Below, piece by piece: positions 1-64,000 of a stretch of 64,000 bases of DNA (positions are counted from its first letter, which is position 1; each line of letters begins with the position of its first letter). The notes under the pieces are model-generated. The model was not told the origin of the DNA. It did not search any database and saw only the letters and a list, made by a program, of their open reading frames with translations. The DNA lies in assembly GCF_006345805.1 (NCBI RefSeq), contig NC_043024.1, forward strand, positions 18,352,001 through 18,416,000, given 5' to 3'. The position numbers and the translations under genes are program-made. The DNA is from Octopus sinensis. Its lineage: Eukaryota.

Positions 1-129
1 GAAAGAAAACTGTTAATCAAAGCCATGGTCTGGCAATTCTAGCTGCAATACCCAAACCATTCGGTCACTTTCCCTCACATACAGACATAACACATGTATG
101 AAATAAAATTTAAACTACAGTCCACCGCT

Positions 130-440
130 GCCAAGTGTTATTGGCCGATGCCAGCGCCGCCTTGGCTGGCTTCCGTGCCGGTGGCACGTTAAAAGCACCA
201 ACCAATCATGGCTGATGCCAGACTCCCCTGGCACGTAAAAAGCACCCACTACACTCGCAGAGTGGTTGGCGTTAGGAAGGGCATCCGGCTGTAGAAACAC
301 TGCCAGATCAGACTGGAGCCTGGTGCAGCCTCTGGCTTCCCAGACCCTGGTCGAACCGTTCAACCCGTGCTAGCGCAGAAAACGGATGTTAAACGATGAT
401 GATGATGATGATGATGATGTGATGATGATGATGATGATTC
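130..440 (+). repeat. Interspersed repeat 3' end with (GAT)n tail (family D; SINE or RTE-type LINE 3' end)
   Basis: Motif ggcgttaggaagggcatccggctgtagaaac...cggatgttaaacgatgatgatg. It recurs inverted or partial at about 890-1020, 9585-9735, 10575-10745, 29240-29390, 35515-36080, 46330-46600 and 62720-62905. Confidence 0.75.
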
Positions 441-765
441 ACACATGGCCACCTTCAGATATTATGCATGTATATTAACATGTATATTAACATGTATATT
501 AACATGTATATTAACTACCATCACACATAGTTGCTTACACAGTCATGAAGTTTTAAAATAGTTTTACGTTCAATTATTTTCCATTTTAAAAGTGTGTTCG
601 AAAAGTCTGTTGTTTTGTGAAGTCCAGAATTGATTAAGAATCTTCAGAAATTCTTTGATAATTCTATGTTTTCCTCTATTAGTGTTTTCACTGGCTTCTT
701 TTGAGTGGCTTACATGTTATCTTGGTTGGTGTCGTAGAAAGTACGCTGCCAATTATGCTCTTGTG

Positions 766-801
<36 letters not shown>

Positions 802-1039
802 AGCAGTATATATACACTTAAACCACACAAGACTACATATGTATCATGTATCCGCCTTCTCCTCCTCTTCCTCCTCCTTCCCTTCTCCTCATCATCATCA
901 TCGTCATCACTTAACGTATGCTTTCCATACTGATTGTTGCTGTTAAGGTTGGGACATGCACCATTTCTCCATTGTCTGTTCTGGCATGGTTTCTACAGCT
1001 GGATGCCCTTCCTAACCTCACAACATCATAAGCAGAAAG

Positions 1040-1362
1040 TGTAACCCCTCTCGAAAGAGTGTTTCTCACTCCTGCTCCAGAGCGTCGGCTGGGGGGGGGG
1101 TCACTCCGAAAAGCTCTATCTGCGACGATTTCATCTCAATCAAAGGAGAGGGGCTTTCTCCGTCCGGGTTGCGGATCCGTGGAATAAGCTGCCGGACGAG
1201 ATAGTGAAGATGCCGACGACCGCTCGGTTCAAAGTCTCCCTTGACCACAGTTGCTTGAACTCTTTACATGAACACCACCCTGTACATAACTCCATGTCCC
1301 CCTACATGGCCTTGCTTTTTGCTTTTTGAGCCAAAAAATTAACTAACTAACTAACTAACTAA
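1040..1362 (+). mobile_element. CR1/L2-clade LINE 3' fragment
   Basis: Frameshifted translation ..KLYLRRFHLNQRRG/AFSVRVADPWNKLPDEIVKMPTTARFKVSLDH matches the conserved CR1/L2 ORF2 C-terminus. It ends in a (TAAC)n tail at 1340-1362. Confidence 0.75.
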
Positions 1363-1692
1363 CATGCCAACCACTTTACAAACTGTATCGAGAGCTTTTT
1401 ATGTGGCACCAACATCAATGCTTTTAACATGGCATGAGTACAATTCCTTTTCATGTGGTATCAGCACCAGTAAGCTCTACATGGTACAAGCACCAGTATC
1501 AATTCTGCTTTTGTGGACGGGTCTTCTTGAGTACAGCAAGGTACCAGATATCTTGCTCTTCTGTCATCTCCTTCCGAAGAACCAGCATTCAATCCCTCCC
1601 CCAAAGTCTTCCTAGGTTTCCTTCTTCCTCAAGTTCCTTCCCCTCTAATTGGAACTTCAGTGTACAACTGCCTACATCCATATCTCTTTTCT

Positions 1693-2105
1693 CTTTTACT
1701 CTCTCTCTTTTACTCATTTCAGTCATTTGACTGTGGCCATGCTGGAGCACCGCCTTTAATCGAGCAACTTGACCCCAGGACTTATTCTTTTGTAAGCCCA
1801 GTACTTATTCTATCGGTCTCTTTTTGCCGAACCGCTAAGTGACAGGGACATAAACACACCAGCATCGGTTGTCAAGCAATGCTAGAGGGACAAACATATA
1901 CACACATATGCATATATATATATATATATATATACATATATACGACAGTCTTCTTTCAGTTTCCGTCTACCAAATCCACTCACAAGGCTTTGGTCGGCCC
2001 GAGGCTGTAGTAGAAGACACTTGCCCAAGGTGCCATGCAGTGGGACTGAACCCGGAACCATGTGGTTGGTAAGCAAGCTACTTACCACACAGCTACTCCT
2101 GCACC
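1693..2105 (-). mobile_element. tRNA-headed SINE, family A (CORE-like, internal microsatellite)
   Basis: Head has an A box (tggctgtgtggtaag) and B box (ggttcagtccc), then CORE-like gcaccttgggcaagt, a (TA/CA)n spacer and a 3' half ending gactgaaacaagtaaaagag. At least 20 full or partial copies occur in the window. Confidence 0.85.
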
Positions 2106-2477
2106 TATGTATCATTCTTTTATTCTTTTACTTGTTACAATCATTAGACTGTGGCCATGCTGGAGCACTGAGTTGAAGAAATTTTTGCTGAATGAATTGA
2201 CTTTAGCACGTCTTTTTTAAGCCTGGTACTTTTTGCAGGGAACATAAACACACCAACACTGGCTGTCAAGTGTGGGATAGAGACAAACGAACAATACACA
2301 CATACATGTGTGTATCTATCTATCTATCTATCTATCTAAAACAGGATGTTACTTACTTGCAAACAAATGTGTTAACATGTGGCATTATTGACCGAGGTTA
2401 GCGTGGTCTTTTCTGTAGGCTTTTCTTTCCATGGATAAACCTTATCTGCTTCCCCTTTTACACCTTACATCATGACA

Positions 2478-2645
2478 TTTCTGTGATACACGATCCCTAT
2501 TGATCATTTTTTTCTTTCCCTTTTACGATCCCTTTTGATTGAAAACCTACCCCACTTTTTTTCTCCCCAAAAAAGAAAAGCCCTACTTTGTAATCTGTCC
2601 CGTCTGTGTGCAGCCCTGTGTGGCTAATAAAGAAACATATCTATC
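2478..2645 (+). repeat. Interspersed repeat tail (second copy inverted at 25138-25320)
   Basis: ctactttgtaatctgtcccgtctgtgtgcagccctgtgtggctaataaagaaacatatc is shared with about 25138-25320 on the minus strand. Confidence 0.7.
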
Positions 2646-3002
2646 TATCTATCTATTTCTACACACACACACACACCACACACACACACACACACACATA
2701 CAGATATATGATGGGCTTCTTTCAGTTTAAATTATGATTGTTTTTACCCAATCAGAAAACAGGTTTTGCGCTTTGTGCAGGATAAGTGTCTATCATAAAA
2801 TGAAAGCAAACATTGGAAGACGAAGTTTTAAATGAAATGAAAGCAACTGCATGTCATACGAAGAGTGAGATACGGGGGGGGGCAGCATGTGTGAAAGATA
2901 ATACATATAGAGAGAGTGATGATGAGTGAGGTATATATGCGTATATAAAATATGAATTAGAGATAAAACCACTATTATCTCTAATTCATATTTTATATAT
3001 TT

Positions 3003-3960
3003 AATAATAATAATAATGAAATTATTGTATACAGTTCTCAGGTGCACCACAACTTGTCAGAAAGTGCATATAAAGTACATGCAGTAATGTAGAAATGTCT
3101 GGAAAGTGAACATGCTTGTGTGTGTATGGAGGGGAGAAAATCAAGTGTAGTGTTGGCGAATCTCAGGAAGCATGGAAGTTTTGAAGGATGCAGTGCTCCG
3201 ACAACTAACAACCGATGCCGGCAGTTTGTTCCACGCTTCAGCAACTCTTAGCGTGAAAAAATGTTTCCGAAAGTCATGGGAGCTGTGCTGTTTTCTTACT
3301 TTGTAAATATGTCCACGGGTGTTAGATGGGTGGAGTTTGAAGAGGTGCTCAGAGTTATTGTTTGTGCGATGGTTGATAATTTTATGGGTGTCTGCCAAGT
3401 CAGCTGCCAGACGTCGGAGTTTCAATGTGTCCATGCCCAGGGAAGTAAGGCGTTCAGGATATGGCAAATGCCTGATGGAGGGTATTCTTTTGGTTGCACG
3501 TCGCTGAACAGCTTCCAGACGATTGATGTCCTGGGCAAGATAGGGGTTCCAGACCGGTGATGCAAATTCCAGGTGAGGTCTTACCATAGCTATATAAAGC
3601 CGCAGATAGATAGTCGGAGAGCGGCTCACAAAGGATTTGGTGAGTGATGCCAAGACACCCTCAGCCTTCTTGACAATTTTAGCGATGTGTTTTGTCCAAC
3701 GCAAATCACTGTCGACAATAACACCCAGGTCACGTTCACTTGAAGACTTTTTGAGACTAGAGTTGTGGAGGGAGTAGGTGGACGCTGGGTTTCTCCTCCC
3801 AAAATGCATGGTGGTACATTTGTCCACAGCCAACTTGAGTTGCCAGTCCATGATCCACTGCTGCATTGTGTCCAGGTCTGCTTGCTATAGAGATCCATAG
3901 TGTACAGGATTTGACCTCTTTATTTCGAGGTACAGCTTGATGTCATCTGCATATTTCAGC
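3003..3960 (-). mobile_element. 5'-truncated CR1-clade LINE (RT C-terminal half plus 3' UTR and (TAT)n tail)
   Basis: ORF 3141-3866 contains ERDLGVIVD, RPHLEFASPVWNP, LEAVQRRATKRIP and WNKLP. LKYADDIKLY lies just upstream in another frame at about 3930-3960. Confidence 0.92.
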
Positions 3961-4150
3961 ACTGTGAAATTTGATTTAATACTAAATTGAATTTTTCCTT
4001 GTAAGTTTGGAGTTATTCTCTCTAATATTATTATTATATATGTGTGTATATCTATATAATAGTTGAAATTTGTAGAAAAACAAAAGATGAAGATGCATAT
4101 ATGAACAACAAGCAAGTGTATTATTTTGAAGCTTGGGTAAAATGAAAAAA

Positions 4151-4188
4151 TCTTTTATGTTTTGAGCCTATGCTCTTCAGCAGAAAGG
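4151..4188 (-). ncRNA. Decayed minimal hammerhead-like motif (same family as 58248-58285)
   Basis: Minus strand reads ccttt CTGCTGA a gagc-atag-gctc AAAAC AT A aaaga. GAAA is mutated to AAAA, so it is probably inactive. Confidence 0.4.
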
Positions 4189-4629
4189 AATAAGAGAAAA
4201 TAGAGAGAGAGGAGACAGGCATAACAAAGAGAGAGTCAAGATGGTGGCAGATAGAAAGTGGGACATTTGTCGATCTAAAAGTTCAGTTATATCTCATAGA
4301 AAATTATATTTTATATCATTATTTATGGACAATCTTCTCTTTAGGATACAGATGTCAAAAATCAAATTAATTTTTCTTGAGGATGCACTGTTTCAGAGGT
4401 TTTGGGACTAAACATACAAATCTAACCACTTATACTCACAGTTATATTATATATAAGGCTGTGTGGTAAGAAGCTTGCTTCACAACCACATGTGAGGCAC
4501 CTTGGGGAAAATATCTTCTTCTATAGCCTTGGGCCAGCCAAAACCTTGTGAGTGTATTTTGTAGATGGAAAGAAACCCATTGTATACATACATAAACATA
4601 TGTGTGTGTGTGTATGTATGTACATATAT

Positions 4630-4808
4630 ATATATACATACATACATACATACATACATACATACATACATCACACATACATACATACATACATACATAC
4701 ATACATACATACATACATACATACATACATACACACACATACATACATACATACATACATACACACATACACACATACATACACACACACATACATATAT
4801 ACATACAT

Positions 4809-4841
<33 letters not shown>

Positions 4842-4975
4842 TACATACATACATACATACATACATACATACACACATACACACATACATACACACACAC
4901 ATACATACATACATACATACATACATACATACATACATACATACATACATACATACATACATACACATATATGTA
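4630..4975. repeat. (TACA)n/(CA)n microsatellite
   Basis: Direct inspection; it follows a family A SINE head at about 4462-4590. Confidence 0.95.
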
Positions 4976-5199
4976 TATACAGAGTGCAATGGATAAATTG
5001 TTGCCATTTTTTACTTTTAATTTCATGCATGCGCATTGTTTGTGTTTGATTTTGTTAACTACATAGTATAGAAGGGGAAGTTGGGCACTGGCTGTGAGAA
5101 AAACAACACCCTAACGTAATTCACTCTGCCATAAATTTGAAAATGACATGCTGTGCTGCTTGGCATTCACACGAGAAGCTCCAATACAAACATTTCAGA

Positions 5200-5730
5200 G
5201 CGCTTGGCTTTGAATCTGAAGACAAGTACCATGGGTGATAAAAATCAAACATCCGGTCATCATCATGGTGTTTGGAGTGATCACTAGTGATGGCAATGTT
5301 ATGCCTCCATTCATCTTCCCACACGGCCTCAGACTCAACATGGAGGCCTACATCAAGTGTCTGGAAAAGGTTATGCTGCCCTACGTCAAGGGGTGGCTGC
5401 TGGAAGACCCTATGTTTGGCAACAGGACTCTGCACCCTGCCGCAGAAGCAGGAGAACCCAGTCTTGGCTGTCAGACAATTTCTGCAACCACATCACCCCT
5501 AACATCTGGCCACCTAACTCCCCAGGCCAAAACCCCCTTGATTACAATGTGTGGGGCTCAATTGAGCAAGAGACCAACAAAACTCCTTGTAACACCAAAG
5601 ATGAACTGAAGGCAAGGATTATGGTAGCATTCACCAACTTAAACAAGGAGACTGTCCAGAAGAGTTTCAGGAGATACCGAAGTCGTCTGGAGGCCATGGT
5701 TGAATGCAATGGCGATTTTATTGAATGAAT
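5200..5730 (+). mobile_element. Tc1/mariner maT-type (DD37D) transposase fragment, frameshifted
   Basis: VMVFGVITSDG..WQQDSAP..WPPNSPGQNPLDYNVW; I count 37 residues between the second and third catalytic D. Confidence 0.85.
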
Positions 5731-5751
5731 TTACAAGCTACTTCTTTACTA

Positions 5752-5966
5752 CCCACAAGGGGCTACACACAGAGAAGACAAACAAAGACAGACAAACGGA
5801 TTAAGTCGATTATATCGACCCCAGTGCGTAACTGGTACTTAATTTATCGACCCCGAAAGGATGAAAGGCAAAGTCGACCTTGAATTTGAACTCAGAATGT
5901 AACGGCTGACGAAATACGGCTACGCATTTCGCCTGGCATGCCAACGTTTCTGCCAGCTCGCCGCCT
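5752..5966 (-). mobile_element. tRNA-headed SINE, family B (Meta-core-like)
   Basis: ggcggcgagctggcagaaacgt head, B box gagttcaaattc, core gcctttcatcctttcggggtcgataaattaagtaccag. Confidence 0.8.
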
Positions 5967-6699
5967 TCATACAAGCTACTTACCACACAGCCACTCCTGC
6001 GACTATATATAGATAGATAGGTAGATAGAGAGGGAGAGAGACGTGTGTGCAAGGTGCAGCTATTGCAAGGTGCACTTCCCCTTTATTTCTGTCTCTCCCT
6101 CTCTCTAATACACTCCTTCTTCACTATTCTCTGTCTCACTCCCCCTCTGTGCACCTCATTTGCTCTTTACCAGTTCTCACCTCCTCTCCCTCTTTCTCTT
6201 GCTTTGGACACATATGTTTCATTTGCTCTCCTCGTGTCTCTCTCTTTGTCTCTCTCTCTCTCTCTCACTCCATCTTTTAGCCATGCCTCCTACTCCTTCA
6301 GTCACACTTGTACTTTCATTTTCCCCACAACTCATTTCCTTTTCTTCTGAGATTTCTTAATTTTGAAACGTACACCACACACGCACACACACACACACAT
6401 TTACTAACACGTGCATATAGGTACACATGTATGATGAAACACAAGTATACACATATATACTTATACAAGCGTGCACACACACACACACACACATGCACAC
6501 ACACACATGCGTACACACATGCATATGCAATGCATACACAACTTGACTTATATCCAAATAGTTCACAACACACACAGACACACACAACCCACACACAACT
6601 CACATATACATTGTTTACTAAGACATATACATGCACACATACACACATATGCATATGCACACTCATACACAGACACACATACAACATACATCTCATTAC

Positions 6700-7000
6700 C
6701 ACTAAACCACACACACACATACCCATCCATCAAAATACACATACACATACATCTAACATATACATTGCTCCCTAAGACACATGCACACAAACACACACAC
6801 ACAGATACAGTTACACACATACAGACATAAACACATATGAAGGTTTATAAACACAAATATGCACACACAAATATATACACACGGATACACACACACATAC
6901 ACAGATTCATACATGTACATACAGACATGTACACAACCACACAAACACACAAATCAAATTTACACCATCAACACAGACACTTAGACACACACACAGTCAT

Positions 7001-7038
<38 letters not shown>

Positions 7039-7450
7039 ACACACACACACATACACATCCATCAAAATACACATACACATAGATCTAACATATACATTGC
7101 TCCCTAAGACACACACACAAACATACATACACATCCATCAAAATACACATACACATACATCTAAGACACATGCACACAAACACATACACATACACACAGA
7201 TACATTTACTCACATACAGACACAAACACATATGCAGATTTATACACACAAATACACACACAAATATATACACACAGACATACACAGATTCATACATGCA
7301 CATACAGACATATACACAACCACACAAACACACATACAACACACATATCAAATTTACACCACCAACACAGACACTTAGACACACACACAGTCATGCACAT
7401 ACACACACATAGTCACAATTGCACACTCACACACACATACACACACACAC
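6700..7450. repeat. Diverged ~400-bp tandem duplication in a CA-rich tract
   Basis: catccatcaaaatacac occurs at about 6725, 7056 and 7132; acagacacttagacacacacacagtcatgca occurs at about 6973 and 7366. Confidence 0.7.
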
Positions 7451-7754
7451 ACACATATTGGTTGGTAATTCCATAATAAATGACCAACCTACGACGCAAT
7501 TTTTGTAGAAGTATTTGACAGGAAGCATACTTTTAGGAACTTTTTTTTACCACTTCTATGCTATTTCGATCAAATTATTTGCAATAAGTTTAAAATTAGA
7601 TTTTAAACCGATAAGTTTGTACTTTATCCGTGTCAACACAAAATAATTTGTCTTGATATAAGGGAAGTGGTAATGTGACAGAATTGGTTGAGCATTGTTT
7701 AAAGTGTCTTGCAGTATTTAGCAGTGGTCATAACAAGTTGCCTTCATGCCAAAT

Positions 7755-8240
7755 ACTGTAAATCCTCGAGTATAGTCCACCCTTGAGTATAACACGCAGG
7801 GGATTTTTTCGGGGGATGTACCTCTGAAAAGCCTAAACCTTGTGTATAATACGCACCCCTTCTTTAACTTGAGTCGTGTGTAATTAAGCCAGCAGCACCT
7901 AGTCGGACAAACACTTCCACTCATGCATAATACAATAATGGTGATGTTCTTAACTGTTATATGGGAATGTAAATATGTTTGCAAATTGTTTTTGTTACAT
8001 GTTATTCTGTGTTCTGAATACTTTTATTTTAATAAATGTTGCTTACTGCAAGTTATGGATGATTATTTTATGACTTCATTGCTTTCAGGCTTAGCTTAAG
8101 GTATTTTCACACCTGACAGAACAAAATGCGTTTGAATAAACATTACCAGACAGCAAATAGAGACTCGGACATTGCTTAGAAAATATTTTTCATTTTTAAC
8201 CTCGTATATAGTATGCACTAGGGATTTTGACCTTTAAATT
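7755..8240 (+). mobile_element. Truncated pogo/Tigger-like non-autonomous DNA transposon end
   Basis: tactgtaaatcctcgagtatagtccacccttgagtataacacgca has the TA-CNGTA terminus and subterminal repeats typical of these MITEs. No right TIR found. Confidence 0.4.
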
Positions 8241-8984
8241 AAGTTTGAAGGGAACAGCAGTGATTTCCTTTGATTTCTAGATAGAAAAAATATAGGAAAT
8301 AACACTTACTGACCAAAGGCAACAAGCAAATCTGAGGTATTGAGCAGAATATTTGCTATAATGATATTTCTGCTTTAGCAAACCAACACTGAATCTGTCT
8401 GTAATGTAATGGAAAATAGGTCAGCTTTAAAACATTGCTGTCCAGGTGAGAAACGTAAGGTTTGAAGGGAATGGTAGTCATTTCCTTTGATTTCTAGATA
8501 CAAGCAAATAAGAAATAACATTGACCAAAGAAAAACAAAAATAAAATAAATTGTTACACCGTGTAATGGACTTTAAAATTTTATTTCTTTTAATCCAATA
8601 TTCTCATTTTTACGTCACAATATTTCATACTACAAAGTTTCAGAAGTCTCTGCCAGAACATTAAAGGTGATTCCATGTAGACGGTTCGTGATAATATTGA
8701 AATTAGAGGAATATGGTTGTGTGTACGTAACCAACAAAATCTTTATTTATTTCTATTATGTTTAGTAACTGCTAAGTTTTATGAGACGATAAATTTTGCT
8801 GCGATAACAGAGGATTAAAGTTTTAGAATTTATCAACTGATTCTTTTCCGCAATATTTTCTTTTCTTTGTATTTTCTTATACTTTTCACTGATTTTGTTC
8901 TTTTTTGCTTTCTTGAGAAAAAATAAATGATTTTTACTTCAGACAGATTTGGAATTTAGACTATATAATTTAATTTGGCACTCT

Positions 8985-9600
8985 GCTATCATCATCATCA
9001 TCACAATGATCATCATTATCACAAACATCATTATGATGATGATGATGATGATCATCATCACTGTTGTTGTCATCACCTTCATCATCATCATCGCCATTTT
9101 CCATTTCATCATTATTCTGGTCATCATCCTCATCATCATCATCGTCTGTGTCATCGTCATCATCGTCGTCGTCCTCCTCCTCCTCATCCTCATCATCATT
9201 GTCGTCATCGTCATCATCATCATCATCATCCTCATTGTCGTCATCGTTGTAATCCTCCTCCTCATCCTCATCATCATCATCATTGTCGTCATCGTCATCA
9301 TCATCATCATCATCCTCATTGTCGTCATCGTTGTAATCCTCCTCCTCATCCTCATCATCATCATCATTGTCGTCATCGTCATCATCATCATCATCATCCT
9401 CATTGTCGTCATCATCGTCATCCTCCTCCTCCTCATCATCATCATCGTCGTCATCGTCGTTGTTGGCATCATCATCAGCATCATCAGCGTCATCGATGTC
9501 ATCGTCGTTGTTCTCATCATCATCATCGTCGTCATCTCATCATCATCTTCATTGTCTTCCTCTCCATCATAATCATTATCATAGTCGTTATTGTCATCAT
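8985..9600. repeat. Mixed (CAT/CGT/CCT)n trinucleotide array with an 84-bp higher-order unit
   Basis: ctcattgtcgtcatc recurs at 9231, 9315 and 9399. Confidence 0.9.
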
Positions 9601-10055
9601 TTTACTGCTGCCCCCTTTTTTACGTGCTTGCATGGGTTAGATGGAATTTATTGAAGCAGATTTTTCTACGGCTGGATGCCCTTTCTGTCACCAACTCTTA
9701 TCTGTTTCCAAGCAAGGTAACATTTACCCCATGGTTGTTGTAATCTTTGGTTGGTTAGCTGGCTGGTTGGCTGGTTGAGCTCTCAAGTTACACTTTACAT
9801 TATGTAGAGAGCAAGGGAAACAGAGCAAGAGGGAGACATGCTCAAAGAAAATAAACACAAAAGGGGGCAAGATGGCTGCATCAGCCTAGGCTTGGTGGCA
9901 TGCAATGATTACTATCTAAAAAATACACAATTTTAACGAAATTTTGATGAGGCAGATTGTTATTAACACTTCTTTCCTGTTGCTCTTCAGAGTGAGGGTG
10001 CCAAGCTCATTGGTGCATCAGCAAAAATATTTCATGGTATATTTTCCAAAAGGCG

Positions 10056-10275
10056 GCAAGCTGGCAGAAATGTTAACACACTGGGTGAAATGCTTAGCGG
10101 TATTTCGTCTGCCGTTACGTTGTGAGTTCAAATTCCGCCGAGGTCGACTTTGCCTTTCATCTTTTTGGGGTCGATAAATAAAGTACCAGTTATGCACTGG
10201 GGTCGATATAAACGACTTAATCCCTTTGTCTGTCCTTGTTTGTCCCCTCTATGTTTAGCCCCTTACGGGCAATAA
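10056..10275 (+). mobile_element. SINE family B
   Basis: Same head and core as 5752-5966; a second head fragment lies at 10297-10372. Confidence 0.8.
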
Positions 10276-10571
10276 AAAAATATATATAAACTGGCGAGGC
10301 GGCGAGCTGGCAGAAACGTTAGCACGCCGGGCGAAATGCTTAGCAGTATTTCGTCTGCCGCTACGTTCTGAGGAAGGCAATGCAAAATCACTCCAGTATA
10401 CAACTCAAGTTTAGTCATGGGCGGTGAAGTTCCAGTAATCTACTTAACGATGGCAGGGGAGGGCATGGACCTTCCCAGGTCGTATAGAGAGTACTGGAGA
10501 AGGTTCACAGCCTGAGATTAGCCCAAGGATAGATCACCACCAGAGACCAGAGAGATTGTGATTATGGTGAT

Positions 10572-10608
<37 letters not shown>

Positions 10609-11024
10609 CTTAGCGTCCGTTTTCCATGCTAGCATGGGTTGGACGGTTCTACTGGGGTCTGTGAAGCCAGAAGGCTTCATCAGGCCCAGTCAAATCTGGC
10701 AGTGTTTCTACGGCTGGATGCCCTTCCTAACGCCAGCCACTCCGCCAACATGTTTGCCTGCTTATAGATTTGTGGTTTGTATCTCACCAAAGAAATTCTC
10801 CTTTGTAAGTGGTGTAGTGGTAAGAAGCTTGCTCTCCGGCCACTTGGTTTCAAGTTCAGTCCCAATGCGTGGCACATTGGGGAAATATCTTCTTGGGCTG
10901 ACCAAGGTTTTGCAAGTGGATTTGGTAGATGGAAACCGAAAGAAGCCCATTGTGTATATAATATTTATCTATGTGTGTGTGTGTCTTTGTATGTGTGTCT
11001 GTGCCCAATCTGTTTCTTTACTAT

Positions 11025-11223
11025 CCACAAGGGGCTAAACACAGAGAGGACAAACAAGGACAGACAGACGGATTAAGTCGATTACATCGACCCCAGTGCG
11101 TAACTGGTACTTATTTAATTGACCCCGAAAGGATGAAAGGCAAAGTTGACATCGGCGGAATTTGAACTCAGAACGTAACGGCATTTCGCCTGGCATGCTA
11201 ACGTTTCTGCCAGCTCGCCGCCT
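11025..11223 (-). mobile_element. SINE family B
   Basis: Same head and core as 5752-5966. Confidence 0.8.
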
Positions 11224-11462
11224 TGTCCACAATCATCACTTGACAACCATTTTTGGTGTGTTTATGTCCTTGTAACTTAGCAGTTCAGTAAAAGAGACCG
11301 ATAGAATAAGTACTAAGCTTTAAAAGAAGTATTGGGATCCATTCATTTGACTAAAAATAATTTAAGGCAGTGCTCCAGCATGGCCACAGTAAATGACTGA
11401 AACAAGTAGAATATGAAAGATAAAAGATATATATTCTCCTACTCACTATATTGTTTTCTCAT

Positions 11463-11659
11463 CTCTTTTACTTGTTTCAGTCATTTGACTGTGGCCATGC
11501 TGGGGCACCACCTTTAGTCGAGCAAATCGACCCCAGGACTTATTCTTTGTAAGCCCAGTACTTATTCTATCAGTCTCTTTTGCTGAAACGCTAAGTTACA
11601 GTGATGTAAACACACCAGCATCAGGTGTCAAGTGATGTTGGGGTGACAAACACAGACAC

Positions 11660-11701
<42 letters not shown>

Positions 11702-11775
11702 GATAGGCTTCTTTCAGTTTCTGACTACCAAATCCACTCACAAGGCTTTGGTCGGCTCGAGGCTATAGTAGAAGA
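11463..11775 (-). mobile_element. SINE family A
   Basis: Colinear with 1693-2105; head truncated. Confidence 0.8.
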
Positions 11776-12499
11776 CACTTGCCCAAGGTACCATGCAGTG
11801 GGACTGAACCTGGAACTATGTGGTTCGTAAGCAGCCTAGACTCATATTTTTTTATAATCAGCTCATGTTTTGATACAGATTTACTATAAGAAAACAAAGG
11901 TTTCTAAAGCCAATCCAGAGTTATCCCTCTTGTAATACACTGTGCTGATGATAGGCAATGAGGGAGAAATGCAGTCATAGATTTGCCAGAGAACAGCTTG
12001 AAGTGACTGTTGGTGTTTTGCCCCTTATTACCAACAGCAAAACATTCCTCACAATGGCAAATAGTAGCAATAATGATCTTTGTACAGTTTAAATGTTTGA
12101 AAAATATTTGGAGTGATCTAAATGTTTGTTAATTACATATATTTCTTGCAAATATACAAATAAAAAAAATTGTTTTATTTAATTTCATTTTAAGGTAACA
12201 AATATTTTTCTTTTGAAAATTAGTATTCATTTCATTATATTTTGTATAAGCACCAAAACATTTGTTAAAAGTGGAATTGTAATTATTATATATATATTTA
12301 TTGCAAACATACAAATGAAAAATTTGTTTTATTTAATTTCATTTTAAGATAATAAATATTTTCATTTCAAAATTAATATTTATTTCATGAATTTTGCATA
12401 AGCACTAAGAAATTTGATAAAAGTTGAATTATAAATTTTGTATGTGTGCTTATAATTCCTGATATTACCCAGGGAGACAAGGTATGCTTTAAATGATAT

Positions 12500-13015
<516 letters not shown>

Positions 13016-13017
13016 TA

Positions 13018-14290
13018 CAGGGGTTGGACAAAATAATGGAAACACCTAGCATCATAGCATCATAAATTTGAAATATCTATAAAACCGTCAAAAGCTTGTT
13101 TATTTTTATGTTTTTTGATTTATTATTAGTGTTGCTTCATATGTTTTGCTAAAATTGCTGTTTCTTTTCAGATATCATCAGAAAAAGGTAATTAAAATTC
13201 ATTAAAATGACAGATCTCTCAGTCTTTCAAAGAGGTCAAATTGTTGGTGCTTGTGTGGCAGGTGCTAGCGTATTGTTTGGTGCCAACTAAAATGTTTGGT
13301 GTATCAAAAAGTACTGCCTCAAAATTAATGACAGCCTTTTGAGAAGGAGGGAAAAACCTCCTCATCGAAACAAAACTCTGAAAGAAAATCAAAACTTTCA
13401 GATAAAGACTGTTGGACTCTTAATTGTTAGAAAGGATCACAAAAGTACAGCTCCCAAAATTACTGCAGAGCTTAATGACCACCTCGAGAAACCAGTTTCC
13501 ACAAAAACTGTTCGCCGGGAGCTGCACAAAGCCGGATTTCACAGGAGGGCTGCAATCAGAAAACCACTACTTTCAAAAACAAATGTTGCAAAGTGTTTAA
13601 AGTGGAGTAAGAACCTACAGAATTGGTCCCTAGAACAGTGGAAGAATGTTATTTTCTTGGATGAGTCATGCTTTACTCTATTTCCAACCACTGGCTGTGT
13701 ATACATGTGGAGACAGCCAAAAGAAGCATTTGACCCAGACTGCCTTCTTCCAACTGTTAAACATGGAGGAGGATCTGTGATGATCTGTGGGGCTATATCT
13801 TGGAAATTCGCCAGCCAAATGGCTTCCCTTCATGACAGAATTAATAGTCAAGACTATTTAAGCATTTTATCTGATCAAATTCATCCTATGATTGTGGAAC
13901 TGTTTCCTGAGGGACACGCAGTCTTTCAGGATGATAATGCACCAATTCACACAGCTAAGTTTGTTACTGAATGGCACGAGGAACATTCTAGTGAAGTTGA
14001 ACATCTTATCTGGCCACTACAGTCCCCAGATCTCAATATTATTGAACATTTATGGTGCATTTTAGAAAAACTAGTAAGGAGTCAATATCCTCCACCATCA
14101 TCACTACAAGAACTGGAGACTGTTTTAGGTGAAGAATGGACAAAAATTCCTTAGGAGGCAATTCAAACTTTGTACAAGTCCATACCTCATAAAATTCAAG
14201 CAGTAATTACTGCCAAAGGTGGTCATACCCCATATCAAAATATATTTGTTTGAAATTTTAAGGGGTTTCCATTATTTTGTCCAACCCCTG
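13018..14290 (+). mobile_element. Full-length Tc1/mariner transposon, DD36E (Incomer-like), inactivated
   Basis: TA flanks at 13016-17 and 14291-92 and a 26-bp perfect TIR caggggttggacaaaataatggaaac. Transposase runs from ATG 13207 (MTDLSVFQRGQIVGA) with a frameshift. Motifs IFLDES, FQDDNAPIH and SPDLNIIE give 36 residues between D and E. Premature TAG at 14152. Confidence 0.93.
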
Positions 14291-14338
14291 TATACACTCA
14301 CCACCACACACACACACACACACACTCACACACACACA

Positions 14339-14417
<79 letters not shown>

Positions 14418-14931
14418 ATCGAGGTGTAAGAAGAAAGCTAGTTTCAAGCAGTCTGAAGTAAATATAAAACAACTTTCAGGGACAATTGCGGCTTATTGAG
14501 ATGAAAAATTGTGAGTTTTTTTTATCAAAGTACACTAAACTGCAAAAAGTTCTTTTTATATTTCACAGTAGGTGACCAGGTTGCTGGGTGGGCGAATAAG
14601 AATATAAGAGTTAAAGGAATGGAGTAGATAATATCCAGGCTGCATATGGAACATCAGAAGTGGTAAATATCCAAGCGAGGTGTAAACTGCATGCTACTCT
14701 TCATCTTGATTAAATGAAAGTTACACTGTTGCTAGGGGGTACAAGTTAACACGTGACAATGTGTTAAACTTACATTTAATGAAGATATCCTTGATATCAA
14801 GATATACACCTCACCTGGATATTTACCACTTGTCAGGTTCCACTTGCTATGAAACATGAGAAGCCCAGATCTTAACTACTCCATTCCTCAACTCCTTTAC
14901 ACACACATATATATATAATAATAATAATAAT

Positions 14932-15085
14932 ATTAGGGAGTATAGCTCCAAACTTATAGGGAAAAATTAGATTTAGTATTAAATCAAATTTCACAGTATA
15001 AACATATAAAATATGAATTAGAGATAAAACCACTATTAGGCAACTCAAACAGTGATAGACATAAACCAAATCATAAATAAAAAAT
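14932..15085 (-). repeat. AT-rich interspersed repeat (family P; possibly a PLE terminal repeat)
   Basis: gtctaccactgtttgagttgcctaatagtggttttatctctaattc...actgtgaaatttgatttaatactaaat...gtttggag. Other pieces lie at 2943-3000, 3961-4026, 15410-15482, 28320-28470 and 28920-28985. Confidence 0.7.
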
Positions 15086-15494
15086 AATATAAATATAATT
15101 AACATAATATATAATATATATATATGAATATATAAATTATTTATATTTAAAAATTTTTTAAATTTTATTTTATTTATTTTTTTATTATTTATTTATTTTT
15201 TTCTTTCCAAAAAGTATAAAAACAATGATAAATATAATATAATAAGTAATAATAAGTAATAAGTATACTTATTATATTATATTTATCATTCTTTTTATAC
15301 TTTTTGGAAGGAAAATAAAAAAGTAAAAAAATAACATAAAAAAATTAAAAAACAATTTAAAAAATATATATTATATATTATATTAATTATATTAATATTA
15401 TTTGTTATTTATGTATTGGTTTATGTCTACCACTGTTTGAGTTGCCTAATAGTGGTTTTATCTCTAATTCATATTTTATATATATATATATATA

Positions 15495-15529
<35 letters not shown>

Positions 15530-15989
15530 CTATATATATACATACAGAGATATACTATTGATAATCCAATAAGTTATTTATATTACAATATTACATTAAA
15601 TACTATGAATATAATATAGCATAATCCAGCCATCCTTTCACATGAAATTACATCTGTTTCTAAACCATGACCCTGAAGTGACTTTATGTATAAAGGAACT
15701 GTGATTATGTATATCAGAAAAAATATATATAAGTCAAAACAATTTGTTGGCCTTTAATGGTTTTAGTAATTGTTTGTTATATAATATTATGTTACATCAT
15801 ACTGATAATATTTAATGTAATATTATAATACAGATAAATTGTCGGATTGTCAATAATATATCTCTGTATTTAATTTATCTTTATAATTGAATTATTCCAA
15901 TATTTATATGGTATCCTACTGACGTACGAGTGAATTGGATGTTTAATACACCTCTTTGAAGAATATCTTTTCCTAAGTTTGTTACTTTA

Positions 15990-16560
15990 TATATTCAAAT
16001 GGCAGAATCATGTCCCCAACAAAGATGTCCTCAAGCAAGCAGGAATACCAAGCATGTTTGCACTCCTCACACAAAGATGTATGAGATGGCTTGGACATGT
16101 TTGCCATATGGAAGATGGCAGAATCCCCAAGGACATACTCTACGGAGACCTTGCTAGGGGCACTAGGTCTGTGGGAAGACCGTTCTTATGTTAGAAGGAT
16201 GTTTGCAAAAGGGACATGAAGGCCTGCGACATCAATATTTGCAACTGGGAAGCAGCTGCCAGCAACCGTGGAGATTGGCGACGTACCGTAAAAGAGGGAA
16301 CACAAAGGAGTGACAGAGAGAGAGAGAGAGAGAGAGGAGAAATGGAAAGACAAGAAAAGACGTCAACAAGAAACTATGACATTACAACCAGCCCGACAAA
16401 GTCTTCGCTACATTTGCGGCATCTGCCAGAGGGAGTGTTTGTCCAGGATAGGACTACACAGCCACAGCAGGAGATGTATTAGGACATGAAATGTAAAAGC
16501 CGGACTAGATCATTTTATGCGCAACTCCAACTCCATTGTCTCCTGAGACAAAAAGGATGC

Positions 16561-16570
<10 letters not shown>
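15990..16570 (+). mobile_element. RTE-clade LINE 3' fragment
   Basis: WQNHVPNKDVL..RWLGHVCHMEDGRIPKDILYGDL..GRP..KDVCKRDMK..WR..VKEG matches the RTE ORF C-terminus; one in-frame stop. Confidence 0.88.
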
Positions 16571-16600
<30 letters not shown>

Positions 16601-16886
16601 TATATACAAGAGTAAACAAGAGAGACAGAGACAGGCAGAAGCAAATAAAATGCCACTTGTATTTGAATACTGTGCAAATATTCTTTTAAAAAACTTTTCC
16701 TTTAATTTTTCTAAAATTTAATTTTAGAAAAATACTTACAGTGGAAAAAGTCTCAATGACTGAAATGTTTTTTATAAAATTATTTTAGCATTTCTTACCT
16801 ATATATACATATGTATATATCTATCTATATATGTATATATATATATATATGTTAGAAGTATTAGGGATGATGTACAGATTTAATAC

Positions 16887-17110
16887 ATATGAAAGAAAAA
16901 AGGTGTTCAGAATTGCGGATGGTTGTAAAAAAATATATTTATTTACATATCACATATTACTTATTCATATTAGCACTTCCAACTACCCCTGTAGTTTCTG
17001 ACGAAACTACAGGGGTAGTTGGAAGTGCTAATATGAATAAGTAATATGTGATATGTAAATAAATATATTTTTTTACAACCATCCGCAATTCTGAACACCT
17101 TTTTTCTTTC

Positions 17111-17114
<4 letters not shown>
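16887..17114. repeat. Perfect palindrome: 112-bp arms, 4-nt loop (tgac)
   Basis: 16887-16998 is the exact reverse complement of 17003-17114, checked base by base. Confidence 0.95.
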
Positions 17115-17143
<29 letters not shown>

Positions 17144-17299
17144 TGCATACGATGGACTTCTTCCAGTTTCTGTCTACCAAATTCACTCACAAAGGCTACA
17201 GAAGACAATTGTTCAACCTGCCATGCAGTGGGACTGAACCCGGTTTTGAAGCAAGCTTCTAACCACATAACCATGCCTGTACCTATTCTTTTTTTCTTT

Positions 17300-17680
17300 T
17301 ATTCTTTTATTTGTTTCAGTCATTTGACTGTGGCCATGCTGGAGCACTGCCTTTAGTTGAGCAAATCGACCCCAGCACTTATTCTTTGTAAGCCTAGTAT
17401 TTATTCTATCAGTCACTTTTGCCAAACTGCTAAGTTACGGGGGACGTAAACACACACAAACAACAATACACACACACACATATACTCAAACATATATATA
17501 TACACACATATATATATGACGGGCTTCTTTCAGTTTCCGTCTACCGAATCCACTCACAAGGCCTTGGTCGGTCCGAGGCTATAGTAGAAGACACTTGCCC
17601 AGGGTGCCACGCAGTGGGACTGAACCCGGAACCATGTGGTTGGTAAGCAAGCTACTTACCACACAGCCACTCATGTGCCT
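17300..17680 (-). mobile_element. SINE family A
   Basis: Colinear with 1693-2105; an extra head fragment lies at 17135-17285. Confidence 0.85.
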
Positions 17681-18033
17681 ATATATATATTGTTTAATGT
17701 GTACAATATATAATTGTGAGCTACCAATAGTTTCATACATTGGAGATTTTCCCTCCTAAGCAGGTTTTAATAATACTTCTAGTGTCTCCAAATAATCTAC
17801 AGGCTCTCAGCACATGACTTTTACACATTAAAAATCAGGACAATAGAACAAGAGAACTCACGAGTAAAAAACACAAGAGAAAAGTGGATGCAAAGAGTGG
17901 AAAGCTGAAAGAAACGGAAAAAGAAAGAAAAAAAGGAAAATAAGAATTATAGATATGTCCCTTTGACTGTAAAGTCATAAAGCTAGTTGATGTGGAATCA
18001 GCGAAAGGGGTTTAAAGTCTGCATCACAGCTGT

Positions 18034-18300
18034 TCAATCAGGAGAGGGTGATGTTCTCCAATTTGCCAAAAGATACTTGCATATATATTTGCATTTGTTG
18101 TAAATTTCTGATCTAGAATTCAACAGAGTAGTGTAATTCTTAGATCTAAAAAGGATATGGGGACTCTCAGCTATGCATAATTTGCATGTATTAGATCTGT
18201 TAACATATGGCATGGATTTTTCTATGATTTTCCACTTGATTGTATGTGGCATGGATTTGGTCTTGAAATCTTGGTTGGTTGATTCTCCAGGCATGCTTCA
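18034..18300 (-). mobile_element. Penelope-like (Neptune-type) GIY-YIG C-terminal fragment
   Basis: WKIIEKSMPY..NTCKLCIAE..I....LLNSRSEIYNKCK matches the Neptune-type motif WKIL..A.PY....C.LCL.EK..I..LLN.R.E...CRH. Confidence 0.75.
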
Positions 18301-18444
18301 CATTATATAGGGATGTGATGGAGACTAAAAGTGAGATGCAAAGAGTTAGCAAAAGAGGTACAGGAAGAATGCACATACTGGGCTAGGTGGCAGGAGGAGG
18401 AGGAGAGAAAATAAATGACTGTAGTTATAGGAGGAATAACACAA

Positions 18445-18780
18445 ATGACAAATTTGTTTTATTTAATTTCATTTTAAAATGATAACTATTTTCAGTGGAA
18501 AATTAGTATTTATTTCATTATTTTCAATAAGCACCAAGAAATTTGATAAAAGTTAAATTATTATTATTATTGTATAACTTGTCCATATGTTTGCATTTGT
18601 TGGAAATTTCAGATCTGAAATTCACCAGAGCAGTGGAATTCTTAGATCCAAAAATGATAGATGATCCTTCAACTAAGCATAACTTACATTTTTGAGAACC
18701 ATTATCATACGTCAAAAGTACACTTCAAAAGTTAACCATCATACCAATGGATAACATGTTGGTTGGTTGACTAATTTTCC
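18445..18780 (-). mobile_element. Second Neptune-type PLE 3' fragment plus 3' UTR
   Basis: YDNGSQKCKLCLVEG..I....LVNFRSEISNKCKH. Its AT-rich 3' flank (18445-18570) recurs twice in tandem at about 12160-12440. Confidence 0.7.
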
Positions 18781-19464
18781 CAGTCATACTTTACAGTGAG
18801 GGGTGGGAAGAGAGTAAAAGAAAAACACAAAGAAAGCTAACACAAAAAGAGCCAGATTTCTGAAAGATAACTTTTTATAAAGAAATTTACAGAGAAAGGT
18901 TTCCAATGAAAAGCAATGGGTCGTTCTCTCTCTCTCTTTCTCTCCTCGTCAATCTCTCTTTTCCTCTTTTGCTCCACATTCTTTCTCTCCATCTTGATAT
19001 ACAGTTTTGTATATACGACATTGGAATCATTTAATTTAACGATCATTTGATATGTCTTCTTTTTAATTAATTTTTTTAAATTACTAATTTAATGAATGCA
19101 CAAATAGCAAGAACCAAAACAACAATAACACAGAAAAAACAAAAAAAACTATAATTATATGATTTTTTTTTTATGGATATCCAACTACCACGGAACTTAA
19201 TTACGTTAGTGGGAAACAATGTGGTTTCCTTCCAGATGTTTCTCAATATTTGTTCAGAGATGCGGCTGTTAATTCCATCCAAGTTCTGACATCAAGATTG
19301 TTTACATTAACATCACAGCCTGCGGGAATCATGGTTTTATTTGGCATTTCATAACAGATGATAAGAGGCTGATAGATAGAATTTGCTGCTGCTGCTACTA
19401 CTGCTGCTGCTGCTTAGTCATTTGTAAATTTTCAGCCGAAATCTGTTTATCAAAATATATTCTT

Positions 19465-19554
19465 TTATTCTTTTATTCTGTCAGTCATTTGACTACGACC
19501 ATGCTAGAGTCGAAGCAAGATCAGTGATGGGTGGGGGACAAACACAGACACAAG

Positions 19555-19603
<49 letters not shown>

Positions 19604-19768
19604 CAATGGGCTTCTTTCAGTTTCCACCTACCAAATCCACTCACAAGGCTCTGATCAGCCTGAGGCTAAAGTGGAAGACACTTACCCAAGATGCCACGCA
19701 GTGAGACTGAACCCAGAACTATGTGGTTGGGAAGCAAGTTTCTTATCACACAGTCATGCCTGTGCCTA
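19465..19768 (-). mobile_element. SINE family A (internally deleted)
   Basis: Head and CORE-like part colinear with 1693-2105. Confidence 0.8.
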
Positions 19769-19787
19769 TATAACAATAATAATAATA

Positions 19788-19836
<49 letters not shown>

Positions 19837-19947
19837 AATATAATAATAATAATAATAATAACAATAATAATAATAATAATAACAATAATATAATAATAAT
19901 AATAACAATAATAATAATATATAATAATAACAATAATAATAATAATG

Positions 19948-19997
<50 letters not shown>

Positions 19998-19998
<1 letters not shown>

Positions 19999-22276
19999 GC
20001 TGAAAACTTTAACACGTACTAGCAGAGCCAGAGACAATGCCTGAATGGCTCACGAAGGGGAAAACCATCTTAATTCCCAAATCAAATGAAACAGAAAAAC
20101 CAGAAAACTACAGACCAAAACCTGCCTCCCTACTATGTTCAAGGCATTTACTGCAGTGATATCACAAAGGCTGAACAAGCACCTGGACGAATACAAACTG
20201 TTCCCAAGAAGCAGAAAGGATGCCGCAAAGGCTCATATGGCTGTAAAGATCAACTAATGATTAATAAGCCATAACTGAAGACAGCCACAGAAAGAAGAAA
20301 GGCCTCAGTATGGCCTGGATTGACTACAAAAAGGCGTTTGATAGCATCCCCCACACATGGATCCTCGAAACACTAGCCATTAACAAAGTAGCACCAACAA
20401 TCATAAAATTCATAGAGCACTCTATGATAAATGGCAAACAGTCCTACACCTCCAAACAAAAGAGGGACTCATGAAAACCAAAACATCCCCATTAGAAGAG
20501 GAATATTCCAGGGAGATACGCTCTCTCCACTCCTTTTCTGCTTGGCACTGTCACCTCTATCTGATATGCTAAATAGAACTGGATGCGGATTAAATGTTAC
20601 GGCAAAACGATCAGCCACCTTTTATATATGGACCCTAAAACTATACGCTGCAAATGACAACAGCTGGACACTATTAAAGACAGTTCATGGATTTACCAAA
20701 GAAATAGATATGAAATTTGGATTAGAAAAATGCGCCAAAGTAACCATGAAAAGAGGAAAACTAGTTAAGAGTAACAACATCACACTAGATGAAGCAAATG
20801 AAATAAAAGAATTAGACCAAAGCCAAACTTACAAATACTTAGGAATCCATGAACTAGATAAGACACAACACACACAAATGAAAGAGAAAATAAAAAAAGA
20901 ATATTATAGATGAGTTAGATCAATACCAAACACAGAGCTCAATGCTAAAAACAATTAATAGGTATCAACACTTTAGCTGTCCCAGTTATAAGTTACAGCT
21001 ACAATATCCTTAACTGGACACGAAATGAACTGACCAAAATAGACAGGAAAACAAGAAAAATAATGACAGGATCTAGGATGCATCACCCAAAATCTGACAT
21101 AGAAAGACTATATATACAACGTATAGAAGGTGGTAGAGGCCTTATACAGCTGGAAAACTACTATAAAATAACCACCATAGGACTGCAAAAATATCTACTT
21201 CAGAAGGAAGGAAAACTGATCCAGATAGCGGCAAAACACGAGCAAAACAAAAAACTGTTCTCAGTATTTAAGGAAGCTGACAAATACAAACAGAAATCAT
21301 ACCACCTAATAAACATGAAGAAGAAGAAGAAGAAGATGAAGAAACAACAAAAGCTATAAAAAAAATGAAATCCAAACTAAAAATAGAACAGCAACGAACC
21401 ATGATAAAACGATGGCAAGAAAAGCCCCTTCATGGTAAATACTGGACTAAACTAAACGCAAAAGAAATAGACAAAGAAAAATCCCAGCAATGGTTGAGAA
21501 GCTCAGGACTCAAAGCAGAAACAGAGGGATTTTTAATTGCAGCACAAGATCAAAGCCTCCCCACCAGAAATTACCAAAAACATGTAATGAAAAAAATATT
21601 ACAAGTACTGCAGAATATGTGGAGATGGACAAGAAACAATAAATCATATTATCTCTAGCTGCCCAGTCCTGGCTAAGAAGGAATATATTCACAGACATGA
21701 CAGAGTTGGAACTTACATACATTGGAAGCTATGCCAACATTATGGAATAACAACAGAAAAAAGATGGTATAGGCACACACCAGAAAAGGTCACAGAAAAC
21801 GAGAAAGCAACCATACTCTGGGATATGCCGATACACACAGATAGAGAAATTAAGGCCAACAGACCAGATATAGTTGTCAGAGACCATGAAGAAAAAAAAT
21901 GCTTTCTAATTGATGTATCAGTACCGGCAGATGACAACGTGTCTCTAAAAGAAATGGAGAAACTCTCAAAATACAAAGACCTGGAAATAGAGGTAACTAG
22001 AATGTGGAATCTGAAACAGAAACAATTCCTATCATAGTAGGTGCATTAGGCATGATAAAAAAATATTCAGACAAATACATAACAAAAACACCAGGACTTA
22101 CAAACACATATAACATACAGAAAATTGCACTACTAGGCACTGCACACATCCTACGCAGAACCTTTCCATACAATAACCATCAGAGCATCACAACAAATCA
22201 CAGCACATACCCAAGGCACACAGAGCTGCGCTCGGTAGTGAAGTGAAAGCACGCTATAAAAATAAAACTACTGAAT
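19998..22276 (+). mobile_element. R4/Dong-clade non-LTR retrotransposon, 5'-truncated and frameshifted
   Basis: RT motifs GCKDQLMINK, GIFQGDTLSPLLF and FGLEKCA; zinc knuckle CRICG..ETINHIISSCP..RHD; restriction-like endonuclease RPDIVV..LIDVSVP..EKLSKYKDL. (TAA)n arrays flank both sides. Confidence 0.92.
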
Positions 22277-22277
22277 G

Positions 22278-22325
<48 letters not shown>

Positions 22326-22333
22326 TATAATTG

Positions 22334-22366
<33 letters not shown>

Positions 22367-22389
22367 TATAATATATATAATAATAATCT

Positions 22390-22420
<31 letters not shown>

Positions 22421-22694
22421 GTAATGACATCTCAAAAGTATATAGGGACATTATTTTACCATTTTCTTTCTGCAGACTCTGCCAGGCACTTCAAGCTTGT
22501 TAATGTATTATGCATAAGGCATTTTTACTAAATTCTAGGTTAATTATTTAAAGGCAAAAAAAAAAAAAATGACATTATTTTACTTCTAGAAATAAATCTT
22601 TCAAAATTGATGGAGTATATTTCATTTTGTGACATCTGCATCTCTCTCTCTCTCTCTCTCTCTGTCTGTCTCTCTGTCTGTCTCTCTGTCTGTC

Positions 22695-22725
<31 letters not shown>

Positions 22726-23099
22726 TTCTCAATATATATATATATATGAAAGTCTTTGAGAAAAGTACTTAATACAGTTTTTAAGAATAAAGAGGATTTA
22801 AAAAAAAAAGTTATATTTTCTAAAAAATGTTACAAAATCTTTTAATAGAATATAACTAACCATTTTGGCAGAAGTTTTTTCCCTGGTGTGTGTGTGAATG
22901 CCTTTAATTAACCTTTTGTTAATATCTGAAAAAGGAAGTTGTTATTTTTGTTGTGTTTGTAGTATTAACTATTCTGATTTATTTTCGGACTTAGGATTTT
23001 CATGAATTATTCTTCCTGTGACTTTCATAGTTAGTCATAAATACACTTTTACCATTGTTTATCATATGGAGTGTTGGCTATTTTCGGTTTGATTATGGA

Positions 23100-24185
23100 T
23101 TTAGAATTTTTATAAAGTATTCCTCTTTTACTTACTTGTTTCAGTCCTTTGACTGTGGCCATACAGGAGCACTGCCTTCAGTCGAGCAAATCGACCCCAG
23201 GTCTTATTCTTTGTAAGCCTAGTACTTATTGTATCAGTCGCTTTTGCCGAACTGCTAAGTTACGGGGACGTAAACACACCAGCATCGGTTGTCAAGCAAT
23301 GTTGTGGGGGACAAACACAGACACATAAACATATAACCACACACATACACATATATATATATATATATACACATATACATATATACGACAGGCTACTTTC
23401 AGTTTCCGTCTACCAAATCCACTCACAAGGCTTTGGTTGGCCCGAGGCTATAAGACACTTGCCCAAGGTGCCATGCAGTGGGACTGAACCCAGAACCATG
23501 TGGTTGGTAAGCAAGCTACTTACCACACATCCACTCCTGTGCCTATTGGAACATAATATCGTTTATTGGAACATAAAATCGTTTATTTTGTAAAATGGTA
23601 AATATTTTAAATTTTCCATTTGCACAGATACCTATATGTTCACAGCATGGTATATTCCTAAGAGATGATTCCCTAATTTGTTGTTTATGCACGTCTATAC
23701 AGCTGCTCAGTTTCCTTCCTGTCTCTCCAATGTAGTTTTCCTTGTATTGTGAGCATGTGATGCAGCAGATGAGATTCTTTTGTTTTGCAATTTATTTTTG
23801 CATTCACCTTTAATTCTTTCTCATTCTTGAATCTTTTCGTTGCCCCTTGCTCAATTAATTCCCATGTCCCACAACGTGAATCTCGCCTTTGTTAGGGGTC
23901 TCTTGAAGTTAAGTAGTTATCTTCGACTGTTGATGATTTGTGATTTCTTAATTGTTCATTAGAAATTTGGTGATCGGTGTAAAATCGGGAGGCTTCATTT
24001 GGCTGAGTGCAGGATGTTGTGGTTTCTAGGACTGAGAATGATTACAAATGGAATACTTGTATCTGTATTTTTATTTTTACACCTGGCCTCAGTATTTCTC
24101 CTTAAGGTAGAGATTGGGATTTCCTTTGCTTTTGTTATGGCATGCTGAATTAACTTGTTGGGGTATTTTGTGTTTCTGAAAGAAT
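23100..24185 (-). pseudogene. Penelope-like element remnant (RT thumb plus GIY-YIG), SINE-interrupted
   Basis: [15 protein letters not shown], then KNLICCITCSQYKENYIGETGRKL (about 23705-23785) and KEEYFIKILNP at about 23100-23130. Confidence 0.78.
23128..23545 (-). mobile_element. SINE family A
   Basis: Colinear with 1693-2105. Confidence 0.85.
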
Positions 24186-24376
24186 ATATTAATGCCTGCA
24201 AGTCGTTTCTCTAGTCTAACAGTATATGTGACTATTGAGAATATGTGCCTTGCCATATATATTCTGCCAGTCATTTCTCTCTCTCTATATATATATAAAA
24301 GCAAGGATGTGTATATCTATATATATATATATAAATATACATGCATACATATATACATACATACATATACATACAT

Positions 24377-24413
<37 letters not shown>

Positions 24414-24560
24414 TGTAGGCATGGATGTGTGGTAAGTAACTTGCTTCCCAACTACATGATTCCATTGCATGCAACCTTGGTCAAGTGCCATCTCCTATAG
24501 TTCAAGATTGACCAAAGCCTTATGAGTGGGTTTCATAGAAAGAAACTGAAAGAAGCTTGC

Positions 24561-24604
<44 letters not shown>

Positions 24605-24799
24605 GTGTGTGTGTGTGTATGTGCAGGGTGCAGTGAATATATTGTCAAAATTATGCAAAAATGAAAATAACACTGACATCTCATTTTAACAGATATATTT
24701 ACCAAAATTATCTTGAAATCGTAAAGACTAAATTTATTCAATAAAAGTGCCATTGGTTTTAACCACAGCTTCCCAACGACTTCAGAATAACCTGCAATT

Positions 24800-25130
24800 T
24801 TAGTCCCCTTGTTTAAGTAGGTTAATGTAGTCATAATCCTTGCCTTAAGTTCATCTTTTTGGTTACAAGGAGATTTGTTGGCTTCTCACTTAACTGTGCC
24901 CTACACATAATAATCAAGGGAGTTGCAGTCTGGGCAGTTAGGTGGCCAGATGTTAGGAGTGATGTGGTCGCAGAAATTGTTTGACTCCATGACTGGGTTC
25001 TCCTGTTTGTGTAGCATGGTGCAGAATCCTGTTGCCAGATGTAGGGTCTTCCAGTGGCCACCCTCTTGACCCAGGGCAGCACTACTTCCTCCAGGCACTT
25101 CATGTAGACCTCCATATTGAGTGTGAGGCC
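24800..25130 (-). mobile_element. Second maT-type (DD37D) transposase fragment
   Basis: VVLPWVKRVATGRPYIWQQDSAPC..WPPNCPDCNSLDYYV; same family as 5200-5730. Confidence 0.82.
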
Positions 25131-25492
25131 ACACACATACAGATAGATATGTTTCTTTATTAGCCACACAGAGCTGCACACAGACGGGACAGATTACAAA
25201 GTAGAGCTTTTCTTTTTGGGGAGAAAATAAAAAAAAAGGGGTAGGTTTTCGATGAAAAGTGATCATAAAAAGGAAAGGAAAAAAAAAACAATCAATAGAG
25301 ATCGTGTATCACAGAAATTGAAGTAAACGCGCCCTTTTAAAGCCTAGCCAGGCTCATGGGCCCAGTTTCCTGGTTTCTATGGCGTATATGTTCTCCAGCT
25401 GGATGGGGTGCTAGTCCATCACAGCGTTACTCACTTTTGCCAGCTGAGTGGACTGGAGCAATGTGAAATGAAGTGTAGATAGACAGACAGAC

Positions 25493-25556
<64 letters not shown>

Positions 25557-26059
25557 TAGATAGATAGATAGATAGGTAAGTAGGTAGGAAGGTAGGTAGA
25601 TTCAACAGGTTTCTTTCAGTTTCTCTCTATCAGATTCACTCTCAATGCTTTGCTGGTCTTCTAATATAATCCTGGTTCATGGTAGAAAACTCTTAGTCAA
25701 GCAACCAGATAGTAATTATAACAATACATATCTTATATTCACCTTCTAAACAGTCCTTTCTATAGAAGAAATTACCAGGAATTTCAATGACGGAAAATAG
25801 AATTTGATTTAGAATTATATAGAAATGTTGCTAATATAATGATATGCTTGAAAATAAGTGCTGCCCTCTATTGAAAGCTAAGTATGTATATTGTATAGTT
25901 AATGTGTTTGGTTACGTGTGTGTGTGTGCATGCACACACAAACACATACACATATTAATATGGATACATTTATATATATATATATACAGAAATATAGATA
26001 GACACAAAAATATATGTATATGCACATATATAAATACATATATATATATATATATATAT

Positions 26060-26101
<42 letters not shown>

Positions 26102-26181
26102 ACATACATATATTACATACAATATACACATAAGTATATAAACAAAAATATTCATGTACACACATATATAGATATCAGAAA

Positions 26182-26233
<52 letters not shown>

Positions 26234-26364
26234 ACACACCCACACATGCTCACACATATCTACACACATGCACATTTGCACACATATATATACCCACACA
26301 TTCACTCACCACACACACATAATATATTGTATATACATATAAACATGCATAGTAATACACACAC

Positions 26365-26425
<61 letters not shown>

Positions 26426-26697
26426 CACACACATAATCACTTATATACATAAATTTATATATGTTTACAATGTGTGTATATGCATGTGTGCATGTGTGTG
26501 TACGTGTGTGTGTGTGTAAGGAGGTGTATATCATTTCATTCATTCTAAACTACTCTCCTTTTAATGAGGAGGCTCCACAATTCCGGTCCCAGCAGTGTAG
26601 TTGCCAGTTTTACTCTTGAACTGTGGGAAATTTTTATTAATACGTGAAAATCATGTAGGACTTTCGCCTTTCCACAGGTACACCACTTGTGAATATA

Positions 26698-26750
<53 letters not shown>

Positions 26751-26863
26751 GTATATATTTATATGTATATATTATAAATATATACATATATATATATATG
26801 TATGTATGTATATATATATGTATATATATGTATATATTATACATATATACATATATGTAAATA

Positions 26864-26905
<42 letters not shown>

Positions 26906-26962
26906 CATACATACATACACATAGATACATATAAGTATATAAATGTGTGTGTGTGTGTGTAC

Positions 26963-26996
<34 letters not shown>

Positions 26997-27011
26997 TATA
27001 TAATATATATA

Positions 27012-27042
<31 letters not shown>

Positions 27043-27092
27043 TGTATAATATATATATATATATATATATACATATATAAATAAATATTATA

Positions 27093-27132
<40 letters not shown>

Positions 27133-27354
27133 CATATATAAATAAATAAATATATATATATATAACAACAACAACAACAATATACATATGTATTTATAAA
27201 TGTATAGGTACATGCATATATATGTGTGTGCATGTATGAATATGAACATATATACATGTGTGTATATCTATATATGGATATATATATATACATATATATG
27301 TATACCAACACATGTACATACATATGTATACACACACCATTGGTATGCAATTAC

Positions 27355-27386
<32 letters not shown>

Positions 27387-27780
27387 ATAGAATTTTTTAG
27401 AAAATTTCCTGCTAGTTCTCTTGTAATTCTTAAAAGATATTATATACGTCAACATACTTTACCTGTTGTCTGTAATATGCAATGAAAATGTATTGGAACT
27501 ATCATAGAACTTTATTCACATATGAATAACCATTGTTAGCACCAACAAAAATGCAATTAGCCAAAGGCAACATGTTTCAATAGATTTATATTAGCTCGGA
27601 GCTTGCCTACCTATTACTGCTAGTGAATTTTTATTGGTTATCAAACCAATGGAGAATAACACATTGGGAACCTCTAGCAACTCTCTTGTTCTTAGAGAGA
27701 GAGCCTGTATGTGGTTGTTTGACATGCTTGAAATAACAGTGATGAAATCCTTGTCATACCAGTTTCAGATTTTGACACAT

Positions 27781-28170
27781 AGGTGCAGGAGTGGCTGTGT
27801 GGTAAGTAGCTTTCCAACCAACCACATGGTTCCGGGTTCAGTCCCACTATGTGGCATCTTGGGCAATTGTCTTCTGCTATAGCCTTGGGCGCACCAAAGC
27901 CTTTTGAGTGTATTTGGTAGATGGAAACTGAAAGAAGCCCGTCATATATATGTATATATGTGTGTATCTGTGTTTGTCCCCCCAACATCGCTTGACAACC
28001 AATGCTGGTGTGTTTACGTCCCCGTCACTTAGTGGTTCGGCAAAAAGAGCCCGATAGAATAAGTACTGGGCTTACAAAAAGAATAAGTCCTGGGGTCGAT
28101 TTGCTCGACTAAAGGCGGTGCTCCAGCATGGCCGCAGTAAAATGACTGAAACAAGTAAAAGAGAAAAGAG
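27781..28170 (+). mobile_element. SINE family A
   Basis: Full head, core and 3' half. Confidence 0.85.
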
Positions 28171-28481
28171 TAAGGCCAGTTATTATGGGTGATGGGTAAG
28201 TTGATAACATCAACCCCAGTACTTGACTGGTACTTATTTTTTCGATGTAGTCTATTTATTACTTATATACTTTATTGGGATCTAGGTCAATGTTTTATCA
28301 TATATTTTATTTTTCTATATGGTATGATTTACGTCTATCATTGTTTGAATTACATAATAGTGGTTTTTCTCTAATTTATATATATATATCATCATCATTC
28401 ATATTGTGAAATTTGATTTAATACCAAATTGAATTTTTCCCTGTAAGTTTGGAGTTATACTCCCTAATATATATATATACT

Positions 28482-28691
28482 CTTTTACTCTTTTACTTGT
28501 TTCAGTCATTTGACTGTGGCCATGCTGGAGCACCGCCTTTAATCGAGCAAATCGACCCCAGGACTTATTCTTTGTAAGCCTAGTACTTATTCTATCAGTC
28601 TCTTTTGCTGAACTGCTAAGTTACGGGGACATAAACACACCAGCATCGGTTGCCAAGCGATTTTGGGGGGACAAACACAGACCCACAAACG

Positions 28692-28741
<50 letters not shown>

Positions 28742-28907
28742 CACGATAGGCTTCCTTCAGTTTCCGTCTACCAAATCCACTCACATGGCATTGGTCGGCC
28801 CGAAGCTATAGTAGAAGACATTTGCCCAAAGTGTCACACAGTGGGACTGAACCCGGATCCATGTGGTTGGTAAGCAAGCTACTTACCACACAGCCACTCC
28901 TATGCCT
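28482..28907 (-). mobile_element. SINE family A
   Basis: Full head, core and 3' half. Confidence 0.85.
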
Positions 28908-29494
28908 ATATATATTTATATTGTGAAATTTGATTTAATACCAAATTGAATTTTACCCTGTAAGTTTGGAGTATATTACCTAATATATATATATATATAT
29001 ATATATAATATACTATTATATATATATATATATATAATATATATATATATATAGTATGAAAGGCAAAGAATATTTCAGCAGAATTTGAACTCAGAATGTA
29101 CAGATTGAGGAAGTACTGCTAATCATTTTGCCTGGAGTACTAATGATTCTGCCAGCTTGCTACCTTTACATCCTTGTCATATTACAAACAATTGCCTTGA
29201 ATAAGTATAGGATATAGCCAAGGCTCTCGTGAAGATAAACTTGGAGATTACCACTCTGCTTAGAAACAGGTGAGGTTTGGCAACAGGGAGAACATCCTGC
29301 CATAGAAAAACTCTGCTAAAACACACTCCTCTGATCCATGCAGGCATGGAAAAGTAGATGTAAAAACAGTAATAATAATTTATATTTGCACTCATTAGCA
29401 TGTTGTGTTAATTTATGTTTCAGACACCAGCTTAATTATAACAAAGTTACTTCACAATATTCTTCATTATTTTAAAACTTAATTCAAGCGATAC

Positions 29495-29895
29495 TCTTTT
29501 ACTCTTTTACTTGTTTCAGTCATTTGACTGCGGCCATGCTGGAGCACCGCCTTTAGTAGAGCAATCGACCCCGGGACTTATTCTTTGTAAGCCCAGTACT
29601 TATTCTATCAGTCTCTTGTGCCGAACCGCTAAGTGACGGTGATGTAAACACACCAGCATCAGTTGTCAAGCAATGCTAGGGGGACAAGCACAGACACACA
29701 AACACACACACGCATATACATATATATACATATATACGACGGGCTTCTTTCAGTTTCCGTCTACCAAATCCACTCACAAGGCTTTGGTCGGCCTGGGGCT
29801 ATAGCAGAAGACACTTGCCCAAGATGCCACACAGAGGGACTGAACCCGGAACCATGTGGTTGGTTAGCAAGCTACTTACCACACAGCCACCCTTG
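29495..29895 (-). mobile_element. SINE family A
   Basis: Full head, core and 3' half. Confidence 0.85.
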
Positions 29896-31339
29896 CAGAG
29901 TATTTGAGCAGAAATGTAGTTCTAAAAGTGTTAAACCTTTTAATACTAACCTGTCTGAGAACACGTTTGGTTCCAGGATATAAACTTCTTGTTTTAAAGT
30001 GTTATGAATTCAAATTTCTCTTTAAAATTTTGTGTTTCTATATTTTCCAAATAACATCTTAATAATGGCAAAGTTATTTTAATTGATTTTTCATTATTTT
30101 CAAAATTAATTGAAACAAAATACAGTGACAAAAGTTTACTTCCTTTAAATCCCAATCTTCTCATGACCTCCCCTAATGATGTGCTACAAACTTTCTGTTT
30201 TAAAGTGTTCTAAATAGAAACTTTCCACTGAAATTTTATGATTGTTTATGTTCCAAACACTAGCTTAACGATGACAAAGTTATTATTTAATTAAAGTCTT
30301 GATTATTTTCATAATCAATTGAAGCAAAGATAGTGTTTTGCAACAGAAATATAATTATAAACAGGTTAATAATGGCAAAGTTATTTTAGTAAATCTTTCA
30401 ATATTTAAAAAACTTTTTGGAAGAAAGGCAGTGTGTTTCAACAGAAATATGGTAACAAATACTGGCATGAGTGTCTTTTATGTCTCACCAGCAGAGGTGC
30501 CTTTTACTTGTCCCCAGGAGGGGATACTTATTCTTAACATGTCTAATGTGTTTGCATTGTTTTTAGCCTTCGAATGACGCCACCCCACTGGCTAAGTGAG
30601 CAGGCCAACAGACAAAAGAGTGAGAGAAGAAGTGGTGAAAGAGTACAGCAGGGATCACCCCCCCCCCTGCCGGAGCCTCATGGTGCTTTTTAGGTGTTTT
30701 TGCTCAGATGCAAAATATGCTAGTCGCTGTTGTGTATGTCACAGGAGAATAACTTCTGTCTTTCATGACAGCAGCGAGTCTAACATATTTGGTTCATTGG
30801 TGCTTGGCATTCTGAGACACTGGCATTTGACCATGCTGTGTCTCATCATTATTTTTTCTGAACTATTTACAAACATAAACTTTTTCAAACCCCTAGCTTT
30901 TCCTACTGCTACCATGACAACCAGCAGAATTTCTTATTGAAGTATAAGTTTGAAAACTGAGTCAAGGAATGAGTTTGAACTAAATGAAATTTCCAACTGG
31001 TTTAAAGTCTCTGATATCCAAGTGGCTAAAAAGTGTCAGCGGAAGGGCACCCAAGGGACATGAACTAGATGGGGCCTGGCTCCTTAGAATGTAAGAGGTT
31101 AAGGGCCAAAACATTTGATTGACATAGGAGGATAGCTTCTTCTCTGTTTAGCTCTGTAGAAGGCAGACAGAACACTTTTTTAGAACTGGGCAGATTTTAA
31201 TGGGAGTGAAATGTAACACATGGCTTCTAAACTCTTTATTCATAAATAAACGCTTTAAAAAAATGAAAAAAAGGGAAAAGAAAAACAGGAGTTAAAAGGG
31301 CGGGGGTGGCAAAGCAGTGGAAGACAGAGGGAGAGGAGC

Positions 31340-31720
31340 GATGGGCCACAAACCCCAGAACAAGTGGGGTCATTTAGCTGTGCCATGCAGTAATGATCAT
31401 GATGATGTTACTGTGGGAGACTGGCCAGTGACACTCACTGCAGTAGCCACTCCACCCCACGGGACCCACTTCTCTGATGGGCTGCCACTATCACTATTTT
31501 GTGGAGGAAATTGGCAATACAAGGTCCTAGAAGACTTGATGTCTTGACAGTGACCAGCACAGACTGATAACGGCCAGCCAGGCCCCTGCACTTATTGATG
31601 TCCTCGGTGTTATGGGCAGTGACACCAGGTTATGTGGGTCTTTAGCTGAGCCTGTAGCTTTAAATGACATAAGGGTTTCATGAATGGGGAATTGCTACGA
31701 CCGTTCTGATTTATTTTCCC
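31340..31720 (-). pseudogene. CRE-like non-LTR retrotransposon endonuclease fragment
   Basis: PGVTAHNTEDINK..LAGRYQSVLVTVKTSSLLGPC..FLHKI....EWLLQ*VSLA resembles the REL tail A...E..K..KY..L...Y.F.P...ET.G..GP....FL....WL.QR.S.A. Confidence 0.5.
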
Positions 31721-31861
31721 TTGTTTCCACCTCTTTTGGATTTGTATGCTTGGTTTGTTACATGTACCATTTTTAGGTGATGAATGAATATTCTTTCATC
31801 TTTTGATTAAGACACTTTTTATAAATCCCTAAATTGATAGATACACACACACATACACACA

Positions 31862-31896
<35 letters not shown>

Positions 31897-31897
<1 letters not shown>

Positions 31898-32202
31898 CAC
31901 GTGATCACGTGACCGACCAGACCATCAGATGTTGCTACACATCGCTGGTCACAATGCGTTCGCATTGTTTTTATCCTTCGAATGATGCCACTCCGCTGGC
32001 TAAGCGAGCAGGCCAACAGAAGAAAGAATGAGAGAAGAAGTGGTGAAAGAGTACAGCAGCGATCACCACCCCCTGCCAGAGCCTTGTGGTGCATTTTAGG
32101 TGTTTTTGCTCAATAAACACACACAACGCCTGGTCTGGGAATCGAAACCGCGATCCTACGATCGCGAGTCCGCTGCCCTGACTACTGGGCCATTGCACCT
32201 CC
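31897..32202 (-). mobile_element. tRNA-headed SINE, family C
   Basis: Head ggaggtgcaatggcccagtagtcagggcagcggactcgcgatcg..ggtttcgattcccagacc. Same family as 44800-45183 and 63031-63330; a fragment lies at 30578-30700. Confidence 0.8.
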
Positions 32203-32215
32203 ATATATGTATATC

Positions 32216-32246
<31 letters not shown>

Positions 32247-33385
32247 GTATGTATAACACATACATCAGATAACTTCATGAAACATGCACACACATACACA
32301 CACACACATAAACATATACAAATACTTTGAGTATATGCTCACACATTAACTTCCTACACAAACACCCACAAACATGTCAGGTTCAAAGTTGTCCCCCTTG
32401 TCCGTCATGCATCTAGCAACCTCTCCCTACTTCCAGTCATTTCAGTATGCGGTGACCATCTAATTGAGACATGTTTATTTTCTTCTCTTTCTACCTTTTC
32501 CTCTCCTCATTTATTCTTTCTATAGAAGAAGATGTGCTTGAAATGTGAAGGACTTCGCTTTTTATTTTTCCTGAGCATAAACCTAATACATGCTGTCTGT
32601 TTTTTTGCTTTGTCTTCCTGTTTGATAATTTTGCTACACGTGTGCAAACACACACACACACACACACAAATTTGATAATGCAAACAGGAAAATATGAAGC
32701 TCAAAAAATGAATATATTTGACAAGTGTATGCAAGAAACCTTTGGCCCAAGCAATATTCTGTAATTTCTACCAGTTCAACATAAAAATATGTGTATAAAA
32801 TAATAATTGTCTTTAGATCTGTCCTAAATTTAAAAAAAATATTTTATAAAAAGAATTAGAAATAAAAGTGATTTAATTTTGAAAATTTGAAAATTTTCAA
32901 AGTTTTCACAGTTTTCAAATCTTAAATTTCTGAATTCTTTAATGTTTTTTTCCCTCACTTTTCATTTTTCCTTGACATTTCATTAACGAACTTCTCCAAA
33001 TTTTATAAACTATGAACAGACGAATAAAATGAAGGACAGAGAGAAAGATAAGAAAAAATAAAAAGGAAAGAAATAAAATGAGGTGAGAAAAAAGAAAGAA
33101 GAAAAGAAGAGAAAGAAGTGGAAGAGAAGGAAGAAAAAATAATAAATTGGACATTTATTGTAAGATTTTTCTTTTTAATTTGATTCTGTTAGAAAAAATG
33201 TTCCTCTAATTGCTGGTATAGAATCTTGTATAATGTCTTATTGGACTGGTATGGTACTTTTAACTAGTGACTCAGCACTGTTCAGTTGTGCGTATGTGCA
33301 TGTGGATATGTAAATGTGTGCGTGTGTGTATGTGTGCATGTGTATATGTTTGTGTGTGTGTTTGTGTGTATGAATACAGACATTC

Positions 33386-33423
<38 letters not shown>

Positions 33424-33629
33424 GAACACACATACAAACACATATATACACACAGATATGTACATAGAAATATATATATTTATACACATATATATATATG
33501 CATAAATATGTGTCTGTATATATATATGTGTATATAGATATATGCATAGATATGTGTATGTATATATATGTGTATGTAAGCATATATAAGCATAAATATG
33601 TGTATGTATATATACATATGTGTGTATAT

Positions 33630-34479
33630 ATATATAATATATATATATATATATGCATAAATATGTGTATGCATATATATATGTGTGTGTATATATATAT
33701 ATATGCATAAATATGTTTATGTATATATATGTGTGTATATATATACATATGCATAAATATGTGTATGTATATATATATATATGCATAAATATGTGTATGT
33801 ATATATATGTGTATGTATGTATGTATATATATATATATATACACACACACAAAGAGAGGAGAGGGGGAGGTGAACGAGAGCTAAAAAGAGATAGATAGAT
33901 ATAGATATGTACACAAATATATATAATTGACATGCACACGTATTAAACACATACAATACACACAGTTCCTGCACAAACACACACACACATGTACACATGT
34001 TACTTGCATATGCACACATTAGCTGCAGCTGATGCATGCATTTGCATATACACACACATCTGATAGCCTCATGCACGCATACTATATACACCCTCAAATA
34101 CTCCCACACACAAACACATCCAAGCACACACATAGACACGTAAATACATGGAGCACACATTATTCCACACTTTCATACACATGCATATACTCACACACAC
34201 ACCATCATCACATAAAATTATGAAAGTGGTGGGATGCAATTTAAAACCAAAAGGCATAATACAGTCGTCACTAAAAGTGACTAAGCGTGCAAGTCAGCAC
34301 AGGGCTGCTAGAAATAAGAGTCAAAATATCTCTTAGCCATGAACAGAGCATTTTTGGTTCAATAGAGCACTTTCTATTCACTTAGTTTTAAACTGCTTCT
34401 AACCCCTATAATAATTTACATAGATACATACATAGATACATACATAGATACATACATAGATACATACATAGATACATAC

Positions 34480-34524
<45 letters not shown>

Positions 34525-35318
34525 ATATGCATAAATATGTGTATGCATATATATATGTGTGTGTATATATAATATATGCATAAATATGTTTATGTATATA
34601 TATGTGTGTATATATATACATATGCATAAATATGTGTATGTATATATATATATATGCATAAATATGTGTATGTATATATATGTGTATGTATGTATGTATA
34701 TATATATATATATATACACACACACAAAGAGAGAGAGAGGGTGAGTGAACGAGAGCTAAAGAGATAGATAGATATAGATATGTACACAAATATATATAAT
34801 TGACATGCACACATATAAACACATACAATACACACAGTTCCTGCACAAACACACACACACATGTACACATGTTACTTGCATATGCACACATTAGCTGCAG
34901 CTGATGCATGCATTTGCATATACACACACATCTGATAACCTCATGCACGCATACTATATACACCCTCAAATACTCCCACACACAAACACATCCAAGCACA
35001 CACATACACACGTAAATACATGGAGCACACATTATTCCACACTTTCATACACATGCATATACTCACACACACACCATCATCACATAAAATTATGAAAGTG
35101 GTGGGATGCAATTTAAAACCAAAAGGCATAAATACAGTCGTCACTAAAAGTGACTAAGCATGCAAGTCAGCACAGGGCTGCTAGAAATAAGAGTCAAAAT
35201 ATCTCTTAGCCATGAACAGAGCATTTTTGGTTCAATAGAGCACTTTCTATTCACTTAGTTTTAAACTGCTTCTAACCCCTATAATAATTTTACATAGATA
35301 CATACATAGATACATAGA

Positions 35319-35375
<57 letters not shown>
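33630..35375. repeat. Direct tandem duplication, period 873 bp
   Basis: aacccctata occurs at 34401 and 35274. The unique segments are near identical with a few substitutions, and the breakpoints lie in microsatellites. Confidence 0.9.
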
Positions 35376-35394
<19 letters not shown>

Positions 35395-35428
35395 GGAGTT
35401 TAACGCAGGTATAATTCGTATACTTTTA

Positions 35429-35505
35429 CTTCTGACACATGTTTCAAAGATTTCACTATTATTCCAAAAGAATAAATGGTGTAAAACAATGTAATCTTCT
35501 CTTCA
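35429..35505 (-). ncRNA. Disrupted hammerhead motif (paralog of 40566-40651)
   Basis: aTGAAGA gaagat..atcttt GAAAC ATGT GTC agaag; C3 and the 5' strand of stem I are lost at the junction with a (CAT)n-tailed repeat. Confidence 0.5.
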
Positions 35506-36084
35506 TACATCATCACTATCCTCATCATCATCATTTAACATCCGCTTTCCATGCTAGCATGGGTTGGATGAATGACTGAGGGCTGGTGAACCAGATGGCT
35601 GCATCAGGCTCCAATCTTGATCTGGCAGAGTTTCTACAGCTGTATGCCCTTCCTAGCACCAACCACTCTGAGAGTGTAGTGGGTGCTTTTATGTGTCACC
35701 GACATGGGGACCAGTCAGGCGGTACTGGCAACGACCTCGCTCGAATCTTTTTACACATGCCACATGCCAGTAAGGCGATGCTGGTAATGATCATGCTTGA
35801 ATGGTGCTTTTTATGTGCCACTGGAACGGCAGCCAATTAGCCGCTCTGTCAATGATCACACTTGGATGGTGCTCTTGGCACCCTACTAGCATGGGGCACA
35901 AGTGCCAGTAAAGCGACGCTGGTAAAGATCACACTCGAATGGTGCCTTTTATGTGGCACTGGCACGGCAGCCAGTTAGCCGCTCTGTCAACGATCACACT
36001 CGTATGGTGCTCTTTGCACCATGCTAGCACGGACGCCAGTCATCGAATTTGATTTTGATTTCACTTGCCTCAACAGGTCTTCGC

Positions 36085-36960
36085 AAGCAGATGAGAGAGC
36101 AAAAACCCTACTCCGTATGGAATTACATGGTCAGTTCCACTGTGAAACCAACAAATTAAAAGACCAGGAAGTATCATGGAGGTGGCTCACTAAGTGTGAC
36201 CTAAAAAAGAAGACTGAAAGCCTAATCATCGCAGCCCAGGATCAGGCATTGAATACCAACTCAGTGAAAGAGGATATATGCCACATAAGTGTAACAAACG
36301 TCTGTAGAATGTGTGGGAAGAGGGTCGAAAGTGGGACTCACATTGCTAGTGTTTGTGAAAGTCTTGTGCAGAAATAGTACAAATATAGACACAACAAGGT
36401 AGCCCCAAACCTCCACCGACTACTCTGCCATAAGTATGGGTAAGAAGCTATGGGTGCTTGGTACCAACATAAACTGGTAAAGGTAATGGACGAAAAGGGG
36501 AAAGCAAAAATCCACTGAGACTTTGATTTCCAGACAGACAAAATGTTAGAGAACCAAAGGCCGGATATAGTAACATTTAGAAGGGACAAACAAGAGTGCC
36601 TAATAATCAATGTTACACTGCCAGGAGATCAATATATCATCATGAAAGAAAGAGTAAAAGTTGATAAATATGGAAACCTGAGAATTGTGATTGCTAAAAT
36701 GTGACACTTACGGGGGTTGAACATATTGTTATCAGAGCATTGGGTTCAATACCACCCAATCTGAAAAAAACATCTGTAAACCTTTGAAATACCCTACAAT
36801 CTAGATGTATAGTAAAAGTTGGCATTACTAGGAACTGCATGCATATTGCATAAAGTATTGTGTCTGAGGTCCTTGTTGTGACTTGAAAAATAGTACAAAC
36901 CCCCGGTAGACACACTATCTTTAATTAACAACCTCACGATATTGTATACTGTGTGACGTT
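36085..36960 (+). mobile_element. R4/Dong-clade LINE 3' fragment (second subfamily)
   Basis: LHGQF..SWRWL..TESLIIAAQDQAL..CRMCG..ESGTHIASVC; RPDIV..KVDKY. Followed by (TAA)n at 36962-37023. Confidence 0.85.
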
Positions 36961-37022
<62 letters not shown>

Positions 37023-37024
<2 letters not shown>

Positions 37025-37280
37025 GGCACTTGGGGTACAAACTACAAAGTTTGAAAAATATGTGGGTAGAGCAAGCTCAAAAAACTGCTCTATTGAGGAC
37101 AGCAAGGATTTTGAGATATTTAACATGTAGGTATCAAGTCTTATAATTCATAGAAAGAGACCCTGAGACACGCTGTGAGACCTTTGACAACAGACTGCTG
37201 CCCACTCTCACAGAATTAACCAGAGCAAGTATGAGTGTTCTCAGGAGTAAACTACAACAACAACAACAATAATAATAATA

Positions 37281-37325
<45 letters not shown>
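37023..37325 (+). mobile_element. Third R4/Dong-like 3' end
   Basis: GALG..FEKYV..QKTALLRTARILR-like C-terminus (frameshifted), then a 3' UTR and a (CAA)n(TAA)n tail. Confidence 0.6.
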
Positions 37326-37328
<3 letters not shown>

Positions 37329-37628
37329 TAATAATGGTTTCAAATTTTGGCACAAGGCCAGCAAATTTGGGGGAATGGGATAAGTTGATTACATTGACCT
37401 CAGTGTTCATATGGCACTTTATTGACCCCAAAAGAATAAAAGGCTTCAGCAGAATAGGGACATGCTTTGTGTGCCAGGCTGTTGCCTTCACAATAATCTC
37501 TCCAGTTCATGTAGGCATGGAAAAGTGGACATTAAAATGATGATCATGAGGATGATGATGATAATGATGATGATTATGATGATCATGGTGATGACAGAGG
37601 TGGTGGTGATGGTGGCAATGATGGTTAA

Positions 37629-37815
37629 GGCGGCGAGCTGGCAGAGATGTTAGCACGCATGTTCTGAGTTCAAATTCCGCCGAGGTCGACTTTGCCTTTC
37701 ATCCATTCGGGGTCGATAAATTAAGCACCAGTTACGCACTGGGGTCGATGTAATCGACTTAATCCGTTTGTCTGTCCTTGTTTGTCCCCTCTGTGTTTAG
37801 CCCCTTGTGGGTAAT
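37629..37815 (+). mobile_element. SINE family B
   Basis: Head and Meta-like core, followed by a GAT array. Confidence 0.8.
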
Positions 37816-37830
37816 AATGAAACAGGTGGT

Positions 37831-38018
37831 AATGATGATGATGATGATGATGATGATGAAGATGATGGTGATGATGAAGATGATGATGATGAAGATGATG
37901 ATGATGATGATGATGAAGATGATGATGATGATGAAGATGATGATGATGATGATGATGATGAAGATGATGATGGTGAAGAGGATGATGTTGATGATGATGA
38001 TGACGATGATGACGATGG

Positions 38019-38055
<37 letters not shown>

Positions 38056-38127
38056 GATGATGATGATGATGATGAAGATGATGAAGATGATGAAGATGAT
38101 GGTGATGATGAAGATGATGATGGTGAA

Positions 38128-38172
<45 letters not shown>

Positions 38173-38251
38173 GATGATGATGATGATGATGACGACGACG
38201 ACGACGACGACGACAATGATGATGATGATGAAGATGATGATGATGATGAAA

Positions 38252-38292
<41 letters not shown>

Positions 38293-38330
38293 GAAGAAGA
38301 TAAATATGATGACGATGATGATGATGATGA
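37831..38330. repeat. (GAT/GAA/GGT/GAC)n trinucleotide array
   Basis: Direct inspection. Confidence 0.95.
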
Positions 38331-39666
38331 AAGAGAAAGCAAAAGCCTGCAACCCATAATCTATTATCGGAAACTAATATCGCATCAAGTGTTATTGCAG
38401 ACAAATGTTTAATTGAAATAAAGTCAACGATAATAATAGGAACAAATGACATCCGGACAATTTAAGTGTTTGCAGTGTTAAATATTATCTCCTGACTAAT
38501 ATCATTTGAGCTGCTGATGTTTCATGTTGAAAGAGATATAGATATGGAGATGACATTTTTATTTAACATTTCGCAAAATATAATGGTACAAAACGATTAC
38601 AAGGCAACGACCAATATTCAAATACTGTAATATACTTTGTATTGTAATAAAAGAGACATTAATTTGAGGTAAACCAAGAGAGAATAAAGACATAATTGTG
38701 GAGGATAAAAGTATGGCCGTGGGTTACGAAGTTAGCTTTGCTATGACATGGTTTTCAGTTCGGTTCCACTGTGTGATACCTAAGCAACTGTTTTCTGCTG
38801 TAGTCCTGGATGGACTAAAGCTTGCAAATGGATTTTGTAGATGGAAACTGAAACTATATATATCTCTTATTATAAAAGGCAGATTTTATCTGCCTCCCTT
38901 TGTATCTTATAGAAATCTACAATATAGGATTTCTTCAATTACAATTTACCTAGAATTTTTAAGAGTAGAATGCATCGGGTCGTGCCAGGTCCAGTTTTTA
39001 AAATTTCAACCCCAATTAAGCAAAATTTAGAGAAAACTCACATTGTGGTGTATGAGTCAAATGCTTTTCTTAGTGTGGGCTACAGCACACGCACACACAC
39101 ACACACAGTGTGCAACGAATAAAGTGAAAGTAATTCACTGTGTGTGTGTTGACAGGTAGACAATAGAATGCGATGGCGATGGCGATGGCGATGTAATATT
39201 TGTTTCTGTCTATGACGCTGATAGATACATGAGTAAAATGTATGGAAAGCTAAGAGATAAGAGTGAGTGAAAATGTTCTTGGGAGAGAGTAAATAGTGAG
39301 AGAGTGATTTGAGGAAGACTTTACATTAAATAACCGTAGTGGCTTGTCAAATGAAGAGGAGTGACAGGGTACTGGAGGAAATAGGGTGAGTGAGGAAGAT
39401 GGCCCCTAGCAACCACACCTTTTAAGATAGGGATTTCTAAGCTAGCCCACGAGCATCGTCACCTCATTCTACATGTCCCTGTAAATTTTGGAGCGAATCG
39501 GACGGGATAAAGTTATCTCTAAGAAACAGAAAGATCGCCCAAAAGTGTATATAGATATTTAAATGTATTTATATATTCATCTATACACACATGTATGTAT
39601 AATGTGCGTGTATATATTTCCATTGAGGTAACCATTCAATCCATACAAAGTTTTTTAGGACGAAAA

Positions 39667-40512
39667 TATTTATATATAAAAGAAAGGTTGTGTGTCTGTC
39701 TACTCCGATTTAGATTCCTAACTACTCCCACATTTTGCGATGCAGTTTAACCAAAACCGGTTATCTTATAGTCGTAATTCATATCGAGCCCTTCTGGGTA
39801 TTAGCGCACGTCTACGCTGAGTCTATGATTTTACAAATAATTTACCATCATTTTTTTCCATTTTAATGCATATTTTAAAAATAAACGGAAGTAACTCTCA
39901 AACTTCACACCAATATGCGTGCTCATATGCGACGTAATATCACATCAGCAGCATTTCCTCATACCCTCCTTGCACTTTGCGAAGGCAAAATACCAGGGGA
40001 TGAAAATGGTAATATTGCCATCGATTCCATTTGTACCATTGTTAAGACGCCTTCTGATCTCAGAGATGCAGTGTTCCCAGATCTACAAGCTAATTATCAG
40101 AATATGGATTGGATTGGCCAAAAGGCTATACTGGCCCCGAGGAATAAAACTGTTCACCATATTAATGATGAAATGCTAAAACTCATTCCTGGGGAAGTCT
40201 ATGTATATCAGTCTATCGATACAACTCCTGACCCAGAGGATGTCATCAACTATCCAATAGAGGTACTCAATTCCTTTGAGCACCCCGGACTACCACCACA
40301 CTTTCTCAAACTTAAAGTTGGTGCCCCTATAATGCTCATCAGAAATTTGGTTCCCCCAAAACAATGCAATGGCACACGTTTGATCGTTAAGTCCTTATCT
40401 CCCACCGTAAGCTTATATCAATATTTGCCTGAATAATCATCATAATTCAGTGCAATCATTAACAGTACTTTCAAGCAATTCAGCCCCGAGCAATGCCGGG
40501 CAATTCTGCTAG
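39667..40512 (+). mobile_element. Non-autonomous Helitron retaining a PIF1-like helicase fragment
   Basis: ORF 39915-40436 contains AILAPRN..INDEML..PPHFLKLKVGAPIMLIRNL..CNGTRLIV. The 3' end has a GC hairpin (cccgagcaatgccggg) and CTAG at 40509-12 followed by T. The 5' end is shared with 41460-41856. Confidence 0.88.
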
Positions 40513-40565
40513 TATATATATATATATAAATGGAGTTTAAAGCAGGTATAATTCAAATACTTTTA

Positions 40566-40651
40566 CTTTCGACACATGTTTCAAAGATATCACTGATATT
40601 ATTCCAAAGGAATAAATGTTGTAAAACAATGTAATCTTCTCTTCAGAGAAG
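40566..40651 (-). ncRNA. Type I hammerhead motif, near intact
   Basis: cttct CTGAAGA gaagat..atcttt GAAAC ATGT GTC gaaag: 6-bp stem II, GUC triplet, imperfect stem I. Confidence 0.65.
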
Positions 40652-41023
40652 TGAAGAAATGAAACTCATCAATAAGACATTTTAACAGAAAATGATAGGT
40701 ATGTATAGTGGTTTACTGAACGCTATTAATATTGTTTGAAAAAACGTTATATGATATAACGTCAAAAGTAGCCTATAGAAAGAGGAGGGATATTTTTTTA
40801 GTGAATGTTGAATATAAAAGAAAATTAATGTTTAAATTATATATAATGATAGAGATTACTGATATGAACCAAAGGTGTGTTTTTGCCAATGTTTACATCG
40901 GTATGCAAGCTCTATAACCGTGTTTACTAGGGGAGTTTTAGAAAAAATAATGAAAAATAGTTCAGAATTATAGAGATTTTTTCCATGTTAATTGTTAACA
41001 AGGGAAAAATACACTCATCTATT

Positions 41024-41068
<45 letters not shown>

Positions 41069-41069
41069 G

Positions 41070-41103
<34 letters not shown>

Positions 41104-41151
41104 ATGTATATATATATAGATATATATATAACTTCACTTTTATATATAAAG

Positions 41152-41184
<33 letters not shown>

Positions 41185-41199
41185 TACACATATTATATA

Positions 41200-41263
<64 letters not shown>

Positions 41264-41319
41264 ATATAATATATATATATATATATAATATATATATATA
41301 TAGATATATTATATATATA

Positions 41320-41426
<107 letters not shown>

Positions 41427-41427
41427 A

Positions 41428-41459
<32 letters not shown>

Positions 41460-41460
<1 letters not shown>

Positions 41461-41856
41461 CTTTATATATAAAAGTGAAGTTGTGTGTCTGTCTCCTACG
41501 ATTTAGATTCCTAACTACTCCCACATTTTGCGGTGCAGTTTAACCAAAACTGGGTATCTTATAGTCGTGATTCATATCGAGCCCTTCTGGGTATCAGCGT
41601 GCATCTACGATGAGTCTACGATTTAAAAAAGAATTTACCATAATTTTTTTCCATTTTAATGCATTTTTTCGCTATTATATAAGGGAAGTAACTCTCTAAA
41701 AACGTCTACGATGAGTCAACGATTTAAAAAAAAATTTACCATAATTTTTTTCCATTTTTAATGCATTTTGTTGCTATTTTATGGCTATAACTCTCTAAAA
41801 ATGCTTATACAGTTATTTCCCTTACAAACCTGAGCAACGCCGGGCGATACTGCTAG
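41460..41856 (+). mobile_element. Non-autonomous Helitron (same family as 39667-40512, no helicase)
   Basis: 5' TC, 3' hairpin gagcaacgccgggcg plus CTAG, and an internal ~100-bp duplication (about 41603 and 41703). Confidence 0.85.
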
Positions 41857-42072
41857 CATATATATATATATATATTATATATATATATATATAGTTCAGA
41901 ATCTCACCTGTGAAGGACTGATGCATGATGGATTGAAACGATTTGAGTGACTGATAAAGAATCCTGTAAAAGCCATATTCTCTTTCTCTTGTTTGTTATA
42001 TGTGAGTTAGAGACCCAGACCTTTGGCAATATACTGTGCTTGAGAAGTCCTGACAAGCCAAGTGAGATCATA

Positions 42073-42397
42073 GTTGTGGCTAAGCAAGCTACTTACCACA
42101 AAGCCACTCCTGTGCCTATATATATATTAATATATAAAGCCTGTCGTATATATGTATATATATATATATATATATGTGAGTGTGTGTCTGTGTTTGTCCC
42201 CCTAGCATTGCTTGACAACCGATGCTGGTGTGTTTACGTCCCCGTCACTTAGCGGATCGGCAAAAGAGCCCGATAGAATAAGTACTGGGCTTACAAAAGA
42301 ATAAGTCCCGGGGTCGAGTTGCTCGACTAAAGGCGGTGCCCCAGCATGGCCGCAGTAAAATGACTGAAACAAGTAAAAGAGTAAAAGAGTAAAAGAG
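42073..42397 (+). mobile_element. SINE family A (internally deleted)
   Basis: Head fragment joined to the 3' half. Confidence 0.8.
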
Positions 42398-43161
42398 TAT
42401 ATAATAATATATATATATTATATACACACATATATATATAATGATATTTATATATATGTAAATATATATATCATTATACAGTAAAAAATCTGATAACATT
42501 AATGTTGACATGAATCCTTCCTTGATATCTTTTTAGTGCAGCGAATAACTTTCAATCAAGCTGTGTAACACAACTTGGTGATTTTGAAAAGCAGGAGGAA
42601 AAAAGTCCTTTAGGGCAATGAATAAAAATTTAATTACATGTAGCCATGGAGTTCAAATACCTATCAAATAGTTATTATTGAAAATTGATTTTGCCTTAAC
42701 CATTTTCTTACGGTACATTTCATGTGTGTAGGGTTGTATATGCGATTAGTGTGTTGGGCATGTTTGTGAGTATGGTTCTGTGCTTAACCCAACTATATCT
42801 CCAGGCTTATGAGTGTGTGTGTATATAAATATATATACATACATATATATATAAATGTCTCAGTCTATCTATCTGTCTATTATCTATCTATCTATGTACA
42901 TGTACATATGTTTTTATATGTATATATATGCATATATATATGTATGTGTATATATATATATATATGTATACATATATATAAATATATTTATATATATATA
43001 TATATATATATGTCATATAATATATATGTCATATAATATATATGTAGATATATATATATATATATATACATACACATATATGTAGATATATATATATACA
43101 CACACGTATACATCTTTATACATATATACATAGTTAATCAATATATGTGTGTGTATACTTG

Positions 43162-43200
<39 letters not shown>

Positions 43201-43886
43201 AGGTATGTACATGTGTGGGTGTTCCATATTGAATTCCATTTTATCTGAAGAATATATAAATTTACCTGTTAGGGTATTCACAAGAGTGTATATGCATATG
43301 TTTATATATGTGTGTATATAGAATGTTATCCTTATATGAAAATATATTCGTTCCTATATACGTCTGTATCTATCTGTAATTTTCTGTGCGTTTGTGTGCG
43401 TGTGCAGTATGTATACGTATCCATGCACATATACGTATACATGTGTATATATTTATATACATGCATTTATATACATATATATACATACGCATACTCTTAT
43501 ATACATGTGCGTGGGTGTGTGTGAGAGAGAGAGTGTGTGTGTCTATTCAGAGAGGCACCAATATCCATGCAATGTTCAGAATGTGTTAAAAAAATTGACT
43601 TTTAATCTAATATCCTATATATTTCTTTTTACCGATTCCTCTGCTACGCAGGAATGGTAAATGGCTGGGAGACAAACCATCATTCCATCATGCCATGTAA
43701 ACATTGATGAGAAACACAAGAATTTTCTCATATCATAGCAGGAAATCTGGAAGACAAACCGATAACGAAAAAACAAACTCTTAAACACAAAAATTATTTA
43801 GATGTTTTCTTTCTGTCCTGTTGGTTCCAGGTTCAATCTCACTGTAGAGCTCTGCATGACAATAACAAACATCCTTTATATATTTA

Positions 43887-44170
43887 CTAGCAGTATCGCC
43901 CGGCGTTGCGGTTTGTTTCGACCCTTTAGAATTGGAATTTTTGGAAAGTAAAAATTTTGCATAATGTAAGCTTGTTATTCTCTTTAAGTGAGCAATTTTT
44001 CTGGTTGAAATACACCGAAAAATGGCGACACAGCAGTCAAAAAATCGTAAAAAATAGGGATTTTCATAGTAAAAAGGCACCCTTTTGATGTAAATAATTT
44101 TTGGTGTTAACATGGTCCGATTTGAATTTTTTCTTCTATGGAAGGAAGAGCAAGCCTTATACATATATAT
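43887..44170 (-). mobile_element. Short Helitron-type element
   Basis: Minus-strand 3' end gcaacgccgggcgatactgCTAG-t matches 41460-41856; the interior differs. Confidence 0.7.
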
Positions 44171-44799
44171 ATGATGATATATATATATATTAATACGAAA
44201 AAACCCTCCAGGCTACTTCCCGAAAATTCATTTTTTGCTGAATTTCTACAATGTTTACGGCAATTTGTTTTTATATCTTGATTTTTTATTTTTCATGCAA
44301 TTTACGCATGCTTGCACGCGTGATGAACACAGTTCACGTCAAACAGCTGACTGAGTAAAGTTCACTATTCAATGCATGAGATAAGGCCTAAACAAACACA
44401 TTATCGATTTCTGCCCTTGCGAGATGAATTTCGGAACAGAAATAGCGCAGTTCAATTTTCATTTGCCTAAACTTTAAGTGACCCATTTATGCCCAAGGTG
44501 CCATGCAGTGGGACTGAACCCGGAACCATGTGGTTGGTAAACAAGCTACTTACCACACAGCCACTCCTGCGTCAGTTTGGCAATAAAAAAAGAGCCTGAT
44601 AGAATAAGTGCCAGGCTTAGCAGAAAATAAGTACAGGGGTCAAGTCTTTTAACTGAAAATTCTTCAAGGCAATGCCCCAGCATGGCCACGGTCTGATGAC
44701 TGAAATTAGTGAACGATGAATGATGAAGAACTTCACCAAGACCTCAAAGCATCAAGAAAATGCATGAATAACTCAAAGCAATGGGAATAAATAAGTATT

Positions 44800-45183
44800 G
44801 TGGAATCACTCCTTCGGTTACGACGATGAGGGTTCCGGTTGATCCGAATCAACGGAACAGCCTGCTCATGAAATTAACGTGTAAGTGGCTGAGCACTCCA
44901 CAGACACGTGCACCCTTAACGTAGTTCTCGGGGATATTCAGCGTGACACAGAGAGTGACAAGGCCGGCCCTTTGAAATACAGGTACAACAGAAACAGGAA
45001 GTAAGAGTGAGAGCAAGTTGTGGTGAAAGAGTACAGCAGGGATCACCACCATCCCCTGCCGGAGCCTCGTGGAGCTTTAGGCGTTTTCGCTCAATAAACA
45101 CTCACAACGCCCGGTCTGGGAATCAAAACCGAGATCCTACGACCGCGAGTCCGCTGCCCTAACCACTGGGCCATTGCGCCTCC
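44800..45183 (-). mobile_element. SINE family C
   Basis: Same head as 63031-63330 but a different 3' tail. Confidence 0.8.
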
Positions 45184-45419
45184 ACTTGACAGAGTAATAA
45201 TCTGTATGTGAAAGGATTAAACCATCCATGTCAGGCCCATATAATCTACCTCTTTTATGTTCAAACTGGCCTAATCTGGTCTCTCACACCTACCCTACAA
45301 TGTCATTGAAGTCTCAAAACTACAAGATAATGCATGATTAATTGCAAATAATACAGATAAATAAGAATTACATTTGACAGAGTAATCAGAATGATGGTGG
45401 AGTTAAGAGAATACTTTAC

Positions 45420-45621
45420 TCTCTCTCTTACTCTTACTTGTTTCAGTCATTTGACTGCGGCCATGCTGGAGCACCGCCTTTAGTCGGGCAAATCGACCCT
45501 GGGACTTATTCTTTGTAAGCCCAGTACTTATTCTATCGGTCTCTTTTGCCGAACCGCTAAGTGACGGGGACGTAAACACACCAGCATCAGTTGTCAAGCA
45601 ATGCTAGGGGGACAAACACAG

Positions 45622-45660
<39 letters not shown>

Positions 45661-45830
45661 CATTATACAACAGGCTTCTTTCAGTTTCCGTCTACCAAAT
45701 TCACTCACAAGGCATTGGTCGGCCCGGGGCTATAGCAGAAGACACTTGCCCAAGATGCCACGCAGTGGGACTGAACCCGGTACCATGTGGTTGGTTAGCA
45801 AGCTACTTACCACACAGCCACTCCTGCGCC
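45420..45830 (-). mobile_element. SINE family A
   Basis: Full head, core and 3' half. Confidence 0.85.
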
Positions 45831-46635
45831 TATGCTTGGAAAATATTAAAAGCATTCTGGAGGCGTTTTACGAATATAATTTTGGTTTCTCATGTTTTTG
45901 AGAAGAGTAGTGGAAGAAGATTAGCTTCGTTATCTTTTCGATTTTCTTTAATTATCTTCTCCAGATACGGAATAGTTTATATTCCAATTCCAAAAAAAAA
46001 AAATGGAGTTTTTTCTGGATTAATCCATGATACACTGATTAAAGTTTCTTATTTGAAATGTTGTTAATCTTATATGGCATCCGTAGAGTTAGAATCTGTG
46101 TTTATCAAAATATATTTCTGTGTGGATAGCATCATCATCATCATCATCATCATCATCAATCGTTGTCAATCATCATCATCAATCATTATTATCATTAATC
46201 ATCATCATCATTGTTATCAACATCATCATCACCACTATCATCAAGTATTTTCATCATATTCGTCATCATCATCATCGCCATCATCATCAACATCATCATC
46301 ATCATCACTATCATCAATCACTATCATCATCGTCATCATCATCATCATCATTTCATGTCCACTTTTTTACACTTGTATGGGTCATGCAATTTGTTGAAGC
46401 TGATTTTCTACAGCTGGATACCCCTCCTGTCACAAAGCCTCCTCTGCCTTCCAACTAAGATGATATTTCCCCCACAACCAGACATGTTTTCATTGAAGAT
46501 TGGAAATGAAGGATACTCCTTGCTTGATGGTAACACTCACTTGCAGATATGCCATGTCAAAGAAATGAAGCTGTAACAAACACACATATGTACATATATA
46601 AATATATAGATAGAGAGATAGACAGATAGATAGAT

Positions 46636-46668
<33 letters not shown>

Positions 46669-46788
46669 TATAATTATATATATATATATATTATATATAT
46701 AGATATATATATATAATATATATATATAATATATATATATTATATATATATAATATATATATAATATGTTTTTCCAACGGTTTCCTTT

Positions 46789-46877
46789 TTTCTTCCTGAA
46801 GAGAAAGACACAATATGGTCCCATTATTCAATCGGATTTTGGTAATTTGTGCCTTTCGAAACACGTGTAGAATGAAA
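46789..46877 (+). ncRNA. Type I hammerhead ribozyme motif, canonical core
   Basis: tttcttc CTGAAGA gaaag..ctttc GAAAC ACGT GTA gaatgaaa. Stem II is 5 bp and starts with G-C; the stem III loop ACGU is palindromic; stem I is 3+4 bp with a one-base bulge. Confidence 0.8.
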
Positions 46878-47084
46878 TAAAACGATTTCTGTTCAATCTG
46901 CGTTCAGCTCCATTTCTTCAATTCACCAATAATGTTTTAATTCAATTATCCGCCCCAATGCACGGTTGCAACGCCAGATGGTTGTACCTCCAACCGTGCT
47001 GTTTACTGCTGTGATTTTTGCTACTAAGGTATCGGTTAAACTTTTGATTAATCTACTACAAGATTATTCATCTTTCTATTTCAC

Positions 47085-47131
<47 letters not shown>

Positions 47132-47144
47132 GAATATATATATG

Positions 47145-47203
<59 letters not shown>

Positions 47204-47292
47204 TATGTATATATATATATGGATATATATTATATGTATATATATATAATATGTATATATATATATTATATATATATATATATATAATATAT

Positions 47293-47340
<48 letters not shown>

Positions 47341-47352
47341 ATATATAATATA

Positions 47353-47578
47353 GGTGGCAAGCTGGCAGAAACGTCAGCACGCCGGGCGAAATGCTTTGCG
47401 GCATTTCGTCTGTCGCTACGTTCTGAGTTGAAATACTGCCGAGGTCGACTTTGCCTTTCATCCTTTCGGGGTCGATTAAATAAGTACCAGTTGCGCACTG
47501 AGGTCAATGTAATCGACTTAATCCGTTTGTCTGTCCTTGTTTGTCCCCTCTGTGTTTAGTCCCTTGTGGGCAATAAAG
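47353..47578 (+). mobile_element. SINE family B
   Basis: Full head and Meta-like core. Confidence 0.82.
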
Positions 47579-48492
47579 AAATATATATGTATATATATAT
47601 ATAGTTTTAAGTATTAACAAAGAAAATGGAGTGAGTAATATATTTTATTGCATAATACAACAATTGTTTCATCATTGTCATATCTAAAAATCATTGCTGA
47701 AATACCTGAACTGAATTGATGCATCTACAAATATCTATACTGAATTAATACACGTAGATTCTAAATATTTCGATGAAAAATGCAGGCGCATGCATATTAA
47801 TATTCTTAAGTTATTACACCTGGAAAAGTACAGAACAAGATCTCTACAGTAGAATTTGCCTAATTCGTCACCTCTAAAGGAAACTAAAAATTACTTAAAA
47901 TTAAAATTCTATTGTACTTAAAATATTGCATATTATAATCCAATTTTTACAAACCAAATTAAAACTGCAATTTTTAGAAATAAAATATAATCCACTTATT
48001 TTTAAAAATAGCCAACGCATCCAGGAGGAGCCACTTGCCCTGTCAGGGCAAAGTTAGTTTGTTAGTCGAAATTCATGCAAAATAAAAATAATGTCTGCAA
48101 TTACTTGAAAATTGATTTACGTACTTTTGGCAAATTTAGCTTATACGATAACTTTTTTCATTTGGAATATTTTTTGAGAAGATTAGCACCACAACACTCG
48201 GAGCTAAACAAAAACAAACTTTTACACAAAAACGAAATGTTTAGGTTTAAAATTTGCTTGTAGGCGTTACCACTGTTTTCGGTACATTTGGCCCCGGTAG
48301 ATGTTTTATTTAAGATTTCTTTGATATAAGTAACATCATGGGATTCCTGTATCTGAGATCTATAAGAAAAGTTGAATTTAAGTAGAGTTTTGTTTTGAAA
48401 GAAAAATAACATATGGAGTCGATTTCAGGAGTAATCTCATTTTTTCGATGGTTTTCACATCAGTACTTCTTTCTACTGAATATTTTTCATAT

Positions 48493-48670
48493 AGGCGCAG
48501 GAGCGGCTGTGTGATAAGTAGCTTGCTTACCAACCACATGGTTCCGGGTTCAGTCCCACTGCGTGGCACCTTGGGCAGGTGTCTTCTACTATAGCCTCGG
48601 GCCAACCAAAGCCTTGTGAGTGGATTTGAAAGAAGCCCGTCGTATATATGTATTATATAGATATATATAT

Positions 48671-48717
<47 letters not shown>

Positions 48718-48900
48718 TATGCATGTGTGTGTTTGCGTGTCTGTGTTTGTCCCCTAGCATTGCTTTTGTGTTCGGCAAAAGAGACCGATAGAATAAGTAC
48801 TGGGCTTACAAAAGTCCCGGGGTCGAGTTGCTCGATTAAAGGCGGTGCTCCAGCATGGCCGCAGTCAAATGACTGAAACAAGTAAAAGAGAGAAAGAGAG
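48493..48900 (+). mobile_element. SINE family A
   Basis: Full head, core and 3' half, with small deletions. Confidence 0.85.
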
Positions 48901-49207
48901 AAAGAAAAGCGATATAACTAATATGAATAGATTCCTGTCGTGGAAATCAATCGTATAAGCTAAAATAAAATATAGATTTATTTTTAAAAATATATATGGA
49001 CTCAAAGTCGATTTCAGGCGTTATTCTTCCGTTTGTGACTTCACGTATTTGACTCAGACATTTTTCTACTGAACCAATTTTCAAATATTTTTTAGCTCGA
49101 TGTGTAGTTTAGGATGTGACCAATCTAAAAATATAAACATCATCTAATTTGGTTAAAAACTGAGTTTGTGGCAAAGCATAGAAGTGGTCGTGAATAAATA
49201 TTGACCT

Positions 49208-50248
49208 TTTACTCTTTTACTTGTTTCAGTCATTTGACTGTGGCCATGTTGGAGCACCGCATTTAGTCGAGCAAATCAACCCCTGGACTTATTCTTTGTA
49301 AGCCTAGTACTTATTCTATCGGTCTCTTTTGCCGAACCGCTAAGCTACGGGGACGTAAACACATCAGCATCGGTTGTCAAGCGTTGTTGGGGAGACAAAC
49401 ACAGACACACAAACATACACCCCCTCACACACATATATATATAGGATCTTTTCCTTTTGAACGGCAGTTTTCAACACAATTTTTAGTTAACTAAACACTT
49501 TTAAACTTCGTATACTGGTAGAATGTGTTTATAAAACATATTTTTCTCTTGGTTTTATTGAGAAAATTCTATAGTTTGTAAGATATTTCTTCTGAAAATC
49601 CGAGCATTTCGGCAATTTTAACCAATCGATTACCTCCATTCAACTAAAATCATTTGCTGCGTCTAAAACTGAGACAACATCCTGTAACTAACCCTAAACC
49701 TCCCCCTAACCCTAACCCTACATTTTTTTAAAATTGTTAAATTAATTTAATTCCATTGCTTTAGTTTTTTTTTACATGCGCAACAATCAAATTAATTTAA
49801 CAATTAAGAAAAAGAAATTTAGGGTTAGGGTTAGGGTTAGGGTTAGTTACAGAATGTTGTCTCGGTTTTAGACGCAGCAAATGATTTTAACTCAAAAGAG
49901 AGCATAGGATTGGTTAAAATTCGAAAAATTAAACTACGTTAAATAAAACAAATTACAATTTTCTCAAAAAAGCCAAGAGAAAAAATGTTTTATTTTGACA
50001 CATTCTACCATTATACGAAGTTTTAAAGTGTTTAGTTGACTAGAAATTGTCTGCCGTTCAAAAGGAAAAGATCCATATATATACATACACATATCTATGA
50101 CAAGCTTCTTTCAGTTTCCGTCTACCAAATCCACTCACAAGGCTTCGGTCGATCCGAGGCTATAGTAGAAGACACTTGCCCAAGGTGCCACGCAGTGAGT
50201 CTGAACCCAGAACCATGTGGTTAGCAAGCAAGCTACTTACCACACACC
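49208..50248 (-). mobile_element. SINE family A split by a MITE
   Basis: 3' half at 49208-49443; head and core at 50075-50248. Confidence 0.85.
49444..50074. mobile_element. Long-TIR MITE (631 bp) containing inverted telomeric repeats
   Basis: Termini GGATCTTTTCCTTTTGAACGGCAG..CTGCCGTTCAAAAGGAAAAGATCC with imperfect TIRs of about 280 bp. (CCCTAA)n at about 49690-49720 and (TTAGGG)4 at about 49819-49845. atatatata on both flanks. Confidence 0.88.
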
Positions 50249-50665
50249 CAAAGAATATTATTCACACACTACCGTGTGTGAATAATATTTTTTGAAAAGA
50301 TTAGCACCACGACACTCTTGATGAGATCTATCATATGAAGTTAGATTTTGAATTTGATTTTAGGCGTTACCACTTTTTTCAGCGCATTTGGCCCCAGTAG
50401 TTCTACGTCTATTTGTAGTGTCCTGTACTCACGTATATATATTTATATATGCATGTATATATACATGTAGATGTAGGTACGTACATATATGTATGTATGT
50501 ATGCATATATTTTATTTATTACACTATTGTATGACTGATCGCCCTCGCGTCGATTCGATTCGATTCGTTCGTTTCGTTCCGTTCTTCTTCTCCAAGTACT
50601 GTTATATATATATATATATATTATATATTATATATATATATATATATAATATATATATATATATA

Positions 50666-51174
50666 TGATCAAAATAAAAAAATAAAAATAAAAACATGAG
50701 GCGAAGGATTCAGCGGTACAATGTTCGGGCCTTTATTAGACAGATTCATAACAAATCATAATGTATGTCTGTGGCCTCTTCAGCCGCGCACAACAGCTTC
50801 CACAAGGAAATGTGTTACTTCCGAAATTCTGGTTGGGGATGCAAATCTTCTCGTTCCCGTACGACATAATGCGGCAGCAGCATCGAATTGAATCGTCCAT
50901 CTCCTTCTTCTCTCAGTGTAGAATGAGAGAAGAAGGAGATGGACGATTCAATTCGATGCTGCTGCCGCATATGTCGTACGGGAACGAGAAGATTTGCATC
51001 CCCAACCAAGAATTTCGGAGTAGTAACACATGTCCTTGTGGAAGCTGTTGTGCGCGGCTGAAGAAGGCCACAGACATACATTATGATTTGTTATGAATCT
51101 GTCTAATAAAGGCCCGAAACATATGTACCGCTGAATCCTTCGCCTCATGTTTTTATTTTATTTTATTTTGATCA
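50666..51174. repeat. 509-bp near-perfect palindrome (arms about 250 bp, 8-nt loop gtgtagaa)
   Basis: 50666-50915 is the reverse complement of 50924-51174, differing mainly by 1-nt indels. Confidence 0.95.
51054..51131 (+). ncRNA. Type I hammerhead motif in the right palindrome arm (mirror copy at 50713-50787, minus strand, damaged)
   Basis: gcgg CTGAAGA a ggcc..ggcc c GAAAC ATAT GTA ccgc. Confidence 0.7.
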
Positions 51175-51429
51175 ATTTACTCCACCACCTACACACCAAA
51201 CGGTATACACAGGTGCTTATAATTATCAATACTCACCCCGAATTTTCTACACTCAACTAATATATATAATATATATATGTATATAATAAATATAAGAGAG
51301 TGGTCACTATATTGCTCACTCTAGCACCAGTTAATCCAAAAGGTTTCAACCACGAAAATACATGTTTCCCATGAAGCCAGTACGACTGTTAGCTCACACG
51401 GACAGGGCAAGTAAAAAATAACAAAAATA

Positions 51430-51524
51430 CAGATTATTTTGGGACAATTGTTTCGCTATTAATGAATTAAATGTAATATTACTTACAAAAAAATCCATTG
51501 TAGCTCGTCAGCCAAGACTATCTG
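51430..51524 (-). ncRNA. Type I hammerhead ribozyme, array unit 1
   Basis: ttgg CTGACGA gcta..tagc GAAAC AATT GTC ccaa; predicted cut after C at 51443. Confidence 0.88.
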
Positions 51525-51953
51525 GATGAAATCCACTCAATCACACGCCAGATTTTACCATACGATAAATACGCGTGTGGTTCAATTGATGACATCCGAC
51601 GTTATAATTCAAATGCCCCAACAACAGCGCGCCAACTTTCACGGAAAACAAATACAGCATTTAGAAATAACTGCAGCATAATTATAATTAATAATAAGGG
51701 TGAGAGAATTAGATACTAATTTAATAGTATATTTATTCAAACCAAGTGGCCTAGTGCTACGAGAAACCTGGATTATTATAAATTTTATAACATATAATAT
51801 TTTTACAAAATAAATATAAGAGAGTGGTCACTATATTGCTCACTCTAGCACCAGTTAACCAAAAGGTTTCAACCACGAAAATACATGTTTCCCATGAAAG
51901 CCAGTACGACTGTTAGCTCACACGGACAGGGCAAGTAAAAAATAACAAAAATA

Positions 51954-52046
51954 CAGATATTTTGGGACAATTGTTTCGCTATTAATGAATTAAATGTAAT
52001 TACTTACAAAAAAATCCATTTGTAGCTCGTCAGCCAAGACTATCTG
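51954..52046 (-). ncRNA. Type I hammerhead ribozyme, array unit 2
   Basis: cagata-gtc-ttgg CTGACGA gcta..tagc GAAAC AATT GTC ccaa-aa-tatctg; predicted cut after 51966. Confidence 0.9.
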
Positions 52047-52488
52047 GAGAATGAAATCCACTCAATCACACGCCAGATTTTACCATAACGATAAATACGC
52101 GTGTGGTTCAATTGATTACATCCGACGTTATAATTCAAATGCCCCAACCAACAGCGCGCCAAACTTTCACGGAAAACAAATACAGCATTTAGAAATAACT
52201 GCAGCATAATTATAATTAATTAATAAGGGTGAGAGAATTAGATACTAATTTAATAGTATATTTATTCAACACCAAGTGGCCTAGTGCTACGAGAAACCTG
52301 GATTATATAATATTTTATAACATATTATAATATTTTTACAAAATAAATATAAGAGGAGTGGTCACTATATTGCTCACTCTAGCACCAGTTAATCCAAAAG
52401 GTTTCAACCACGAAAATACATGTTTCCCATGAAAGCCAGTACGACTGTTAGCTCACACGGACAGGGCAAGTAAAAAATAACAAAAATA

Positions 52489-52580
52489 CGATTTTTTGGG
52501 ACAATTGTTTCGCTATTATGAATTAAATGTAATATTACTTACAAAAAAATCCATTGTAGCTCGTCAGCCAAGACTATCTG
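52489..52580 (-). ncRNA. Type I hammerhead ribozyme, array unit 3
   Basis: Same core and stems; predicted cut after 52500. Confidence 0.88.
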
Positions 52581-52894
52581 GATGAAATCCACTCAATCAC
52601 ACGCCAGATTTTACCATAACGATAAATACGCGTGTGGTTCAATTGATTACATCCGACGTTATAATTCAAATGCCCCAACCAACAGCGCGCCAAACTTTCA
52701 CGGAAAACAAATACAGCATTTAGAAATAACTGCAGCATAATTATAATTAATTAATAAGGGTGAGAGAATTAGATACTATTAATAGTATATATTATTCAAC
52801 ACCAAGTGGCCTAGTGCTACGAGAAACCTGGATTATTATAATATTTTATAACATATTATAATATTTTTACAAAATAAATATAAGAGAGTGGTCA

Positions 52895-54945
52895 CTTGAA
52901 CCATGTTAATAGCTTAGGAGATTAATTTAGGATTTCGATTTCTCGGTTTTGATCAAACTTCCCAGCTAGTTTGCACACTATGACAACACCATTGTTACGT
53001 TTTCATTAGTCTGTGTAATGTCCTTTCTTTTTATTTCAGTTTCTCCAGTTTTTGGGTGAACCACGCTAATAGCGTCTCTCTTCTCTAGGAACAATGGGAC
53101 GTGGAAAAGGACTTAACGATGAAGAGAAGTCTGTCATCATCAATGAAAGTGCGAAAGGCACTTCTCTTCACATTCATTGCCGAGAAGTTAGGTTGTCATG
53201 TGGACACAGTTAGACGATTGCTGAAGGACCGTTCACCAAAGAAGAAATGACTCGATTGTGGGAGCTCTAATTCTGTAACAACTAGGGATTTAAGAAATAT
53301 TGACCGCAAGTTTCGTGGGAAACCTGGACAAACAAGCAATGCTATTTTCACCGCCTCAGAACTTCCTCATGTACCGAAAAACCACCAGAAATCGCATCCA
53401 CGGGACCACAGCTCCAGTGCGAGAACTCTTGAAACTGACTTCTTTAGGAATTTGTGGAATTTGAGGCTTCAATAGGCCTAAAAGTACATGACTTTAGACA
53501 CGAGTTGTGTTCTGTTCACTAGGGTGACGGTTGGGCAAATGTTGAGTCTATTTTGGAGATGAGCATCACCAACAGGGTAGAGGAGTCATGTTGTGGGTTG
53601 GGTTGGTATCATTCAACCTATCTTGAATTCCTCTGTGTTTCAATTAATTTCTAATGTAATCATAAATTTAGTCTGGTTTCATTAAACAACTATAACTGTT
53701 TTATTTATCAATATATTAATGTGATTTTTGGAAGATAATTTAATAAAAGGTTCTCAACCAATTCTATACCATAATGTTTGTCACTAAGTGACTCTAATTA
53801 CAGGTAAATATAGGTAAATTCAACAAAATATAAAATTATTAAAATTTTTGTTCAAACATTGTTATAGAAAATGGGTTATTAGCTAATATTCAATTGGGTA
53901 TACAACAAAATTTTACTATAGAAGAGTTGTACTGGATCATCAGGTGAATTTAAAACACAAAAGGCAGGTGTACCATGAAGATATAAGTAAAACGAAAGAC
54001 TTTTTTCTAATTTATGGAGATCGGCCTACTGCAATCTCCTGAAAGAGATTTTGAATTCCTGGCTAGATGACAATGCTCCCCCCCCCACCACTCTGCTAGG
54101 ACCACCTAAACATTACTAGGGTCTTACGGCACACAAGCTGAAAGGTTGATGGTGTCGCCGCCAACATCTCCGGATCCCAACCCTATCGGAAATTTTTGTT
54201 CCATCATTAAACAAGATGTTTATGCCGATAGACGCCAATTTACGTTGAATGATATCTTATGGACGACCATCAAAGCTGCTGCAGAAGCAGTCCAGCCTGA
54301 TACTATTAAGAAATTGATGGATTTCATGACTAATATGGTTTTTGAAGTTACTCGTCGGTATGGCGCTCATGTGGCTAAATAATTCATTATGTCAATAATT
54401 GTCACAATATTATTATGGTTTTCTTTTGAATATATACTCAATGTATATAGGCGCAGGAGTGGCTGTGTGGTAAATAGCTTGCTAACCAACCACATGGTTC
54501 TGGGTTCAGTCCCAGTGCGTGGCATCTTGGGCAAGTGTCTTCTGCTATAGCTCCTGACCGACCAATGCCTTGTGAGTGGATTTGGTAGACGGAAACTGAA
54601 AGAAGCCTGTTGTATATATCTATCTATATATATATATATATATGTATGTGCGTGTTTGTGTGTCTGTGTTTGTCCCCCCAACATCGCTTGACAACCGATG
54701 CTGGTGTGTTTACGTCCCCGTCACTTAGCGGTTCGGCAAAAATGAAACCGATAAAATAAATACTATGCTTACAAAGAATAAGTCCTGGGGTCGATTTGAT
54801 CGACTAAAGGCGTTGCTCCAGCATGGCCACAGTAAAAGACTAAAAGAGTGTGCAAACTAGCTGGGCAAAGTTTTATCAGAATCGATTCACAGAAAACCGA
54901 GAAATCCTGAATTTCCTTCCTAAGCTATCAGCGTGGTTCTGGGTG
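52895..54945 (+). mobile_element. Decayed Tc1-like transposon with ~90-bp imperfect TIRs and a SINE insertion
   Basis: Left end ..gatagcttagga..ttctcggtttt..cccagctagtttgcacact is inverted at 54847-54945. N-terminal HTH MGRGKGLNDEEKSVII..IAEKLGCHVDTVRRLL at 53094; C-terminal PPTSPDPNPIGNFCSIIKQDVY at about 54150. Confidence 0.75.
54449..54846 (+). mobile_element. SINE family A
   Basis: Full head, core and 3' half. Confidence 0.85.
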
Positions 54946-55099
54946 CATATATGCATACATGGAGAAACAATTTCTGGGTGTTTATACATATCGAAAAACA
55001 GTTTCTCAATTTATCGATAAAAAATATCCTTATTCAATCAAAGGATTTATACCTGGATTTATTGTTACAAAGGGTAAGCGAATTCATATAAAGGAAGAG

Positions 55100-57100
55100 A
55101 TAGCATGCTTTTCACTACGACCTTAAAGGGAAGCGAATAAACAACATTGAAAGAGAAACCCCCCATAGAATTCCGCTTTGCTTAATTCTGAAAAAGATCT
55201 TATCAACATTCTGAAAAAAATTAAAATTCTCAAACCATACAAACTCTAGCCAAAAAAGACGAGCGAAAATTATCTGTGCGATTAAAAGTTCTCCCAATCT
55301 CCATGTGCTTTTCGACAAAACAGGAAATCTTTGTTCACTGCCTGTTGATTTATATAATAAATTCTTATTGAAGGAACTGAATTCCAAATATAAAATAACA
55401 GCTAGTAATAAGTTGAACGATATTAATAAGAAACATTATAATTTCATTAAGGAAGTAAATTTATTAGATACCTCTGAGCTGTACCCCTCTGAAGTTCCTT
55501 ATTTTACTTTGAAAGACCACAAAGAAAGTTCCGAGAGCAAACCCACCGTTCGATTAATATGTCCTACTAAATCAGACCTAGGTAAGTAAGATTAGTAAAT
55601 TTATTATAGATAAAATTTTCCCATATATTAAGGACAATGTAAATTTACCACTGTGGGACGGTACTGGTGATGTCATCACTCGGTTTTGTTCTTTAGACGA
55701 TAAAAACAGAAGCTATTTTTTACAGAGTGGCTATAGGCGTAGGAGTGGCTGTGTGGTAAGTAGCTTGCTTACCAATCACATGGTACCAGGTTCAGTCCAA
55801 CTGCGTGGCACCTTGGGCAAGTGTATTCTACTATAGCCTCGGGCCGACCAAAGTCTTGTGAGTGAATTTGGTAGATGGAAACTGAAAGAAGCCCGTCGTA
55901 TATATGTATATATGTATGTGTGTGTTTGTGTGTCTGTGTTTGTCCCCCCAACATCGCTTGACAACCGATGCTGGTGTGTTTACGTCCCCGTAACTTAGCG
56001 GATCGGCAAAAGAGACCGATAGAATAAGTACTAGGCTTACAAAGAATAAGTCCTGGGGTCGATTTGCTTGACTAAAGGCGGTGCCCCAGCATGGCCACAG
56101 TCAAATGACTGAAACAAGAAAAAGAGTTAAAAGAGTAAAAAAAAGAGTATCAGTAGTTATTGCCAATCCATAATACTTGATCTCTTGTATAATGCTATAA
56201 GATTTGCTTAAAACTTTAAGAATATTTCCCCTTTGGAAAGAGATGTGATAACTACTTTAATATATTTTAAGGAATAGAATTGGACGCGCAAAGACCTCCT
56301 TGACGATTTTGACGTAACAATGGGATCTTCTGATTCTGTGCAGATTACCGACATAGTGGGATTATTCTTACTTTCTGAAATCAATGAGAAAGTTAATTAT
56401 AAAGTTAATAATAAGAAATGTTTTTTATGTTTAAATGAAAATTTTTTCATCCTCTCTGCAAAATTTCCTCTTCTTCACCTTAGTGATGAGCGAAATATTT
56501 CTTGTCTACATACAGGAAAATTTGTTTTTTCTAGAGATAAATTTATAATTAACTGTTCATATTCTGTTGACTAATATATCAACAACGTTTTTTTCAAACC
56601 CTTTTATTATCTCTTTGATTTACTTAGTAATTTATACTTCTCACCCCTATTTATTATTCATGTATTATTTATGTACCACCAATACAATTTAGGCTAACTT
56701 GTATATTTGCTTCCCCCATTTTCTGGCTCTATATTGATAAAGAACCCTTCTTCTGTCCCCATTGTAAGTATTTCTAGTTTATTAATTTCATTTAACTATT
56801 ACTTATTAATTAATATTTAATTTGCTTTGCGGGAGCCACTGTTTTATCGGAAGCGTATATTATTGTTAAATGATCGAAATACGAGAGTAGAAAAAACAGC
56901 CAACAACTGATGAAGGGTCGTTTTTAATGTCGTTTCTTTTGTTTCCCATTTGTGTCTTTCGTTGTTCGAAAGAATTGTTCATATTCCATGTACTCATGTT
57001 TCGTATTTTTTATTAATGTTTTTGTACTCGTTTCGTGACGTCCAGTACCCACATATGCACATATATACCATAGATGTATGTACATATACGTATGTATATA
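55100..57100 (+). pseudogene. Neptune-type Penelope-like element, internally deleted and SINE-interrupted, with a terminal-repeat-like 3' end
   Basis: LFDKTGNL..Y.KFL; YFTLKDHKE..PTVRLICPTKSDLGK; DFDVTMGSSDSVQITDIVGLFLL (RT motif B); KCFLCLNENFFIL..ISCLH (endonuclease tail). Confidence 0.8.
55735..56148 (+). mobile_element. SINE family A
   Basis: Full head, core and 3' half, inserted in the PLE RT. Confidence 0.85.
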
Positions 57101-57289
57101 TATATATTACTTATATTATATATATATATTATTTATATTATATATATTAAAAATTTCTTTAAAAAATTTTCCATACACCCTTTTTCATTAAAATTTACCT
57201 GCCTTTTTATAATTTTTCCTTGCCTATCAATTCTCCACGTGCGGTCAACACAACCCCACCATTTATATATATATATATATATATATATA

Positions 57290-57800
57290 GTGCAATAAAT
57301 AAAATATATGCATACATACAAGCATATATGTACGTAACTACATCTACATGTATATATACATGCATATGTAAATATATATACGTGAGTACAGGACACCACA
57401 ACTAGACGTAGAACTCAACGAGAAACGAAAACGGAAAAACCATTTTTTTACAACAGAAAAACAGAGTACAGGACATATTACACTAAGAAAAATCCCCTAT
57501 CATCAGCTGTCACTAGTTCGACTCCAGCGTGTTTCGAAGGTAAGACAGGACACGACTCGCCAAACTAATCCTTCCTGCGAGAGAATTAAAATAAAATTAC
57601 CTCGCAGAGGGGTAAAAACAAGCAAGAAAAAATGTAACACAAACAGGACGTAAAAACGATACAAATAAAACTACAAAATAAAATACAAGATAAAAATACA
57701 TGTACAAGAAAATACAATACGAGAAATAAAAATAAAATAAAATACGAGAAATAAAAATAAACAAGAAAACAAACAAGGAAACAAACGAAAAGACCTTTTT
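57290..57800 (-). repeat. PLE-type terminal repeat copy (family Q), inverted relative to 56800-57100
   Basis: Shares gtcctgtactc..catgtagatgtag.tacgtacatatatg..gcatat.ttttatttatt with 50411-50525 (+), 61685-62100 (-) and 62430-62520 (-). Confidence 0.7.
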
Positions 57801-57886
57801 TCTGGCTTAGACGGAGGAGGTTCTAGCAGCGCATGGGAACACAAATATGTGTCTTTACAGTTTGAAAGCCGCGTGTATATATATAT

Positions 57887-57917
<31 letters not shown>

Positions 57918-57992
57918 TATATATTATAATATATATATATATATATATGTGGTGTGTATATATATATATATATATAATATATATATATATAT

Positions 57993-58030
<38 letters not shown>

Positions 58031-58104
58031 CTAATATATAATATATATATGTATATATATATAATATATATATGTATATATATATATATATATTATATAT
58101 TATA

Positions 58105-58152
<48 letters not shown>

Positions 58153-58247
58153 CGGGAAGCTTTATGAAAATAAACAAAGACGAAGGCAGGGAAAAACAAA
58201 CGAACAATTGTATTAGTATGGCGCTCAGGAAATATAAATAAAACAAG

Positions 58248-58285
58248 TCTTTAACGTTTCGAGCCTACGCTCTTCAACAGAAAGA
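58248..58285 (-). ncRNA. Minimal hammerhead variant in the PLE terminal repeat
   Basis: tcttt CTGTTGA a gagc-gtag-gctc GAA ACGT T aaaga: 5-bp stem I, 4-bp stem II, ACGU palindrome in place of stem III; A6 is replaced by U. Confidence 0.5.
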
Positions 58286-58464
58286 TACACAGAGAGAGAA
58301 GAAACACAGAAAGAAGGAGAGAAAAAAAATGCGTGCAGTAGCTAACGAATCAACATGGCGATCTGATTTCGGCCAGAGGTCAAAGATCAAACATGAGACG
58401 CGAGAGCGAAATAAGGGGAGATAATAGGGTTGATAAACGGGTTGAGGGACCAGCTAAAAGTGCG

Positions 58465-58780
58465 TGGGAGGGGTCTGGATGTGTGTATGTATAGGGTTGG
58501 TGTATGTATTAGTATGTATAAGGGTGTGTGTGTGTGTGTGTGTATGAGAGAGTATTAGTGCGTAAGATTGGTCTGGACGTGCGTATGTATGGGGTTGGTG
58601 TATGTATTAGTATGTATTAGTACGTATTGGTATGTATAGGTATGTGTGTGTGTGTGTGAGAGAGTATAAGTGCGTATGCGGGGTCTGGACGTGTGTATTT
58701 ATAGGGTTGGTGTAAGTATTAGTATGTACTAGTATGTATTAGTACGTATTAGTATGTATTAGTTGGTGTGTGTATTAGTA
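58465..58780. repeat. ~110-bp tandem repeat (3 units) followed by a purine-rich tract at 58820-59160
   Basis: ggtctgga.gtg.gtat.tat.gggttggtgta occurs at about 58471, 58570 and 58682. Confidence 0.8.
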
Positions 58781-60072
58781 TGGCACATCATATGGATGTG
58801 ATGTGTAAAGTCATGTGGTGTAGTGAGGAGAAGAGGGGGAGGGGAGAAGAGGGGGAGAAGGGGAGGGGAAGAAGAGGGGGAGGAGAAGGGGGAGAGGAGA
58901 GGATGGGGGAGAAGGAAGGGGAGGAGGGGATGAAGGAGGAAAGAGGGAGAGGGGGAGAGAGGGAGTGAGGGAGAGAGAGGGAGTGAGGGAGCAGGAGGGA
59001 AGGGGAAGAGGGAGGGAGAAAGAGGGAAGAAGGAAGGGGAGTAGGGGTGAAGGGGAGTAGGGTGAAGGAAGAAGAAGAGGATGAAGAAGTAGGGGTCGGG
59101 GGGAGAAAGGATAGGTGAGGGGGGGAGAGGGGGGTTAGATGAGGAGGGGGGGAGAGTTGAGACCAAATGGCGTATAAGAGCGAAGAGAGAAGATTAATTC
59201 TTGTTCACGGCGCAAACGGGAATCCGGATGGCCTCTGTGTAAGGACAAACCGAACACAGATAGGTGTTGCAAGGAGTGACCGGTGGAGCGGAAATGGCGT
59301 GAGACCGGTGTGTCGTTCGCAAGGTGGATGTCACGAAGGTGTTCCGCGAACCGGTCAGCCAAGCGGCGTCCCGTTTGTCCGATGTACAAGGAATTGCAGA
59401 GAGAGCAAGAGATGCAATAGATAATATTGCTGGAGGTGCAGGTGAAGGAGTGGATGATGGGATAGGGTCGATGGTGGGTGCTAGTGAGGCGGGTGGTGTT
59501 GGAGAGGTAAGGGCAAGTGCGGCAACGTGGGCGATATATATAAAGCACGATTTATTCGCGATCAGAGTTGTTCGAAAACCGAGGTACTACTTTATATACG
59601 TGTGTGCGTCTGTGTTTGCCCCCTCCACCCCTTCATCGCTTGACAACTGATACTGGTGTGTTTATATCTCTGTAACGTAGAGGTTCAGCAAAAGAGACAG
59701 AATAAATACTCGGCTTACAAAGAATAAGTCCTGGGGGGCGATTTCTTCGACTAAAACCCTCTACGATGGTGCGCCAGCATGGTTGCAGTCAAATGATTAA
59801 GGAAACGAATAAAAAAAAATAACCCTTACCTTTGCAAAAACAAAGTATAGTATCAATTGATTACACCTTTAGTGCCAAACACTTAAGATCATCAGCTGAG
59901 CTTACTGCATATATACACTACACCTTGCACACCTGTTCGTTTCAATGTTTGTTTATAGTGAAAAACTTGTGGCTTTGCAGAGTTGACTTTTGTTTCTCAC
60001 ATAGCTGGTATATATTTTTTATACCCTAAATTTATATACATACATACACACACTCACACACATACACACACG

Positions 60073-60130
<58 letters not shown>

Positions 60131-60189
60131 CACACCTAATACACATATATATATATACATATAGATGTATATCATATACATATATACTC

Positions 60190-60401
60190 TTTACTCTCTC
60201 TTTTACTCTTTTACTTGTTTCAGTCATTTGACTGTGGCCATGCTGGAACACCGCTTTAGTCGAACAAATCGACCCCTGGACTTATTCTTTGTAAGCCCAG
60301 TACTTATTTTATCGGTCTGTTTTGCCAAACCGCTAAGTTACGGGGACGCAAACGCACCAGCATCGATTGTCAAACGATACACACACACAACACACACACA
60401 C

Positions 60402-60445
<44 letters not shown>

Positions 60446-60649
60446 CGACATATATATACACACACATACATATATATATACTTATGTACGACGGGCTTCT
60501 TTCAGTTTCCGTCTACCAAATCTACTCACAAGGCTTTGGTCGGCCCGAAGCTATAGTAGAAGACACTGGCCCGAGGTGCCACGCAGTGGGACTGAACCCG
60601 GAACCATGTGGTTGGTTAGCAAGCTACTTACCACACAGCCACTCCTACG
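60190..60649 (-). mobile_element. SINE family A
   Basis: Full head, core and 3' half. Confidence 0.85.
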
Positions 60650-61554
60650 CTAATGTATATATACGTGTATGTGTGAGAGTGTGTATTTCCACTACCACCA
60701 CCACTATCACCGCCACTGCCACTAGTGTTCATTTTCTTTGCATCCCTGTGACTTAACAGTTCAGCTAAAAGATCAATATAATAAGCACCAAGCTGAAAAA
60801 CCTACTGGTGTCGGTTTATTCAATAAAAAAACCCCTTTAAATGTTGTGCCTCAGCATGGCCACAGCTGAGTGAGTGTAGCCAGAAAATGTTAAAAGATAA
60901 AAGTTAGCACCTTTAGAATTTCCACGAGAATAAATTGAAAAAATCTATAAGTTTTAGACACCAGACATCTTGTCACTTGTATCACGTAAACATGTGGAAT
61001 CTATCATTACAGTGCCGATTGTTTACCAACGAGTCAGCAAGAACCAATTTGTCAAAGAATAGCACTAATATACGCTATTGGTACACATACATATCGATAT
61101 ACATGCGGAGACTCCCAAAGATGCAGACAGACGGAGCAAATGTCAATGCAAACAGTCAGTATGTTTTCAAAGACCATACATCATCAGTGAAAGTTCATTT
61201 ATATATGGTGTTTAACGAAGTAATTCGGTCGAACTGAGGGAAAACAAAAGAGCTAACCTTTCCAGGAAGCGGTTCTCGATAAATTAGAATTGATTAAAAC
61301 GAGGGAAATTGTCTCAAAACAATGATGAACAATTGATTGAAGAATTTCAGATACAATTGATTACAATTGGAATATTGGACTGGAAATTTAGGAAACAGAT
61401 TCTTTTTTTTTTTTCTGTTCTGCAGGAAAAGGTTCATTGTAGGTAATTCTCTTTTATTATAGTGTTCGGTCGACCAAAGTTTTGTGAGTAGATTTGGTAG
61501 ATGGAAATTGAAAGAAGCCCATTGTCTGTATAAGTATATGTATATGTATATCTA

Positions 61555-61684
<130 letters not shown>

Positions 61685-63030
61685 ATAAATTAATAAATAA
61701 AATAAAACATATGCATATATACATACATATATGTACGTACCTACCTCTACATGTATATATACACGCATATATGGGAACAGGACACCAAAAAAACGTCGAA
61801 CACAATGAGAAGTGAAAACATAAACACAAAACCAAGGAAATGGACATTTTTCTTAAACAACGAAAAAATAGAGTACAGGACATACAAAACAAGTAAAATT
61901 CCCCTTCTTCAGTCGCCTTTGTTTCATCTACTCTGCGTTTCGAAGGTCAAAGTGAGACACGACTTTAATGAAACATTCCTTCCTGCAAAAAGCAAATTAA
62001 ATGAAATTTGAGATTTTTTTGCGGAGAGGTAAAAATGGTAACAAAAACAGGACAGTAAAGACAGTACAAAATATAAACAATAAAGGACAGGACAAAGAGA
62101 ATAACAGTAACACAAACATTGAGAGATGTTAAGCCAGAACGAAAGAAAAAATATTATGAACGCTTTTGGGGACGGCAAGAGAGAGACAGGAAAGCCATCC
62201 ACACTTGAAGGAAGCCAGGTCAGAAAGACAGTAGCAGAGCTCTCGTCGCGGGTCAACGACGGGAGGGACGAGGAGGAGCAAGAGAAAGGGAGAGAAAAAA
62301 GGGAATGGTTGTAGAGAAAACCAGAAAGAATGAGAGAGAGAGAGGGACAGAAAGGTTAAGAGTGCGCATCATTATTAATATTAAGAACAATCTTACTTAG
62401 AAATGGATGCGTGCGTTCCGTCATATAATAAATTAATAAATAAAATAAAACATATGCATATATACATACATATATGTACGTACCTACCTCTACATGCATA
62501 TATATATACATGCATATATACTGCGTAACATCTTGGGTAAGTGCCTTCTACTTGGGCTGACCAAAACTTAGTGAGTGGACTTGGTAGAATGAAACTGAAT
62601 ATATATTCAACGAAAAAATAAATGAATGAGTGGAAATCGAACCAGTGAGTGTGTTAGTCAATAAAGCATTAAAACAGAATGACCCTCCCCAGACACAATA
62701 ATATATATATAAATATGCCATATGAAAAACACCCAGTGCACTGTAGACTGGTCGGCATTAAGAAGGGTATCCAGTTATAGAAACCAAAGCAAAACACACT
62801 ATAGAACCCGGCGCAATTCCTTAGTCTGGCTTTACCAGTTCCTGTTTAGCTGTCCAACCCATGCAAATATGGAGAACAGACATTAAATGATGACGATGAC
62901 GATGATCTATGAGTGTGTCATTGTGTTTGCGTTTCTTCCCTACCACTGCTTGAGAATTGAGAACCAGCGTTGGTTTGTTTATCTCCCTATCACTTATTGT
63001 GTGTATATGTGTGTATATATATGTTTATGT

Positions 63031-63330
63031 GGAGGCGCAATGGCCTAGTGGTTAAGGCAGCGGACTCGCGGTCGCAGGATCACGGTTTCGATTCCCAGAC
63101 CGGGCGTTGTGAGTGTTTATTGAGCGAAAACACCTAAAAGCTCCACGAGGCTCCGGCAGGGAGTGGTGATCCCTGCTGTACTCTTTCACCACTCTTTCTC
63201 CCACTCTTTCTTCTGTCGGCCTGCTCGCTTAGCCATCGGGGTGGCGTCATTCGAAGGTTAAAACAATGCGAACGCATTGTGACCAGCGATGTGTAACTAC
63301 ATCTGATGGTCTGGTCGGTCACGTGATCAA
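63031..63330 (+). mobile_element. SINE family C
   Basis: tRNA-like head ggaggcgcaatggcctagtggttaaggcagcggactcgcggtcg..ggtttcgattcccagacc, then a body shared with 31897-32202. Confidence 0.85.
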
Positions 63331-63520
63331 GTGATATATGTTTATAGTGAATGAAAGACAGGGGATGGAAGATACGAGAAATATAATTAATCACGACAGT
63401 TGTTTCGACACATCTAGCCTCGGTCCCTCACGAGTAGGATACTTTATAACTGGTTCATATATATATATGTATGTGTATGTATATCTATATCTATATTTAT
63501 TTATGTATATATATTTATAT

Positions 63521-63922
63521 ACGCGCAGGAGTGGCTGTGTGGTAAGTAGCTTGCTAACCAACCACATGGTTCCGGGTTCAGTCCCACTGCGTGGCATCTT
63601 GGGCAAGTGTCTTCTGCTATAGCCTCGAGCCGACCAATGCCTTGTGAGTGGATTTGGTAGACAGAAACTGAAAGAAGCCTGTCGTATATATGTATATATG
63701 TGTATGTGTGTGTTTGTGTGTCTGTGTTTGTCCTCCTAGCATTGCTTGACAACCGATGCTGGTGTGTTTACGTCCCCGTAACTTAGCGGTTCGGCAAAAG
63801 AGACCGATAGAATAAGTACTGGGCTTACAATGAATAAGTCCCGGGGGCGATTTGCTCGACTAAAGGTGGTGCTCCAGCATGGCCGCAGTCAAATGACTGA
63901 AACAAGTAAAAGAGTAAAGAGT
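63521..63922 (+). mobile_element. SINE family A
   Basis: Full head, core and 3' half. Confidence 0.88.
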
Positions 63923-64000
63923 AATATATCCTCCCCCGCATCTTCATACTCCTCCTCCTCCTTCTCCGCATCGTTATCATCATCATCATCATCGTCTTTG

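What the first reader, a model, noticed from the sequence alone, without database searches (positions are those of the whole stretch)
51288..52896. Retrozyme-like tandem array: three ~530-bp non-coding units, each with a perfect type I hammerhead ribozyme
Seen on the minus strand of every unit: (cagata-gtc)-ttgg CUGACGA gcua..uagc GAAAC AAUU GUC ccaa-(aa-uaucug). The catalytic core is exact, with G10.1-C11.1, a GUC triplet, an extended stem II (aauggauu/aauucauu) and a minimal stem III whose ACAAUUGU palindrome permits dimeric folding between adjacent units. Predicted cuts at 52500, 51966 and 51443 would release monomers of 534 and 523 nt. The units differ almost only by small indels, encode no ORF and end with about 20 bp of terminal redundancy. 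Established: head-to-tail repeats with one HHR per unit define metazoan non-LTR retrozymes (newt satellite 2, schistosome Sm-alpha, cnidarian and bivalve examples), which yield circular RNAs and are thought to be mobilised by PLE reverse transcriptases. PLE RT and GIY-YIG remnants lie 2-7 kb away. Inference: a young cephalopod retrozyme family with a comparatively large monomer; I cannot confirm that it is undescribed.
Basis: partly seen in the sequence, partly recalled or inferred. Interest (0 to 1): 0.92.

Follow-up and report, generated by a model that had tools for sequence, protein, structure and literature searches.

The report
Hammerhead-ribozyme tandem repeat (retrozyme)
A 1.6-kb stretch holds three head-to-tail copies of a ~530-base non-coding repeat, each carrying an intact self-cutting hammerhead ribozyme; it is a new example of a known class of small mobile elements (animal "retrozymes") that ride on Penelope-like retrotransposons, not a new kind of system.

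Summary
On the minus strand, window 51285-52895 is three units (530, 534, 524 nt) plus a 23-nt terminal redundancy. Each unit has an exact type I hammerhead (HHR) core, a G10.1-C11.1 pair, a two-part helix I, a 49-50-nt helix II hairpin and a 2-bp helix III inside the palindrome ACAAUUGU. Predicted cuts release monomers of 534 and 523 nt. A strict descriptor expects 0.0017 such motifs per window. None of 121 chance matches to the same core strings elsewhere has the helices. No Rfam hammerhead model detects the motif. The monomer has no ORF, is 33% GC and folds far better than shuffles, more so on the HHR strand.

The window holds four other HHR-bearing insertions: two homologous solo elements with the same long-helix-II design, an internally deleted RT/GIY-YIG (Penelope-like) copy with a decayed motif of that design in its 3'UTR, and a second Penelope-like remnant with a minimal HHR. 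All five end in (TA)n.

Best reading: a non-autonomous, Penelope-dependent non-LTR retrozyme. Cleavage, circular RNA, copy number and the cephalopod origin could not be tested. This is a new member of a known kind, of moderate interest.

The parts
51285..52895 (-). Tandem array: 3 units plus a 23-nt terminal redundancy (1611 bp, 33% GC)
52366..52895 (-). Unit 1 (530 nt, array phase starting GTGACC)
51832..52365 (-). Unit 2 (534 nt)
51308..51831 (-). Unit 3 (524 nt)
51285..51307 (-). 23-nt terminal redundancy (GTGACCACTCTCTTATATTTATT), resembling a PLE 'tail'
   Evidence: PMC8557442 for PLE tails
52489..52581 (-). HHR copy 1: exact core, C17 at 52500, outer helix I reduced to 3 bp
51954..52047 (-). 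HHR copy 2: exact core, C17 at 51966, outer helix I 6 bp (CAGAUA/UAUCUG)
51430..51525 (-). HHR copy 3: exact core, C17 at 51443, outer helix I 5 bp
51966..52499 (-). Predicted self-cleaved monomer A (534 nt). Circular MFE -139.3 kcal/mol, z -5.96
51443..51965 (-). Predicted self-cleaved monomer B (523 nt). Circular MFE -136.6 kcal/mol, z -4.8
51258..51284 (.). (TA)n-like microsatellite abutting the array's 3' end (sense of the HHR); presumed target
46768..47085 (+). Context: solo element A inside (TA)n. Intact HHR core at 46796, cut after A46869 (GUA), 55-nt helix II, helix III palindrome ACACGUGU
40528..41020 (-). Context: solo element B, homologous to A. HHR core at 40646, C17 at 40571, 57-nt helix II, G10.1-U11.1. 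Both ends lie in (TA)n
54959..57049 (+). Context: internally deleted, SINE-disrupted RT/GIY-YIG (Penelope-like) copy 'PLE1'; ORF stop at 56572; 3' end runs into TA/CA-rich repeat
56907..56979 (+). Context: decayed long-helix-II HHR-like motif in the PLE1 3'UTR (CTGATGA, 54 nt, GAAAGAATTGTT), 335 nt after the stop
58151..59551 (-). Context: second PLE remnant 'PLE2': C-terminal CxxC/GIY-YIG ORF 59551-59138, 3'UTR, 3' end abutting (TA)n
58253..58280 (-). Context: PLE-type minimal HHR of PLE2 with one core change (A6 to U), an extra nt after A9, GAGC/GCUC helix II and ACGU palindrome

Best explanation
The array is one insertion of a non-autonomous, hammerhead-bearing retroelement of the metazoan 'non-LTR retrozyme' type.

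Proposed cycle:
1. The minus strand is transcribed as a multimer.
2. Each type I HHR cuts after GUC. This most likely happens when the palindromic helix III (ACAAUUGU) of two neighbouring copies pairs into an 8-bp helix.
3. [quoted passage not shown]
4. A host RtcB-type ligase circularises them into a compact, highly base-paired RNA.
5. The reverse transcriptase and GIY-YIG endonuclease of a Penelope-like element copy this RNA at a nick in a (TA)n microsatellite.
6. Going round the circle, or along a multimer, more than once gives an insertion of 3.04 units.

Shown here: the array, the intact ribozyme architecture, the structured strand-specific RNA fold, the absence of coding capacity, the (TA)n junction, and PLE copies in the same window that carry HHRs and use the same target.

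Inferred by analogy with published retrozymes: transcription, cleavage, circularisation and PLE-mediated reverse transcription.
For: Array and HHRs.

Not chance:
- The strict descriptor expects 0.0017 per window, against two independent loci observed.
- 0 of 121 chance matches to the core strings have the helices.

RNA properties:
- The HHR helices I and II are part of the MFE of both the 111-nt motif and the whole circular monomer.
- The HHR-sense strand folds at -139 kcal/mol (z -5.96) against -106 (z -3.8) for the complement.
- Helix III is unstable alone but gives -7.8 kcal/mol as a dimer.

Non-coding. GC 33%.

PLE link:
- RT/GIY-YIG copy at 54959-57049 with a decayed motif of the same design 335 nt after its stop. 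The unit's HHR lies 332 nt after the unit start.
- GIY-YIG remnant with a minimal HHR.
- A relative of PLE1 from another organism has a compact HHR with an 8-nt palindromic helix III 58 nt after its stop.
- All five HHR-bearing insertions have their 3' end in (TA)n, which covers 9.6% of the window.

The definition and life cycle of retrozymes come from PMC7229834, PMC7761336 and bioRxiv 10.64898/2026.07.22.740005. The PLE tails, tandem insertions and microsatellite bias come from PMC8557442.
Against: - No Rfam hammerhead model reports the motif even at E<=10.
- Helix II is about 50 nt instead of a 4-bp stem with a loop, so the usual loop 1/loop 2 contact cannot be read off, and activity is unproven.
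- Only one array is available. No second copy of this family could be found anywhere, so mobility of this particular family is not shown.
- The unit has no detectable primary similarity to either PLE 3' end in the window.
- The array ends neither at the cleavage site nor with a recognisable target-site duplication.
- (TA)n is common here, so each single junction is weak evidence.
Confidence: 0.65

Rival explanations
1. The array is a non-autonomous Penelope-like element, essentially a PLE 3'UTR/pLTR without the ORF. Its head-to-tail copies and 23-nt 'tail' were made directly by the PLE machinery through template jumping on linear RNA. The HHR only trims read-through or tandem transcripts, and no circular RNA serves as the transposition intermediate.
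For: - PLE insertions typically form partial tandems with 30-40-bp tails. Non-autonomous PLE derivatives that give multicopy head-to-tail insertions are described (PMC8557442).
- The array starts and ends at the same unit position, give or take 23 nt.
- The HHR lies 332 nt from the unit start, against 335 nt from the stop codon in PLE1.
- The array (-) and PLE1 (+) would lie head-to-head, 13 nt apart plus the junction, if the Tc1-like element between them were removed.
Against: - No sequence similarity between the unit and the PLE 3' ends in the window.
- The monomer is unusually well folded as a circle or rod, as in retrozymes with proven circular RNAs.
- The Tc1-like element and PLE1 are decayed, while the units differ by <1% in substitutions. 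This argues for separate, later insertion of the array.
Confidence: 0.2
2. The array is a local tandem duplication, a micro-satellite-like repeat of a sequence that happens to contain an old HHR. It is no longer (or never was) mobile, and the ribozyme has no present role.
For: Only three units at one locus are known. No other copy was retrievable. The outer helix I of copy 1 is weakened.
Against: All three cores are exact. The units are almost identical in substitutions. The RNA is strongly and strand-specifically structured. The junction with (TA)n and the co-occurring PLEs fit insertion rather than in situ duplication.
Confidence: 0.1
3. The copy number is an assembly artefact: a single unit, or a different number of units, was mis-assembled from noisy long reads.
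For: Differences between units are mostly 1-nt indels, 11-15 events against 1-4 substitutions. That is typical of uncorrected long reads.
Against: Assemblers usually collapse tandem repeats rather than expand them. The three units carry different indel sets and a few substitutions. The array has clean, unique flanks on both sides.
Confidence: 0.03
4. The hammerhead-like motif is a chance match in an AT-rich repeat.
For: There is no Rfam hit. A loose descriptor does give 0.07 chance hits per window.
Against: The strict descriptor expects 0.0017 per window. 0 of 121 chance core matches have the helices. Two homologous solo elements keep the same fold with different helix sequences. The tandem context is exactly the known one.
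Confidence: 0.01

Closest known systems
Metazoan non-LTR retrozymes (Cervera & de la Pena 2020, PMC7229834), e.g. Mytilus galloprovincialis 350-390-bp repeats and Acropora 220-240-bp repeats
   Same: Head-to-tail non-coding repeats with one type I HHR per unit. GC below 45%. No LTR, PBS or PPT. Highly self-paired monomer. Species-specific sequence. Co-occurrence with PLEs. A dimer-to-multimer array (here a trimer).
   Different: The monomer is 523-534 nt, against 150-450 bp in that paper. Helix II is a ~50-nt hairpin instead of a 4-bp stem plus loop 2. It is invisible to Rfam. Circular RNA and cleavage were not shown here.
Amphibian satellite 2 / axolotl HHR_Amex2 retrozymes
   Same: Weak helix III (2 bp plus tetraloop) embedded in a palindrome, which predicts cleavage as a dimer between neighbouring units.
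   Different: Unrelated sequence, a longer unit and a much longer helix II. The axolotl has about 10^5 copies; the copy number here is unknown.
Minimal HHRs in the pLTRs of Penelope-like elements (Cervera & de la Pena 2014, PMC4209133)
   Same: Type I topology, G10.1-C11.1, a palindromic helix III segment and a position near the 3' end of a retroelement that integrates into microsatellites. One such min-HHR is present in this window (58280-58253).
   Different: The array HHR has a real loop 3 and a two-part helix I, lacks the extra nucleotide after A9 and has a very long helix II. The units carry no RT/EN ORF and share no sequence with the PLE 3' ends here.
Non-autonomous PLE derivatives with multicopy head-to-tail insertions (e.g. 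MRC1/Chlamys, PMC8557442) and the proposal that retrozymes derive from PLE pLTRs (bioRxiv 10.64898/2026.07.22.740005)
   Same: A short non-coding element, a tandem insertion with a short terminal extension, a microsatellite target and an HHR layout like a PLE 3'UTR.
   Different: Sequence similarity to an autonomous partner, which is the key evidence in those studies, could not be shown here.
Plant LTR retrozymes (PMC4918200)
   Same: Non-autonomous elements with HHRs flanking a ~0.5-0.7-kb RNA that becomes circular.
   Different: Plants use type III HHRs inside LTRs, with PBS/PPT, 4-bp TSDs, GC above 55% and Gypsy-type RT. None of these features is present here.

Membership tests
Hammerhead ribozyme, type I | Conserved core C3 U4 G5 A6 N7 G8 A9 ... 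G12 A13 A14 ... A15.1-U16.1, H17 | tested here: met
   CUGACGA ... GAAAC AAUU GUC is exact in all three units
Hammerhead ribozyme, type I | Three helices around the core, with helix I open (5' and 3' ends) and a G10.1-C11.1 pair | tested here: met
   Helix I is UUGG/CCAA plus an outer stem. Helix II is GCUA/UAGC plus 8 bp. Helix III is AC/GU. Helices I and II are in the MFE. 0 of 121 chance core matches have them
Hammerhead ribozyme, type I | Short helix III with a palindromic loop (metazoan type I), allowing a dimeric active form | tested here: met
   ACAAUUGU is a perfect palindrome. Monomer hairpin 0 kcal/mol, duplex -7.8 kcal/mol. Feature as described in PMC4209133
Hammerhead ribozyme, type I | Recognised by the Rfam hammerhead covariance models (a detection criterion, not a defining one) | tested here: not met
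   No hammerhead family at gathering score or at E<=10. The likely reason is the ~41-nt insertion in helix II; that reason itself could not be tested
Hammerhead ribozyme, type I | Loop 1/loop 2 tertiary contact | tested here: inconclusive
   Both helices have an internal loop 4 bp from the core (GUC/AA and C/AA) that could substitute, but this cannot be judged from sequence
Hammerhead ribozyme, type I | Site-specific self-cleavage | not testable with these tools
   Needs in vitro transcription of monomer and dimer
Metazoan non-LTR retrozyme | Tandem repeat with at least two consecutive units, each with a complete type I HHR | tested here: met
   Three HHRs 534 and 523 nt apart. Operational criterion from bioRxiv 10.64898/2026.07.22.740005
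Metazoan non-LTR retrozyme | Non-coding, low GC, no LTR/PBS/PPT | tested here: met
   Longest ORF 55 aa with no homologues. GC 33%. No terminal repeats other than the units themselves
Metazoan non-LTR retrozyme | Monomer size in the described range | tested here: met
   523-534 nt lies outside the 150-450 bp of PMC7229834 but inside the 51-972 bp of the 2026 preprint
Metazoan non-LTR retrozyme | Highly self-paired monomer RNA | tested here: met
   Circular MFE -139.3 kcal/mol, z -5.96, 64% paired. The HHR strand is more stable than its complement
Metazoan non-LTR retrozyme | Co-occurrence with HHR-bearing PLEs in the genome | tested here: met
   Two PLE remnants in the window, each with an HHR or an HHR relic
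Metazoan non-LTR retrozyme | Expression as circular RNA | not testable with these tools
   No transcriptome of the source organism is available
Metazoan non-LTR retrozyme | Multiple dispersed copies (evidence of mobility) | tested here: inconclusive
   There is no other copy in the window. The source genome is not in the searchable collections
Terminal repeat (pLTR) of an autonomous PLE | Repeats flank an RT/GIY-YIG ORF, or match the 3' end of one | tested here: not met
   Units are contiguous and lack an ORF. There is no similarity to the 3' ends of PLE1 or PLE2 (z 0.2-2.7). PLEs elsewhere in the genome could not be examined

The most novel reading that the evidence does not exclude
This genome may hold a lineage-specific class of type I hammerheads with a ~50-nt helix II and an 8-nt palindromic helix III. 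Rfam misses this class and the usual descriptors may too (only Rfam was tested here). In this window it is shared by a retrozyme, by short solo elements and by the 3'UTR of one RT/GIY-YIG (Penelope-like) lineage, and all of them integrate into (TA)n. If this holds genome-wide, it would tie a particular retrozyme to a particular PLE lineage by ribozyme design and target site in an invertebrate. It would also mean that hammerhead and retrozyme counts in such genomes are strongly underestimated, since there are four such loci in 64 kb here. It may further explain the 'half-core' motifs 35-50 nt apart noted in PLEs that are said to lack HHRs (PMC8557442).
Probability: 0.3. Interest if true: 0.55.

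Novelty: new member of a known kind. Interest (0 to 1): 0.4.

Why it matters
Retrozymes are a recently recognised source of abundant circular RNAs in animals, and their link to Penelope-like elements is still mostly circumstantial. This locus adds a clean, apparently recent example in a lineage where none is described in the papers I could search. It also shows that a hammerhead with a long helix II escapes the Rfam hammerhead models. Finally, it offers, within one 64-kb window, a retrozyme, related solo elements and two PLE copies that share a (TA)n target. That gives concrete handles (ribozyme design, target site, unit layout) for testing PLE-dependent mobilisation. It does not reveal a new kind of system.

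Tried and rejected
- Rfam cmscan of the whole window at gathering score, and of 50800-53300 and 40000-60000 at E<=10: no hammerhead family. The only hits were hairpin-like microRNA models on palindromes and TA repeats.
- TRF: misses the array because the period exceeds 500.
- Looking for other copies of the unit:
  - exact look-ups of unit ORFs;
  - a protein search with all unit ORF translations joined;
  - a specific HHR pattern in metagenome, viral and prokaryotic genome contigs.
  All were empty.
- A generic pattern in metagenomes gave 120 loci that were all chance matches. I used them as a null control.
- Identifying the organism: exact look-up and homology search with the Tc1-like transposase gave no hit above 87% identity and none named to any cephalopod; the named hits were other animals (mostly spiders). 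'Cephalopod' therefore stays unverified.
- GIY-YIG homologues were about 50% identical fragments. Three loci were fetched (L001, L002, L123); none resembles the unit, Rfam finds nothing in L001 and L002, and L002 holds one perfect min-HHR.
- Pfam and PDB searches of the RT-like fragment were empty. It was identified only through the representative-protein search and motif inspection.
- RNAalifold on a MAFFT alignment of the two solo HHRs did not recover the HHR fold because the alignment was not structural.
- Local and global alignments of the unit against solo A/B and both PLE 3' ends: no similarity.
- tRNA-like promoter: none.
- Supplementary files with PLE consensus sequences are not held.
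Full report
**1. What is there**

On the minus strand, window 51285-52895 consists of three head-to-tail units of 530, 534 and 524 nt. They are followed by a 23-nt repeat of the unit start, GTGACCACTCTCTTATATTTATT. TRF does not report the array because the period exceeds its 500-nt limit.

Each unit contains CUGACGA, then 49-50 nt, then GAAAC-AAUU-GUC (3 matches, 0 expected). C17 is at 52500, 51966 and 51443.

**2. Ribozyme anatomy**

- The core is exact (C3 U4 G5 A6 C7 G8 A9, G12 A13 A14, A15.1-U16.1, C17).
- G10.1-C11.1 is present.
- Helix I is UUGG/CCAA, then an internal loop (GUC/AA), then an outer stem of 6, 5 or 3 bp in copies 2, 3 and 1.
- Helix II is GCUA/UAGC, then a small internal loop, then AAUGGAUU/AAUUCAUU and a distal hairpin.
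- Helix III is only A-U and C-G, closed by AAUU.

Helices I and II are part of the minimum-free-energy fold of the isolated motif and of the whole circular monomer. ACAAUUGU is a perfect palindrome. On its own it does not fold (0 kcal/mol), while two copies form an 8-bp duplex of -7.8 kcal/mol. This is the classical argument for cleavage as a dimer (PMC4209133, PMC7229834).

**3. Is it chance?**

- A loose descriptor gives 0.07 hits per shuffled window.
- A strict one requires an exact core, helix I >=3 bp, helix II >=4 bp and a fully palindromic helix III segment. It gives 0.0017 per window, against two independent loci observed.
- As an empirical null, I took 121 chance matches to the same core strings in metagenome contigs. 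None has both helices.

The one negative result is that no Rfam hammerhead model reports any of these motifs, at gathering score or at E<=10. I attribute this to the ~41-nt insertion in helix II, but I could not test that explanation.

**4. The RNA**

The unit has no ORF above 55 aa. A search with all its ORF translations found nothing. GC is 33%.

As a circle, monomer A folds at -139.3 kcal/mol (z -5.96 against dinucleotide shuffles). Its complement reaches only -105.7 (z -3.8). Monomer B behaves the same way. The stronger fold of the HHR strand points to that strand as the functional RNA.

**5. Differences between units**

Pairs of units differ by 1-4 substitutions but by 11-15 indel events, mostly single bases. 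This ratio is the reverse of normal divergence and looks like long-read assembly noise. The true units are probably more than 99% identical.

**6. Boundaries and neighbours**

The 3' end of the array (in the HHR sense) abuts a (TA)n-like tract at 51258-51284. Beyond that lies a ~490-bp near-perfect palindrome (50676-51168), and then more (TA)n.

The 5' end abuts the terminus of a decayed Tc1-like element. That element runs from about 52896 to 54945, has 79% identical TIRs and an HTH/DDE remnant, and contains a SINE insertion. I saw no target-site duplication.

The array starts and ends at the same unit position to within 23 nt, not at the cleavage site. This resembles the short 'tails' of PLE insertions (PMC8557442).

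**7. Other hammerheads in the window**

*Solo A (46768-47085, +)* lies inside a (TA)n block. It has an intact core, a 55-nt helix II, the palindrome ACACGUGU and a GUA triplet.

*Solo B (41020-40528, -)* also has both ends in (TA)n. It is homologous to solo A across the HHR and its flanks (global z 11). It keeps helix II with different base pairs. It carries a CpG-to-TpG change in the palindrome and a G-U at 10.1-11.1.

*PLE1 (54959 to about 57049, +)* is an RT/GIY-YIG element.
- Its N-terminal fragment has 403 homologues.
- The long homologues (P0170, P0181) show RT motifs and a C-terminal CxxC/GIY-YIG-like domain.
- tblastn maps a frameshift, a SINE insertion and an internal deletion before the stop at 56572.
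- 335 nt after the stop lies CTGATGA, 54 nt, GAAAGAATTGTT, a decayed motif of the array's design. A relaxed search expects 0.056 hits per window.
- In the retrozyme unit, the HHR core lies 332 nt after the unit start.
- A relative from another organism (L126) has a compact type I HHR with the palindrome ACCAUGGU 58 nt after its stop.

*PLE2 (59551-58151, -)* is a C-terminal CxxC/GIY-YIG ORF (Pfam E 3e-4; 55 homologues). It is followed after 858 nt by a PLE-type minimal HHR with one core change, A6 to U (0 hits in 20 shuffles).

All five HHR-bearing insertions have their 3' end in (TA)n or TA/CA-rich repeat, which covers 9.6% of the window. If the junctions were independent, the chance of this is about 1e-5. 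Microsatellites may, however, also arise at such ends.

**8. What it is not**

The unit shows no primary similarity to solo A/B or to either PLE 3' end. It is therefore not the terminal repeat of the PLE copies at hand.

If the Tc1-like element is removed, the array (-) and PLE1 (+) lie head-to-head with 13 nt of TA-rich sequence between them. This recalls the inverted arrangements of PLE insertions. However, the Tc1-like element and PLE1 are decayed while the array is nearly uniform, so I favour independent insertions into one microsatellite.

**9. Relatives elsewhere**

None could be found, and the source genome appears not to be in the searchable collections. The cephalopod assignment is therefore unverified. 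Copy number, mobility and expression of this family are open.

**10. Comparison with the literature**

The locus meets the operational and descriptive criteria for metazoan non-LTR retrozymes (PMC7229834; PMC7761336; bioRxiv 10.64898/2026.07.22.740005). Those papers report:
- monomers of 150-450 bp, and later 51-972 bp;
- GC below 45-50%;
- weak palindromic helix III;
- self-paired circular RNAs;
- co-occurrence with, and probable derivation from, PLEs.

In the library I could search, no paper describes a retrozyme or this HHR design in cephalopods. One genome paper only counts 235 Rfam Hammerhead_1 hits in the giant squid. The long helix II is the one unusual structural trait.

**11. Verdict**

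Interest is moderate (0.4).

Noticed in passing
window 46768-47085 (+): A ~320-bp solo element inside a (TA)n block. It has an intact type I HHR (core at 46796, cut after 46869, GUA triplet), a 55-nt helix II and the helix III palindrome ACACGUGU.
   Followed up: yes
window 40528-41020 (-): A ~490-bp solo element, homologous to the one at 46768-47085, with both ends in (TA)n. Its HHR core is at 40646 with C17 at 40571. It has G10.1-U11.1 and a CpG-to-TpG change in the helix III palindrome.
   Followed up: yes
window 54959-57049 (+): An RT/GIY-YIG (Penelope-like) copy with a frameshift, a SINE insertion (about 55780-56150) and an internal deletion. A decayed long-helix-II HHR-like motif sits in its 3'UTR at 56907-56979. 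A further C-terminal remnant of the same protein family lies at 18055-18709 (-).
   Followed up: partly
window 58253-58280 (-): A PLE-type minimal hammerhead with a single core change (A6 to U). It lies 858 nt downstream of the GIY-YIG remnant ORF (59551-59138), and the element's 3' end (58151) abuts a long (TA)n.
   Followed up: yes
window 50676-51168: A ~490-bp near-perfect palindrome (arms differ by 9 substitutions and 5 indels) flanked by (TA)n on both sides, next to the array. It gives sub-threshold hits to microRNA hairpin models only.
   Followed up: partly
window 49640-49900: A foldback element whose arms carry (CCCTAA)n and (TTAGGG)4.7 in inverted orientation around a ~90-nt loop. No hammerhead motif was found next to it.
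   Followed up: no
window about 52896-54945 (+): A decayed Tc1-like element (HTH and DDE remnants, 79% identical TIRs starting CACTTGAACC / CACCCAGAACC) that contains a SINE. It separates the array from the PLE copy.
   Followed up: partly
window 51285-52895: Unit-to-unit differences are dominated by 1-nt indels (11-15 events against 1-4 substitutions). This suggests an unpolished long-read assembly, so other small indels and frameshifts in this window may be artefacts too.
   Followed up: partly
whole window, e.g. 48381-48917, 54370-54720, 55772-56100, 60165-60750, 63394-63860: Many copies of one SINE-like repeat, visible as a recurring spurious peptide (...GTEPGTMWLVSKLLTTQPLLR), often next to TA or CA microsatellites. 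TA microsatellite makes up 9.6% of the window.
   Followed up: no
L002 9224-9256 (+); L126 2346-2376 (+): Intact hammerheads in PLE loci of other, unidentified animals. L002 has a minimal HHR with the palindrome AUAU. L126 has a compact type I HHR with a U-U at the base of helix II and the palindrome ACCAUGGU, 58 nt after the ORF stop. Rfam finds nothing in L002 at gathering score; L126 was not scanned.
   Followed up: partly
window 39915-40436 (+): A Helitron-type Pif1 helicase fragment (Pif1 2B domain, E 2e-15) immediately beside solo element B.
   Followed up: no
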